Source: an uncultured Planctomycetaceae bacterium (lineage in GTDB: Bacteria; Planctomycetota; Phycisphaerae; SM23-33). From it: DNA of 28,653 nucleotides. Numbering within the stretch: the first letter of the stretch is position 1; every line of letters starts with the position of its first letter. Both the position numbers and the translations under genes were made by a program. Positions 1 through 28,653 of the stretch are shown here, piece after piece. The notes below the pieces were generated by a model. The model saw only the letters and a list, made by a program, of their open reading frames with translations. It was not told the DNA's origin and did not search any database. The stretch is taken from positions 1 through 28,653 of the forward strand of contig CAYWTX010000329.1 of NCBI GenBank assembly GCA_964461295.1, in the 5' to 3' direction.

Positions 1-104
1 AGACTGGCGACCGATACCATGTAAGCGTCTCCTGGGTGGGGTGTTTGGGCTTCTACCAATCCCCATCCTACCCCATTCCAGGAGACCCCGAAACCGCCCG
101 CCGC

Positions 105-1406
105 TCACGGGGTTCCAGGATTATCTTGGACAAGAGTGGGGCCGAACGAAGGGGATCCCCGGTACTTCACCTCAACGGGGATCACGTACTTGGGGCTGCG
201 AACGATGATGTCAACTTCCCGGTCGCTTGCGGCGTCGCGCCAGTAGAGGATCTCGGGCACATCCCTGTAGTAATACGCGTACAGATGACGAAGAACGGTT
301 GTCTCCACCACCTTTCCCATCTCTTCGGGTTTCTGGAGGATTTCCTCGCCCCGCAACAGAACCGCGTTCCTCAGCGCCGCGTCGACTAGATACACTTTGT
401 GCCGAGCCTTCAAGGCCTTCTTGCCCCCACTTTCCCAAGGCTTCAGCCGGTAGATCAGGTATGCTTGCTCAAGCAACTCCAAATGGTTGGTCACCGTGAT
501 GGGCGAGACTTCCAGGGCATCCGCGCATGTCTTGGCGGCGATGACGCCGCCGCTGTGGATGCACAGGTACGTGAAGAGGTTCTCCAAGTGCGACACTGTC
601 CTGACGCCGAACAGTGCCGTCATGTCTCGCTTCAGGACCCGCTCCACCACATCCTCGCGCAGGAGCTTCTGGCAAAACTGGATGTCCCGGTGTTTGGCGG
701 TTTCCGGGAACCCGCCCACGAGAAGATACCGCTGGAAGAGGGGCATCAGGCTGCCCATCCGCGTCGCAAGGTCGGCCCTGCCGCCATGGTCCATCTCGAA
801 CAGGTCCATCGGTCGTAGGTTCCGGGGAACGGAGGAGGTGTCCTCGCCTCGGATCTGGAGAAACTCGTAGAAGGACAACGTGGGGATGGGCACTGAAATC
901 CACCGGCCGACGCCGCTGTCGCTCAATCGGTGTCGGTGAACAACGCTGGCTGATCCCGTGGCCAGGATTCGATACCACGGCGCATGGTCGATCAACTGCT
1001 TCAGCTCCAGGTCCCAGTCTCTCTGGTACTGCACCTCATCCAGCAACAGATAGACCTTCTGTTTCTCCGGGTATATGTTGCTGTGATAGACCCTCAGGAC
1101 TTCCGGGAGTTGGAGAAGCTTGAGTATCGGGTGATCCAAACTCAAGTAAAGGACTTGTTTGGGGTCGCACCCGTCGGCAAGCAATCCCTGCACCGTCTGC
1201 TCCAGGATGGTGGTCTTACCGACCCTGCGAGGTCCCGAAAGGATAACGGCCCGACGGAGGGCTTCATCCTTCAGGTGCTTCATGCAGATGCGATACGCCA
1301 ACCTTCGGAAGTCAGGCACGGCCATAGACTTGCCCGTCCACCACGGGTTGAACCCGTGCAGGATGGACAGGACCTCGCCGGTGTCGATGAAGTCGCGTGT
1401 AGGCAT
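105..1406 (-). CDS. AAA+ ATP-binding protein of the AAA_14 + DUF4143 type (COG1373-like)
   Basis: 433-aa ORF with ATG at 1404-1406. Walker A is GPRRVGKTT and the Walker B-like element is VYLLLDEVQ. The C-terminal half has the pattern I associate with DUF4143 (…TNHLELLEQAYLIYRLKPW…KVYLVD…). An AT-rich spacer lies upstream. Confidence 0.85.
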   Translation of the reverse strand: MPTRDFIDTGEVLSILHGFNPWWTGKSMAVPDFRRLAYRICMKHLKDEALRRAVILSGPRRVGKTTILEQTVQGLLADGCDPKQVLYLSLDHPILKLLQLPEVLRVYHSNIYPEKQKVYLLLDEVQYQRDWDLELKQLIDHAPWYRILATGSASVVHRHRLSDSGVGRWISVPIPTLSFYEFLQIRGEDTSSVPRNLRPMDLFEMDHGGRADLATRMGSLMPLFQRYLLVGGFPETAKHRDIQFCQKLLREDVVERVLKRDMTALFGVRTVSHLENLFTYLCIHSGGVIAAKTCADALEVSPITVTNHLELLEQAYLIYRLKPWESGGKKALKARHKVYLVDAALRNAVLLRGEEILQKPEEMGKVVETTVLRHLYAYYYRDVPEILYWRDAASDREVDIIVRSPKYVIPVEVKYRGSPSFGPTLVQDNPGTP

Positions 1407-1452
1407 AAAGACTTCAGTCTCTCCGTTCTATTATCGACTATCGCGTGCGAAG

Positions 1453-1470
1453 TCTATGGTATACTATAGA
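1453..1470. promoter_or_regulatory. Imperfect 18-bp palindrome TCTATGGTATACTATAGA in an AT-rich spacer; possible promoter/operator for the 105-1406 gene
   Basis: 16 of 18 positions are self-complementary. It contains TGGTATACT, which resembles an extended -10 (TGnTATAcT). It lies about 45-65 nt upstream of the ATG at 1406, in one of the few AT-rich patches of the window. Strand and function are not determinable from sequence alone. Confidence 0.25.
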
Positions 1471-1513
1471 CATTCGCCAGGCAAGATGATAGTAGCTCTG
1501 GAAAGAGTGAAAC

Positions 1514-2836
1514 TCACGCCTCGCAGCAGCAACAGCAGCAATCGGTGTCCCAGACGGCGCGAGCGGCCTTGGCGAAGCGGGCGAGGATGTCGGGAATGCT
1601 CATCCATTCCACGCCCTTGAGGTAGGTCCGCATCTTGTTGCGGAAGGGCTTGTACCAGTGCTCCGGGACGCCGTCGATCCCCACGCACGCGCCGACGATG
1701 CTCCCGGCCGTTGCGGCCGTGCAGTCGTTGTCGTAGCCCATGGCGACGGTGTTGCCCAACACCGCGGTCACGTCGCGGCCGCCGAGGGCCAGGCCGAAGA
1801 TCGTCAGGCAGGCGTTGTTGTTGGTGTGGACGCTGTGCATGCCGGGGAATCGCTCGTCGACGAGCTTTCGCCCGTGCTGCCAGTCCTTGAGCTTGCCGGC
1901 CTGCTTGAGGGCCCACGTCACGTCGGCAGTCAGCCGGCAGGAGCGCGGGATCTCGCTCAGGGCGATGCGGCAGGCGTCCAGCGGGTCGTCGCAGGCGAAC
2001 GCGGCCGCGATGGCGGCGGCGAAGTACATCTCGCCGTAGATGCCGTTGTAGCGGTGCGAGAGCCAGGCGTCGCGGTAGGCGAGTTCGGCGGCCTTTTCCG
2101 GCCAGCCGGGGGCGGCGTAGCCCCACGGGTCGGAGCGGATGTCGGCGCCGATCCACTCCATGTAGGGGTTGCCCTTTTCGCCCGCCTTGGAGGCGGGCAC
2201 GCCGGCCTTGAGGTTCTCCAGTGCGACGTGCTCGGCCGTGCAGGCCATCGGCAGGTACTTCAGCCAAGCCTCGCCGACGTCGGCGGTGGTGAAATCGGGG
2301 CCGTGCTCCTCAAGGATGAGCAGGCCCAGCACGGTGTAGACGACGTCGTCGTCGACGGGGACGTGGGTCATCTTCTGGCGGAGGTAGTCCTCGCAGCGAG
2401 ACACGTCGTAGCGCTTGTCCCATGGGCTGCCGATGAACGTCCAGTAGTCGGTTGGCGGGTAGGCCATCTTGCAGTGCCCGGCCAGGGCCTGCATGCGATG
2501 GGGCTGCCAGCCCTCGACGATGGCGCCGAGGGTGCATCCGGCCGCGCGGGCAAGGAAGGCGCCCTTGACGCGGCGGCGGTACTCGCGGGCGTCGAAGGAG
2601 CACCAGAGCTGCCGCGGCCCGTTGGGCCTCTCGGCAAGGATCTCCGGCAGCGGGTTGGGTTCGTTGTCGGCGATGGCGCGGGAGGGCCCGGCCCTCCGCA
2701 TCTCGGCCGTGAGGGCGGCGATTCGCCGGCGGAGGGCGTTGATCGCGGGCCGGACCTTCGCGCCCTGCTCGTGGCGGACGTCGGCCCATTCCAGGAGGCG
2801 GCTGAGGTCTTTCTTGAGGTCGTCGAAGTAGGGCAT
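1514..2836 (-). CDS. ADP-ribosylglycohydrolase family protein (DraG/ARH-like) with ~100-aa N-terminal extension and a C-terminal Cys6 tail
   Basis: 440-aa ORF. ARH-type motifs are present: GAFLARAAGCTLGAIVEG, PVDDDVVYTVLGL, VHTNNNACLT and AMGYDNDCTAATAGSIVGA. The AAAGG-type SD (AGAAAGGTAAAGCC) precedes the ATG at 2836. The protein ends …WDTDCCCCCCEA. Confidence 0.85.
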   Translation of the reverse strand: MPYFDDLKKDLSRLLEWADVRHEQGAKVRPAINALRRRIAALTAEMRRAGPSRAIADNEPNPLPEILAERPNGPRQLWCSFDAREYRRRVKGAFLARAAGCTLGAIVEGWQPHRMQALAGHCKMAYPPTDYWTFIGSPWDKRYDVSRCEDYLRQKMTHVPVDDDVVYTVLGLLILEEHGPDFTTADVGEAWLKYLPMACTAEHVALENLKAGVPASKAGEKGNPYMEWIGADIRSDPWGYAAPGWPEKAAELAYRDAWLSHRYNGIYGEMYFAAAIAAAFACDDPLDACRIALSEIPRSCRLTADVTWALKQAGKLKDWQHGRKLVDERFPGMHSVHTNNNACLTIFGLALGGRDVTAVLGNTVAMGYDNDCTAATAGSIVGACVGIDGVPEHWYKPFRNKMRTYLKGVEWMSIPDILARFAKAARAVWDTDCCCCCCEA

Positions 2837-2998
2837 GGCTTTACCTTTCTTGGGTAGCGGGGATCATACCCGCGCGGACACGGAACGCCAAGCGGCGGCT
2901 TGGTCGATGCAAGCCGCGGACAAAGCAGGTTCTGTATGGCGGGCCGAGGCCGGCCGAAAACGACGGCACGTTCGCGCACCGCGTCGGTTAGAGGTGGT

Positions 2999-5900
2999 AT
3001 GTCAGCCAGAAGCAATGCGCATTGGATGGCGGCGTCCCTGGTGGGTTCCCTGCTGTGCTTGTCTTGCCTCGCCGCCCAGAGAGGGCCGAGCCCGGCCACG
3101 AACCCGGGGGTCGCCGCGCCCGCCTCGGCGCCGGCGAGTTCGGGGGTGAACGGACCTGACGACACGGTTGCCAAGGCCGCTCGGCTTCGCCTGGCCATTG
3201 AGGACCTCATCGCGACCTTCGGCGACCGCTACGCGCGGGGGCGCGAGTACCTCCGACGGCTCAACGCCCTGGTGGAGGGCCGCGGCCAGGAATCGCTCGA
3301 CGAACTGCGCGACCAAGCCCTGCTGGACAACCCGCTGCTCGATGACATCCAGGGACTGTTGGTCCTGGTGGGAGCGGGAGGTTCCGACGGCGGCACGATG
3401 AGTGTCAGTGCCCACATCGGTAAGGCCATCGGCCTTGTCTCGCCGGTCCGTCCCGGAAAATCAGAGACCGCGCCAGGAATGAAGATCCTGTATGAATCGA
3501 AGTTGGGGCCGGAGGAGGTCGCCAAGTACAAGTGCAAGTGGGACGCCTCCAAAGGTTCCGTCGGGTTCATCAATCTGCACTACGACGCCAGGAAATTCCT
3601 CTTCAGCGCGGCGGCAAGAAACGGATACCAGATCTTCGAGATGAACGTGGACGGCAGCGGTTTGCGGCAGGTGTCCTCGGACGAGCATCCGTACGTGGAC
3701 AACTTCGATCCTGTTTACATGCCGGACGGGCGGATTGTCTTCCTCTCCACCCGCATGTTCCAAGGGGTGCCGTGCCTGGGCGGAGAACCGCATGTCGCCA
3801 ACCTGTTCTCGATGAAGGCCGACGGCAGCGACGTGCGCCAACTCACGTTCGAACAGGACGAAGACTGGGACCCCGCCGTCATGAACGACGGCCGGGTGAT
3901 GTATGTTCGCTGGGAGTACGCCGACACGCCGCACCATCATACCCGGCTGATCTTCACCATGAACCCGGACGGAACAAACCAAAGAGCTCTGATGAAGAGC
4001 AACTCCTATTGGCCCAACGCGATCTTCTACCCAAGGCCGATCCCCAATCATGCCACCCGGTTCGTCGGCGTCATCTCGGGCCATCACGGCGGCGGCCGTT
4101 CCGGTCCCATGTACGTCTTCGATCCGGGCATGGCGAACGAGGCGTCGAGCGCGGTGGTCCAGCGTATTCCGCCCGATCCGAACGAACTGCACAAGTCGCC
4201 GCGGTGGCTGGAGGAATCATCCTATGATGGTCCTCCCCGCATGTCCTGCCCAAAGTATAGCCATCCCCACCCGCTCGCCGATGCCGAGGGGCGCGGGGCC
4301 GGCAAGTACTTCCTGGCGGGAGGGGCCGTGGTGGACGTGTTCGGCAACAGCGTCGGCCTGGCGGGCGGAGGCGCCGAGGTGGTCCCGATCCAGGTCCGAC
4401 CGCGCCCGCCGATCATCCCCGACCGGACGGATCGCACACGCAAGGACGCCCTGGTCTACCTGGCGGATATCCATCGGGGCGGCGGGCTCGAGGGCGTGCC
4501 GCGCGGCACGGTCAAGAAGTTGCGCGTGTTCGAGTATAGCTTCGGGTACCGCGATACCAAGTCCGCCGGCGAAGCGGGCAAGGGCTGGTCTGGTCCGTGG
4601 GAGCCGCATCGAATCTGGGGCACCGTACCGGTGGAAGCAGATGGTTCGGCCCATTTCCTCGTTCCGGCGATGACGCCGCTGGCCCTTCAGCCGCTGGATG
4701 CCGAAGGCAAAGCCCTGCAGGTCATGCGGAGCTGGTTTGTGGCCCAGCCGGGCGAGAGTATTTCCTGTGTTGGCTGTCACGAGCGACCCAAAGACGTTTC
4801 GTCGGGCACAATGGTAGGCGCGGCATTCCGCCGTCCTCCGAACCCGATCGAGCCCTGGTACGGCCCCCCGCGCGGCTTCGGCTTCCACCGCGAGGTCCAA
4901 CCGGTGCTCAACAAGCACTGCGCCGGCTGTCACACGGGCGCGAATGTCCCCAAGGGTGTCAGAAAGCCCAACCTGGTATCCGAGTCACTGAGGGTTTCGA
5001 CGGCCAAGAATGGCCGCACCGCCATAAACCCCAGTGACTCCTTCACGAACCTGCTTCCGTACATCCATCGTCCGTCGTCGGAGAGCGACTACGTCATGCA
5101 TCCGGCCGCCGAATTCGACGCGGACGCCAGCCCGCTGATCCAGATGCTGCGCAGCGGCCACGGCGGCGTGAAACTCGACGCCGAGAGCTGGGACCGCCTG
5201 GTCACGTGGATCGACCTGAACGCGCCGGCATTCGGCACTTGGCGGGAGGGCTGGAGCATCCCCGCGCCCCAAGGCGGCGAGGAAGACTTCAGTGAGCTGC
5301 GGAGGAAGATGCGCAGGCTCTATGCCGGCATCGATGACGATCCTGAGTCCGTGCCGTCGTCCCCGGTGGACCTGGGGCCGCCCGTTAAGCACCAGTCGCC
5401 GCCGGCGGCGCCGGTCCCCGACTGCCCGGGCTGGCCGTTCGACCCCAACGCCGCCGCGAAGATGCAGCAGACGGCCGGCGCAAGGACTTCCAGGCGCGTC
5501 GTGCTCGTGGCCGGCGAAACCGCCCGCGATGTGGTCCTCGACATGGCCCTGATCCCGGCGGGCGAGTTTATGATGGGCGCCAATGAAGGCAGGCCCGACG
5601 AGCGGCCCATGGCCCGGGTGAAGATCGACCGGCCGTTCTGGATGGGCACCTTTGAGATCACCAACCAACAATACAACCTCTTCGATCGACAACACGACAG
5701 CCGCTACCACAATCAACCTAGTTGCCACCTGGGCGGACGGGGCTGGCCCATGAATCATCCGTTGCAGCCGGTCGTGCGGGTCTCCTGGCAACAGGCGGCC
5801 GCGTTCTGCCGCTGGCTGTCGGAGAAGACAGGAGAGAAGTTCCGTCTTCCCACCGAGGCGCAGTGGGAATGGGCCTGCCGGGCCGGGTCCGACAAGCCTC

Positions 5901-6460
5901 TCTCGTTTCGTGACGGCAAGGGCGATTACGGGGCGTGGGCCAACATGGCGAACATTGGGAGTTTCAAGACCAAAACGGGGGCCACGGTCACAATACCCGC
6001 CGGTGCGAGTGAGCCGGTGACGCTGCCGCCCGGGTTCTTCAGTTGGGCCGACCAATCGGCCGCCAGGCCGTTCTCCCTGGTCGCAGAACCGGGGTCCGGG
6101 CTCATGCAGACCGTAGGGGGAATGAACAGCAAAGGTTTTGCCATGTTTGTGAGCGCCACATGGAAGTCCATGCCGCGGTACACTCCCAATCCCTGGGGGT
6201 TGCACAACATGCACGGGAACGCGGCCGAATGGACGGCCACCGCCTATCGCCCCTATCCCTATGATGGGAAAGACGGACGCAATGAGGATGGCGGGGGCCT
6301 GCGCAGAGTGGTGCGTGGCGGTTCCTGCTTTGACCTGCCCACGCATTGCACAGCCAGTGTGCGTACATCGTTCCGCAGTTGGCAGGGCGTCCACAACGTG
6401 GGATTCCGCGTCATATGTGAAGTGGTCGACCCTGGCGAGAAAGCACGGGACCAGGAGTGA
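2999..6460 (+). CDS. Exported multidomain protein: TolB/PD40-like beta-propeller + two CxxCH heme-c motifs + C-terminal SUMF1/FGE-sulfatase-like domain
   Basis: The frame is open from 2900. The ATG at 2999 follows GAGGTGG and begins a signal-peptide-like segment (MSARSNAHWMAASLVGSLLCLSCLAAQ). Propeller blade motifs are DPVYMPDGRIVFLSTR, FSMKADGSDVRQLTF, WDPAVMNDGRVMYVRWEY and IFTMNPDGTNQRAL. The heme motifs are CVGCH at 4766-4780 and CAGCH at 4919-4933. FGE-sulfatase signatures appear in the last ~300 aa (LIPAGEFMMG, RVSWQQAAAFCRWLS, RLPTEAQWEWACRAGS, NMHGNAAEWT, RVVRGGS). Confidence 0.85.
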   Translation: MSARSNAHWMAASLVGSLLCLSCLAAQRGPSPATNPGVAAPASAPASSGVNGPDDTVAKAARLRLAIEDLIATFGDRYARGREYLRRLNALVEGRGQESLDELRDQALLDNPLLDDIQGLLVLVGAGGSDGGTMSVSAHIGKAIGLVSPVRPGKSETAPGMKILYESKLGPEEVAKYKCKWDASKGSVGFINLHYDARKFLFSAAARNGYQIFEMNVDGSGLRQVSSDEHPYVDNFDPVYMPDGRIVFLSTRMFQGVPCLGGEPHVANLFSMKADGSDVRQLTFEQDEDWDPAVMNDGRVMYVRWEYADTPHHHTRLIFTMNPDGTNQRALMKSNSYWPNAIFYPRPIPNHATRFVGVISGHHGGGRSGPMYVFDPGMANEASSAVVQRIPPDPNELHKSPRWLEESSYDGPPRMSCPKYSHPHPLADAEGRGAGKYFLAGGAVVDVFGNSVGLAGGGAEVVPIQVRPRPPIIPDRTDRTRKDALVYLADIHRGGGLEGVPRGTVKKLRVFEYSFGYRDTKSAGEAGKGWSGPWEPHRIWGTVPVEADGSAHFLVPAMTPLALQPLDAEGKALQVMRSWFVAQPGESISCVGCHERPKDVSSGTMVGAAFRRPPNPIEPWYGPPRGFGFHREVQPVLNKHCAGCHTGANVPKGVRKPNLVSESLRVSTAKNGRTAINPSDSFTNLLPYIHRPSSESDYVMHPAAEFDADASPLIQMLRSGHGGVKLDAESWDRLVTWIDLNAPAFGTWREGWSIPAPQGGEEDFSELRRKMRRLYAGIDDDPESVPSSPVDLGPPVKHQSPPAAPVPDCPGWPFDPNAAAKMQQTAGARTSRRVVLVAGETARDVVLDMALIPAGEFMMGANEGRPDERPMARVKIDRPFWMGTFEITNQQYNLFDRQHDSRYHNQPSCHLGGRGWPMNHPLQPVVRVSWQQAAAFCRWLSEKTGEKFRLPTEAQWEWACRAGSDKPLSFRDGKGDYGAWANMANIGSFKTKTGATVTIPAGASEPVTLPPGFFSWADQSAARPFSLVAEPGSGLMQTVGGMNSKGFAMFVSATWKSMPRYTPNPWGLHNMHGNAAEWTATAYRPYPYDGKDGRNEDGGGLRRVVRGGSCFDLPTHCTASVRTSFRSWQGVHNVGFRVICEVVDPGEKARDQE

Positions 6461-6689
6461 CTCCTACCTGACCTGCATCGCTCCGGGCGGAGGCAAGCCA
6501 TGGGGGTCCACCCGATCCGCATGAGTTCGGACGCTTCAACTTCAGCAAGATGCCGGCCGGTCCAGTGTCGCGCGGCCGCGGTTGAACCTTACTTGTGCGG
6601 CGAGTCGGCGTGATGCGATGCTGGGGCTGACCACCGAGAACCGGCTCGCCGACGGCGCAGGCAACGAGGTGGCAGTGAAGGAATCGAGC

Positions 6690-8210
6690 ATGCCGCAAAT
6701 GGGCACGACGTTGATGGCCGTCAGTATGATCTGGGCAGCCATGGTCGGCGGTTCGCCAGTGGCCGGCGCTGAGCCTGTCGCCAGCGATATTCCACTGGGT
6801 CACAAGAACTTCGTGCCCACCCCGGAGCGTCCCGTGGGCTGGCGAGGCGACTCCACGGGCCATTTTCCCGGGGCCGATCCCGTCACGGCGTGGGACATCG
6901 AGAAGGGCATCAACATCCTCTGGCGGGTGCCCACGAAGCGGTTCTCCAATGGCATGCCGGTGGTCGTGGGCCAGAAGCTCTTCGTGAACATGGAGCCGCG
7001 CGTCCTGCTCTGCATGGACAAGATGACCGGCAAGCTGCTCTGGGCGCAGGATGGGGGGAAGGAAGAACCCCTGCGCGACGCCGACGCCCTGAAGACGCTG
7101 GTGGTGAATGTTCCCGCGGAAGGCCAGCAGCCGGAACCCCCCTGGTCGCAGCGGAAGCTCAGCTACGGCCAGAACGCCGGCAATTCCATCCCCACGCCGG
7201 TGACGGACGGCAAGCACATCTGGGTCAAGAACGGCGGCGGCGCCGCGTGCTACGACCTCGATGGCGGACGCACCTGGATGGCGGACACCCACCTGGCGAA
7301 CACCGACCATCCAGTAAATGTGCCCTCGCCAATACTCATCGGCGGCGTGCTGGTGTGCGAGGGGGGAATCACCGACCACTGGAAGCAGAACAGCCAGAAC
7401 AAGATCGCCGATGGCGTCATTCCCCCGAACCCGATCAAGAACTTCAAACACTGGCTCGTCGGACTGGATGCCGCCACCGGCAAGGTGCTCTGGGATCTGG
7501 GGCCGCTCAACGCCGGCGGCTACGGCGGACCGCCCACACCCATGGCGCTGAAGCTCACCGACAAGAAGGAGACCGCGACCTTCGTTCTCACCGCGGAGGG
7601 CCACCTTGTGCGGCCGACGGACGGCAAACTAATCAAGCCCTACGTGGGTGGTCGGGCCGCATTTGCCTCGCCCTATCAGTTCGGGCAGTGTGCCATCTTC
7701 ACGCACGGTTACATCTCGTCGGTGCAGTTCACCCTCGGCGGCCCCGGGGAGGCGGACACCGAGCCCGTCTTCAACACGAAATGCCGGTCCGGCATGGGTG
7801 GATCGGTCGTGCACGATGGACTGGTCTACGCGATCAGTTGCGCGAAGGAGGGGCTGTATATCAGCGTCGTGGACGCGACCACGGGGAAGCTGCTTCCCGG
7901 CCTGATGCTGCCGGCTGAGCTTTCCGATAAGGGTGCGGACTGGCCGTCCTGTGCCGCCGCCGGGAAGTACCTCTTCATGCTCACGGATCACCGCGTCTTC
8001 GTGCTGGAACCGGGCGCCACGCCGAAACTCGTGGCAGTGAACGCGGTCGAACGCACGTATTCCGGCCCCGTGTTCGACGGCGAGCGAATGTACCTGCGCA
8101 CACACGATTCCGTCCTGTGCATCGCCCGCAAAGGCGCCGAAGGCACGCGGTATGAACAGGACGCACGCGAGCGAGCACGCGTAGCCGCAACGACACAGAA
8201 GTCCCAGTGA
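6690..8210 (+). CDS. Exported PQQ-like (BamB-family) beta-propeller repeat protein
   Basis: The frame is open from 6582. The ATG at 6690 sits 7 nt after AAGGA and starts a signal-like segment (MPQMGTTLMAVSMIWAAMVGGSPVAGA). PQQ_2-type repeat patterns recur (ILWRVPT…SNGMPVVVGQKLFVNMEPRVLLCMDKMTGKLLW; WLVGLDAATGKVLW; VYAISCAKEGLYISVVDATTGKLL). Confidence 0.8.
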   Translation: MPQMGTTLMAVSMIWAAMVGGSPVAGAEPVASDIPLGHKNFVPTPERPVGWRGDSTGHFPGADPVTAWDIEKGINILWRVPTKRFSNGMPVVVGQKLFVNMEPRVLLCMDKMTGKLLWAQDGGKEEPLRDADALKTLVVNVPAEGQQPEPPWSQRKLSYGQNAGNSIPTPVTDGKHIWVKNGGGAACYDLDGGRTWMADTHLANTDHPVNVPSPILIGGVLVCEGGITDHWKQNSQNKIADGVIPPNPIKNFKHWLVGLDAATGKVLWDLGPLNAGGYGGPPTPMALKLTDKKETATFVLTAEGHLVRPTDGKLIKPYVGGRAAFASPYQFGQCAIFTHGYISSVQFTLGGPGEADTEPVFNTKCRSGMGGSVVHDGLVYAISCAKEGLYISVVDATTGKLLPGLMLPAELSDKGADWPSCAAAGKYLFMLTDHRVFVLEPGATPKLVAVNAVERTYSGPVFDGERMYLRTHDSVLCIARKGAEGTRYEQDARERARVAATTQKSQ

Positions 8211-9922
8211 TGAAACCGCAGCGCCCGACAGCCGGGAGAACGCACAGAATGACCGGACACCGTACCGCCTTCCTCGGAGTAACTCTCCTGCTGCTGTCAA
8301 CGGCAGTTGCCTGCGCGGACGGGCCGTCCCTGCCCGGGGACGGACTCGCCGGTCGGATCGCCTATCGCCGCGACGGATCGGGTGTGTTCGCCGACGCCAG
8401 GCCCGTTGCGAACTGGGATACTGCCGCCGGGAGGAACGTCCTCTGGAAGATCGACTTCCCCGACTGGGGCCACAGCCTGCCCATCGTCGTGGGCGACAAG
8501 CTCTTCATCACCACCGAGCCGCAGTGGCTCTACTGCGTCGACGCCGCAACGGGGCGCGTCCTCTGGAAACAGGAGAGCAACGTCTTCGATCTCGTGCCCG
8601 GCGAGGAGGGACAAAAGCTCAAGGAGGCCTGGCGGATCAACTGGGACACTCGCCTGAAGATGGCACCGCTTAATGACAAGGTCAAGGCCATCGGGAAGCA
8701 ACTGGCCGCCGCCGACGGCGACGCGAAGCTCAAGGCTGAACTGGACAAACTGAACGCCGAACTGAAACCCATCCAGGACGAGCACGGCCGCACGTGGCTG
8801 ATCCTGAACCACGGGTACTCGAAGTTCCGCGGGGCGATGTGGGGCGAACTGCTGGGCTTCACCACGGCCGCCCCCGTCAGCGACGGGAAGTTCGTCTACG
8901 TCAAGCACGGCACGGGGGTGGTCGCGTGCTACGACCTGGCCGGCAAGCGCCAGTGGATGACCAAGTTCGAGTTCGACCCGCAAGCGACGAACTGCTGCTC
9001 GCCGCTGTTGGCCGGCGGCCGGGTGGTGATCCATCGCAAGAAGTCCACCGCCAAGTCGGGAGTGCGAGGCGGGACGTACACGCTCTGCGGCCTGGACCCA
9101 CGCAGCGGCGACGTGGCCTGGGAGACAGCCCCGCTGGCTGTCCCGGATTGGGGTTCGGGCACGTCGCTGGCGCTTCGCATTGGCGGGGCGGACGTGATCG
9201 TGACGGCCGGCGGCGATGCCGTCGGCGCCTCCGACGGGAAGGTGCTGGCCCGTCGCATGTTCGGCCCAACCGTTGCCAGCGCCAGCGGCCCCATCGCCGC
9301 CGGCGACGTGGTCATCATGACCGACGACAGCGATGGCGGGAAGACCGACCGCGCTCTGCGGGCGGTGCGTCTGGCGGCCGGCGAGAGCGGCGCGATCAAG
9401 GTCGAGCCGTTGTGGACGCGAGCGGTCTCGAACTTGCCTGCGGAAGCCGCCCAAGTCGATGAAACAGGCAGCGCCCCCTCTGCCGGTGCTCCGACAACAG
9501 CCGCCGCGGAACCGCCCACCGCAAGCAGGCCGGCGGCCACAAGCCAACCGGCGACCATTGCCGATACTCGCGCGGCCATCTTCTCCACTCCGGTCTGTCA
9601 CAAGGGCCGCGTCTATGCCGTTGAAGAGCGGGGCTTGCTCCTGGTGGTTGACGCGGGCACCGGCAACATCATCGAGGCGACCAACTTCTTCCCGCCCGAA
9701 CTGCGCAAGTCCAAAGTGGTGGTCTGGGCTCCGCTGACAATCGCGGGCAACTACTTGTTCATCGTCGAACTCGACGGCCGGGTCCTGGTGCTCGAATTGG
9801 AGCCGAAGTTGCGCCTCCAGGCCGTGACCAGCGTGCCGCGCCGCGCCGAAAGCGCCCCGTTCTTCGTCGGCGGGCGGATGTACCTGCGAACGCAGTGGTC
9901 GCTGTTCTGCATCGGATCGTGA
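8210..9922 (+). CDS. Exported PQQ-like beta-propeller repeat protein, paralog of the upstream gene, with low-complexity insertions
   Basis: The ATG at 8210 overlaps the upstream TGA (TGATG). Alternative starts are GTG 8207 and ATG 8249. A hydrophobic signal-like segment is present (AFLGVTLLLLSTAVACADG). Blade motifs are colinear with the upstream protein (NVLWKIDFPDWGHSLPIVVGDKLFITTEPQWLYCVDAATGRVLWK). A Lys/Glu-rich helical insert (…KLKAELDKLNAELKPIQDEH…) and an Ala/Pro/Thr-rich insert (…SAPSAGAPTTAAAEPPTASRPAATSQPAT…) are also present. Confidence 0.8.
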   Translation: MKPQRPTAGRTHRMTGHRTAFLGVTLLLLSTAVACADGPSLPGDGLAGRIAYRRDGSGVFADARPVANWDTAAGRNVLWKIDFPDWGHSLPIVVGDKLFITTEPQWLYCVDAATGRVLWKQESNVFDLVPGEEGQKLKEAWRINWDTRLKMAPLNDKVKAIGKQLAAADGDAKLKAELDKLNAELKPIQDEHGRTWLILNHGYSKFRGAMWGELLGFTTAAPVSDGKFVYVKHGTGVVACYDLAGKRQWMTKFEFDPQATNCCSPLLAGGRVVIHRKKSTAKSGVRGGTYTLCGLDPRSGDVAWETAPLAVPDWGSGTSLALRIGGADVIVTAGGDAVGASDGKVLARRMFGPTVASASGPIAAGDVVIMTDDSDGGKTDRALRAVRLAAGESGAIKVEPLWTRAVSNLPAEAAQVDETGSAPSAGAPTTAAAEPPTASRPAATSQPATIADTRAAIFSTPVCHKGRVYAVEERGLLLVVDAGTGNIIEATNFFPPELRKSKVVVWAPLTIAGNYLFIVELDGRVLVLELEPKLRLQAVTSVPRRAESAPFFVGGRMYLRTQWSLFCIGS

Positions 9923-9968
9923 GTAGGGGTTCACGGACGCGCATCGTTGCCGAACCGGAGGTCAATTG

Positions 9969-12026
9969 GTGAACAAGACAAGCGAATGGTTCTACGGTCA
10001 CATGCGGCAGGTCCACATGGACTTCCACATGCCGGAGTTCCCGGCAAGGGCGGTCAGTAGCTTCGATGCCAAGCGATTTGTCGAGCACCTGCTTCACGGG
10101 AAGGTGAACCTGGTCGCGCTGTTCGCCAAGTGCCACTTTGGGAACTCGTTCTACAACACCCGGGTGGGGCACAAGCACGCCGGGTTGCCGAACGACTTTC
10201 TCATGGAGGCGGCCGAGGAGTGCCGTCGCCACGGGATCGCGACGTTGGCATATTACTCTCTTTGCGCCGACCGGCGGGCCTACGACCGGTGCCCGCACTG
10301 GCGGAAGATCCGCCCGGACGGCACGTGCGAGCCCTTGCACGGGCCCTGGGGAAGCGTGTGCACCAATACCTCCTACCGCGAGGAGTTGGCGTTGCCGCAG
10401 TTGGAGGAGATTGCCCGCGGCTACCCGGTGGACGGCTTCTGGATTGACATCCCGATCCCAGGGCGGTGTTTCTGTCCGCGCTGCAAGGAGAAGTTCCGCG
10501 TCTTCCGCGGCAAGGATCTGGATGAGACCGTGCCCCATGACGAGCAACTGGCGTTTCAGTACGCCTGTGCGGCCGGGTTCCTCAAGGAACTGCGGGGGAT
10601 CGTCAACCGCACGAATCCCGAGTTGAGGATCGGCGCCAACAGCGCCGGCTCGCTGCCGGAACCGCGGTCGTTCGCCGACGTCTGCGACTTCGGCTGTTGG
10701 GAAAGCCAGCCGGGGTCCAACTACCTTTCGCACAGTTACGCGGCCCGGTACGTGCGAACGCTGTCCATGCCGATGCAGGTGATGTCCGTCCGCTTCTACC
10801 AGGGCTGGGGCGACTTGACGCTCAAGCCCGAGGCGCAGATGACCACGGAGTTCGCCGCGATGATCGGCAACGGGTGCGTCGCGACCGCCGGCGATCAGGT
10901 CAACGTGGACGGCACGCTTCAGCCGGCCGTCTACACCATGTTCCGCCGCGCGTTTGGCTTCGTCGAGGAACGCGAGAGCATCCTGCGTGGGGCGAAGTCG
11001 GTGAAGCACGCGGCCCTGGTGGCCCCGGCCTACGATCGCGATGCCTCCGTGTGGCGGGCGACGTGGCACCCCGCCATGCGGGGCGCGCACAAGGCGTTGC
11101 TGGAAAGGCACGTGCAGTTCGACATCCTCAGTTCGGTCGACGAAGACCAGTTCGCCCAGTACCGCTTGGCGGTTCTGCCCGAGCCGTGCGACTACCACCC
11201 GGCGTTCTTCGACCGGCTGCGGGAGTGGGTGCGGGCGGGCGGCGCTCTGGTCGCGGTCGGCGCATCCACGCTCCGCGACGGCAAGTTCCACCTGGAGGAC
11301 GTCCTGGGCGTCGAGTATCTGGAGCCGCTGGTCTTCCCGCTCTGCCACTTCCGGCCCGAGCCCGTGCTCGCGCCACTCATGGACGACCTGCCGCTCCAGT
11401 GTCGCGGCCGCGCACAGAAGGTTCTAGCCGCGTCGGCCACGCCGATCGCGAGCCTGTACTACCCCGAGAGCGAGCCGGCGGCCGACCGGTCGTTCCGCCA
11501 CGAGGAGTGCCCGCCGCCGTCGGACGTGCCCTCGGCCCATCCGTTTGCCACTATCAACCAGTTCGGCAAAGGCAAGGCCGTCTACATCAGCGGCCCGGTA
11601 TTCGCCGTCTACTGGCAGCGCAACCACCATTGGTTGGCGCAGTTCGTGGAGGCCGTCTTCGGACTGCTCGACCCGCTGCCGCCCTATCGGGTGGACGCCT
11701 CGGGTCTGGTCGAGGCCAACCTCATGCGTTCGGCGCAGGGCGACCTCCTGCTCAACCTGATCCACTACCAGCCCGGCCACCAGGCCGACGCGGCCGCGAT
11801 TCCCGCAATCGAGCGCGTCCATCCGCTTTCGAGCATCCGTTGCGAGGTGAAGGCCCCCGGCGCCGCCCGGGTGATGCTGGAGCCCGAAGGCCGCCAACTG
11901 GAGTTCGAGGCAAGAGAAGGCTATGTACGGTTCATCGTGCCCGAGTTGGAGCATCTGGCCGTCGTGAGGATCGCGTTGCCGGGGTCGTCCAGGATTGTCC
12001 GAAAGGGTCAAAGGAGCCGGAAATGA
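9969..12026 (+). CDS. Putative glycoside hydrolase of the GHL6 type with a beta-galactosidase-trimerisation-like (GH42M-like) middle domain
   Basis: GGAGG at 9957-9961 lies 7 nt before GTG 9969. TTG 9966 and ATG 10002 are alternative starts. The N-terminus MRQVHMDFHMPEF…FAKCHFGNSFYNT…HGIATLAYYS matches my recollection of the GHL6 TIM-barrel start. The later segment LAVLPEPCDYHPAFFDRLREWVRAGGALVAVG resembles the amidotransferase-like middle domain of GH42 enzymes. No signal peptide is evident. Confidence 0.65.
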   Translation: MNKTSEWFYGHMRQVHMDFHMPEFPARAVSSFDAKRFVEHLLHGKVNLVALFAKCHFGNSFYNTRVGHKHAGLPNDFLMEAAEECRRHGIATLAYYSLCADRRAYDRCPHWRKIRPDGTCEPLHGPWGSVCTNTSYREELALPQLEEIARGYPVDGFWIDIPIPGRCFCPRCKEKFRVFRGKDLDETVPHDEQLAFQYACAAGFLKELRGIVNRTNPELRIGANSAGSLPEPRSFADVCDFGCWESQPGSNYLSHSYAARYVRTLSMPMQVMSVRFYQGWGDLTLKPEAQMTTEFAAMIGNGCVATAGDQVNVDGTLQPAVYTMFRRAFGFVEERESILRGAKSVKHAALVAPAYDRDASVWRATWHPAMRGAHKALLERHVQFDILSSVDEDQFAQYRLAVLPEPCDYHPAFFDRLREWVRAGGALVAVGASTLRDGKFHLEDVLGVEYLEPLVFPLCHFRPEPVLAPLMDDLPLQCRGRAQKVLAASATPIASLYYPESEPAADRSFRHEECPPPSDVPSAHPFATINQFGKGKAVYISGPVFAVYWQRNHHWLAQFVEAVFGLLDPLPPYRVDASGLVEANLMRSAQGDLLLNLIHYQPGHQADAAAIPAIERVHPLSSIRCEVKAPGAARVMLEPEGRQLEFEAREGYVRFIVPELEHLAVVRIALPGSSRIVRKGQRSRK

Positions 12027-13090
12027 AGCGATTGTGGATCGTCGGGTCGGTTGTGAGCATGTTGGCGGCCGTCGTTCCTGCCGACCTGGGGGGGCAGACC
12101 CCTGCCCCCGCGACCTCCAAGCCCGGTGCGGCCCCGGCCGCTCCGGCGGCAGCCGCGAACGCGGCGCCGACGCGGGAGGAATCGATCCGCCTGACCCTTG
12201 CCGCCATCGACCAGGAACTCAAGGACCACGGCGGGACCTTCGAGAAGTGGGGCGCGTCGATCAAGCCGTACCGCGACCAGCTATCCAAGCTCAAGAACCC
12301 GGCGATCAAGTGGCCCTGGCCGGCGAAGCATGACTTCGCCTTCCAGGGCAGAGAGATCGACCTGGTGATGCTCGACACGTTCGACAACGAGCCGGAAGGC
12401 AAACGCCCGTTCGAGGCCATCCTGGAGGTCCACAAGAGACTCAAGGAGCAGGGGGTCGACCTGATCTACGCGCCCCTGCCCGACAAGCTGGCGATCTACC
12501 CGGATTACCTGTCGGACACTGCGCCGGCCGACAAGATGGTCACCCCGGCGGTCAAGCAGTTGATGAAGAAGCTGTTGGGCAGCGGCGTTGAGTGCGTGGA
12601 CCTGTATCCGGCCTTCTACGCCCACCGCAAGGGGCATGGGGACGACAAGCCTCTTTATTACGACAAGAACAGCCACTGGCGGAACCTCGGCGCGCAACTG
12701 GCCGCCGCCGAGATCGCCCGCCCGCTCATGCGCTACGACTTCGTGCGGAAGGCCTTGGCTGAAGGGAACCGCTACTCGGTGAAACCCGACCGGCGGCAGT
12801 CGAGTTCGCCCGAAGACATCCTGGTGGTGCTGGACGCCAAGACCGGCGGACGCTATGCCGATGCCCCGGACTCGCCCATCCTCATCACCGGCGACAGCAA
12901 CCTGATGATGAACATGGGCACGGTCGGCGGGCATATGCCGGCCCATGTCGGCCGGCACATCGGCCTGCCGCTGGCGTTTGGCTCCAACACCATCCCATCG
13001 CAGCACTACGGCAAGCTGGGCGGAAAGAAAGTGGTGATCTGGTCCAACATAGCCCGCATGTTGGTGGGAATGGGTTACCCGACGAAGTAG
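12023..13090 (+). CDS. Exported AlgX/AlgJ-like SGNH-hydrolase-like protein (putative polysaccharide O-acetyltransferase/esterase)
   Basis: The ATG at 12023 overlaps the upstream stop (ATGA). It is the in-frame C-terminal part of the spurious 10697-13090 ORF. A signal-like N-terminus is present (MKRLWIVGSVVSMLAAVVPA). AlgJ/AlgX-type motifs are IYAPLPDKLAIYPDYL and YYDKNSHWRNLGAQLAA (DxxHW-type). Confidence 0.65.
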   Translation: MKRLWIVGSVVSMLAAVVPADLGGQTPAPATSKPGAAPAAPAAAANAAPTREESIRLTLAAIDQELKDHGGTFEKWGASIKPYRDQLSKLKNPAIKWPWPAKHDFAFQGREIDLVMLDTFDNEPEGKRPFEAILEVHKRLKEQGVDLIYAPLPDKLAIYPDYLSDTAPADKMVTPAVKQLMKKLLGSGVECVDLYPAFYAHRKGHGDDKPLYYDKNSHWRNLGAQLAAAEIARPLMRYDFVRKALAEGNRYSVKPDRRQSSSPEDILVVLDAKTGGRYADAPDSPILITGDSNLMMNMGTVGGHMPAHVGRHIGLPLAFGSNTIPSQHYGKLGGKKVVIWSNIARMLVGMGYPTK

Positions 13091-13111
13091 CGCGACCCGG
13101 AATGTGGCGGG

Positions 13112-14203
13112 CTAGAACCGTCCGAGGTCGCGTTCGGGCAGGAGCTTGCGGACGAGCACGTACCGCTGCTGGCGGTAGACGTTGAGTTCGCCGGTGATGC
13201 GGTAGAGAGGGGCCCGCAGGTAGCCCTTTGCGACGTGGGCGTCCTGCACCGCTTGCAGGAACTGCGAGGGCAGGATGCGAACGGGCGGCTCGCCGAGGGT
13301 GTTGTCCGACTCGAACCTCGCGGCCCACCAGCCGCCGCTGCCCGGGTCGGGCAGGACCCGCACGAGGCGGTCGACGATCATGGCGCCGCGGTCGGGCGCC
13401 AGCTCCTTGGTTGCCCCGGGCGCCACCGACGGCACGGGCGCCACCTTCGGCGGCGCCGTTTCCAGCAGGACCGGCTTGCCGACCTTCTCGCTCATGAGTT
13501 GGCCGAACACCGCATCGGCCGAGGGTCCGGGCTTGGCCGGGCGCGAGGCCGGGCCGGAGGCGGGCGCGGTGGCCGGGGCCGAAGCGGGCACGGGCGGCGG
13601 CGGGGGCGCGGGCGAGGCAACCTTTGGCGCGGGCGAGGGTCCCTCGTCCACCACGGTTGCCTTGCGGGGCATGAGGTAGGCGTGGTCGCGGAAGACGAAC
13701 GTCTCGCCGGAGACGCGGAACCGCACGTGGATGGACTGGACGGCGTGCTGTTGCATCACCTCCAGCAACCGGCAGGGCATGACGCGGCGCGCCGGCTCGG
13801 GCGCCTTGGCGGGCTCGTTCTCGAAGGTGAGCAGGTACCACTGGGCAGCATCGTCCAGCGAGAGCCGGCAGAGACGGTCGATGACCATGCTGCCGTCGGT
13901 GGGCAGGTCGGGGCGCTGCCTGGGCGCCTCGACGCCGACGGGCGTGGAAACGGGCACGGGCGGCCGATCGAGCAGCATGCGGGCGATGGCGCCGCTTTCG
14001 TCCGAGGCGGACATGTCGAAGGCGGGACGCGACGGGCGGTTGGGATCGGGCGCTGGCTGGGCCCGCGCCGACACACAGGGGGCGCCGACCAACAGGGCCG
14101 CCCAAAGGCATGCCGCGACGGATGTCGTGCCGCTGTTCAAGATACCAGGATTGTAGCGAGCAGGGGCTGGCAGGGGAAGCCTTCGCGCGATCAGGTGTCC
14201 CAT
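13112..14203 (-). CDS. Exported hypothetical protein with two tandem copies of an unassigned ~85-aa domain joined by a Pro/Ala-rich linker
   Basis: 363-aa ORF with a signal-like segment (TSVAACLWAALLVGAPCVSARAQP). The internal duplication pairs MVIDRLCRLSLDDAAQWYLLTFENE…RVMPCRLLEVMQQ…VRFRVSGETFVFRDHAYLMPRK with MIVDRLVRVLPDPGSGGWWAARFESD…RILPSQFLQAVQD…LYRITGELNVYRQQRYVLVRK. The linker is SPAPKVASPAPPPPPVPASAPATAPASGPASRPAKPGP. Confidence 0.7.
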   Translation of the reverse strand: MGHLIARRLPLPAPARYNPGILNSGTTSVAACLWAALLVGAPCVSARAQPAPDPNRPSRPAFDMSASDESGAIARMLLDRPPVPVSTPVGVEAPRQRPDLPTDGSMVIDRLCRLSLDDAAQWYLLTFENEPAKAPEPARRVMPCRLLEVMQQHAVQSIHVRFRVSGETFVFRDHAYLMPRKATVVDEGPSPAPKVASPAPPPPPVPASAPATAPASGPASRPAKPGPSADAVFGQLMSEKVGKPVLLETAPPKVAPVPSVAPGATKELAPDRGAMIVDRLVRVLPDPGSGGWWAARFESDNTLGEPPVRILPSQFLQAVQDAHVAKGYLRAPLYRITGELNVYRQQRYVLVRKLLPERDLGRF

Positions 14204-14303
14204 CTCAATGGAAGTGTCACTGTCACTGGTTTGTGCTGCAACTAAAGTGTCACCCCGTGCCCCCCGTCAAGGCGGCGGAGCGGAGGGAGGCGTCATCATT
14301 CGC

Positions 14304-14792
14304 TCACATGCCCTTCGTGAAGATCACCTTGTCGTCGCCGACGCTGTAGAAGTCCTTCACGCGCGCGGCGATGCCGTAGCCGCAGCGCAGGTAGAACTGC
14401 CGCGTCGGCTCGTACTGCTCGCGGCCGTTGGTTTCCACCACGGCCAGGCGGCCCCCGAACTGGCCGATGGACCGTTCGGAGTGGGCCATCAACGCCTTGC
14501 CGATGCCCTTGCCCTGTACCGTGCGGCACACGGCGATCCAGTAGATGTCGTAGGTGCCGACCGTGCATGGAGTGGGGCCAAAGCACACCCAGCCGACGGC
14601 GCGGCCGGAGAGTTCGGCGGTGCAGGACTGGTAGTGCCCCGAAGGTCCCTTGGCAAGGGCGTCGTCGAGGACCTCGGCGGCGATGTCGATCTCGTCGGGG
14701 CGGAACATGCCGGTGGCGAGCATGAAGTCGAGGATGGCCTGGCGGTCGGAAGCCCGACTCGGACGAATTGTCAAATGCGGAGTATTGTGCAC
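14304..14792 (-). CDS. GNAT-family N-acetyltransferase
   Basis: 162-aa ORF with a GTG start at 14792. The acetyl-CoA-binding motif is VCRTVQGKGIGKALM (Q/RxxGxG/A), in the usual GNAT context (…YDIYWIAV…, …FYLRCGY…). It is the last gene of the minus-strand kamA cluster. Confidence 0.85.
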   Translation of the reverse strand: MHNTPHLTIRPSRASDRQAILDFMLATGMFRPDEIDIAAEVLDDALAKGPSGHYQSCTAELSGRAVGWVCFGPTPCTVGTYDIYWIAVCRTVQGKGIGKALMAHSERSIGQFGGRLAVVETNGREQYEPTRQFYLRCGYGIAARVKDFYSVGDDKVIFTKGM

Positions 14793-14842
14793 TATTGGTC
14801 TTTCTGTCGCCCCCGCGGGGCTCCGGTGCCTGCTATGTGGTG

Positions 14843-14864
14843 GCCGGGGGCTTTCGCCCCCGGC
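14843..14864 (-). terminator. Perfect 9-bp GC hairpin (GCCGGGGGC-TTTC-GCCCCCGGC) between the ATP-grasp genes and the GNAT gene
   Basis: The stem-loop is seen directly. It lies 67 nt downstream of the stop at 14931, and a second small palindrome CCCCGCGGGG sits at 14811-14820. There is no U-tract on either strand, so a terminator role is uncertain. It could be an attenuator or an RNA-stability element. Confidence 0.3.
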
Positions 14865-14930
14865 CAGACCCTGACCGCCCCTCCGGGGCGAAGAGCCAAG
14901 ATGGTTCTGCCGGCTGTCCTCTTGTCCGGA

Positions 14931-16049
14931 TCATGCCCTCATCGCGTTCTCGACGCAGTTGCGGACAAAGTCCTCGCAGGCCCAGCCGGCGAAGTCGACG
15001 GCCGAGGCGAACCCGCCTTCGGGCGAGATATCGGGGTTGGGGTTCACTTCGAGCACCATCGGGCGTCCGGCCTCGTCGAGGCGGAAGTCCACGCGGGCGT
15101 AGTCGCGGCAGCCGAGAGCCTGCCAGGCCCGCAGGCTGATCTGCCGCGTCAGCCGTTCGACGCGGCGAGGCAAGGGGGCGGGGAGGATCCGGGGAGTATT
15201 GTTGTATCCGAACGTGTTCGGCAGCCACTTGGCCGCGTAGTCCACGATCCGGTGCATGCCGGGCTGGAACGTGGAGAAGTCGATCTCGGCGACGGCTAGC
15301 ACCTCGGCCTGGCCGGCCCGCTCAACGACCGAGACGTTCAGTTCGCGGCCGTCGATGTACTGCTCGACGATGGCCGGCTGGGCGAATTTCTCGTGGATCT
15401 CGCGGAGGGCGCGGGCCAGGCGGGGGCCGGCGCCCGGCACGATGGACCGCTCGGCGTGGATGCCTTCGGATGCGTCGGTGAAGACGGGCTTGACGATCAG
15501 CGGCCCAGGCGGCAGGTCGGCCCGCGAGACGCGCTGGCCGGGATCGACGAGCACGGCCCGGGGCACGGGCACGCCTGCGGCCGACAGGACGGCCTTGCTC
15601 CGCCACTTGTCCAGCGACAGGGCCAGGCATTCGGTGGTGTTGCCGGTGAAACTCCGTCCCATCGCGATGCAGACGGCGGGCGCCAGGTTTGCCTCCTGCG
15701 GGCGCTGCTGGAAGCCTTCGACGAGGTTGAACACGACGGGCTCATCGCCGGCGGCGAGGGCGGCGGGCACATCCCGTAGCGTGGCGGCCGAGGCCTTCCG
15801 GCAGGTCGCGCCGAGGCGGTCGAGGGCGGCGGCGACGGCGTTGACTTCCTCCAGGACGCCGGCTTCGCTCTCGATGTAGCCGCCGGCGGCGCCGGCAGCG
15901 GCGGGCTCGTTGTAGAGGATGACGACGGAGGGGAGCCTTTCGCGCCGGGATTCCTCGCGCCGCGAGCGATCGGACCCAAAACGGGCGAGCCGCTCTCTTC
16001 CCGAGAATCGGCAATCGGCAATCGGCAATTCGCACTCTCCCTTACGCAC
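14931..16049 (-). CDS. ATP-grasp ligase, D-alanine--D-alanine ligase-like (second of two)
   Basis: Ddl-family landmarks are present: SVVILYNEP…ESEAGVLEEVNAVAAALDRLG, LIVKPVFTDASEGI, AIVEQYIDGRELNVSVV and VLEVNPNPDISPEG. The GTG at 16049 overlaps the upstream stop by 8 nt. An alternative in-frame TTG at 16028 lies 7 nt after AAGGGAGAG. No ATG occurs before the conserved core. Confidence 0.8.
   Translation of the reverse strand: MRKGECELPIADCRFSGRERLARFGSDRSRREESRRERLPSVVILYNEPAAAGAAGGYIESEAGVLEEVNAVAAALDRLGATCRKASAATLRDVPAALAAGDEPVVFNLVEGFQQRPQEANLAPAVCIAMGRSFTGNTTECLALSLDKWRSKAVLSAAGVPVPRAVLVDPGQRVSRADLPPGPLIVKPVFTDASEGIHAERSIVPGAGPRLARALREIHEKFAQPAIVEQYIDGRELNVSVVERAGQAEVLAVAEIDFSTFQPGMHRIVDYAAKWLPNTFGYNNTPRILPAPLPRRVERLTRQISLRAWQALGCRDYARVDFRLDEAGRPMVLEVNPNPDISPEGGFASAVDFAGWACEDFVRNCVENAMRA
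16006..16030. repeat. 3.5 tandem copies of the heptamer AATCGGC at the junction of the two ATP-grasp genes
   Basis: AATCGGC AATCGGC AATCGGC AATT is read directly. On the coding (minus) strand it gives GAATTGCCGATTGCCGATTGCCGATTC, with TTG triplets at a 7-nt spacing. One of these (16028) is a candidate start codon. Confidence 0.6.
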
Positions 16050-17019
16050 GTTTCATCGCGCTCAGAAGGATCTCCGAGATCAGATGTCTGTAGCTCATTC
16101 CTTCCTGCGTGGCGATCATCGGCAGGTCGCTGTGCGTGGGGTGCATGCCCGGCAGCGGGTTGACCTCGATGAAGCTCGGGCGGCCGTCGGCGTCGAGGCG
16201 GATGTCGACGCGGCTGACGTCGCGGCATTCGAGGGCGATGTGTGCCCGCAGGGCGAGGTCCTCGACGGCGCTGCGGACAGGCCCGCGCCGCGGGGCCGAG
16301 TAGCGCACCAGTTTCTCGCACTTCTCCTTCATCTCGAAGGAGTAGATCGCCTTGCCGTCGTCGGGCAGGATCTCCACCTCCATCGTGCCGATCACGCGGG
16401 CGTCGGCCCCCGTGCCGAGGACGGCGGTGGTGAACTCGCGCCCGGGGAGGTACTCCTCCACCAGCACGCTCTGGCGGTACTTCGCCAGCAGCGCTCGGCA
16501 TGCGGCGGGGAGCTGGTCGGGCGTGTCGATGCGGGAGGCGGCGTCGATGCCCTTGCCCGTGCCCTCGGCGATGGGCTTGACGAACAGCGGGTAGCGCAGT
16601 GCATGGCCGTCCAGTTGGGCTTCGCTGCCGACCACGAGGAACTCCGGCGTTCGCAGGCCGGAGGCCCGCACGAGCCGTTTGGCGACGGCCTTGTCCAGCG
16701 TGGCCGCGCTCACCAGCGGGTCGGAGAACGTGTACGGCACGCCGTACAGTTCGAGAATGGCGGGCACCTGGGCCTCGCGGCTGCGGCCGGCCAGGCCCTC
16801 AGCGATGTTGAACACGAGGTCCCATCGGTCGCCGGCGACGAGACGCTTGCACAACGCGCGGGCATGGCCGATGCGGTCGGTCGTGTGGCCGAGCGAGCCA
16901 ATGGTCGACTCGATCGCCTCGATGGTCGATTCGCTGTCGAACTCCGCGACGTCCTCGATGCCGTAGCCTTCGGCGAGGTAGTCGGTCCGCAGATCGTATG
17001 TCAGGCCGATGGCGGCCAT
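16042..17019 (-). CDS. ATP-grasp ligase, D-alanine--D-alanine ligase-like (first of two)
   Basis: The ATG at 17019 is preferred over the TTG at 17046 (MAAIGLTYDLRTDY…). Motifs are LFVKPIAEGTGKGI, VLVEEYLPGREFTTAVLG and FIEVNPLPGMHPTHSDLP. The protein ends at TAA 16042-16044. Confidence 0.85.
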   Translation of the reverse strand: MAAIGLTYDLRTDYLAEGYGIEDVAEFDSESTIEAIESTIGSLGHTTDRIGHARALCKRLVAGDRWDLVFNIAEGLAGRSREAQVPAILELYGVPYTFSDPLVSAATLDKAVAKRLVRASGLRTPEFLVVGSEAQLDGHALRYPLFVKPIAEGTGKGIDAASRIDTPDQLPAACRALLAKYRQSVLVEEYLPGREFTTAVLGTGADARVIGTMEVEILPDDGKAIYSFEMKEKCEKLVRYSAPRRGPVRSAVEDLALRAHIALECRDVSRVDIRLDADGRPSFIEVNPLPGMHPTHSDLPMIATQEGMSYRHLISEILLSAMKRA

Positions 17020-17071
17020 GGGTGCTCCACATCGATCAAGCCGCAAGGGACGCGGGCAAAGAAGAGACGTT

Positions 17072-17096
17072 CACAGATCACACAGATATCACAGAT
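17072..17096. repeat. Three copies of CACAGAT at 9-nt period in the kamA/ATP-grasp spacer
   Basis: CACAGATca CACAGATat CACAGAT is read directly. It is followed by an 8-bp hairpin, CAAGAGGA-N8-TCCTCTTG, at about 17097-17120. Confidence 0.5.
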
Positions 17097-17186
17097 CAAG
17101 AGGACAAGGTTCTCCTCTTGTCTTTCCTCTGCGCAATCTGCACTACTATCCGCAACTTTCTTCGTCTCCCGCGCTGATTCTTCAAT

Positions 17187-17213
17187 CGCAGAGGGCGCAG
17201 AGGACGCAGAGAA
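17187..17213. repeat. Three copies of CGCAGAGnn at 9-nt period in the same spacer
   Basis: CGCAGAGGG CGCAGAGGA CGCAGAGAA is read directly. Related CTCTGCG/CTCCGCG words recur at about 17137-17146, 17231-17260 and 17322-17335. A 7-bp hairpin, CGCGGGC-AAG-GCCCGCG, lies at 17270-17286. Confidence 0.5.
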
Positions 17214-17345
17214 GGGCTCTGGAAGAAGGTCTCCGCGATCTCGGCGTTCTCTGCGATCAGCCCTTCGGTCGCGGGCAAGGCCCGCGCTGGGCAATCCACG
17301 GACCGTCTCTTCCCTGCCCCTCCGCGTCTCCGCGGCCAGCGACGT

Positions 17346-18746
17346 TCACTGAAACAACGGGGTCTGGATGGTCTGCACGTGCTCGTGGCTCGCGCGGGGT
17401 TGGGGGGTGCGGCCCTGCACGCTGGGGCGCACCTTCGCCTCGCGCCGGTCCTGGCGGGCCGTGTGCGCCGGCTGAATCTTCGACGCCCGCCCGCACGTCA
17501 GGTCGTGGACGGTGGGGGAGTCGATCTCGGCCGTCGCGGGCGCCACGTTGGCGTTGGGCTCCGGGTAGGACACGAGCACGCCTTCGAAGTTCCGAAGCAC
17601 CGTGTGCGACGGGCTGCTGGAAACGATGTACGTGGGCAGCACGGGGATCTTGCCGCCGCCGTGGGGGGCGTCCACGACGAACGTCGGGATCGCCAGCCCG
17701 CTCAGCCGCCCGCGCAGAAACTCCATGATCTCCACGCCCCGGCTGATCGGCGTGCGGAAATGCTCCACGCCGCGGACCAGGTCGCATTGGTACAGGTAGT
17801 ACGGGCGCACGCGCATCCGCACCAGCCGCCGGCAGAGGTCCATCATCAGGGCGGGGTCATCGTTGATCCCGCGCAGCAGCACGGACTGGTTGCCCATGGG
17901 CACGCCCGCGTCGACGAGCTTGCGGCAGGCTTCCCGCGCTTCGGGCGTGATCTCCGAGGGGTGGTTGAAGTGCGTGTTCAGCCACAGCGGGTGGTGCTTG
18001 CGCAGCATGGCCACCAGCGAATCGGTGATCCGCATGGGCATCGTCACGGGCACGCGCGTCCCGATACGAATGATCTCGACGCTGGGCACGGCCCGCAGGG
18101 CCGCCAGGACCCGGTCCAGCGCCTCGTCGCCCATCGTGAGCGGGTCGCCGCCGGATACGATGACGTCATGCACTTCGCCGTGGGCCGTCAGGTACGCCAC
18201 GACCTGGCTCAGGCGCGAGGCGGAGATGCACGATTCCCGGTGCCCGGCGGCGCGCTTCCGCGTGCAGTGCCGGCAGTACATCGCGCACGTCGTCGTCGCG
18301 ATCAGCAGGGCGCGGTCGCCGTAGCGGTGCACCAGGCCCGGCACGGGCATGTCGTGGTCTTCCTCGAGCGGGTCGTCGGCCAGGAACGGCGGATCGAACA
18401 GCTCGTGAAGCTGCGGCACGGCCATGCTGAAGACCGGGTCGGTGGGCCCCAATTCGCGAATGAGCGAAGCATAGTACGGGGTGATCGCAAGCGGAAACTT
18501 CTCGGCGGCCTGTGCCAACCCCGCTTCAGGCCGCAGGGAAGGGTAGAATTCCTGAAGCTGCTCCACGCTTCGGATTCTGTGGCGCATCTGCCACTGCCAA
18601 TCGCTCCAGCGAGCGTCGTTTCTCAGCGAGGCAAGCTTGGCCGATGGCGTTACGCCGTCTGCCCGTCCGCCTCCGTCCGTGCCGGCGGACTTAGATGGAG
18701 GTTCATCACTTGAAACTGCGTCCGAGGCTTCGACCATTTCTAGCAT
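17346..18746 (-). CDS. kamA: Lysine 2,3-aminomutase (KamA/AblA family radical SAM, PLP-dependent)
   Basis: The radical-SAM cluster motif CAMYCRHC lies at 18264-18287. By recollection the protein is near full-length colinear with clostridial KamA (WSDWQWQMRHRI…ITPYY…DPLEEDHDMPVPGLVHRY…VSGGDPL…WLNTHFNHPSEIT…GNQSVLLRGIND…RPYYLYQCDL…PTFVVDAPHGGGK). The frame is open to GTG 18779. The ATG at 18746 is preceded by AGGAG, which overlaps the TetR stop codon (TAGGAG). Confidence 0.9.
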   Translation of the reverse strand: MLEMVEASDAVSSDEPPSKSAGTDGGGRADGVTPSAKLASLRNDARWSDWQWQMRHRIRSVEQLQEFYPSLRPEAGLAQAAEKFPLAITPYYASLIRELGPTDPVFSMAVPQLHELFDPPFLADDPLEEDHDMPVPGLVHRYGDRALLIATTTCAMYCRHCTRKRAAGHRESCISASRLSQVVAYLTAHGEVHDVIVSGGDPLTMGDEALDRVLAALRAVPSVEIIRIGTRVPVTMPMRITDSLVAMLRKHHPLWLNTHFNHPSEITPEAREACRKLVDAGVPMGNQSVLLRGINDDPALMMDLCRRLVRMRVRPYYLYQCDLVRGVEHFRTPISRGVEIMEFLRGRLSGLAIPTFVVDAPHGGGKIPVLPTYIVSSSPSHTVLRNFEGVLVSYPEPNANVAPATAEIDSPTVHDLTCGRASKIQPAHTARQDRREAKVRPSVQGRTPQPRASHEHVQTIQTPLFQ

Positions 18747-18759
18747 AAACACGATTCTC

Positions 18760-19470
18760 CTACTTCTTGGGTTCGGCACCGGCAGGCCCCGTCGTCGTAC
18801 CCGGTTGGATCGACGGGGGCGTCCCCTGGTTGGCCAGGAACGCTTCAGACGCCGCTACAAACGCCTGCCGCATCGGACCCAGACTTTTCTTGATTTCCTC
18901 GGCCGCAAGATCGATCATCGCAAACGAAAGGAAGCCGGAAACAAACCCGGCTATCGCGTACGTCAGCCTCTGCACCTTCTTGCGGTCAAGTTGCAGCACA
19001 AAGGGCGTAAGGAAGTTCTCGATCTCGGTGAGATACCGCCGGTACGGCTGTTCCAGGTCCTCGATGGCTTCGCGCTGCAACTTCAGCAGCAACCTGCCCT
19101 GGAACAACAGGACGAACGCGTCGCGGCTGGTCTGCGAGAAGTCCCAATGCACCAGCAGCAGGCGGTCGAGGGCTTCAGGCAAGTTGCGCGGGGCAGGCTT
19201 GTGGTCGGAAAGTGCCGTAAGCAGAAGAGTTACCACGTCATCCACCAAAGCCACCATCAACTCCTCCCTGCAAGAGAAGTGCCGGTAGAAAGTCCCCTTG
19301 CCCAGGTCGGCCGCTTCGGTGATCTCTTCGATCGTGGTCGCGTCGGAGCCCTTGTCGGCGAACTTGCGGAGCGCTGCGTCCAGCAACCGCTTGCGGGTGC
19401 GTGAGGTACGTCGCGCGGAGCGTGTCTTGCGTGCTTCAGATTGTTCCACTGCAATCGCCATTTCGACCAA
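18760..19470 (-). CDS. TetR/AcrR-family transcriptional regulator
   Basis: The N-terminal HTH is RKRLLDAALRKFADKGSDATTIEEITEAADLGKGTFYRHFSCREEL, followed by an all-helical ligand-binding-type C-terminus. The start is TTG at 19470 or ATG at 19461. This is the first gene of the minus-strand cluster. Confidence 0.9.
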   Translation of the reverse strand: MVEMAIAVEQSEARKTRSARRTSRTRKRLLDAALRKFADKGSDATTIEEITEAADLGKGTFYRHFSCREELMVALVDDVVTLLLTALSDHKPAPRNLPEALDRLLLVHWDFSQTSRDAFVLLFQGRLLLKLQREAIEDLEQPYRRYLTEIENFLTPFVLQLDRKKVQRLTYAIAGFVSGFLSFAMIDLAAEEIKKSLGPMRQAFVAASEAFLANQGTPPSIQPGTTTGPAGAEPKK

Positions 19471-19480
19471 TCGTTAGGAG

Positions 19481-19509
19481 ATTATCGTCATGTCTGACCG
19501 AGTAGTCAA
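19481..19509 (-). promoter_or_regulatory. Sigma70-like promoter for the tetR-kamA cluster: TTGACT-N17-GATAAT on the minus strand
   Basis: The -35 TTGACT is the reverse complement of 19504-19509. The -10 GATAAT is the reverse complement of 19481-19486. The spacer is exactly 17 nt. The -10 lies about 10-20 nt upstream of the TetR start candidates, which implies a very short leader. Confidence 0.5.
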
Positions 19510-19525
19510 GAGTGACTTTGCGGTC
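19496..19525. promoter_or_regulatory. 30-bp imperfect palindrome overlapping the -35; candidate TetR operator
   Basis: The sequence is GACCGagtAGTCAagagTGACTttgCGGTC. The inner (AGTCA/TGACT) and outer (GACCG/CGGTC) arms are perfect inverted repeats, with 10 of 13 arm positions complementary. The core overlaps the TTGACT -35 box. Confidence 0.45.
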
Positions 19526-19950
19526 GCAAGAGATTTTTCTTGTCTTCTCCCCCCAAGCCGCTGAAGTGGGAGGCGATGGTACCCCCAAAGCGTAGGGGGG
19601 GAAGCGGGGGACGCCAAGATGTGGCGACGCGGAGAAGCGAGCGACGCCGAGACACAGGGACGGGCAGACTCGGGATCCCTGGCCGCTCTGGCCATCCCAT
19701 CCACGGCTGGCAAGACCAGTGGGAGTCCGTAAGAGGTAACACTTCACCCCTCTGCAACGAATTGTGCGGGTGGCGGCGGGAGTTGGCCAGTCGTCAGGTA
19801 GGTCCGCAAGGCCGAATCCATCGTGGCCAACGGGTCCTGCCCACGCAACTTCAACGTTCGGTACACGCCCATCAGGACGGCTCTGAAAGGGCAGCAGAAC
19901 GTTGGCCCTTATATCGCCCTTACAGGGCTGACCACCACACACCACCATTT

Positions 19951-19969
19951 CCCAGGGCGTTGCCCTGGG
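19951..19969. repeat. REP-like hairpin CCCAGGGC-GTT-GCCCTGGG within a ~500-nt non-coding spacer
   Basis: The 8-bp stem is perfect. It is followed by a second small hairpin, CAGCC-CTTCA-GGCTG, at about 19981-19995. It sits 76-94 nt downstream of the stop of the 20045-21955 gene (minus strand). Confidence 0.4.
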
Positions 19970-20044
19970 CTGTCATATCCCAGCCCTTCAGGCTGAAGAA
20001 TCCGACGCCTTCTTGCCTGCTGCCTATCCGGCGGCCCGCAACCG

Positions 20045-21955
20045 CTACTGCCTCTTGCCGCAAGCGGGGCAGAAGCCTCCGCCGGATTCCAGGGCGGCGC
20101 CGCAGTGGCGGCACCTGGCGCCCGCGCCGATGACCACCGGCGTGCCGGCCAGGCCGGCGACCACCATCGGTTGCGGCGCGGCGCGGCGCCCGGCCGCGGC
20201 CGCCGTCACCGCCGCCACCACCTGCTCCAGCGATGTCTTCATCAGCCGCTCCATGCGGTCGGCGTGCGAATCGGCCATCTGCTTCTGGTCGGCAAGCTGT
20301 TTCTCCAACGCGGCGGCCCGCTCCCCCGAGATCGCGCCCTCGTCGCGGTACTTCTGGGTCAGCGCCCTGGCCGCCTCCGGCGAGGCCGCCGCCGCCAACG
20401 CCAGAATCTGATCCGGCGTCATGTTCTGCTGCGCACGCACCCGCTCCAGCTCGACGATCCTCTCGGCGGCCGGGCCGTCCACAATCGCCATGATCGCCCG
20501 CGACGTGCTCTTGCTCAGCGCCTCCAGCCGCGCCGCCTCACGCTTCTGCTCGCGGTCCAGCGCGTCCTGTTCAACGGCCACCGTCTCCCGCAGCAGCCGC
20601 TGGCCCAGCTCCGCCTCCGCCTTGTCCCGCGCGAACTCGTCCCACTCGACCTTCTTCTTCAGGGCGTGCTCGGCCTCCTCCTGCCGCAGCTTCTCGCCGT
20701 GCTCCAATCGGCCCATCTCCAGCCGCACCTTGCCCTGTTCGGCCTCGCCCTTTGCCGCATCCAGGCGCCGCTGAAGACCGCGCATCTGCCGTTCGTCCTG
20801 CCGCCTTTCGTCGTGCAGCAGCGCTTCCCACTGCTTGGCCCGCTCGGCGCCGTCCTGAAGCGTCTCGATCTCGATCCGCCGCAGGATGCCCTCGCGGCCG
20901 CGCTCGAACTCCAGCCTTGCCGCCAGCCGCGCCATCTCGTCGCCCCGGATGACTTCCCGGAGCCCCAGTTCGTGCTCGGTCTGGCGGATGAACTGCTCGA
21001 GGTCCTTGCCCGTCTTGAACTCGTGCATCTTGTCCGTCGAGAACGTCTCCCGCAGGCGCTGGGCCAGCCTCGTCCGCTGCTCGGTGACGTCGGCCTCGCG
21101 ATCGGCAAAGCCCGCGCTCCGCTGCTTGTCGGCCAGGTCCGCCTCCCGCCGGCGAATCCTCTCGTAGGCCTCGCCGGCGAAGCTGACGAAGCGGATCTGC
21201 ACCAGCTCCAGCCCCATGCGCCGCAGCGTGGGCGCCACCGCCTGGCGAAGGTCTTCCTCGATCCGCGCGCGGATGGCGGGGTCGGTGAACAGCCGCTCGG
21301 CAGGATGCCGGCCGGCAATGCCCGCCAGGAGCATCTGGACCTCGTCGGCAAGTTGCTGCTCCATCTCGGCGACCGTCAGGACGTTGCGGCCCTTGAACAG
21401 GTTGACGTACAGCGCGTCCATGTCGGCGATGCGAAAGACGAGCCGCTCCACGCTGCCGACCTCGATCTTGTCGGCCGTCCACAGGCCGCCGTTCTCCAGG
21501 TCGATCGTCACGTCGCCGGCGTCGATGAGGACCACGGATGCGTCCTGATCGATCATGAAATGGTTGAGCCGGTTGAGGAACCCGCCCATGTCATGCCGGC
21601 CGGCCGGCAGTTCGGCGCGGAACCTGCCGGCCTGGAAGAGCAGCGCTCGCGTACCGTGGTCGATCACCAGCGGCTTGGCCAGCCAACCCTTGACATCCTG
21701 GTTGTCCACCCGGACGGCGAAGTCGCCGTCGCGGCGCGACCAGCGGTCGTTGAGCAGCGTCGGCTTGGCCACCTGCGACAGGTCGGCGCCGCAACGCCAG
21801 CAGAACTTGCTCGTCCGGGCCACCTCCGCGGCGCAGGACCCGCACTGCGTGAGTCCCTTGGGCCCCACGGCCCCGCACTTGGGGCAGAACTGCGAGCCCT
21901 TGCGCACGCGATAGTCGCATTCCCGATTCACGCACCGGTTCGTGAACAATCCCAT
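20045..21955 (-). CDS. Double zinc-ribbon + SPFH/Band-7-like domain + long Glu/Arg-rich coiled coil + C-terminal zinc-ribbon protein (YdjI/COG4260-like)
   Basis: The ATG at 21955 lies 6 nt after AAGGAG. The N-terminus has two CxxC…CxxC ribbons (CVNRECDYRVRKGSQFCPKCG; CGSCAAEVARTSKFCWRCG). Residues ~70-270 read as the Band_7_1 type of SPFH domain (…LVIDHGTRALLFQAGRF…GRHDM…VVLIDAGDVTIDL…VERLVFRIADMDALYVNLF…GLELVQIRFVSF). About 300 aa of heptad-like ER/EA/QR-rich sequence follows. The protein ends RCRHCGAALESGGGFCPACGKRQ. Confidence 0.75.
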   Translation of the reverse strand: MGLFTNRCVNRECDYRVRKGSQFCPKCGAVGPKGLTQCGSCAAEVARTSKFCWRCGADLSQVAKPTLLNDRWSRRDGDFAVRVDNQDVKGWLAKPLVIDHGTRALLFQAGRFRAELPAGRHDMGGFLNRLNHFMIDQDASVVLIDAGDVTIDLENGGLWTADKIEVGSVERLVFRIADMDALYVNLFKGRNVLTVAEMEQQLADEVQMLLAGIAGRHPAERLFTDPAIRARIEEDLRQAVAPTLRRMGLELVQIRFVSFAGEAYERIRRREADLADKQRSAGFADREADVTEQRTRLAQRLRETFSTDKMHEFKTGKDLEQFIRQTEHELGLREVIRGDEMARLAARLEFERGREGILRRIEIETLQDGAERAKQWEALLHDERRQDERQMRGLQRRLDAAKGEAEQGKVRLEMGRLEHGEKLRQEEAEHALKKKVEWDEFARDKAEAELGQRLLRETVAVEQDALDREQKREAARLEALSKSTSRAIMAIVDGPAAERIVELERVRAQQNMTPDQILALAAAASPEAARALTQKYRDEGAISGERAAALEKQLADQKQMADSHADRMERLMKTSLEQVVAAVTAAAAGRRAAPQPMVVAGLAGTPVVIGAGARCRHCGAALESGGGFCPACGKRQ

Positions 21956-22083
21956 GGCATTCTCCTTTGCGGCCGCGGCTTTCCGTCGGCCAGCCGTCGG
22001 CCTGACTCACAGCCGCGACACAAGGCCGCGGACGCCTTCCGTAGATCGTCGCCCCAAGCCCGCCACGCCTCGATTGCGAAGCA

Positions 22084-22743
22084 TCACAGCGGACGCATGG
22101 CGTGTTTGATGATCCGCACGATACCGCGCAGGATCGCCATGGCGATCAGGAACGCCACCAGGGCCGCGACGATCACCAGGGGGTACCGCCAGAACTGGCT
22201 CACGGCTTCCGACCAGTGCATGTACGCGTCGCCCTCGACCGGCCCGCTGCTCCAGACGATCTGCCCGGTTTCCACGGCCGCCAGATGCACGGAGACCTTG
22301 ACGCGCCCGCGGATGCTCCACATGTTGACGGACTCATCCCAGATTCGCCCGTACAGGATCGCGCTGACGCCCTGAATCCTGCCGAACTTCTGGATCGTCG
22401 CGGCGTCCATGATGTCCTTCTGGCGAACGCCGCGCTCGATCTCCGCCACCAGCTTCTTCCACGTCTCGTCGTTCCTGGTGAACAGGCTCAGGTCGGTGCG
22501 GGTCACGGCCGTCTTCAGCAGGTTCGTGACGTACTCCTCCTTGTCGCCCTCGACAGGCAGGACGGCGACGCTGCCGGTCTTGGGGGCAAGCCGGGCCGCC
22601 CGCAGCGACTGCTCGATCTGCGCGACGGCCTTCTCCGAAGCTCGCTGGAGGGTCTCGCGCTCATTGCCCGCGGCGGGAGCGGCCAAGGCCGCCAGGACGA
22701 CCGTCGCCGCCACGCCCGCGATCGTTGCACGCGTCATCATCAT
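22084..22743 (-). CDS. Small bitopic envelope protein: signal peptide, LpoB/CsgG/FlgO-like periplasmic domain, C-terminal TM anchor
   Basis: The real start is the ATG triplet run at 22735-22743, 8 nt after AAGGAG, and not the 649-aa ORF start at 24033. The signal is MMMTRATIAGVAATVVLAALAAPAAG. The pattern SVAVLPVEGDKEEYVTNLLKTAV…GVSAILYGRIWD…VSVHLAAVETGQIVWS is typical of that fold class by recollection. The C-terminal hydrophobic helix is YPLVIVAALVAFLIAMAILRGIV. Confidence 0.65.
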   Translation of the reverse strand: MMMTRATIAGVAATVVLAALAAPAAGNERETLQRASEKAVAQIEQSLRAARLAPKTGSVAVLPVEGDKEEYVTNLLKTAVTRTDLSLFTRNDETWKKLVAEIERGVRQKDIMDAATIQKFGRIQGVSAILYGRIWDESVNMWSIRGRVKVSVHLAAVETGQIVWSSGPVEGDAYMHWSEAVSQFWRYPLVIVAALVAFLIAMAILRGIVRIIKHAMRPL

Positions 22744-22808
22744 CGCTTCGTCTCCTTGGGTTTCCCGTTCATCGCGGCGCCTCTTGCCGCCGCCGGACCG
22801 ATGGACAC

Positions 22809-24704
22809 TCACTTCGCTCCCCCGGGCGCCGCAGCGGCCTGCCTGGCCGCCAGGCCCCGGACCTTGCCGGCCCCGATACCCGCGGCCGCCTTGCGAAGGG
22901 CATCGACGGCTTCCTTGTCGCCGCGATCGTGCAGCAACTCGTATTTCGCCGCATACGTCCTGGCATCCCAGCCTTCCAGCGAGGCATAGTGAACGCCCCT
23001 CAGTCTGGCCAGAGCAGCGCGGAATTGCTCCGCCGCCGCCAGCGAGCCCAACTCGCCCACTTCGCAATCCAGCACGACCGGCCGTGCCGCGGCGACGGCC
23101 TTGTCGGCGGCCGAGAGCAGCTTCTCGGCCAGTTCGCCCGCGGCCGCCTTGACGGCGCTGTTGGCGGCGTCCTCCTCGCGGAGGAGACGTTCGCCCCGCT
23201 TGGCGGCCGTCGTGACGGCGGCCAGTTCCAGCCGCGCCGGATCGAGGATCCGGCCCGCCAGCGAGGCGTCGAACGAGTAGAAGTTCCCGAACTTCTCGTT
23301 GAGCTTGGCCGCGCCGCTGGTGTGCACGAAGAAGCTCGCCTCGCCCGCGACCACCCGGTAACCGGCCTTCTGCAACGCCTCGGCCAGCACCCGGCTTGCG
23401 GCGGCGGTCTTCGCCGACCCGCCCGACAACTCCAGCGTTTCCTCGCAGAGGATCCGCACGAGACGCAGCTTGTCGGCCGCTTCCTTCGCGACCGCGGCCT
23501 TCTGGACGGCTCCCAGCGTCGGCACGGGCACGACCGGGTTCATCCGCGCGGCTACCTTGACCAGCCCGCCGGCCTCGACGCAATCCGTCACGGTCACGCC
23601 CGCTCTGCCGAACTTGCCGGCCGCGGCCTCGAAAACCTTCCGGACATCCGGCGTGCCATGGGGCACGAAGGCCGTGAAGATGGCTACCCCCACCTTGCAC
23701 GACACCAGTGTGGCCGCCAGGACCGATTCCTGCCCCTTCATGTGGTCGCGAAGGGCGGCCGCATCCGCTTCGCTGGGGACGTCCGACACCGTCAACTCGA
23801 CGCGGATGGGCGCCGGCGGATTCACCCGGCCCTCCACGCGGATGGGCTTCGCGGTCGCCGTATAGGACGTCACCTCTATGCCCCGCGGGGAATGCTTCTC
23901 CAGCCCCGCCGTCAGCGAGGGGCGGAAATCCCGGGAACCGGGGGCATACGCGATCGTGAAGCTGCCCTTCCCGCCGCTGAAGGCGCCAAGCTTGACCGAC
24001 TGCACGCCGGGCAGTTTGCCGAGGTAGTCGCACAGGGCGTCGGCGGCCCTCACGTCGGCAAGATCGACCACCGTCAACGCCACGAGGATGGGTTGCGGCC
24101 GAGGCGGCGCCACAACCGGGGGCGGGGGCGGAACCGCTTCGGGCGGCTTGACCACGGGCGGCGGCGGCGGGGGCGGAACCGCTTCAGGCGGTTTGACCAC
24201 GGGCGGCGGCGGCGGGGGCGGAACCGCTTCAGGCGGTTTGACCACGGGCGGCGGCGGCGGGGGCGGAACCGCTTCGGGCGGCTTGACCACGGGCGGCGGC
24301 GGCGGGGGCGGAACCGCTTCAGGCGGCTTGACCACGGGCGGCGGCGGCGGGGGCAAGGCGGGCGCGCTCACGCCCGCCAGGACTCGGGCCGTTCGCCCGT
24401 CCACGAAGTACTTCTTGACGCTCGCGCCGCACTTGCCCAGGTTCCGGGCGAAGTACTCGTGCTGGGGGACATCGCCCCCCCTGGCGGCGATCAGGTACTC
24501 AGCCCGCCCGGTTGCCTCGTCCCAGCCTTGCAGTGCAACGCTGTCCGGCTGGAACTGTCGCGACAGGTCGGCGTGCAGCGAACTCGCCTGCTGCCGGGCG
24601 GCCACGCCGTCCACGGCGACCTCGGCCTTCCAGCCGCAACCGGCCAGGGCGCCCGCCGCCGCTACCATGAATGCCGCCTTCCACAGCGACCCTATCGGCT
24701 TCAT
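22809..24704 (-). CDS. Lipoprotein with a 5 x 15-aa polyproline spacer and several repeated ~50-aa alpha/beta modules
   Basis: The ATG at 24704 lies 8 nt after AAGGAG (frame open to 24788). The lipobox is MKPIGSLWKAAFMVAAAGALAGC. The repeat (VVKPPEAVPPPPPPP) occurs five times. Recurrent module starts are AEVAVDGVAARQQASSLHADL, ILVALTVVDLADVRAADALCDYLGKLPGV, IRVELTVSDVPSEADAAALRDHMKGQESV and VVLDCEVGELGSLAAAEQFRAALARLRGV. Confidence 0.75.
   Translation of the reverse strand: MKPIGSLWKAAFMVAAAGALAGCGWKAEVAVDGVAARQQASSLHADLSRQFQPDSVALQGWDEATGRAEYLIAARGGDVPQHEYFARNLGKCGASVKKYFVDGRTARVLAGVSAPALPPPPPPVVKPPEAVPPPPPPPVVKPPEAVPPPPPPPVVKPPEAVPPPPPPPVVKPPEAVPPPPPPPVVKPPEAVPPPPPVVAPPRPQPILVALTVVDLADVRAADALCDYLGKLPGVQSVKLGAFSGGKGSFTIAYAPGSRDFRPSLTAGLEKHSPRGIEVTSYTATAKPIRVEGRVNPPAPIRVELTVSDVPSEADAAALRDHMKGQESVLAATLVSCKVGVAIFTAFVPHGTPDVRKVFEAAAGKFGRAGVTVTDCVEAGGLVKVAARMNPVVPVPTLGAVQKAAVAKEAADKLRLVRILCEETLELSGGSAKTAAASRVLAEALQKAGYRVVAGEASFFVHTSGAAKLNEKFGNFYSFDASLAGRILDPARLELAAVTTAAKRGERLLREEDAANSAVKAAAGELAEKLLSAADKAVAAARPVVLDCEVGELGSLAAAEQFRAALARLRGVHYASLEGWDARTYAAKYELLHDRGDKEAVDALRKAAAGIGAGKVRGLAARQAAAAPGGAK
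24127..24351 (-). repeat. Five perfect-phase 45-nt tandem repeats encoding the polyproline spacer
   Basis: The unit is GGCGGAACCGCTTC[G/A]GGCGG[C/T]TTGACCACGGGCGGCGGCGGCGGGG, repeated five times, with a degenerate partial copy from about 24106. The only differences between copies are two positions that are synonymous on the coding strand (CCC/CCT Pro, AAG/AAA Lys). Confidence 0.95.
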
Positions 24705-24798
24705 CGCCTGGTCTCCTTCTCCAGATTTCCAGAGCGTTCGTTCTTCTGCCTGCCGGTGCATCTCGCGCGTCACGGCGCCCTGCCGCACGCACGCGGAA

Positions 24799-25971
24799 TC
24801 ATGCGTTCGCCTGCTGCCATTGGCGATACCGCGCCGCCTGTTCGTCGTTGGCCTGGGGCACTGTGGCGGCCAACTCGAAATCGCCGATCGTCAGCGGGCG
24901 CACGCGAAGCCGGTAGCCCTCCACCGCACGTCGCCCCGCGTCCACATGCCGCAGCAGGTCGGGGTTCTGCTCCATCACCATCCGCTGCACGGCCGCTTCG
25001 CAGAGCTGCGCAATCCGCCGCCCCGAATGACCGTCCGTGCGCTTGACCAGTTCCTCCGCGCCGCCGCTCAGGGAGTAGCCCTTCCGGCCGATGGCGATCT
25101 CCAGTATGCCGCGCCGCACTTCGGCATCGGGCAGCGGCACGTACACGCGGCGGTCGAACCGCGAAAGAATGGCCGCGTCCAGCAGCCAGGGCAGGTTCGT
25201 CGCCGCCAGCGTGAGGATGAACGTGTCGCGCCCCTTCTCCGCCAGGCCGTCCAACTCCGCCAGCAGTGTGGCCAGCAGCCGACGTTCCGGCCCGCCGCTG
25301 TCGGCTGAGTCGCGACTGGCCGACAGGGCGTCGAACTCGTCGAAGAATACCACCGCCGGCGCGTGGCGCCGGGCTGCCGAATACAAGGCCTCCACCAGCT
25401 TCGTCGATTCGCCGAAGTACTTGCTCAGCATGTTGGACGTCTTGACGTTGAAGAACGTCGCCTCCAACTCATTGCTGGCCGCCGCGGCCAGGAGCGTCTT
25501 GCCCGTGCCCGGCTGGCCGAACAGCAGGATGTTCCTGCCGCCGGCCAGGCGGACTCCCTCGGGCCGCTCGGCCAGGGCGAAACCGTAGGACAGGCGAATC
25601 TGGTCCTTGACCTCGCCCAGTCCGGCCACGTCCACCCACGTGATGGACGTCTTCTCAATCAGGGCTTCGGCGGCGGAGGCGTATTCGTCGCCGGCGTCAT
25701 CGCCTTCCACGGCCGGGGCAGGCTTCGCCGGCTCGACGGCGGGGGCCAGGCGCAGCGACTCGGCTTCGCGGCGGTACTGTGCGGCCAGCTTCATGCGGCG
25801 CTGCTTCTCCGCCGGCGTGACCGCATAGGAGGCGTATCGCTCGGCCAGGGCGGCGCAGCCCTCGTAGGCCTCGGCGGCCGCGGCCGGCCTGCTTTCCTGG
25901 CGGAGCCCCTTCGCACGCTCCAGCCCGCGCTGTAGCGAGTCGTGCACGCTCTTGCTGAGGTCGATCCCCAT
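24799..25971 (-). CDS. Vps4/katanin/spastin-clade AAA+ ATPase with an MIT-like N-terminal three-helix region
   Basis: The ATG at 25971 follows GGAAGGAAGGA. Walker A is GQPGTGKT (25495-25518), pore loop 1 is SKYFGESTKLV and Walker B is AVVFFDEFDAL. The segment ATNLPWLLDAAILSRFDRRVYVPLPD is nearly colinear with Vps4 [24 protein letters not shown]. The small-domain and C-terminal helix region is …TDGHSGRRIAQLCEAA…LTIGDFELA…DEQAARYRQWQQ. The N-terminal ~75 aa (…AAAEAYEGCAALAERYASYAVTPAEKQRRMKLAAQYRREAESLR) resembles an MIT domain. Confidence 0.8.
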   Translation of the reverse strand: MGIDLSKSVHDSLQRGLERAKGLRQESRPAAAAEAYEGCAALAERYASYAVTPAEKQRRMKLAAQYRREAESLRLAPAVEPAKPAPAVEGDDAGDEYASAAEALIEKTSITWVDVAGLGEVKDQIRLSYGFALAERPEGVRLAGGRNILLFGQPGTGKTLLAAAASNELEATFFNVKTSNMLSKYFGESTKLVEALYSAARRHAPAVVFFDEFDALSASRDSADSGGPERRLLATLLAELDGLAEKGRDTFILTLAATNLPWLLDAAILSRFDRRVYVPLPDAEVRRGILEIAIGRKGYSLSGGAEELVKRTDGHSGRRIAQLCEAAVQRMVMEQNPDLLRHVDAGRRAVEGYRLRVRPLTIGDFELAATVPQANDEQAARYRQWQQANA

Positions 25972-26020
25972 GCGTCCTTCCTTCCGAGGCGAGCGAACCG
26001 TCCGCGCCGGCAGGCAAACA

Positions 26021-26662
26021 TCACACCGGCTCGGGCGCCTCGCCTTCCTTGTCGCTCTTGGCCAGGATCTGGTCGACCTTCTTCATTCCCGTTTCGGCGG
26101 CGGCGGGGTTCTCGACTTCCGCGCTGCGCGCTTCCTGCATCGCCGCCACGATGGCCATGGTGTCCTCGTCCTCCACGCCGGCCAGGTCCACCCCATCCGG
26201 CGACTCCATGGTCTTGAGGATCTGGGCGAACCGCTCCATCTGGAACTGCCCCTCGACCGTCGCCTGCTCGACGTACTTCTGGAGCTCGTCCAGATCCATC
26301 CTGCTGACGACGCTGCTGACGCCCAGCTCCTTGACCAGCGACTCGTTCTCCTTGATGGCCGACAGGCCCGACAGGATGCGCACTTGCCGCGAGATCATCG
26401 CGAGCTGGCGGTCCTTGCCCTTGCCCCCGGCGTCCAACTCCTTGATCTTGCGGGCGATGGCGATCTGCTGCCGTTGCGAAGTCTCGTCCTTGCCCTTGAC
26501 GAAAAGCTGCTGCTTCCGCTTCTCCAGGTCGTCCACTTCCCGTCCCACCCGCTGCTCGACCTGCTCCAGGCGCAGCCGCTCCTTGCGGAGCTCGTCGATC
26601 GTGATCTTCTGGAGGCTCTTCTTGCCCGACAGCATGCCCATCAGCTTGCCCAGCAATTCCAT
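26021..26662 (-). CDS. ESCRT-III/Snf7-like (CdvB/CHMP-like; PspA-superfamily) helical protein
   Basis: 213 aa, with the ATG at 26662 lying 6 nt after AAGGAG. The protein looks all-helical. It is colinear by eye with yeast Snf7: IDELRKERLRLEQVEQRVGREVDDLEKRKQQLFVKGKDETSQ against LREHINLLSKKQSHLRTQITNQENEARIFLTKGNKVMAK, and MDLDELQKYVEQATVEGQFQMERFAQIL against [27 protein letters not shown]. It has a short hydrophobic N-terminal helix (MELLGKLMGML), an acidic segment (GVEDEDTMAIVAAMQEA) and a terminal amphipathic helix (MKKVDQILAKS). Confidence 0.65.
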   Translation of the reverse strand: MELLGKLMGMLSGKKSLQKITIDELRKERLRLEQVEQRVGREVDDLEKRKQQLFVKGKDETSQRQQIAIARKIKELDAGGKGKDRQLAMISRQVRILSGLSAIKENESLVKELGVSSVVSRMDLDELQKYVEQATVEGQFQMERFAQILKTMESPDGVDLAGVEDEDTMAIVAAMQEARSAEVENPAAAETGMKKVDQILAKSDKEGEAPEPV

Positions 26663-26701
26663 GAGGCGCTCCTTCTTTCGCTGTCCGCCACTGTCGGCGG
26701 A

Positions 26702-28015
26702 CTACCGCTTCGATGCCACCAGCCCGATCTCCGGCAGGTCATCCACGATGAACTCGCCGGTCCTGGCCATCTCCCCGAACGCCGCGCGCATCCAGGCCTC
26801 GTGCGCCGCCGCCTTCCGCCCCGCCGCCGCCAGCGAGATGCTGTCCTTGCTCACCAACTCCTCCCGCACCGACGAAATGCACTGGCGCACCTTCTCGGCG
26901 AAGGCCGCGGGATCCAGGATCGGCAGGAATGCCGCCAGACGCTCGTCGCTCTCGTCCCGCCAACTGCGCCCGGTGTGCAAATCCACCAACGCCGCCGCCA
27001 GACGCCGGTCCCGAAAATGCCTCACGCAGGCCGCGTCGGCCACTACCGCGCCGGCGCCGGCCGTCCATCCGGTGGGCGAACCCACCAGCGACACGCGGAA
27101 GCAGTTGGCGTGCTTCGCCTCGTCCGCCATTGCGTTCAGCAGCGACAACAGCTCACACTCCGTCACCGGTTCGGCGTCGAAGCCCGCCGCCGCGATCGCG
27201 TCCACGCGACAGACGAACCGGCCCTCGATCACCAGGCACGCCTTTGGACGCCCCCATCCACCCGCCCGCAGCGTGAACCGGCTGACGGCGCCGCACGGCA
27301 GGGGGCCGCCAGCCCGCGAAGCCGCCTCGACTTCGTGCTTCACCCGCGCCTTGCGCAGCACCAACTCAAGGTTCGACAGCGGCTCGGGCAGACGTTCCAC
27401 CTGCTCCAGCCGCTGCGCGAAGCTCCTGAGGAACGTGTCCTCCGCCACCTTGACGTCTTGGCGGCATACCACCGCCCGCCCCTCCGCGCGAAGGCGGGCC
27501 ACTACCTGCTCGACCGGCTCCAGCCCCGGCGGCGCCGCCGCCGAAGCCCTTGCCGCCTCGCCGGCCGCCTGCTTCTCCCCTGCCCCCGCCGGGCCGCAAA
27601 CCGATGCCGCCGCCGGTTCGAGGGGCTTCCCCTCAGACCCTTTGCCCGACTCCTCGGCTTCCTCGTCGGGCGCCGGCGGCGCGGTCACGCACTCGTGGAT
27701 CTTCTTGATCGTCCAGCACGCCTGGCAGATGGGCTTGCCCGTCGCCTGGCAGAGACCCCCGATCGACAGCTCGCTGAGGATTCGCGCTCCGCACGCTCCG
27801 CACCGCAGCCCGCCGATGGCCGCCTCGCCTTGGACCTGCGAAACCATCAGCCGCTTCTGCCCCTCGAAGTACCCTTCCAGGTCTTCCTCGCGGATGCGAT
27901 AGACCCGGCCTATCCGCCCAGCCGGCAACTCCCCGCTCCGCACGAGGCGGTAGAGCGTCTTGTATTCCACGCCCAATTTCCTCGCCGCGTCCTCGAGTGT
28001 CAGATAGGCGCCCAT
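26702..28015 (-). CDS. Excisionase/MerR-type HTH + four-Cys zinc ribbon + low-complexity linker + ~250-aa unassigned C-terminal domain
   Basis: The ATG at 28015 is preceded by GAAGGGACGGGAG. The HTH_17-like N-terminus is LTLEDAARKLGVEYKTLYRLVRSGELPAGRIGRVYRIREEDLEGYF. The CxxC…CxxC motif is LRCGACGARILSELSIGGLCQATGKPICQACW. The linker is Ala/Pro/Glu-rich. I recognise no motif in the C-terminal domain. Confidence 0.7.
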   Translation of the reverse strand: MGAYLTLEDAARKLGVEYKTLYRLVRSGELPAGRIGRVYRIREEDLEGYFEGQKRLMVSQVQGEAAIGGLRCGACGARILSELSIGGLCQATGKPICQACWTIKKIHECVTAPPAPDEEAEESGKGSEGKPLEPAAASVCGPAGAGEKQAAGEAARASAAAPPGLEPVEQVVARLRAEGRAVVCRQDVKVAEDTFLRSFAQRLEQVERLPEPLSNLELVLRKARVKHEVEAASRAGGPLPCGAVSRFTLRAGGWGRPKACLVIEGRFVCRVDAIAAAGFDAEPVTECELLSLLNAMADEAKHANCFRVSLVGSPTGWTAGAGAVVADAACVRHFRDRRLAAALVDLHTGRSWRDESDERLAAFLPILDPAAFAEKVRQCISSVREELVSKDSISLAAAGRKAAAHEAWMRAAFGEMARTGEFIVDDLPEIGLVASKR

Positions 28016-28065
28016 CTCCCGTCCCTTCGATTTGCCGTGCGTCCCACTTTGCGTCTAGCGGGTAC

Positions 28066-28094
28066 ATTCTCTTGCCGAAGCTTACCCCCGTCAA
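28066..28094 (-). promoter_or_regulatory. Sigma70-like promoter for the six-gene operon: TTGACG-N17-GAGAAT on the minus strand, with an A-rich UP-like tract upstream
   Basis: The -35 is the reverse complement of 28089-28094. The -10 is the reverse complement of 28066-28071. The spacer is 17 nt. On the minus strand the -35 is preceded by AAGAAAAGTAAACAAAAGTG (about 28095-28115), the most AT-rich patch of the region. The predicted leader to the ATG at 28015 is about 45-50 nt. Confidence 0.4.
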
Positions 28095-28282
28095 CACTTT
28101 TGTTTACTTTTCTTACCTCTCAGTTCCTTCATTGACGACTCCGGCCACCTTCGCCCCGTTCGCGTGGCCGCCCCCATAGGGGCTCGGCCGCTTCGCGCTC
28201 GCGGTCCCCTCCCGGTCGTCCTCGTCGTCGTCGGCTGTTTCCCCTCCCTCCCGCCCACCCCGCCATCGCCCTCCCGGCGCGA

Positions 28283-28310
28283 GAAAGATGCGCCTAAAGG
28301 CGCATCTTTC
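28283..28310. terminator. Perfect 13-bp inverted repeat GAAAGATGCGCCT-AA-AGGCGCATCTTTC; bidirectional terminator-like hairpin
   Basis: Read directly. Each arm ends in a TCTTTC pyrimidine run on either strand. It lies about 190 nt upstream of the operon promoter, in a region with no credible ORF, and may insulate the operon from upstream transcription. Confidence 0.35.
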
Positions 28311-28439
28311 CCGGCAAACGCGCCCCAACCCGTACCCCTCCGGCCGGAGTTCCCCTCGAAAAGTGGGCGTGTACGCACCTGTCGGCCGCGCCGCCGATGC
28401 GATACCGGCGCCAGGCGCAGGCGGCTACCCCGGGCGGCC

Positions 28440-28653
28440 AACGTAAACTGGTATAGATTGGGTTCAGTATCCGTCCTTGGATTCCTGGGAAGTGGTAGGC
28501 CCGGCGGGCCGGCATCGGGTAGCCCCGTCCGTAAGGGCGGGGATTGCGAGCAAAGCGAACCGAAGAGGCCCGGCGGGCCGACAGAGCACGCCCGTCGACG
28601 GTGGACAAGCCGGCACCTGTGCCGGCCCTCCGGGCCTTGACCGTTTCCTGGCT
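28440..28653. repeat. Hairpin-dense, REP-like non-coding sequence at the window edge
   Basis: The 14-nt word GGCCCGGCGGGCCG occurs exactly twice (28498-28511 and 28567-28580). Hairpins are CCCCGTCC-GTAA-GGGCGGGG (about 28523-28542, one mismatch) and GCCGGCAC-CT-GTGCCGGC (28609-28626, perfect). There is no credible ORF, and the feature is truncated by the window end. Confidence 0.3.

Follow-up and report, generated by a model that had tools for sequence, protein, structure and literature searches.

We analysed 28,653 nucleotides of DNA from an uncultured Planctomycetaceae bacterium (the window) and found that five co-directional genes on its minus strand, between positions 14304 and 19470, encode a TetR-family repressor, a lysine 2,3-aminomutase (KamA), two Ddl-fold ATP-grasp ligases (AG1 and AG2) and a GNAT N-acetyltransferase. 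We interpret them, with a probability of roughly 55%, as a biosynthetic operon, repressed by TetR, whose product is a cytoplasmic conjugate of beta-lysine. In bacteria and archaea, beta-lysine serves as an osmolyte precursor, as a modifier of EF-P and as a building block of antibiotics. We found no paper in the open-access literature that characterises the cluster or its product.

Layout and predicted control of the proposed operon

The five co-directional genes had been described in an earlier, sequence-only reading of this DNA, and Pfam and NCBIfam searches assigned to all of them the domains it had claimed (Table 1). As that reading had also stated, the stop codon of tetR (TAG, 18762-18760) forms the first half of TAGGAG, the Shine-Dalgarno sequence of kamA, which lies 10 nt ahead of an ATG that is also the start of the 466-aa NCBI copy of KamA. 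The overlap it proposed between the start of AG2 and the stop of AG1, however, needs a GTG at 16049 that lacks a Shine-Dalgarno sequence. The TTG at 16028 is preceded, at 6 nt, by GGGAGAG and is the start in both the NCBI and JGI copies (365 aa), so AG2 most likely begins 13 nt past the AG1 stop; from the sequence, the junction is most likely one of tight coupling rather than overlap. The open reading frame of tetR extends at most to a TTG at 19470. The JGI call for the GNAT (139 aa) drops N-terminal residues (9-23, containing the first beta-strand) that are apparently kept by the relatives and by the 177-residue chain of PDB 2R7H.

Table 1. Position of the operon's genes, regulatory region and spacers in the window
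Feature	Coordinates	Strand	Basis
TetR-family repressor, first gene of the operon	18760..19461	-	ATG start of JGI call, 233 aa; TetR_N
KamA, lysine 2,3-aminomutase, radical SAM, KamA/AblA type, 466 aa	17346..18746	-	Radical_SAM and LAM_C, 2A5H alignment
AG1, Ddl-fold ATP-grasp ligase, 325 aa	16042..17019	-	Dala_Dala_lig_C, residue comparison
AG2, second Ddl-fold ATP-grasp ligase, 365 aa, TTG start	14931..16028	-	Dala_Dala_lig_C, AG1 paralogue
GNAT N-acetyltransferase, 162 aa, GTG start at 14792	14304..14792	-	Acetyltransf_1, 2R7H family
tetR promoter interleaved with two TetR-type operators	19481..19516	-	promoter scan, pattern search, footprinting
kamA-AG1 spacer, non-coding, 326 nt	17020..17345	.	
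AG2-GNAT spacer, 138 nt, two G+C-rich hairpins	14793..14930	.	sequence reading

The repressor covers the full TetR_N profile (52 bits). A promoter scan returned a single match, at 10 of 12 positions, with a -35 box (TTGACT) at 19509-19504 and a -10 box (GATAAT) at 19486-19481 ahead of tetR. The palindromic DNA previously placed at 19496-19525 is real, but it is not a single site: it consists of two 12-bp GTCA-N4-TGAC sequences, O1 (GTCACTCTTGAC, 19516-19505, minus strand) and O2 (GTCAGACATGAC, 19498-19487, minus strand). The pattern GTCANNNNTGAC was found in the window only at these two places, against 0.23 expected occurrences. Phylogenetic footprinting detected the same operator and promoter arrangement 5' of tetR in loci L007-L010, L012, L015, L027, L028, L030, L091 and L092; the GTCA-N4-TGAC sites are kept in more than 10 loci, where the TetR proteins are 30-80% identical. 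This conservation of the putative operators supports the TetR control suggested earlier. TetR would occupy both sites, covering the promoter's -35 and -10 boxes, until freed by a pathway-related ligand. The kamA gene lies directly 3' of tetR in 16 of 46 loci with full flanks, tetR overlaps kamA in L092 and L003, and the clusters of Desulfovibrio are under sigma-54 control in place of TetR.

The sequence-only reading was right that a spacer separates kamA from AG1, but this measures 326 nt (17020-17345) rather than 300 nt (17047-17345). It is specific to the lineage, being 54 nt long in the closest relative, L091, and replaced by overlapping genes in L092 and L003, and therefore gives no argument for unrelated functions. 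A hairpin, CAAGAGGAGAACCTTGTCCTCTTG, lies within it at 17120-17097, as does a 97-aa open reading frame with a GC3 of 0.56, against 0.88-0.90 for KamA, AG1, AG2 and GNAT. We found in this spacer no deacetylase remnant, no repeat and no relative in the other loci, and a pattern search of the window placed no GTCA-N4-TGAC operator there. The AG2-GNAT spacer occupies the position of the linker in the AG2-GNAT fusion protein of many relatives; a match to Acido-Lenti-1 on its opposite strand (23.7 bits, gathering score 37) is probably due to chance. Internal promoters or attenuators could lie within either spacer, so that transcription of the five genes as one unit is putative in this organism.

The enzymes and their conservation

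KamA aligned with the Clostridium subterminale lysine 2,3-aminomutase (2A5H) at 461 bits across 361 residues, and matched the Pfam families Radical_SAM (45 bits) and LAM_C (97.6 bits). It carries the CxxxCxxC motif noted before, as CAMYCRHC. The two acidic residues singled out in the sequence-only reading, the aspartates of YQCDLVRG and FVVDAPHGGGK, fall, when counted on this alignment, on D293 and D330 of 2A5H, which in that enzyme bind the epsilon-ammonium group of lysine, and both are retained in all 73 KamA proteins of the cluster type. The top NCBIfam model was TIGR03820 (507.8 bits, short of its cut-off of 525.4), followed by glutamate aminomutase (427.5), arginine aminomutase (354) and EpmB (243). 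The two aspartates and the lead of TIGR03820 over the glutamate model agree with lysine as the likely substrate, and, judged by sequence, KamA shows the features expected of a 2,3-aminomutase specific for lysine.

AG1 and AG2 are paralogues (31% identity, E = 7e-29), both labelled 'D-alanine-D-alanine ligase' by automatic annotation. Both matched Dala_Dala_lig_C in Pfam (109 and 81 bits, respectively), neither matched Dala_Dala_lig_N, and with the best Ddl model in NCBIfam, PRK01372, they scored 167.8 and 112.1 bits, well below the cut-off of 243. The 50 best PDB matches of an AF2 model of AG1 (pTM 0.82) were all Ddl or VanA (TM about 0.7). Both enzymes keep the residues that in DdlB serve ATP and Mg binding and catalysis (K97, K144, E180, E187, K215, R255, D257, E270 and N272). 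We then compared the D-Ala-binding set of Ddl, namely the E15-S150-Y216 triad, H63 and S281-L282. AG1 has the replacements H63E, S150T, Y216E and L282D (its E74, T154, E232 and S297-D298), which recur unchanged in 82-83 of the 83 proteins of its family; AG2 has H63E, S150A and Y216W (E104, A186, W268 and G338-G339), invariant or nearly so among 68. Canonical Ddl genes, with the H, S, Y, S and L/M residues kept, lie on the cluster contigs of L027 and L048. The residue comparison thus portrays AG1 and AG2 as catalytically intact Ddl-fold ATP-grasp ligases with exchanged D-alanine-binding residues, and their assignment as cell-wall Ddl paralogues was rejected on these substitutions, the sub-threshold scores and the separate canonical Ddl of the two relatives.

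The GNAT, by sequence a small acetyltransferase of the acetyl-CoA type, matched Acetyltransf_1 (43.7 bits), and its closest solved structure is 2R7H (123 bits), itself a GNAT of this cluster type; the PDB title of 2R7H reads 'putative D-alanine N-acetyltransferase'. At E <= 0.01 only the NCBIfam models rimI (33 bits) and PRK03624 (23 bits) matched the GNAT, and TIGR03827 (GNAT_ablB) did not. It is therefore no AblB orthologue, and the cluster is not a plain AblA/AblB pathway. In about a third of the loci there is an additional component, a GNAT fused to a deacetylase that is closest to the acetylpolyamine amidohydrolases (APAH) 6PHR and 3Q9B (about 240 bits). The HDAC motifs PPGHH, DxDxHHGNGT, GxD and EGGY are conserved across 22 of these deacetylases, and the GNAT-like domain, always N-terminal, has an intact R-G-x-G-x-G motif. 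The GNAT-deacetylase gene is absent from the window.

AG1 is the most conserved gene of the cluster (55-73% identity across phyla), and some 600 or more species-representative genomes, spanning over 10 phyla, contain it. Carriers of the cluster are mostly anaerobic bacteria and include Planctomycetota, Lentisphaerota, Verrucomicrobiota, Desulfobacterota, Acidobacteriota, Myxococcota, anammox bacteria and others, cultured Desulfovibrio species among them. In the 80 best AG1 loci, with denominators that vary by count, KamA lies upstream of AG1 in 69 of 73, AG2 downstream of AG1 in 66 of 72 and GNAT downstream of AG2 in 55 of 63, and all four core genes are together in 40 of 46. Such recurrence in dozens of unrelated genomes puts the arrangement far beyond chance. 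AG2 is fused to GNAT in 34 loci. KamA-AG1 (L029) and AG1-AG2 (L065) fusions were each seen once; both were found in metagenome-assembled genomes and may be artefacts of assembly. Minimal variants consist of KamA and AG1 alone. Around the relatives' clusters we found no conserved transporter or other extra neighbour gene. The possibility that the ATP-grasp genes are unlinked to kamA in relatives was rejected on the KamA linkage and the in-frame fusions. All parts of the earlier inference that can be judged from sequence were upheld, and no sequence observation of the kind that would have refuted it was made; the frequent GNAT-deacetylase, the broad spread of the cluster and its presence in cultured species go beyond what that reading had noticed.

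Proposed product and alternatives

In the pathway that we propose, KamA would convert L-lysine to beta-lysine, which AG1 would use directly to make the first ATP-dependent amide bond. AG1 is suggested as the user of beta-lysine by its conservation, the highest among these enzymes, by three gained invariant acidic residues in its substrate sites, by its fusion to KamA in one lineage and by the KamA-AG1-only variants. AG2 would then form a second amide bond on the product of AG1; for both ligases the substrates are deduced from the replaced residues and the neighbouring genes. The GNAT, which is joined to AG2 in half of the cases, would N-acetylate an amine, most probably the terminal N6 amine. 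This site is suggested by a gene that the window lacks, since the optional enzyme of the relatives is similar to acetylpolyamine amidohydrolases, whose substrates are terminal acetamido-alkyl groups that they hydrolyse. In clusters with the deacetylase, the acetyl may serve to protect the amine or mask its charge and be taken off again, whereas in the window, where that gene is absent, the pathway would end with the acetylated form. The most probable product is an N-acetyl-beta-lysyl dipeptide or a tripeptide-like amide, such as acetyl-beta-Lys-beta-Lys or X-beta-Lys(Ac)-Y, and it would act as a compatible solute or polyamine-like metabolite. Against the former role, a net-cationic beta-lysine oligomer would make a poor compatible solute.

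We suggest tentatively, and at less than even odds, that the cluster stands for a widespread, undescribed class of beta-lysine oligoamides (such as N-acetyl-beta-lysyl-beta-lysine or an X-beta-Lys-Y tripeptide), assembled by a dedicated pair of non-Ddl ATP-grasp ligases and serving anaerobes of more than 10 phyla as a new compatible solute or polyamine surrogate. The acetyl would then be a transient protecting group, added by the GNAT and removed by the acetylpolyamine-amidohydrolase-like enzyme.

It is unlikely, but worth weighing, that both ligases act iteratively and make poly- or oligo-beta-lysine, like the streptothricin chain or a cyanophycin-like nitrogen store, with acetylation as self-protection or capping and deacetylation as activation or mobilisation. 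The paralogous AG1 and AG2 could split initiation and elongation, the acidic residues gained in both AG1 substrate sites suit two cationic substrates, and a logic of protection and deprotection suits the GNAT and deacetylase; streptothricin resistance is likewise an acetylation, of the beta-amino group of beta-lysine. However, the neighbourhood shows no conserved gene for export, immunity or depolymerisation, the similarity to the cyanophycin-synthetase-like chain 7TA5 is marginal (E = 2e-4), and we know of no iterative action by Ddl-type enzymes.

TetR control suggests a small-molecule pathway, which counts against protein or peptide tagging, an explanation that we consider improbable. The ligases would here attach beta-lysine to a protein, as RimK, LysX and TTL do, or would yield a beta-lysylated factor independently of EpmA, and the amine so introduced would be acetylated by the GNAT and deacetylated by the deacetylase. 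Pairs of GNAT and HDAC, for example AcuA/AcuC, do regulate proteins elsewhere, but the cluster deacetylase is nearest to small-molecule acetylpolyamine amidohydrolases and not to class I protein deacetylases. RimI is the best named family of the GNAT, and AG1 and AG2 both match TTL, and AG2 a RimK-family model, weakly; yet the RimK, TTL and RimI scores are far under the cut-offs, apart from that of AG1 with TTL, which barely exceeds it (20.6 against 20.1), and the cluster has no conserved small carrier or target gene.

We give little credence to a catabolic lysine-utilisation operon via acetylated beta-lysine, like lysine fermentation or yodT-kamA of B. subtilis: although kamA of B. subtilis has genes for a GNAT (YodP) and a deacetylase-like protein (YodQ) in its operon, and some relatives of the present cluster pair a GNAT with a deacetylase, the neighbourhood shows no conserved beta-lysine 5,6-aminomutase, dehydrogenase, aminotransferase or CoA-transferase, and ATP-consuming ligases are biosynthetic. 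A plain N-epsilon-acetyl-beta-lysine osmolyte pathway, with two unrelated cell-wall Ddl paralogues inserted between KamA and GNAT, would explain the AblA/AblB-like pairing and the automatic Ddl annotation, but is barely credible in view of the lost D-Ala residues, the low Ddl scores, the accompanying canonical Ddl genes, the linkage and fusions with KamA and GNAT across phyla, and a GNAT that is not AblB.

If the operon makes a beta-lysine conjugate, as we favour, its spread would imply that a metabolite derived from lysine is common in anoxic habitats and has so far gone unrecognised. The Ddl fold would gain two new substrate specificities, and the misannotation of thousands of proteins as 'D-alanine--D-alanine ligase', as well as the title of 2R7H, would be corrected. 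The question is directly testable, as the cluster is found in cultured, genetically tractable Desulfovibrio species.

Comparison with known systems

The AblA/AblB system of methanogens and some bacteria employs the same aminomutase subfamily followed by an acetyl-CoA-dependent GNAT, and its likely outcome is equally a charge-masked beta-lysine derivative. In contrast, the present cluster has two obligatory ATP-grasp ligases, a GNAT of the 2R7H type, often an added deacetylase, and TetR or, in Desulfovibrio, sigma-54 control. With DdlA/B and VanA the ligases share the fold and the ATP, Mg and catalytic residues, but their substrate residues are changed and their genes are linked to kamA instead of mur/fts. 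The deacetylase of the relatives resembles APAH in sequence and keeps the HDAC motifs, and differs in its N-terminal GNAT-like domain and in its absence from the window.

NAGGN synthesis (Ngg, AsnO) also combines, within a single protein or operon, N-acetylation with an ATP-grasp peptide bond to give an acetylated dipeptide osmolyte, and the AG2-GNAT fusions mirror the bifunctional GNAT and ATP-grasp protein Ngg. The domain order and ATP-grasp clade differ, however, the present ligases being Ddl-like, the building block is beta-lysine rather than glutamine, and no amidotransferase is conserved in the cluster. No Ngg-type model was among the 25 best NCBIfam matches of AG2 (of 37) or of the AG2-GNAT fusion (of 34), which comprised Ddl, Van, RimK-family, argininosuccinate-lyase-type and RimI models only.

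The yodT-yodS-yodR-yodQ-yodP-kamA operon of B. subtilis likewise has kamA beside a GNAT and a deacetylase-type gene. It encodes an aminotransferase and CoA-transferases, lacks an ATP-grasp ligase, and is considered to serve in lysine degradation or sporulation. The negamycin and streptothricin clusters resemble the present one in combining beta-lysine formation with amide-forming enzymes, and in the negamycin (neg) cluster an ATP-grasp gene is next to beta-lysine formation (bioRxiv 10.1101/2025.05.27.656397). Those clusters, however, are rare, belong to actinomycetes and carry numerous genes for tailoring and export, whereas the module described here is compact, comprising four to six genes, and is spread over more than 10 phyla.

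Distribution of the gene set

Relatives of AG1, the first of the two tandem Ddl-fold ATP-grasp ligases, were sought with two AG1-specific motifs in a single genome for each species. At least 600 stretches matched, and 597 of 600 were confirmed; across phyla, the AG1 relatives show 55-73% identity. Judged by record title, the carriers include Planctomycetota (among them Kuenenia and Brocadiia), Lentisphaerae, Verrucomicrobiota, Eisenbacteria, Sumerlaeota, Myxococcota, Acidobacteriota, Gammaproteobacteria, Spirochaetaceae, Desulfobacterota, Bacteroidales and Krumholzibacteriia.

Synteny was counted over the 80 best loci. The KamA gene lies 5′ of AG1 in 69 of 73 loci, confirming the proposed linkage of the ATP-grasp genes to kamA, AG2 follows AG1 in 66 of 72, and a GNAT gene is found downstream in 55 of 63. 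Of the five genes described in the sequence-only reading, the four core genes are complete in 40/46 loci and tetR is part of the cluster in 16/46; a deacetylase gene is likewise present in 16/46. AG2 and the GNAT form a single ORF in 34 loci, and genes overlap at L003 and at L092 (the next relative after the closest one, L091). We also noted two in-frame fusions, KamA-AG1 in a Victivallales MAG (L029:2353-4830, 825 aa) and AG1-AG2 in a Sumerlaeota MAG (L065:3395-5443, 682 aa); each occurs once and in a MAG, and may be an assembly error. A few reduced loci carry KamA and AG1 alone, some with the deacetylase.

Clustering of the ORFs of 83 loci recovered only the cluster genes and TetR, with no further conserved neighbour such as a transporter, an amidotransferase or a carrier protein. 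In one Sumerlaeota locus (L007) the cluster is flanked by the genes of a TIR/SEFIR-domain protein and of an asparagine synthase (10640-11605 and 12571-14436), neither of them conserved in other loci.

Organization and predicted regulation of the operon

The window comes from a metagenome-derived contig, with copies at JGI (3300037485 Ga0393267_0000451) and NCBI, and its nearest relatives are Planctomycetota/Phycisphaerae metagenome-assembled genomes.

Features of the operon, listed in the direction of transcription
Feature	Position	Strand	Remarks
Promoter-operator region	19481-19516	minus	
tetR	18760-19461	minus	domain by Pfam and NCBIfam
kamA	17346-18746	minus	domain by Pfam and NCBIfam
kamA-AG1 spacer	between kamA and AG1	minus-strand operon	326 nt
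AG1	16042-17019	minus	domain by Pfam and NCBIfam
AG2	14931-16028	minus	domain by Pfam and NCBIfam
AG2-GNAT spacer	between AG2 and GNAT		138 nt; two G+C-rich hairpins
GNAT gene	14304-14792	minus	domain by Pfam and NCBIfam

As originally read, the kamA Shine-Dalgarno sequence contains the tetR stop codon: TAGGAG lies 10 nt ahead of the kamA ATG, the same ATG that is used in the NCBI copy of the protein. The most probable start codon of AG2 is the TTG at 16028, which follows GGGAGAG and lies 13 nt past the AG1 stop; the length of AG2 in both the NCBI and JGI copies, 365 aa, agrees with this start. The overlap of the AG2 start with the AG1 stop, suggested previously, requires a GTG at 16049, which is less likely. 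Right behind the GGGAGAG, AG2 opens with three perfect tandem copies of the heptamer TTGCCGA (16005-16028, minus strand), and the approximately 35 N-terminal residues that they begin are not conserved among relatives.

Between 14000 and 19800, a promoter-like sequence, TTGACT-17-GATAAT, occurs only at 19509-19481. Two GTCA-N4-TGAC palindromes overlap its -35 box and abut its -10 box; they are the only matches in the window, where 0.23 would be expected by chance, and neither internal spacer contains one. Upstream of tetR in many other loci we found the same order, TTGAC, (G)GTCA-N4-TGAC and (T/G)ATAAT, frequently with a second palindrome, among TetR proteins of only 30-80% identity. We regard this shared layout as the phylogenetic footprint of a predicted, autoregulated TetR operator.

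The kamA-AG1 spacer occupies the position of the deacetylase gene in other clusters, and measures 54 nt in the closest relative. It is not a recognizable relic of that gene, as tblastn of two deacetylase proteins gave chance matches only (E > 1). The evidence is also against a conserved RNA, a mobile element or a small gene, on each count: the spacer has no Rfam match, is not repeated within the window and does not resemble any of 28 further kamA-AG1 spacers that are 60 nt or longer. A 97-aa, R/D/E-rich ORF that fills the spacer (17001-17294, minus strand) has a GC3 of 0.56, versus 0.88-0.90 in KamA, AG1, AG2 and GNAT; it is probably not a gene, because no gene caller predicts it and related loci have no homologue. 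The same spacer contains a hairpin with an 8-bp stem (17097-17120, CAAGAGGA(N8)TCCTCTTG), which scans as terminator-like on the plus strand, that is, antisense to the operon. In Kuenenia (L073:7227-8000) and a related Planctomycetota MAG (L087:7498-8000) a segment of conserved coding sequence lies between kamA and AG1; the two copies are 57% identical over 159 aligned codons.

The hairpins of the AG2-GNAT spacer, read antisense to the operon (14844-14890, plus strand), match the Acido-Lenti-1 RNA with 23.7 bits versus a gathering score of 37 (Rfam). This sub-threshold match is probably due to chance, since 11 related loci, Lentisphaerae and Acidobacteria among them, gave no match at the gathering level.

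Two further genes of the window were noted. By the precomputed Pfam matches of the JGI gene, a large ORF at 2900-6460 (plus strand, ~1100-1186 aa) encodes an HZS_alpha (hydrazine-synthase alpha-like) domain and an FGE-sulfatase domain. Upstream of the operon, 20045-21955 (minus strand) encodes a protein of 636 aa that has a double zinc ribbon at its N-terminus, a Band_7/SPFH domain and then a long, E/R/A-rich, coiled-coil-like tail; the gene is not conserved beside the cluster in other loci.

Predicted activities of the encoded enzymes

KamA aligns with the lysine 2,3-aminomutase of C. subterminale (2A5H) over 361 residues with 461 bits, contains the CAMYCRHC motif and has two aspartates at the positions of 293 and 330. 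Its top NCBIfam model is AblA, at 507.8 bits slightly below the cut-off of 525.4, ahead of the glutamate (427), arginine (354) and EpmB (243 bits) models. Both aspartates are retained in all 73 KamA homologues adjoining AG1 relatives, which argues against glutamate or arginine as the aminomutase substrate even in the more distant clusters. Given the 2A5H match, the AblA model and these aspartates, beta-lysine formation is the predicted conserved first step.

AG1 and AG2 are paralogues (31% identity). Among solved structures, strong matches to them are limited to Ddl and VanA; the top 50 structure matches of an AG1 AlphaFold model (pTM 0.82) are all Ddl/VanA, with a TM of ~0.7. We aligned 83 AG1 and 68 AG2 sequences with E. 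coli DdlB, whose sequence was checked to be identical to 1IOV/2DLN. Both families retain K97, K144, E180, E187, K215, R255, D257, E270 and N272. In contrast, substrate residues are replaced, invariantly or nearly so: H63 by Glu in both families, S150 by Thr in AG1 and Ala in AG2, Y216 by Glu in AG1 and Trp in AG2, and L282 by Asp in AG1. The Ddl model scores of AG1 (168) and AG2 (112) are far under the cut-off of 243. Furthermore, two loci (L027 and L048) have a separate, canonical Ddl on the same contig, with His, Ser, Tyr, Ser and Leu/Met at the tested positions. AG1 and AG2 are therefore predicted to be active Ddl-fold ligases for substrates other than those of Ddl, bearing out the earlier view that they are not ordinary Ddl paralogues. 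The three acidic residues gained in AG1 would suit a cationic substrate, such as beta-lysine.

The GNAT of the window is not AblB (NCBIfam). Its nearest solved relative (123 bits) is 2R7H, a 'putative D-alanine N-acetyltransferase', whose sequence shares 99% identity with a protein encoded on Desulfovibrio alaskensis-like contigs. These contigs and D. mangrovi CP104208.1 have the order sigma-54 enhancer-binding protein, KamA, AG1, AG2, GNAT, so the cluster has cultured carriers, and a structure has been solved for one of its components. The D. mangrovi cluster additionally has the GNAT-deacetylase, a protein of ~590 aa encoded in about one third of clusters. It combines an N-terminal GNAT-like domain, in which R-G-x-G-x-G is preserved, with a C-terminal deacetylase domain that has intact HDAC catalytic motifs and is nearest, among solved structures, to acetylpolyamine amidohydrolases (~240 bits). 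The gene was not found anywhere in the window and is likewise missing from the closest relative, L091; the next one, L092, has it.

In two Desulfovibrio loci (L088:3857-5569 and L089:3874-5560) the enhancer-binding protein precedes the cluster, replacing TetR. In L088, the interval between its gene and kamA contains TGGCAT-N5-TTGC (5457-5471), a -24/-12 element with one mismatch; L089 has it at the corresponding position (5488-5502), there just within the 5′ end of the kamA ORF as called. As a candidate sigma-54 promoter it is only suggestive, because overall match counts are not above chance.

Proposed pathway and relation to known systems

The above results support a dedicated operon that would form beta-lysine and convert it into a cytoplasmic conjugate through two ATP-dependent amide-bond formations and N-acetylation. 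We infer the reaction order, the co-substrates and the position that is acetylated. We favour a scheme in which AG1 would act first, on beta-lysine, and acetylation would be at N6, because the partner deacetylase resembles acetylpolyamine amidohydrolases. Iterative synthesis of poly-beta-lysine ranks below this conjugate pathway, as do protein tagging and plain acetyl-beta-lysine synthesis accompanied by unrelated Ddl genes; catabolism is also ranked lower.

We found no published account of the cluster in 8 million open-access full texts, and papers on Pelobacter, D. alaskensis G20 and the D. vulgaris sigma-54 regulome make no mention of it. ATP-grasp gene neighbourhoods were reportedly surveyed by Iyer et al. 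in 2009. The cluster is widespread and experimentally tractable. Its enzyme types are individually known, but their combination differs from the AblA/AblB pathway, from Ddl and from NAGGN synthesis.

Follow-up and report, generated by a model that had tools for sequence, protein, structure and literature searches.

What role could be played by a lipoprotein that carries a long proline-rich segment encoded by almost identical DNA repeats, and with which other proteins might it act? This question is raised by an open reading frame for 631 amino acids, found in the ORF list with its translation, at 22809–24704 (stop codon included) on the minus strand of the analysed window, a stretch of 28,653 nt; all further features described here lie on the same strand. 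A Shine-Dalgarno sequence, GGAGAAGGAG, is located 5' of the ATG start, and the reading frame is backed by 37 homologues from a full HMMER search. Two large ORFs on the opposite strand (22725–25046 and 24088–25308) were rejected as the usual shadows of high-GC DNA. The N-terminus, MKPIGSLWKAAFMVAAAGALAGC, has lysine in the n-region, an h-region without charge and the lipobox L-A-G-C with the cysteine at position 23, the signal peptide and lipobox together occupying residues 1–23 (24636–24704). It fits a PROSITE-style lipoprotein pattern ([LVI][ASTVI][GAS]C, cysteine at about position 15–35, positive n-region); after cleavage the mature protein would begin with Cys23, which would bear the lipid. 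The lipoprotein signal that the initial annotation had read from LAGC is thereby borne out as a canonical ...ALAGC. Searches of the whole lipoprotein against Pfam, NCBIfam and PADLOC returned zero matches.

The lipoprotein contains four homologous ferredoxin-like modules, M0, M1, M2 and M4, which are HMA-like without the CxxC motif, and one different domain, M3. M0 (residues 24–115; 24360–24635) starts three residues past the predicted lipid anchor and precedes the repeat, with further modules following it, as had been proposed earlier. Comparison of M0 with the profile of the C-terminal module of the family by hhalign gave a probability of 96% (E 4e-9), and blastp aligned it with M4 at E 1e-4. 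M1 (residues 205–297; 23814–24092), ferredoxin-like with an extra C-terminal strand, is followed by its paralogue M2 (residues 298–393; 23526–23813); the two match each other in blastp at E 3e-11, and their joint alignment matches the M4 family profile with an hhalign probability of 95.9%. M3 (residues 398–538; 23091–23513) and M4 (residues 542–621; 22842–23081), the latter again with an HMA-like ferredoxin fold without CxxC, are the first and second halves of the family core. Structure models reached a pLDDT of 92.2 for the core (M3 and M4) and 89.6 for M1; the input alignment of the M1 model consisted mostly of M4-type modules, and this model therefore lends the homology claim no fully independent support. 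The repeated α/β modules seen initially are thus real, although the units measure about 82–96 residues and not about 50, and of the "four or more" modules announced there are four, segment 398–538 being the different domain M3.

The modules share with HMA domains the strand-helix-strand-strand-helix-strand order of the ferredoxin-like fold, from which M1 and M2 differ by their extra C-terminal strand. The HMA metal loop GMxCxxC is absent, and the corresponding module loops (DLADVRAAD, SDVPSEADA, GELGSLAAA and DGVAARQQA) hold no cysteine pair. A metal-binding HMA identity was rejected, since CxxC is missing from all four modules and no Pfam HMA match was found. Among the folds suggested beforehand, the ferredoxin-like one holds for the modules, whereas BON gave neither a profile nor a fold match, and LpoB applies, by Pfam, to a neighbouring gene only: the LpoB family PF13036 did not match the lipoprotein at E ≤ 10. 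M3, of about 140 residues, begins with a strand and helix resembling those of the modules, yet is a different domain, with the CsgG/PelC/LptE/GNA1162 fold. Its model resembles envelope lipoproteins of the CsgG, PelC, LptE and GNA1162 type at 9–22% identity, the monomeric LptE and TolB scoring nearly equal to the CsgG and PelC matches. M3 had no profile match to the Pfam families of the CsgG/PelC/LptE/GNA1162/TraT group, and it differs from this fold group (GNA1162 as 3bf2) in its operon context and in being fused to a ferredoxin-like module. A CsgG identity was rejected in the light of the missing profile match, membrane hairpins and csgEFG context.

M3 and M4 form the core that is conserved in a lipoprotein family not described before. 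The 37 homologues match M3 and M4 only (phmmer, E 1e-19 to 1e-4, residues ~454–620), and the core is marked by the motifs DKFGNFYSF, RGxRxLxExxAAxSA and PGVxYVSLExWD. When the whole protein or residues 205–631 served as query, word-indexed searches of protein databases found nothing but the protein itself; the relatives were found by exhaustive HMMER searching, and no relative above about 40% identity occurs in the databases searched. One match of 2281 residues (P0033), a repetitive and unrelated protein, was treated as spurious. Wherever the N-terminus is present, the other members run from a lipobox through a variable linker to the M3–M4 core. The target fits the lipoprotein pattern, as do 22 of the 37 other sequences scanned, most of the remainder being N-terminally truncated or having a lipobox that is near-canonical by eye. 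The linkers, variable in length and sequence, mostly measure 31–94 residues and are proline-rich (12–43% Pro in most of those recovered); some members have a coiled coil or repeats of β-domains in place of a proline-rich linker. This recurrent order of lipobox and variable, usually proline-rich linker before the core lends comparative support to the earlier idea of a spacer. Because the family range is wide, from 31 to about 94 residues and more with domain inserts, linker length may not be tightly tuned.

In the target, the spacer occupies residues 116–204 (24093–24359) and, by computed composition and length, comprises 89 amino acids of which 58% are proline, with four P7 runs, one P6 and one P5. 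If it were polyproline-II throughout it would span about 27 nm, a computed upper limit. Inside it lie five tandem 45-nt units (24127–24351), within an array detected by TRF at 24117–24354 (period 45, 5.3 copies, 96% matches) with a score of 441, no other array in the window scoring higher than 70. Comparison of the units confirmed what had been noted about them, namely that they vary only at 24327 (G/A) and 24321 (C/T), both of which are third codon positions and synonymous. In the protein register the array reads as four full VVKPPEAVPPPPPPP units and a fifth ending in PPPPPVV. The array is probably young, because its units carry only these two synonymous differences. The linkers of two other members (L003 and L005) also have short tandem duplications; change of spacer length by duplication therefore recurs in the family. 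The only other assembly of the region is a JGI contig with the same sequence, one base differing in 15.7 kb, and the two public contig copies appear to come from one sample (JGI metagenome 3300037485). Apparently, then, just one metagenome data set underlies the count of five units, and short reads, if such were used, may not span the 225-nt array.

Two explanations would deprive the array of significance as a spacer of defined length. The proline tract may be a floppy, unconstrained tether and the array a product of neutral replication slippage in very GC-rich proline-coding DNA, without any role as a ruler; this we regard as doubtful, though it deserves more weight than any of the other alternatives discussed here. 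Such a tether would be in keeping with the lack of conserved sequence or length among the linkers of the family, with the small tandem duplications seen repeatedly in other members, and with the youth of the array, whose units show just two synonymous differences. It is opposed by the proline content of most recovered linkers (12–43%), suggestive of selection for a segment that is extended and resists proteases, and by the other elongated spacers, coiled coils or β-domain repeats, carried by members without a proline-rich linker. Moreover, P7 runs are costly in translation because they depend on EF-P. That the repeat is genuine and its copy number an assembly artefact, collapsed or expanded, seems improbable: the two public contigs are one base apart in 15.7 kb and apparently derive from one sample, and short reads, if used, may fail to span the 225 nt, yet in both assemblies the synonymous variants follow one another along the array in one specific succession (GT, GC, AT, AT, GC).

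The gene neighbourhood of the lipoprotein was compared with 21 related loci, which were collected with a narrower family alignment and in which genes were traced by tblastn as far as the contigs reach. The order HTH_17, lipoprotein, LpoB-like protein, SPFH/zinc-ribbon protein is fixed wherever the contig reaches, and the three loci with an organism name all belong to Planctomycetota MAGs. Directly 3' of the lipoprotein gene, wherever downstream sequence suffices, is the gene of an LpoB-like periplasmic protein, here of 219 amino acids (22084–22743), which scores 22.7 bits with the Pfam model PF13036 LpoB (cut-off 22.3). It has a signal peptide and a C-terminal transmembrane anchor, that is, hydrophobic segments at both ends, with a conserved tail HWSDA..FWRYP-TM-…RPL; no other protein of the cassette has a transmembrane helix. 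M3 was found by hhalign to have no relationship to the family of this neighbour (probability below 1%). Next comes an SPFH/Band-7 protein of 636 amino acids (20045–21955) with zinc ribbons at both ends, matching Band_7, Zn_Ribbon_1, DZR and Zn_ribbon_3 of Pfam and showing neither a transmembrane nor any other hydrophobic segment; its gene follows the LpoB-like gene in 13 loci, wherever the contig extends, at 38–58% identity. An HTH_17 (excisionase-type) protein of 437 amino acids, recognised by Pfam and NCBIfam, is encoded at 26702–28015, and in 10 related loci its gene also lies 5' of the lipoprotein gene.

The LpoB-like, SPFH/zinc-ribbon and HTH_17 proteins are thus the conserved partners of the lipoprotein, and the initial placement of the lipoprotein inside an ESCRT-like operon is misleading. 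The classical, Vps4-like AAA ATPase encoded at 24799–25971 is accessory to this window only: no tblastn match at E ≤ 1e-4 was found in any of the 21 related loci, and its best NCBIfam match, CdvC, reached 164 bits against a cut-off of 650. The gene formerly taken as ESCRT-III-like (26021–26662) encodes an accessory helical protein of 213 amino acids that was found in just two of the 21 loci (L014 and L015, 54% identity), and searches against Pfam and PDB sequences gave no Snf7, PspA or other match supporting ESCRT-III.

Several known envelope systems offer points of comparison. LpoB and RcsF are outer-membrane lipoproteins whose long linkers let them reach inner-membrane partners, and the target resembles them in the succession of a lipobox, a long linker and a small globular α/β domain. 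TonB crosses the periplasm via a proline-rich rod; the target, too, is rich in proline over a stretch whose repeats contain K-P and E and which could extend through the periplasm as a polyproline-II rod. TonB, however, has an N-terminal transmembrane anchor and a TonB_C end, whereas the target has a predicted lipid anchor and a ferredoxin-like C-terminus; no Pfam match to TonB_C was obtained in the target at E ≤ 10, and exbBD genes are absent from the window. The resemblance to TonB drawn at first therefore survives for the proline-rich spacer and not for kinship, since in the absence of a transmembrane anchor and TonB_C only the proline rod is analogous. SPFH proteins form large oligomers attached to membranes. 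According to the excerpts of two papers, Band-7/SPFH operons are linked to PspA/Snf7 and surface lipoproteins (PMC11237479), and SPFH-coiled-coil-zinc-ribbon proteins occur in archaeal ESCRT loci (PMC10936438). As far as these excerpts describe them, such systems have in common with the window that the gene of an SPFH protein bearing zinc ribbons and a coiled coil adjoins genes of envelope proteins, and in the window this SPFH gene is also close to those of the AAA ATPase and the helical protein; the present gene order and lipoprotein family were not found in the excerpts of PMC11237479 or PMC10936438.

The same context bears on two further alternatives. The CsgG/PelC-like core might form an oligomeric outer-membrane ring of an export or secretion route, for which the proline rod and extra modules would serve as a periplasmic stalk, CsgG serving curli export and PelC the export of Pel polysaccharide. 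Such a ring is unlikely: there is no Pfam CsgG or PelC match, M3 has about 140 residues against 206 in the matched CsgG chain with no CsgG-like membrane hairpin segment seen, the cassette is devoid of secretion, polysaccharide or amyloid genes, and the fold matches to LptE and TolB, which are monomeric, have almost the same scores. It is still harder to believe that these genes make up a mobile or anti-phage defence module with the lipoprotein as its surface sensor or effector. The excisionase-type HTH_17 domain weakly matches MADS HTH models and the AAA ATPase matches IetA models (E 2.5e-36), but the latter match is no better than those to CdvC, PAN or FtsH and thus reflects generic AAA similarity. 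Furthermore, PADLOC gave no match for the lipoprotein, LpoB-like and SPFH proteins, the AAA ATPase is missing from the other 21 loci, and no integrase, transposase or toxin genes lie beside the cassette among the flanks examined.

The reading that we prefer, with a probability of about 0.55, is that the lipoprotein is the periplasmic arm of an SPFH-linked trans-envelope module and that the repeat is its length-variable spacer. The lipoprotein would then be the most variable subunit of a planctomycete cassette of HTH_17, lipoprotein, LpoB-like and SPFH/zinc-ribbon proteins, its tie to the LpoB-like and SPFH proteins being a prediction drawn purely from gene order. Through its lipid anchor it would be attached to one of the envelope membranes, where M0 would stay close to the surface, and the proline tract of 89 residues, as a spacer stretching to as much as about 27 nm, would carry M1, M2 and the core across the periplasmic space. 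At the end remote from the anchor, the core may contact the periplasmic domain of the LpoB-like protein, whose single C-terminal transmembrane helix and conserved cytoplasmic tail (…RPL) would connect these proteins to the SPFH scaffold in the cytoplasm. Recent in-frame tandem expansion could have produced the 45-nt array, or gene conversion could have kept it uniform, and each unit gained or lost would alter the protein by 15 residues, or about 4.6 nm of reach as polyproline-II. The role of such an arm is likely to be envelope or membrane-domain organisation, or sensing of the envelope state; catalysis by the lipoprotein is unlikely. A bolder extension, which we put forward as speculation with little expectation that it is correct, is a planctomycete trans-envelope machine of periplasmic lipoprotein rings or arrays, a single-pass LpoB-like coupler and a cytoplasmic SPFH cage, here joined by a genuine bacterial ESCRT-III/Vps4 pair, with the 45-nt repeat as an evolvable ruler. 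If that were true, membrane remodelling would be coordinated with the outer envelope, and the ruler would be adjusted to the periplasm of planctomycetes, which is unusually wide.

Taken alone, a proline-rich linker in a lipoprotein would be no surprise; the value of this one lies in its family, its context and the single genome with an inserted AAA ATPase and helical protein. The analysis defines a lipoprotein family for which Pfam, NCBIfam and PADLOC have no model, together with a conserved set of genes in which periplasmic lipoproteins are combined with a scaffold of the SPFH/flotillin type in the cytoplasm. The in-frame 45-nt array amounts to a natural experiment in spacer length. The envelope and membrane invaginations of Planctomycetota are poorly understood, and the cassette is a concrete, testable candidate for the way in which SPFH scaffolds could be connected with the outer part of an envelope of the Gram-negative type.

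The lipoprotein is encoded on the minus strand by an ORF of 631 aa (24704..22809), as obtained from the ORF list and its translation, with the ATG lying six bases downstream of GGAGAAGGAGAC; the choice of start alone distinguishes this ORF from a 650-aa JGI call and from a longer version that begins with GTG. Its N-terminus, MKPIGSLWKAAFMVAAAGALAGC, has the basic n-region, uncharged h-region and L-A-G-C lipobox (Cys23) of a lipoprotein signal and matches a PROSITE-style lipoprotein pattern. These signal features support the initial annotation, which had predicted a lipoprotein.

Tandem Repeats Finder detected an array at 24117–24354 with a period of 45, 5.3 copies, 96% matches and a score of 441, compared with scores of 52–70 for the four other arrays in the window. 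The five near-identical 45-nt units already described in the initial annotation were confirmed, in its register, at 24127–24351: they vary only at 24327 (G/A) and 24321 (C/T), each at codon position 3 and each synonymous. This near-identity with synonymous changes only indicates that the units probably either expanded recently or were homogenised. Translation yields four VVKPPEAVPPPPPPP units and a fifth with a PPPPPVV end, the array as a whole coding for four runs of seven prolines, one of six and one of five. Translation of such polyproline runs should strongly depend on EF-P. Numerous G runs were observed on the plus strand of 24117–24354. The contig exists in two public versions, apparently from the same sample, which differ by one base in 15.7 kb. 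The proline-rich tract covers residues 116–204 (89 aa, 58% Pro) and, as a fully extended polyproline-II helix, would span a computed length of about 27 nm, to which each 45-nt unit, keeping the reading frame, would contribute about 4.6 nm.

Pairwise comparison demonstrated that modules M1 (205–297) and M2 (298–393) share 30% identity across 96 residues (E 3e-11), and that M0 (24–115) is similar to M4 (about 540–622; E 1e-4). A C-terminal-module profile built from 28 family members matched M0 with 96% probability (E 4e-9) and the M1/M2 pair with 95.9% (E 6e-9); in the profile comparison, none of these modules matched the M3 region. The AlphaFold2 model of the core (residues 392–623, 28-sequence alignment; pLDDT 92.2, pTM 0.82) contains two domains: M3 (398–538) runs from a helix through two strands, a second helix and three long strands to a final long helix, and M4 (542–621) is built as strand-helix-strand-strand-helix-strand. 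The module homology and this model together give the protein the order lipid anchor, M0, proline rod, M1, M2, M3 (CsgG/LptE-like) and M4. The sequence pattern that the initial annotation had seen repeated corresponds to the opening strand-loop-helix of the ferredoxin-like module; the start of M3 looks alike, but its domain is a different one.

Word-indexed searches for relatives were uninformative, and an exhaustive HMMER search retrieved 37 more cluster representatives at E ≤ 1e-3, including 18 at E ≤ 1e-10, with matches of 24–39% identity confined to residues about 454–620 (M3 and M4). One of the 37, P0033, was rejected as a repetitive, unrelated protein. No relative above about 40% identity was found in the databases searched, and neither the target nor the family core matched any model in Pfam, NCBIfam or PADLOC; a profile search of PDB sequences gave a marginal HMA match alone (E 0.034). 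Motifs conserved in the core include DKFGNFYSF, RGxRxLxExxAAxSA and PGVxYVSLExWD. The relatives, mostly of 270–390 aa, are laid out as lipobox, variable linker and core, with linkers of 31–94 aa and 19–43% Pro in the recovered loci where the linker could be delimited; the value for locus L008 (141 aa, 12% Pro) is an artefact of a miscalled upstream start. Proteins P0014 and P0022 have coiled coils where others have the proline-rich linker, and P0016 and P0012 have repeated beta-domains. What sets the target apart is one extra module at the anchor, a further two ahead of the core, and a proline-rich linker that is the longest among the loci measured. Since the linkers of L003 (9868–9926, period 18) and L005 (257–328, period 27) also carry small in-frame tandem duplications, this route of linker growth is a habit of the family.

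The minus-strand cassette genes of the window, separated by gaps of 39–128 nt, encode in order an HTH_17 protein of 437 aa (28015–26702), a 213-aa helical protein (26662–26021), a classical AAA ATPase (25971–24799) directly before the lipoprotein, an LpoB-like protein (22743–22084) directly after it, and an SPFH/zinc-ribbon (Band-7) protein (21955–20045). The 21 related loci comprised three genome loci in MAGs of Planctomycetota (a Planctomycetales, a Phycisphaerae and an unclassified one) and eighteen from metagenomes. The LpoB-like gene directly follows the lipoprotein gene in all loci with enough flank (42–57% identity), the SPFH gene comes next wherever the contig reaches (13 loci; 38–58%), and the HTH_17 protein is found upstream of the lipoprotein in 10 (41–48%). 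The latter protein carries an excisionase-type HTH_17 domain at its N-terminus, together with a Cys-rich segment and about 250 uncharacterised aa on the C-terminal side; the SPFH protein bears zinc ribbons at its two ends and a long central region that looks coiled-coil-like by eye.

The operon had initially been regarded as ESCRT-like. The closest NCBIfam match of the AAA ATPase is CdvC, far under the cut-off, and searches of Pfam and PDB sequences gave no support for the 213-aa protein as ESCRT-III. Because the AAA ATPase was found in none of the 21 related loci and the 213-aa protein only in L014 and L015, the 'ESCRT-like' genes are best regarded as accessory inserts in a conserved SPFH-centred cassette, which makes the earlier designation misleading. 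A membrane-spanning helix was found only in the LpoB-like protein, C-terminally and with a signal peptide at the other end, and none in the HTH, helical, AAA and SPFH proteins. The PF13036 match of the LpoB-like protein is just over the cut-off, and its family conserves HWSDA..FWRYP next to the membrane as well as a short tail, on the cytoplasmic side, ending in RPL, features that, judged from sequence, would fit a link between periplasmic and cytoplasmic partners.

In locus L009 the gene for a Ser/Thr kinase that combines a zinc ribbon with an FGE-sulfatase domain (3519–5519) lies between the HTH and lipoprotein genes. The cassette flanks of L003 (1065–5770, 13351–19295) also encode FGE-sulfatase-domain proteins: three are Ser/Thr kinases, of which one has a zinc ribbon, and another has a zinc ribbon but no kinase domain. 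The kinases by the cassette in these two loci may point to a signalling link. Near-perfect tandem arrays were also seen near the cassette in L009 (3233–3481, in the stretch separating the HTH and kinase gene calls), L008 (2–192) and L014 (375–514), with units of 58 nt (3.3–4.3 copies) and 35 nt (4 copies) containing GC-rich palindromes. Other genes in the window encode an AAA_14 and DUF4143 ATPase (105–1406, minus), an ADP-ribosylglycohydrolase (1514–2836, minus) and a protein of 1186 aa that combines a hydrazine-synthase-alpha domain in its middle with an FGE-sulfatase domain (2900–6460, plus).

The proline tract would act as a spacer that sets the distance of the conserved core from the anchoring membrane, the same principle as in LpoB, RcsF and TonB. 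To this extent the TonB-like spacer of the initial annotation would hold, but the target itself failed the membership test for TonB, as it did those for LpoB and CsgG; its modules likewise failed those for HMA metal-binding domains and BON. The passages matched by term searches in two papers link PspA, Band-7 and surface lipoproteins (PMC11237479) and describe archaeal ESCRT loci with SPFH, coiled-coil and zinc-ribbon proteins (PMC10936438), the SPFH protein of the window having the same architecture as the archaeal ESCRT-associated ones described there. Those passages offer a general precedent for ties of SPFH proteins to membrane-remodelling systems, and contain neither the cassette gene order nor the lipoprotein family. 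The target is a real, well-defined feature that represents a new family variation on the theme of an envelope lipoprotein with a spacer, set in a conserved, undescribed cassette, in which the lipoprotein would constitute the periplasmic, fast-evolving arm of an SPFH-linked module.

Follow-up and report, generated by a model that had tools for sequence, protein, structure and literature searches.

The window, by which we mean the whole 28,653-nt stretch of DNA that was analysed, carries an operon of six co-directional genes separated by intergenic gaps of 10-128 nt (Table 1). As an earlier note on this DNA had proposed, the gene encoding the 437-aa protein is its first, with a sigma-70-like site upstream and a Shine-Dalgarno-like GGGAG; GC3 in the frame of this ORF is 0.87. 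The N-terminus of the product aligns with those of 34 full-length homologues (31-58% identity), and the gene stands first in all related loci as well. The operon ends in membrane proteins, the last of which, the SPFH/Band-7 protein, has zinc ribbons at both its N- and C-terminus and is conserved in related loci.

Table 1. The 437-aa gene, its predicted domains, the upstream region and the other genes of the operon
Feature	Coordinates	Strand	Basis or description
Whole gene, 437-aa protein	26702..28015	(-)	HTH_17, Zn module, linker, arCOG09748-type module (alpha/beta domain + winged helix)
HTH_17/excisionase-type winged HTH, residues 4-53	27857..28006	(-)	profile matches
Cys-rich zinc module, residues 68-112	27680..27814	(-)	invariant Cys columns, eight-ligand family pattern
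Disordered Ala/Pro/Glu/Gly-rich linker, residues 113-165	27521..27679	(-)	composition, pLDDT, low identity
Central alpha/beta domain, residues 166-362	26930..27520	(-)	homologous to arCOG09748 'globular central domain'
C-terminal winged helix, residues 363-437	26705..26929	(-)	homologous to C-terminal wH of arCOG09748
Sigma-70-like promoter TTGACG-17-GAGAAT	28094..28066	(-)	50 nt upstream of ATG
Purine/A-rich direct repeats G(G/T)AAA, 10-bp phasing, abutting -35	28095..28127	(-)	sequence
213-aa ESCRT-III-like protein	26021..26662	(-)	homologous to archaeal arCOG09747/09749 'Snf7 family' proteins
390-aa single-domain classic AAA ATPase, Vps4-like	24799..25971	(-)	PF00004 E 4e-34
659-aa protein with five PPPPPPPVVKPPEAV repeats	22809..24788	(-)	phmmer links to ~336-aa protein of 'type B' loci
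219-aa protein	22084..22743	(-)	N-terminal signal-like segment, C-terminal transmembrane helix; conserved beside SPFH gene
636-aa SPFH/Band-7 protein, last gene	20045..21955	(-)	Pfam Band_7, Zn_Ribbon_1, DZR

The N-terminal third of the architecture was largely anticipated. An excisionase/MerR-type HTH had been placed at residues ~4-50, and the profiles agree: Pfam HTH_17 (PF12728) spans residues 4-53 at E 2.6e-16, scoring 60.1 bits where the cut-off is 27, and TIGR01764 'excise' spans residues 4-51 (E 7e-14; 51.9 bits, cut-off 28.8). The domain has the winged-HTH fold of the MerR-N/Xis/BldC type, and its structural matches include BldC, a MerR-like protein that binds direct repeats as head-to-tail multimers; weak matches to MADS MAD1 and AbiEi were also found. 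The AlphaFold2 model of the 437-aa protein (mean pLDDT 86.5) has no MerR-type C-terminal coiled-coil dimerisation/effector domain. HTH_17 proteins of the BldC, Xis or MerR-N type are either small and stand-alone or are MerR regulators with a coiled coil and an effector domain, and, unlike the 437-aa protein, none of them is known to carry an ESCRT-type module. Among the homologues the HTH is the most conserved part of the sequence (71%, versus 39-47% for the C-terminal domains), and HTH-only short paralogues of 122-126 aa are found at the head of SPFH-type operons. The Cys-rich segment that follows had been described as a four-Cys ribbon. Four cysteines is the right count for the intact zinc site of the window protein (C72/C75/C97/C100), but the module is no simple ribbon, the family pattern being one of eight ligands, CxxC-x13-CxxC-x4-CxxC-x8-CxxH. 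C72-x2-C75, C97-x2-C100 and C89 are invariant in all 35 homologues, and C109 is kept in 33 of the 35; roughly 10 relatives share with the window protein a Thr/Ser in place of Cys at position 92 and the loss of His112, so the second site of the window protein (C89, T92, C109, A112) is degenerate. Nor do the profiles support a module shared with the SPFH protein, as the earlier note had suggested: the SPFH ribbons are Zn_Ribbon_1/DZR (E 1e-10), and neither profile matches the module of the window's 437-aa protein at E <= 10, the matches of the module all being sub-threshold, to FYVE (0.016-0.04), B-box (0.1-1) and ZZ-like or C1-like modules. DZR_2 appears at E 0.38 on the module of one relative. 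The Ala/Pro/Glu-rich linker beyond it was correctly recognised; residues 113-165 are 28% Ala and 15% each Pro, Glu and Gly, with a pLDDT of 40-53 and a mean pairwise identity among homologues of 13%.

The remainder of the protein had been described as a single unassigned domain of 250 aa. Unassigned it is in the databases, the ~270-aa region giving zero matches in Pfam, NCBIfam, PADLOC and PDB sequence/profile searches, but it is not single: the model divides it confidently into two domains, residues 166-362 and 363-437, with pLDDT mostly above 90. Nor did it match a family of unrelated enzymes or regulators, an outcome that would have told against any role as an ESCRT adaptor. The central domain contains the conserved motifs SRF, GYD and SPTGW, the last of these forming a strand-loop-helix. 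Among its fold matches are nuclease domains (Cap4, Avs, Can2, HamA) and YqgP-NTD, a metal-binding regulatory domain; a Foldseek search against the PDB returned nothing at E <= 0.001. As a fold hypothesis from the model, the domain may be a distant, catalytically degenerate restriction-endonuclease-like core. In the homologue alignment the catalytic D...(D/E)xK motif is missing: the invariant residues are E192, H227, S245 and D280, of which Ser245 occupies the position expected for the catalytic Asp, and E264/R266 vary (Ala, Gln, Ile and others). Judged by these motifs, an active nuclease is rejected, the catalytic residues not being conserved. The putative restriction-endonuclease-like fold with its nuclease matches does raise the idea of an anti-phage or stress sensor, in which the HTH and the nuclease-like domain would recognise invading DNA and trigger either a membrane response through the ESCRT and SPFH proteins or an abortive response. 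The weak HTH matches to MADS MAD1 and AbiEi, IetA-like matches of the operon's AAA ATPase and the nuclease, helicase and DGR genes that lie near some related loci point the same way; we rate this idea as highly improbable.

The C-terminal module found its relatives in archaea. By hhalign, the 437-aa family (A1) matches a family of 510-670-aa proteins (A6) with a probability of 100% (E 2.1e-41 over 261 columns), the match beginning at residue 178. The A6 family includes Thermococcus profundus WP_088858746.1, which the 437-aa protein also reaches by BLASTP (E 5e-14) and which is listed as arCOG09748 in Table S2 of Makarova et al. 2024 (PMC10936438). Because of this match to a family with a listed arCOG09748 member, the C-terminal module is taken as an arCOG09748 homologue; on sequence comparison, the ~260 aa from about residue 178 to residue 437 are its bacterial counterpart. 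In proteins of arCOG09748, a winged helix comes at the C-terminus, after a globular central domain. These proteins occur alongside ESCRT-III and Vps4 in the 'Main' clade of archaeal Vps4 and have been proposed as adaptors of the ESCRT locus (PMC10936438). The same layout of central domain and winged helix is seen in the models of the 437-aa protein. At the N-terminus the two differ: the archaeal proteins are helical, with a coiled coil and no DNA-binding domain, and in the 437-aa protein this part is missing and HTH_17, the zinc module and the disordered linker stand in its place. Since the archaeal homologues lack a DNA-binding domain, the module did not originate as a regulatory one. The genomic company is common to both, the gene lying directly upstream of Snf7-family genes (arCOG09747/09749) and near a Vps4-type ATPase, with L036 as the archaeal reference locus, and Ser/Thr kinases occur in archaeal and bacterial loci alike. 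Unlike the arCOG09748 loci, the bacterial ones have Planctomycetota or Chloroflexota hosts and SPFH, Pro-rich and TM genes added to the operon; the arCOG08177 partner (Cas2-like plus TBP-like) was sought by phmmer, homologues from T. profundus, L034 and L035 serving as queries, and these searches came back empty in the window and the bacterial loci.

The two genes that follow are of the same archaeal affinity. The 213-aa protein has no Pfam match and no PDB sequence/profile match. BLASTP relates it to a T. profundus 205-aa Snf7-family protein (E 4e-14), and the HMM of its family scores 92.5 bits on that protein and 59.8 bits on another T. profundus Snf7-family protein. Its Snf7-like label comes solely from these archaeal arCOG09747/09749 proteins; when its family was aligned by hhalign with a second small family (~198 aa, with sub-threshold Snf7 matches), the probability was 0.95%. 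The 390-aa AAA ATPase is 38% identical to T. profundus Vps4 over its full length (E 2e-80), and its best NCBIfam model is CdvC, under the cut-off of that model; the Vps4_C Pfam profile has no match in the window's copy. Thus, three consecutive bacterial genes are homologous to three components of a Thermococcales-type ESCRT locus, and the suggestion that the gene encodes an adaptor next to an ESCRT-III/Vps4 pair comes out stronger than was originally proposed.

The gene order is maintained well beyond the window. When 185,579 species genomes were scanned in a pattern-limited way, the family amounted to 35 clusters (90% identity) and to 23 loci, of which only ~15 are of full or nearly full length. 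A member of the 213-aa family comes directly after the C-terminal module, in most cases together with the AAA gene, in the window and in L001, L004, L005, L006, L007, L009, L013 and L015-L017, which are from Planctomycetota and Chloroflexota, and a gene of the 437-aa type heads the locus in every version examined from the two phyla. Some loci (L003, L008, L010 and L012) encode the full-length protein with Pro-rich, TM and SPFH genes after it and no adjacent 213-aa gene. OLD-family nuclease and helicase genes are found near L001, and DGR elements near L003 and L006. The adjacency of module and 213-aa gene is kept with a different N-terminus (L030, L032) and with the long form (L034, L036). The whole gene or its C-terminal module, whose co-occurrence with the Snf7-like/AAA pair the earlier note had offered as a check, is present in all the conserved versions of the locus that were examined. 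In one variant (P0049), a zf-HC2 (anti-sigma) domain and a Ser/Thr kinase replace the HTH, the operon position is unchanged, and the gene comes right after an ECF sigma gene. The N-terminus of the protein is therefore swappable and gene-regulatory, being HTH_17 in most members and zf-HC2 plus kinase in P0049. This conservation bears on another reading, suggested by an architecture in which a ligand-type domain follows an HTH and by the place of the gene at the operon head: that of a plain one-component autoregulator, its C-terminal domains sensing a small molecule, a metal or phosphorylation (by neighbouring Ser/Thr kinases, with FHA proteins) and making no contact with ESCRT-III or Vps4. The YqgP-NTD match of the central domain, the conserved SPTGW strand-loop-helix and the kinases and FHA proteins that recur in the loci would all suit such a sensor. 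However, the same module occurs in archaeal ESCRT loci where it has no DNA-binding domain of any kind, and it stays strictly adjacent to the ESCRT-III-like gene whatever its fused partner; we consider this reading improbable.

CdvA of the Cdv system of Crenarchaeota/Thaumarchaeota, whose likeness in logic the earlier note had pointed out while claiming no homology, is a precedent for a DNA-binding protein that is not itself ESCRT-III, is encoded beside an ESCRT-III/Vps4 pair and possibly recruits the polymer. CdvA binds DNA and recruits CdvB, and consists of a PRC-barrel, a coiled coil and an E3B tail. The likeness in logic stands, but the 437-aa protein resembles CdvA in neither sequence nor fold: no CdvA or PRC profile matched it in the NCBIfam and Pfam scans, the domain composition of the model differs, and its homologue is a different archaeal protein, arCOG09748. 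Moreover, the winged helix of the Cdv system is on CdvB, and in the 437-aa operon it is on the adaptor. The ESCRT-II subunits (Vps22/SNF8, Vps25, Vps36) are also counted among the closest known systems. By analogy with CdvA or ESCRT-II, the protein might be a nucleator that tethers DNA to membrane, its HTH binding DNA, be it chromosomal, plasmid or other, either broadly or at scattered sites and its C-terminal module nucleating ESCRT-III there for scission, vesicle packaging or division, with transcriptional control secondary or absent. The CdvA precedent, the proposed adaptor role of the module's family, the very high conservation of the HTH, which fits a conserved DNA target, and the membrane proteins, SPFH included, at the end of the operon are all in keeping with a tether, and the links of ESCRT-III to DNA and chromatin noted in the cited review count for it as well. 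Against this, the exchange of the HTH for an anti-sigma/kinase region at the same position would preserve a regulatory role and not DNA tethering, the HTH-only short paralogues head related operons in the manner of small regulators, and the rarity and patchiness of the system in the pattern-limited scan argue against a core function in division. We therefore regard a tether as unlikely, if somewhat less so than the plain one-component regulator.

Upstream of the gene, one sigma-70-like site was found where 0.1 is expected, and orthologues have equivalent -35/-10 pairs upstream. The earlier note had advised a search for palindromes bound by the HTH, and this was fruitless: across 27990-28653 there are three inverted repeats only, and all were rejected as operators. 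The 16-nt hairpin at 28280-28313 is well upstream, the 21-nt inverted-repeat pair at 28566-28637 is far upstream and near the end of the window, and the 11-nt palindrome over the start codon is accounted for by the coding sequence. Likewise, the arrangement of a MerR activator, with its operator in a 19-bp spacer, is not found, the spacer here being 17 nt with no palindrome inside. The G(G/T)AAA direct repeats that abut the -35 may be the operator to which the HTH binds, or else a curved UP-like element. Across 15 loci the upstream element has the consensus GGAAATnnAnGnAAATAAAAGnAAAnAAAAGnnTTGACA. The window has one occurrence of the strict repeat pattern where 0.01 would be expected, a figure to be read with the fact that the pattern was derived from the same sequence, and the pattern was found again in one other locus only. 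Since, in addition, CAAAGT also precedes the -35 of an unrelated promoter, that at 19509 (a CAAAGT-TTGACT arrangement), the A-rich element makes a weaker candidate for a specific operator. Autoregulation of the operon by the 437-aa protein is nevertheless plausible, because the gene is at the operon head, HTH-only paralogues and the anti-sigma/kinase swap exist, and the repeats upstream of the -35 are phased.

The reading that we prefer, though we would put its chances at about even, is that the 437-aa protein has two parts and acts as both adaptor and regulator in a bacterial ESCRT-like system, so that the operon to which it belongs would be transcribed according to the state of that system. 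Domain architecture, homologies and conserved gene order are established; from them we infer contact with ESCRT-III/Vps4, promoter binding and a feedback loop. The C-terminal module would dock on the 213-aa ESCRT-III-like protein, the Vps4-like ATPase or both; the HTH_17 domain would bind DNA, most likely at the G(G/T)AAA repeats next to its own -35; and transcription of the operon would be set by whether the adaptor is free or is sequestered by an ESCRT-III assembly at the membrane. The proposed logic is that of the PspF-PspA and LiaFSR-LiaH circuits, where a transcription factor is set by a bound, co-encoded protein of the ESCRT-III superfamily, and SPFH proteins, one of which is encoded in the 437-aa operon, are known partners of PspA. 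There is no homology between these systems: PspF is an AAA+ activator of the sigma-54 type and PspA a member of the PspA_IM30 family, whereas the 437-aa system, unlike Psp, has an HTH_17 fusion regulator, an archaeal Snf7-type ESCRT-III and a Vps4-like ATPase.

Vps4-type ATPases, or systems of Vps4 with ESCRT-III, have been stated to be absent from bacteria (PMC10936438, PMC7619361). We lean slightly towards the view that Planctomycetota and Chloroflexota possess a genuine archaeal-type ESCRT module, made up of an arCOG09748 adaptor, a Snf7-type ESCRT-III and a Vps4-type ATPase, in which fusion of the adaptor to an HTH or to an anti-sigma/kinase region wires ESCRT-III assembly directly to DNA or transcription. 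The arCOG09748 'central domain', previously uncharacterised, gains a fold hypothesis, that of a degenerate restriction-endonuclease-like core, and the HTH and anti-sigma/kinase fusions serve as natural experiments that point to transcription as the interlocutor of the adaptor module. The finding also bears on whether the accessory components of ESCRT are older than the split between archaea and bacteria or have moved by horizontal transfer. If the view of a genuine ESCRT module with a fused adaptor is true, it would provide an experimentally tractable ESCRT adaptor that reads or writes gene expression, with promoter activity as a simple read-out of the state of ESCRT-III assembly in a bacterium, and it might bear on membrane remodelling in the FtsZ-less Planctomycetes.

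The 437-aa product of the gene at the head of the operon, whose in-frame GC3 of 0.87 is typical of genuine genes in the window (66% GC), matches HTH_17 in Pfam (residues 4-53, E 2.6e-16) and TIGR01764 "excise" in NCBIfam (residues 4-51). A search of 5.8 billion proteins gave 34 more full-length relatives (31-58% identity); the few named by their sources, one of them from a Phycisphaerae MAG, bear the names "excisionase family DNA binding protein" or "helix-turn-helix domain-containing protein". The 270 aa beyond the linker have no match in Pfam, NCBIfam, PADLOC or PDB sequences. An AlphaFold2 model from the 35-sequence alignment (mean pLDDT 86.5) predicts the domains listed in the table. Thus, the HTH, zinc site, linker and unmatched C-terminal part described in the earlier note are borne out, with two amendments: the large C-terminal domain lacks a database match but is modelled as two domains, and the CGAC...CQAC site is real but the zinc module as a whole goes beyond a four-Cys ribbon. 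The family pattern is instead CxxC-x13-CxxC-x4-CxxC-x8-CxxH, with eight ligands, and by its sequence it looks like a two-zinc module. C72, C75, C89, C97 and C100 are invariant in the family alignment, and C109 is present in 33 of the 35 sequences. Because Cys92 and His112 are jointly missing in the window protein (and in about 10 relatives), only the CGAC...CQAC site is intact there. The linker (residues 113-165; Ala 28%, and Pro, Glu and Gly 15% each) is unconserved, with pLDDT 40-53 and 13% pairwise identity among homologues. In the central domain, E192, H227, S245, D280 and G316 (within SPTGW) are invariant, as is R359, and the family alignment shows no conservation of the canonical D...(D/E)xK residues; with moderate confidence, we regard it as a non-catalytic derivative of the restriction-endonuclease-like fold.

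The C-terminal part is identified through archaeal homologues. Residues 178-437 of the window family align with the profile of a longer form (510-670 aa) over 261 columns (probability 100%, E 2.1e-41), and that profile matches proteins of Thermococcus profundus, Archaeoglobus, Methanophagales and Dehalococcoidia. The protein from T. profundus (P0210, WP_088858746.1) is entered as arCOG09748 in Table S2 of Makarova et al. (PMC10936438), who likened the winged helix (wH) of this family to those of CdvB and Vps22 and reported that every system in the "Main" Vps4 clade encodes it. Pairwise BLASTP joins it directly to residues 232-436 of the window protein (27% identity, E 5e-14), and the module belongs to this known family. 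The T. profundus locus reads 171 aa, arCOG09748, 202 aa, 205 aa, 81 aa, Ser/Thr kinase, pentapeptide protein and Vps4 (AAA + Vps4_C). From position and accession order, its 202-aa and 205-aa proteins are probably the arCOG09749/09747 "Snf7 family" entries of Table S2 (PMC10936438). Neither has a Pfam Snf7 match, just as the second product of the window operon, of 213 aa, has no Pfam or PDB match. This 213-aa protein aligns with the 205-aa protein over 198 aa (25% identity, BLASTP E 4e-14), and the HMM of its family scores the 205-aa and 202-aa proteins at 92.5 and 59.8 bits, with attached E-values that relate to a very small database. The AAA protein encoded next shares 38% identity with T. 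profundus Vps4 from end to end (E 2e-80); its top NCBIfam model is CdvC, under that model's cut-off, and Pfam gives no Vps4_C match. Hence three genes in a row in the window each have a homologue in one and the same archaeal ESCRT locus: the window protein is an HTH_17 and zinc module fused to an arCOG09748-type module, followed by archaeal-type ESCRT-III and Vps4 homologues. An arCOG08177 homologue was not found in the bacterial loci. On metagenomic contig L034, the long form is accompanied by an arCOG08177-like gene, three Snf7-type genes and Vps4 (Vps4_C E 1e-7), and FGE-sulfatase proteins and an integrase lie around this locus. In a literature search of incomplete coverage, arCOG09748 was named by Makarova et al. 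alone, and no account turned up of a homologue in bacteria, nor of fusions to an HTH or a kinase; a 2025 review considers Vps4-like ATPases seemingly absent in bacteria.

The module is not tied to one N-terminus. The central-domain profile found 367 proteins among 1.84 billion cluster representatives, and custom domain HMMs were used to classify the best 150 of them plus close homologues. Among these, HTH-Zn-central-wH is the most frequent architecture. Zn-central-wH or central-wH also lies C-terminal to zf-HC2 and a Ser/Thr kinase (P0049, P0050, P0138), to a Ser/Thr kinase without a zf-HC2 match (P0058), or to a 250-400-aa region without a Pfam match (e.g., P0087, P0089, P0094), and the module occurs in short proteins, a portion of them fragments. 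A Hydrothermarchaeales archaeon supplies one long-form member, and Dehalococcoidia MAGs encode this form too (P0201).

Related loci from metagenomes and GTDB genomes, with hosts in Planctomycetota (Phycisphaerae, Tepidisphaerales, Brocadiaceae, Isosphaeraceae) and Chloroflexota (Anaerolineae, Caldilineales), all begin with the HTH-family gene; by the taxonomy of these homologues, the window organism is probably a planctomycete as well. In type A, the 213-aa gene follows, usually with the AAA gene and often an SPFH-zinc-ribbon gene; in type B, the followers encode a Pro-rich secreted-type protein, a 220-aa TM protein and SPFH. The window combines both arrangements. Its 659-aa protein contains five near-perfect tandem copies of PPPPPPPVVKPPEAV; shorter relatives of about 336 aa are encoded ahead of the TM/SPFH genes in type B loci. 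Related loci have a second, paralogous pair: a ~198-aa protein (MGLFKSKDERR start; sub-threshold Pfam Snf7, E 0.004-0.013), then an AAA ATPase whose Vps4_C matches are weak. In the window, the 213-aa/AAA pair is the only one. Many loci are flanked by FHA proteins and by Ser/Thr kinases, many of which carry FGE-sulfatase domains, and many FGE-sulfatase-domain proteins lie beside related loci. A ligand- or phospho-sensing regulator without ESCRT contact would be another way to read the window protein, and a rather doubtful one; a defence sensor we consider very improbable. Elsewhere in the window, the radical SAM/ATP-grasp genes may be a cluster for a beta-lysine peptide or a compatible solute, with no link to the ESCRT-like finding.

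Features of the window and of related loci (L numbers)
Feature	Location	Strand	Basis
HTH_17-Zn module-linker-module gene, 437 aa	28015..26702	minus	ORF
Winged HTH	residues 1-60		model
Zn module	residues 70-110		model
Disordered linker			model
Alpha/beta domain	residues 165-357		model
C-terminal winged helix	residues ~369-437		model
Sigma-70-like site TTGACG-17-GAGAAT	28094..28066	minus	sequence search
G(G/T)AAA motifs, 10-bp period, directly upstream of -35	28127..28095	minus	sequence
Hairpin, ~270 nt upstream of the 437-aa gene	28280-28313		
Tandem repeats inside 24788..22809	24090-24400	minus	
1186-aa FGE-sulfatase + HZS_alpha-domain protein	2900-6460	plus	
Lysine-2,3-aminomutase-like radical SAM gene, then two D-Ala-D-Ala-ligase-type ATP-grasp genes	14931-18779	minus	
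AAA_14/DUF4143 ATPase and ADP-ribosylglycohydrolase genes (far end)	105-2836	minus	
Type A loci	window, L001, L004, L005, L006 (copy at 3351), L007, L009, L013, L015-L017		
Type B loci	L003, L006, L008, L010, L012		
Second ~198-aa/AAA pair	L001:15955-17699, L004:5247-6980, L006:6042-7756, L030:6323-8043		
P0049 kinase-module gene	L030:1481-4436		
HTH-only paralogues, 122-126 aa	L019:3443-3820, L020:10001-10366, L021:10001-10378, L022:10001-10369		
Long-form locus	L034:8381-14156		
DO-GTPase2-like protein (weak match) between SPFH-related gene and AAA	L001:13336-14598		
OLD-family (AAA_15/TOPRIM) nuclease just downstream; defence-island-like context	L001:18959-20932		
Diversity-generating-retroelement parts (bAvd, reverse transcriptase) nearby	L003:5715-8062, L006:1264-2702		

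The head gene differs in some loci. P0049 (zf-HC2, Ser/Thr kinase and module) is in first position of an otherwise equivalent operon, directly after an ECF sigma gene, and is followed by the 213-aa gene, AAA, a 198-aa gene, a second AAA and SPFH. A central-wH protein has also been called as a stand-alone 295-aa gene immediately before the 213-aa gene and AAA, though the frame there is still open ahead of the start that was called. In four loci, an HTH-only paralogue occupies the corresponding position, retaining a Zn-region remnant with most Cys ligands gone and an (S/D)L(S/D)IGG motif. These paralogues, without the ESCRT-type module, precede SPFH-type genes in L020, L022 and, in truncated form, L021. 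Of the downstream type B genes, L020 and L022 allow a check and are type-B-like, L021 has a truncated p336-like gene, and L019 ends too soon.

At the promoter, no convincing palindrome was found in 28016-28140, where the earlier note had suggested looking for sites bound by the HTH. The G(G/T)AAA motifs belong to a purine/A-rich consensus, GGAAATnnAnGnAAATAAAAGnAAAnAAAAGnnTTGACA, common to orthologous promoters. The window has the strict three-repeat pattern once (0.01 expected), and the pattern is found once upstream of the L007 orthologue, but this enrichment test is partly circular because the pattern came from the window sequence itself. CAAAGT also stands immediately before the -35 of an unrelated promoter at 19509. 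The element is a candidate operator or curved UP-like element and not an established site. Farther upstream, a hairpin with 16-nt arms CGAGAAAGATGCGCCT / AGGCGCATCTTTCCCG (94% complementary, 2-nt loop) and no T-run may mark the end of an upstream transcript.

Since adjacency to the ESCRT-type genes is strict whatever the N-terminal fusion, and given the role proposed for the family in the literature, the ESCRT-III-like protein or the ATPase is probably a contact partner of the C-terminal module. A transcriptional output for the N-terminus is suggested by the operon-head position, by the HTH-only paralogues, by its replacement with an anti-sigma/kinase region beside an ECF sigma gene, and by the conservation of the HTH, the highest of any domain in the family (71% pairwise identity). 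A pure DNA-tether role, of the kind that the earlier note raised by analogy with CdvA, seems unlikely to us. We favour, with middling confidence, a feedback circuit that by analogy would be of the PspA-PspF type, in which the adaptor module would respond to the ESCRT-III assembly and the N-terminus would set transcription.
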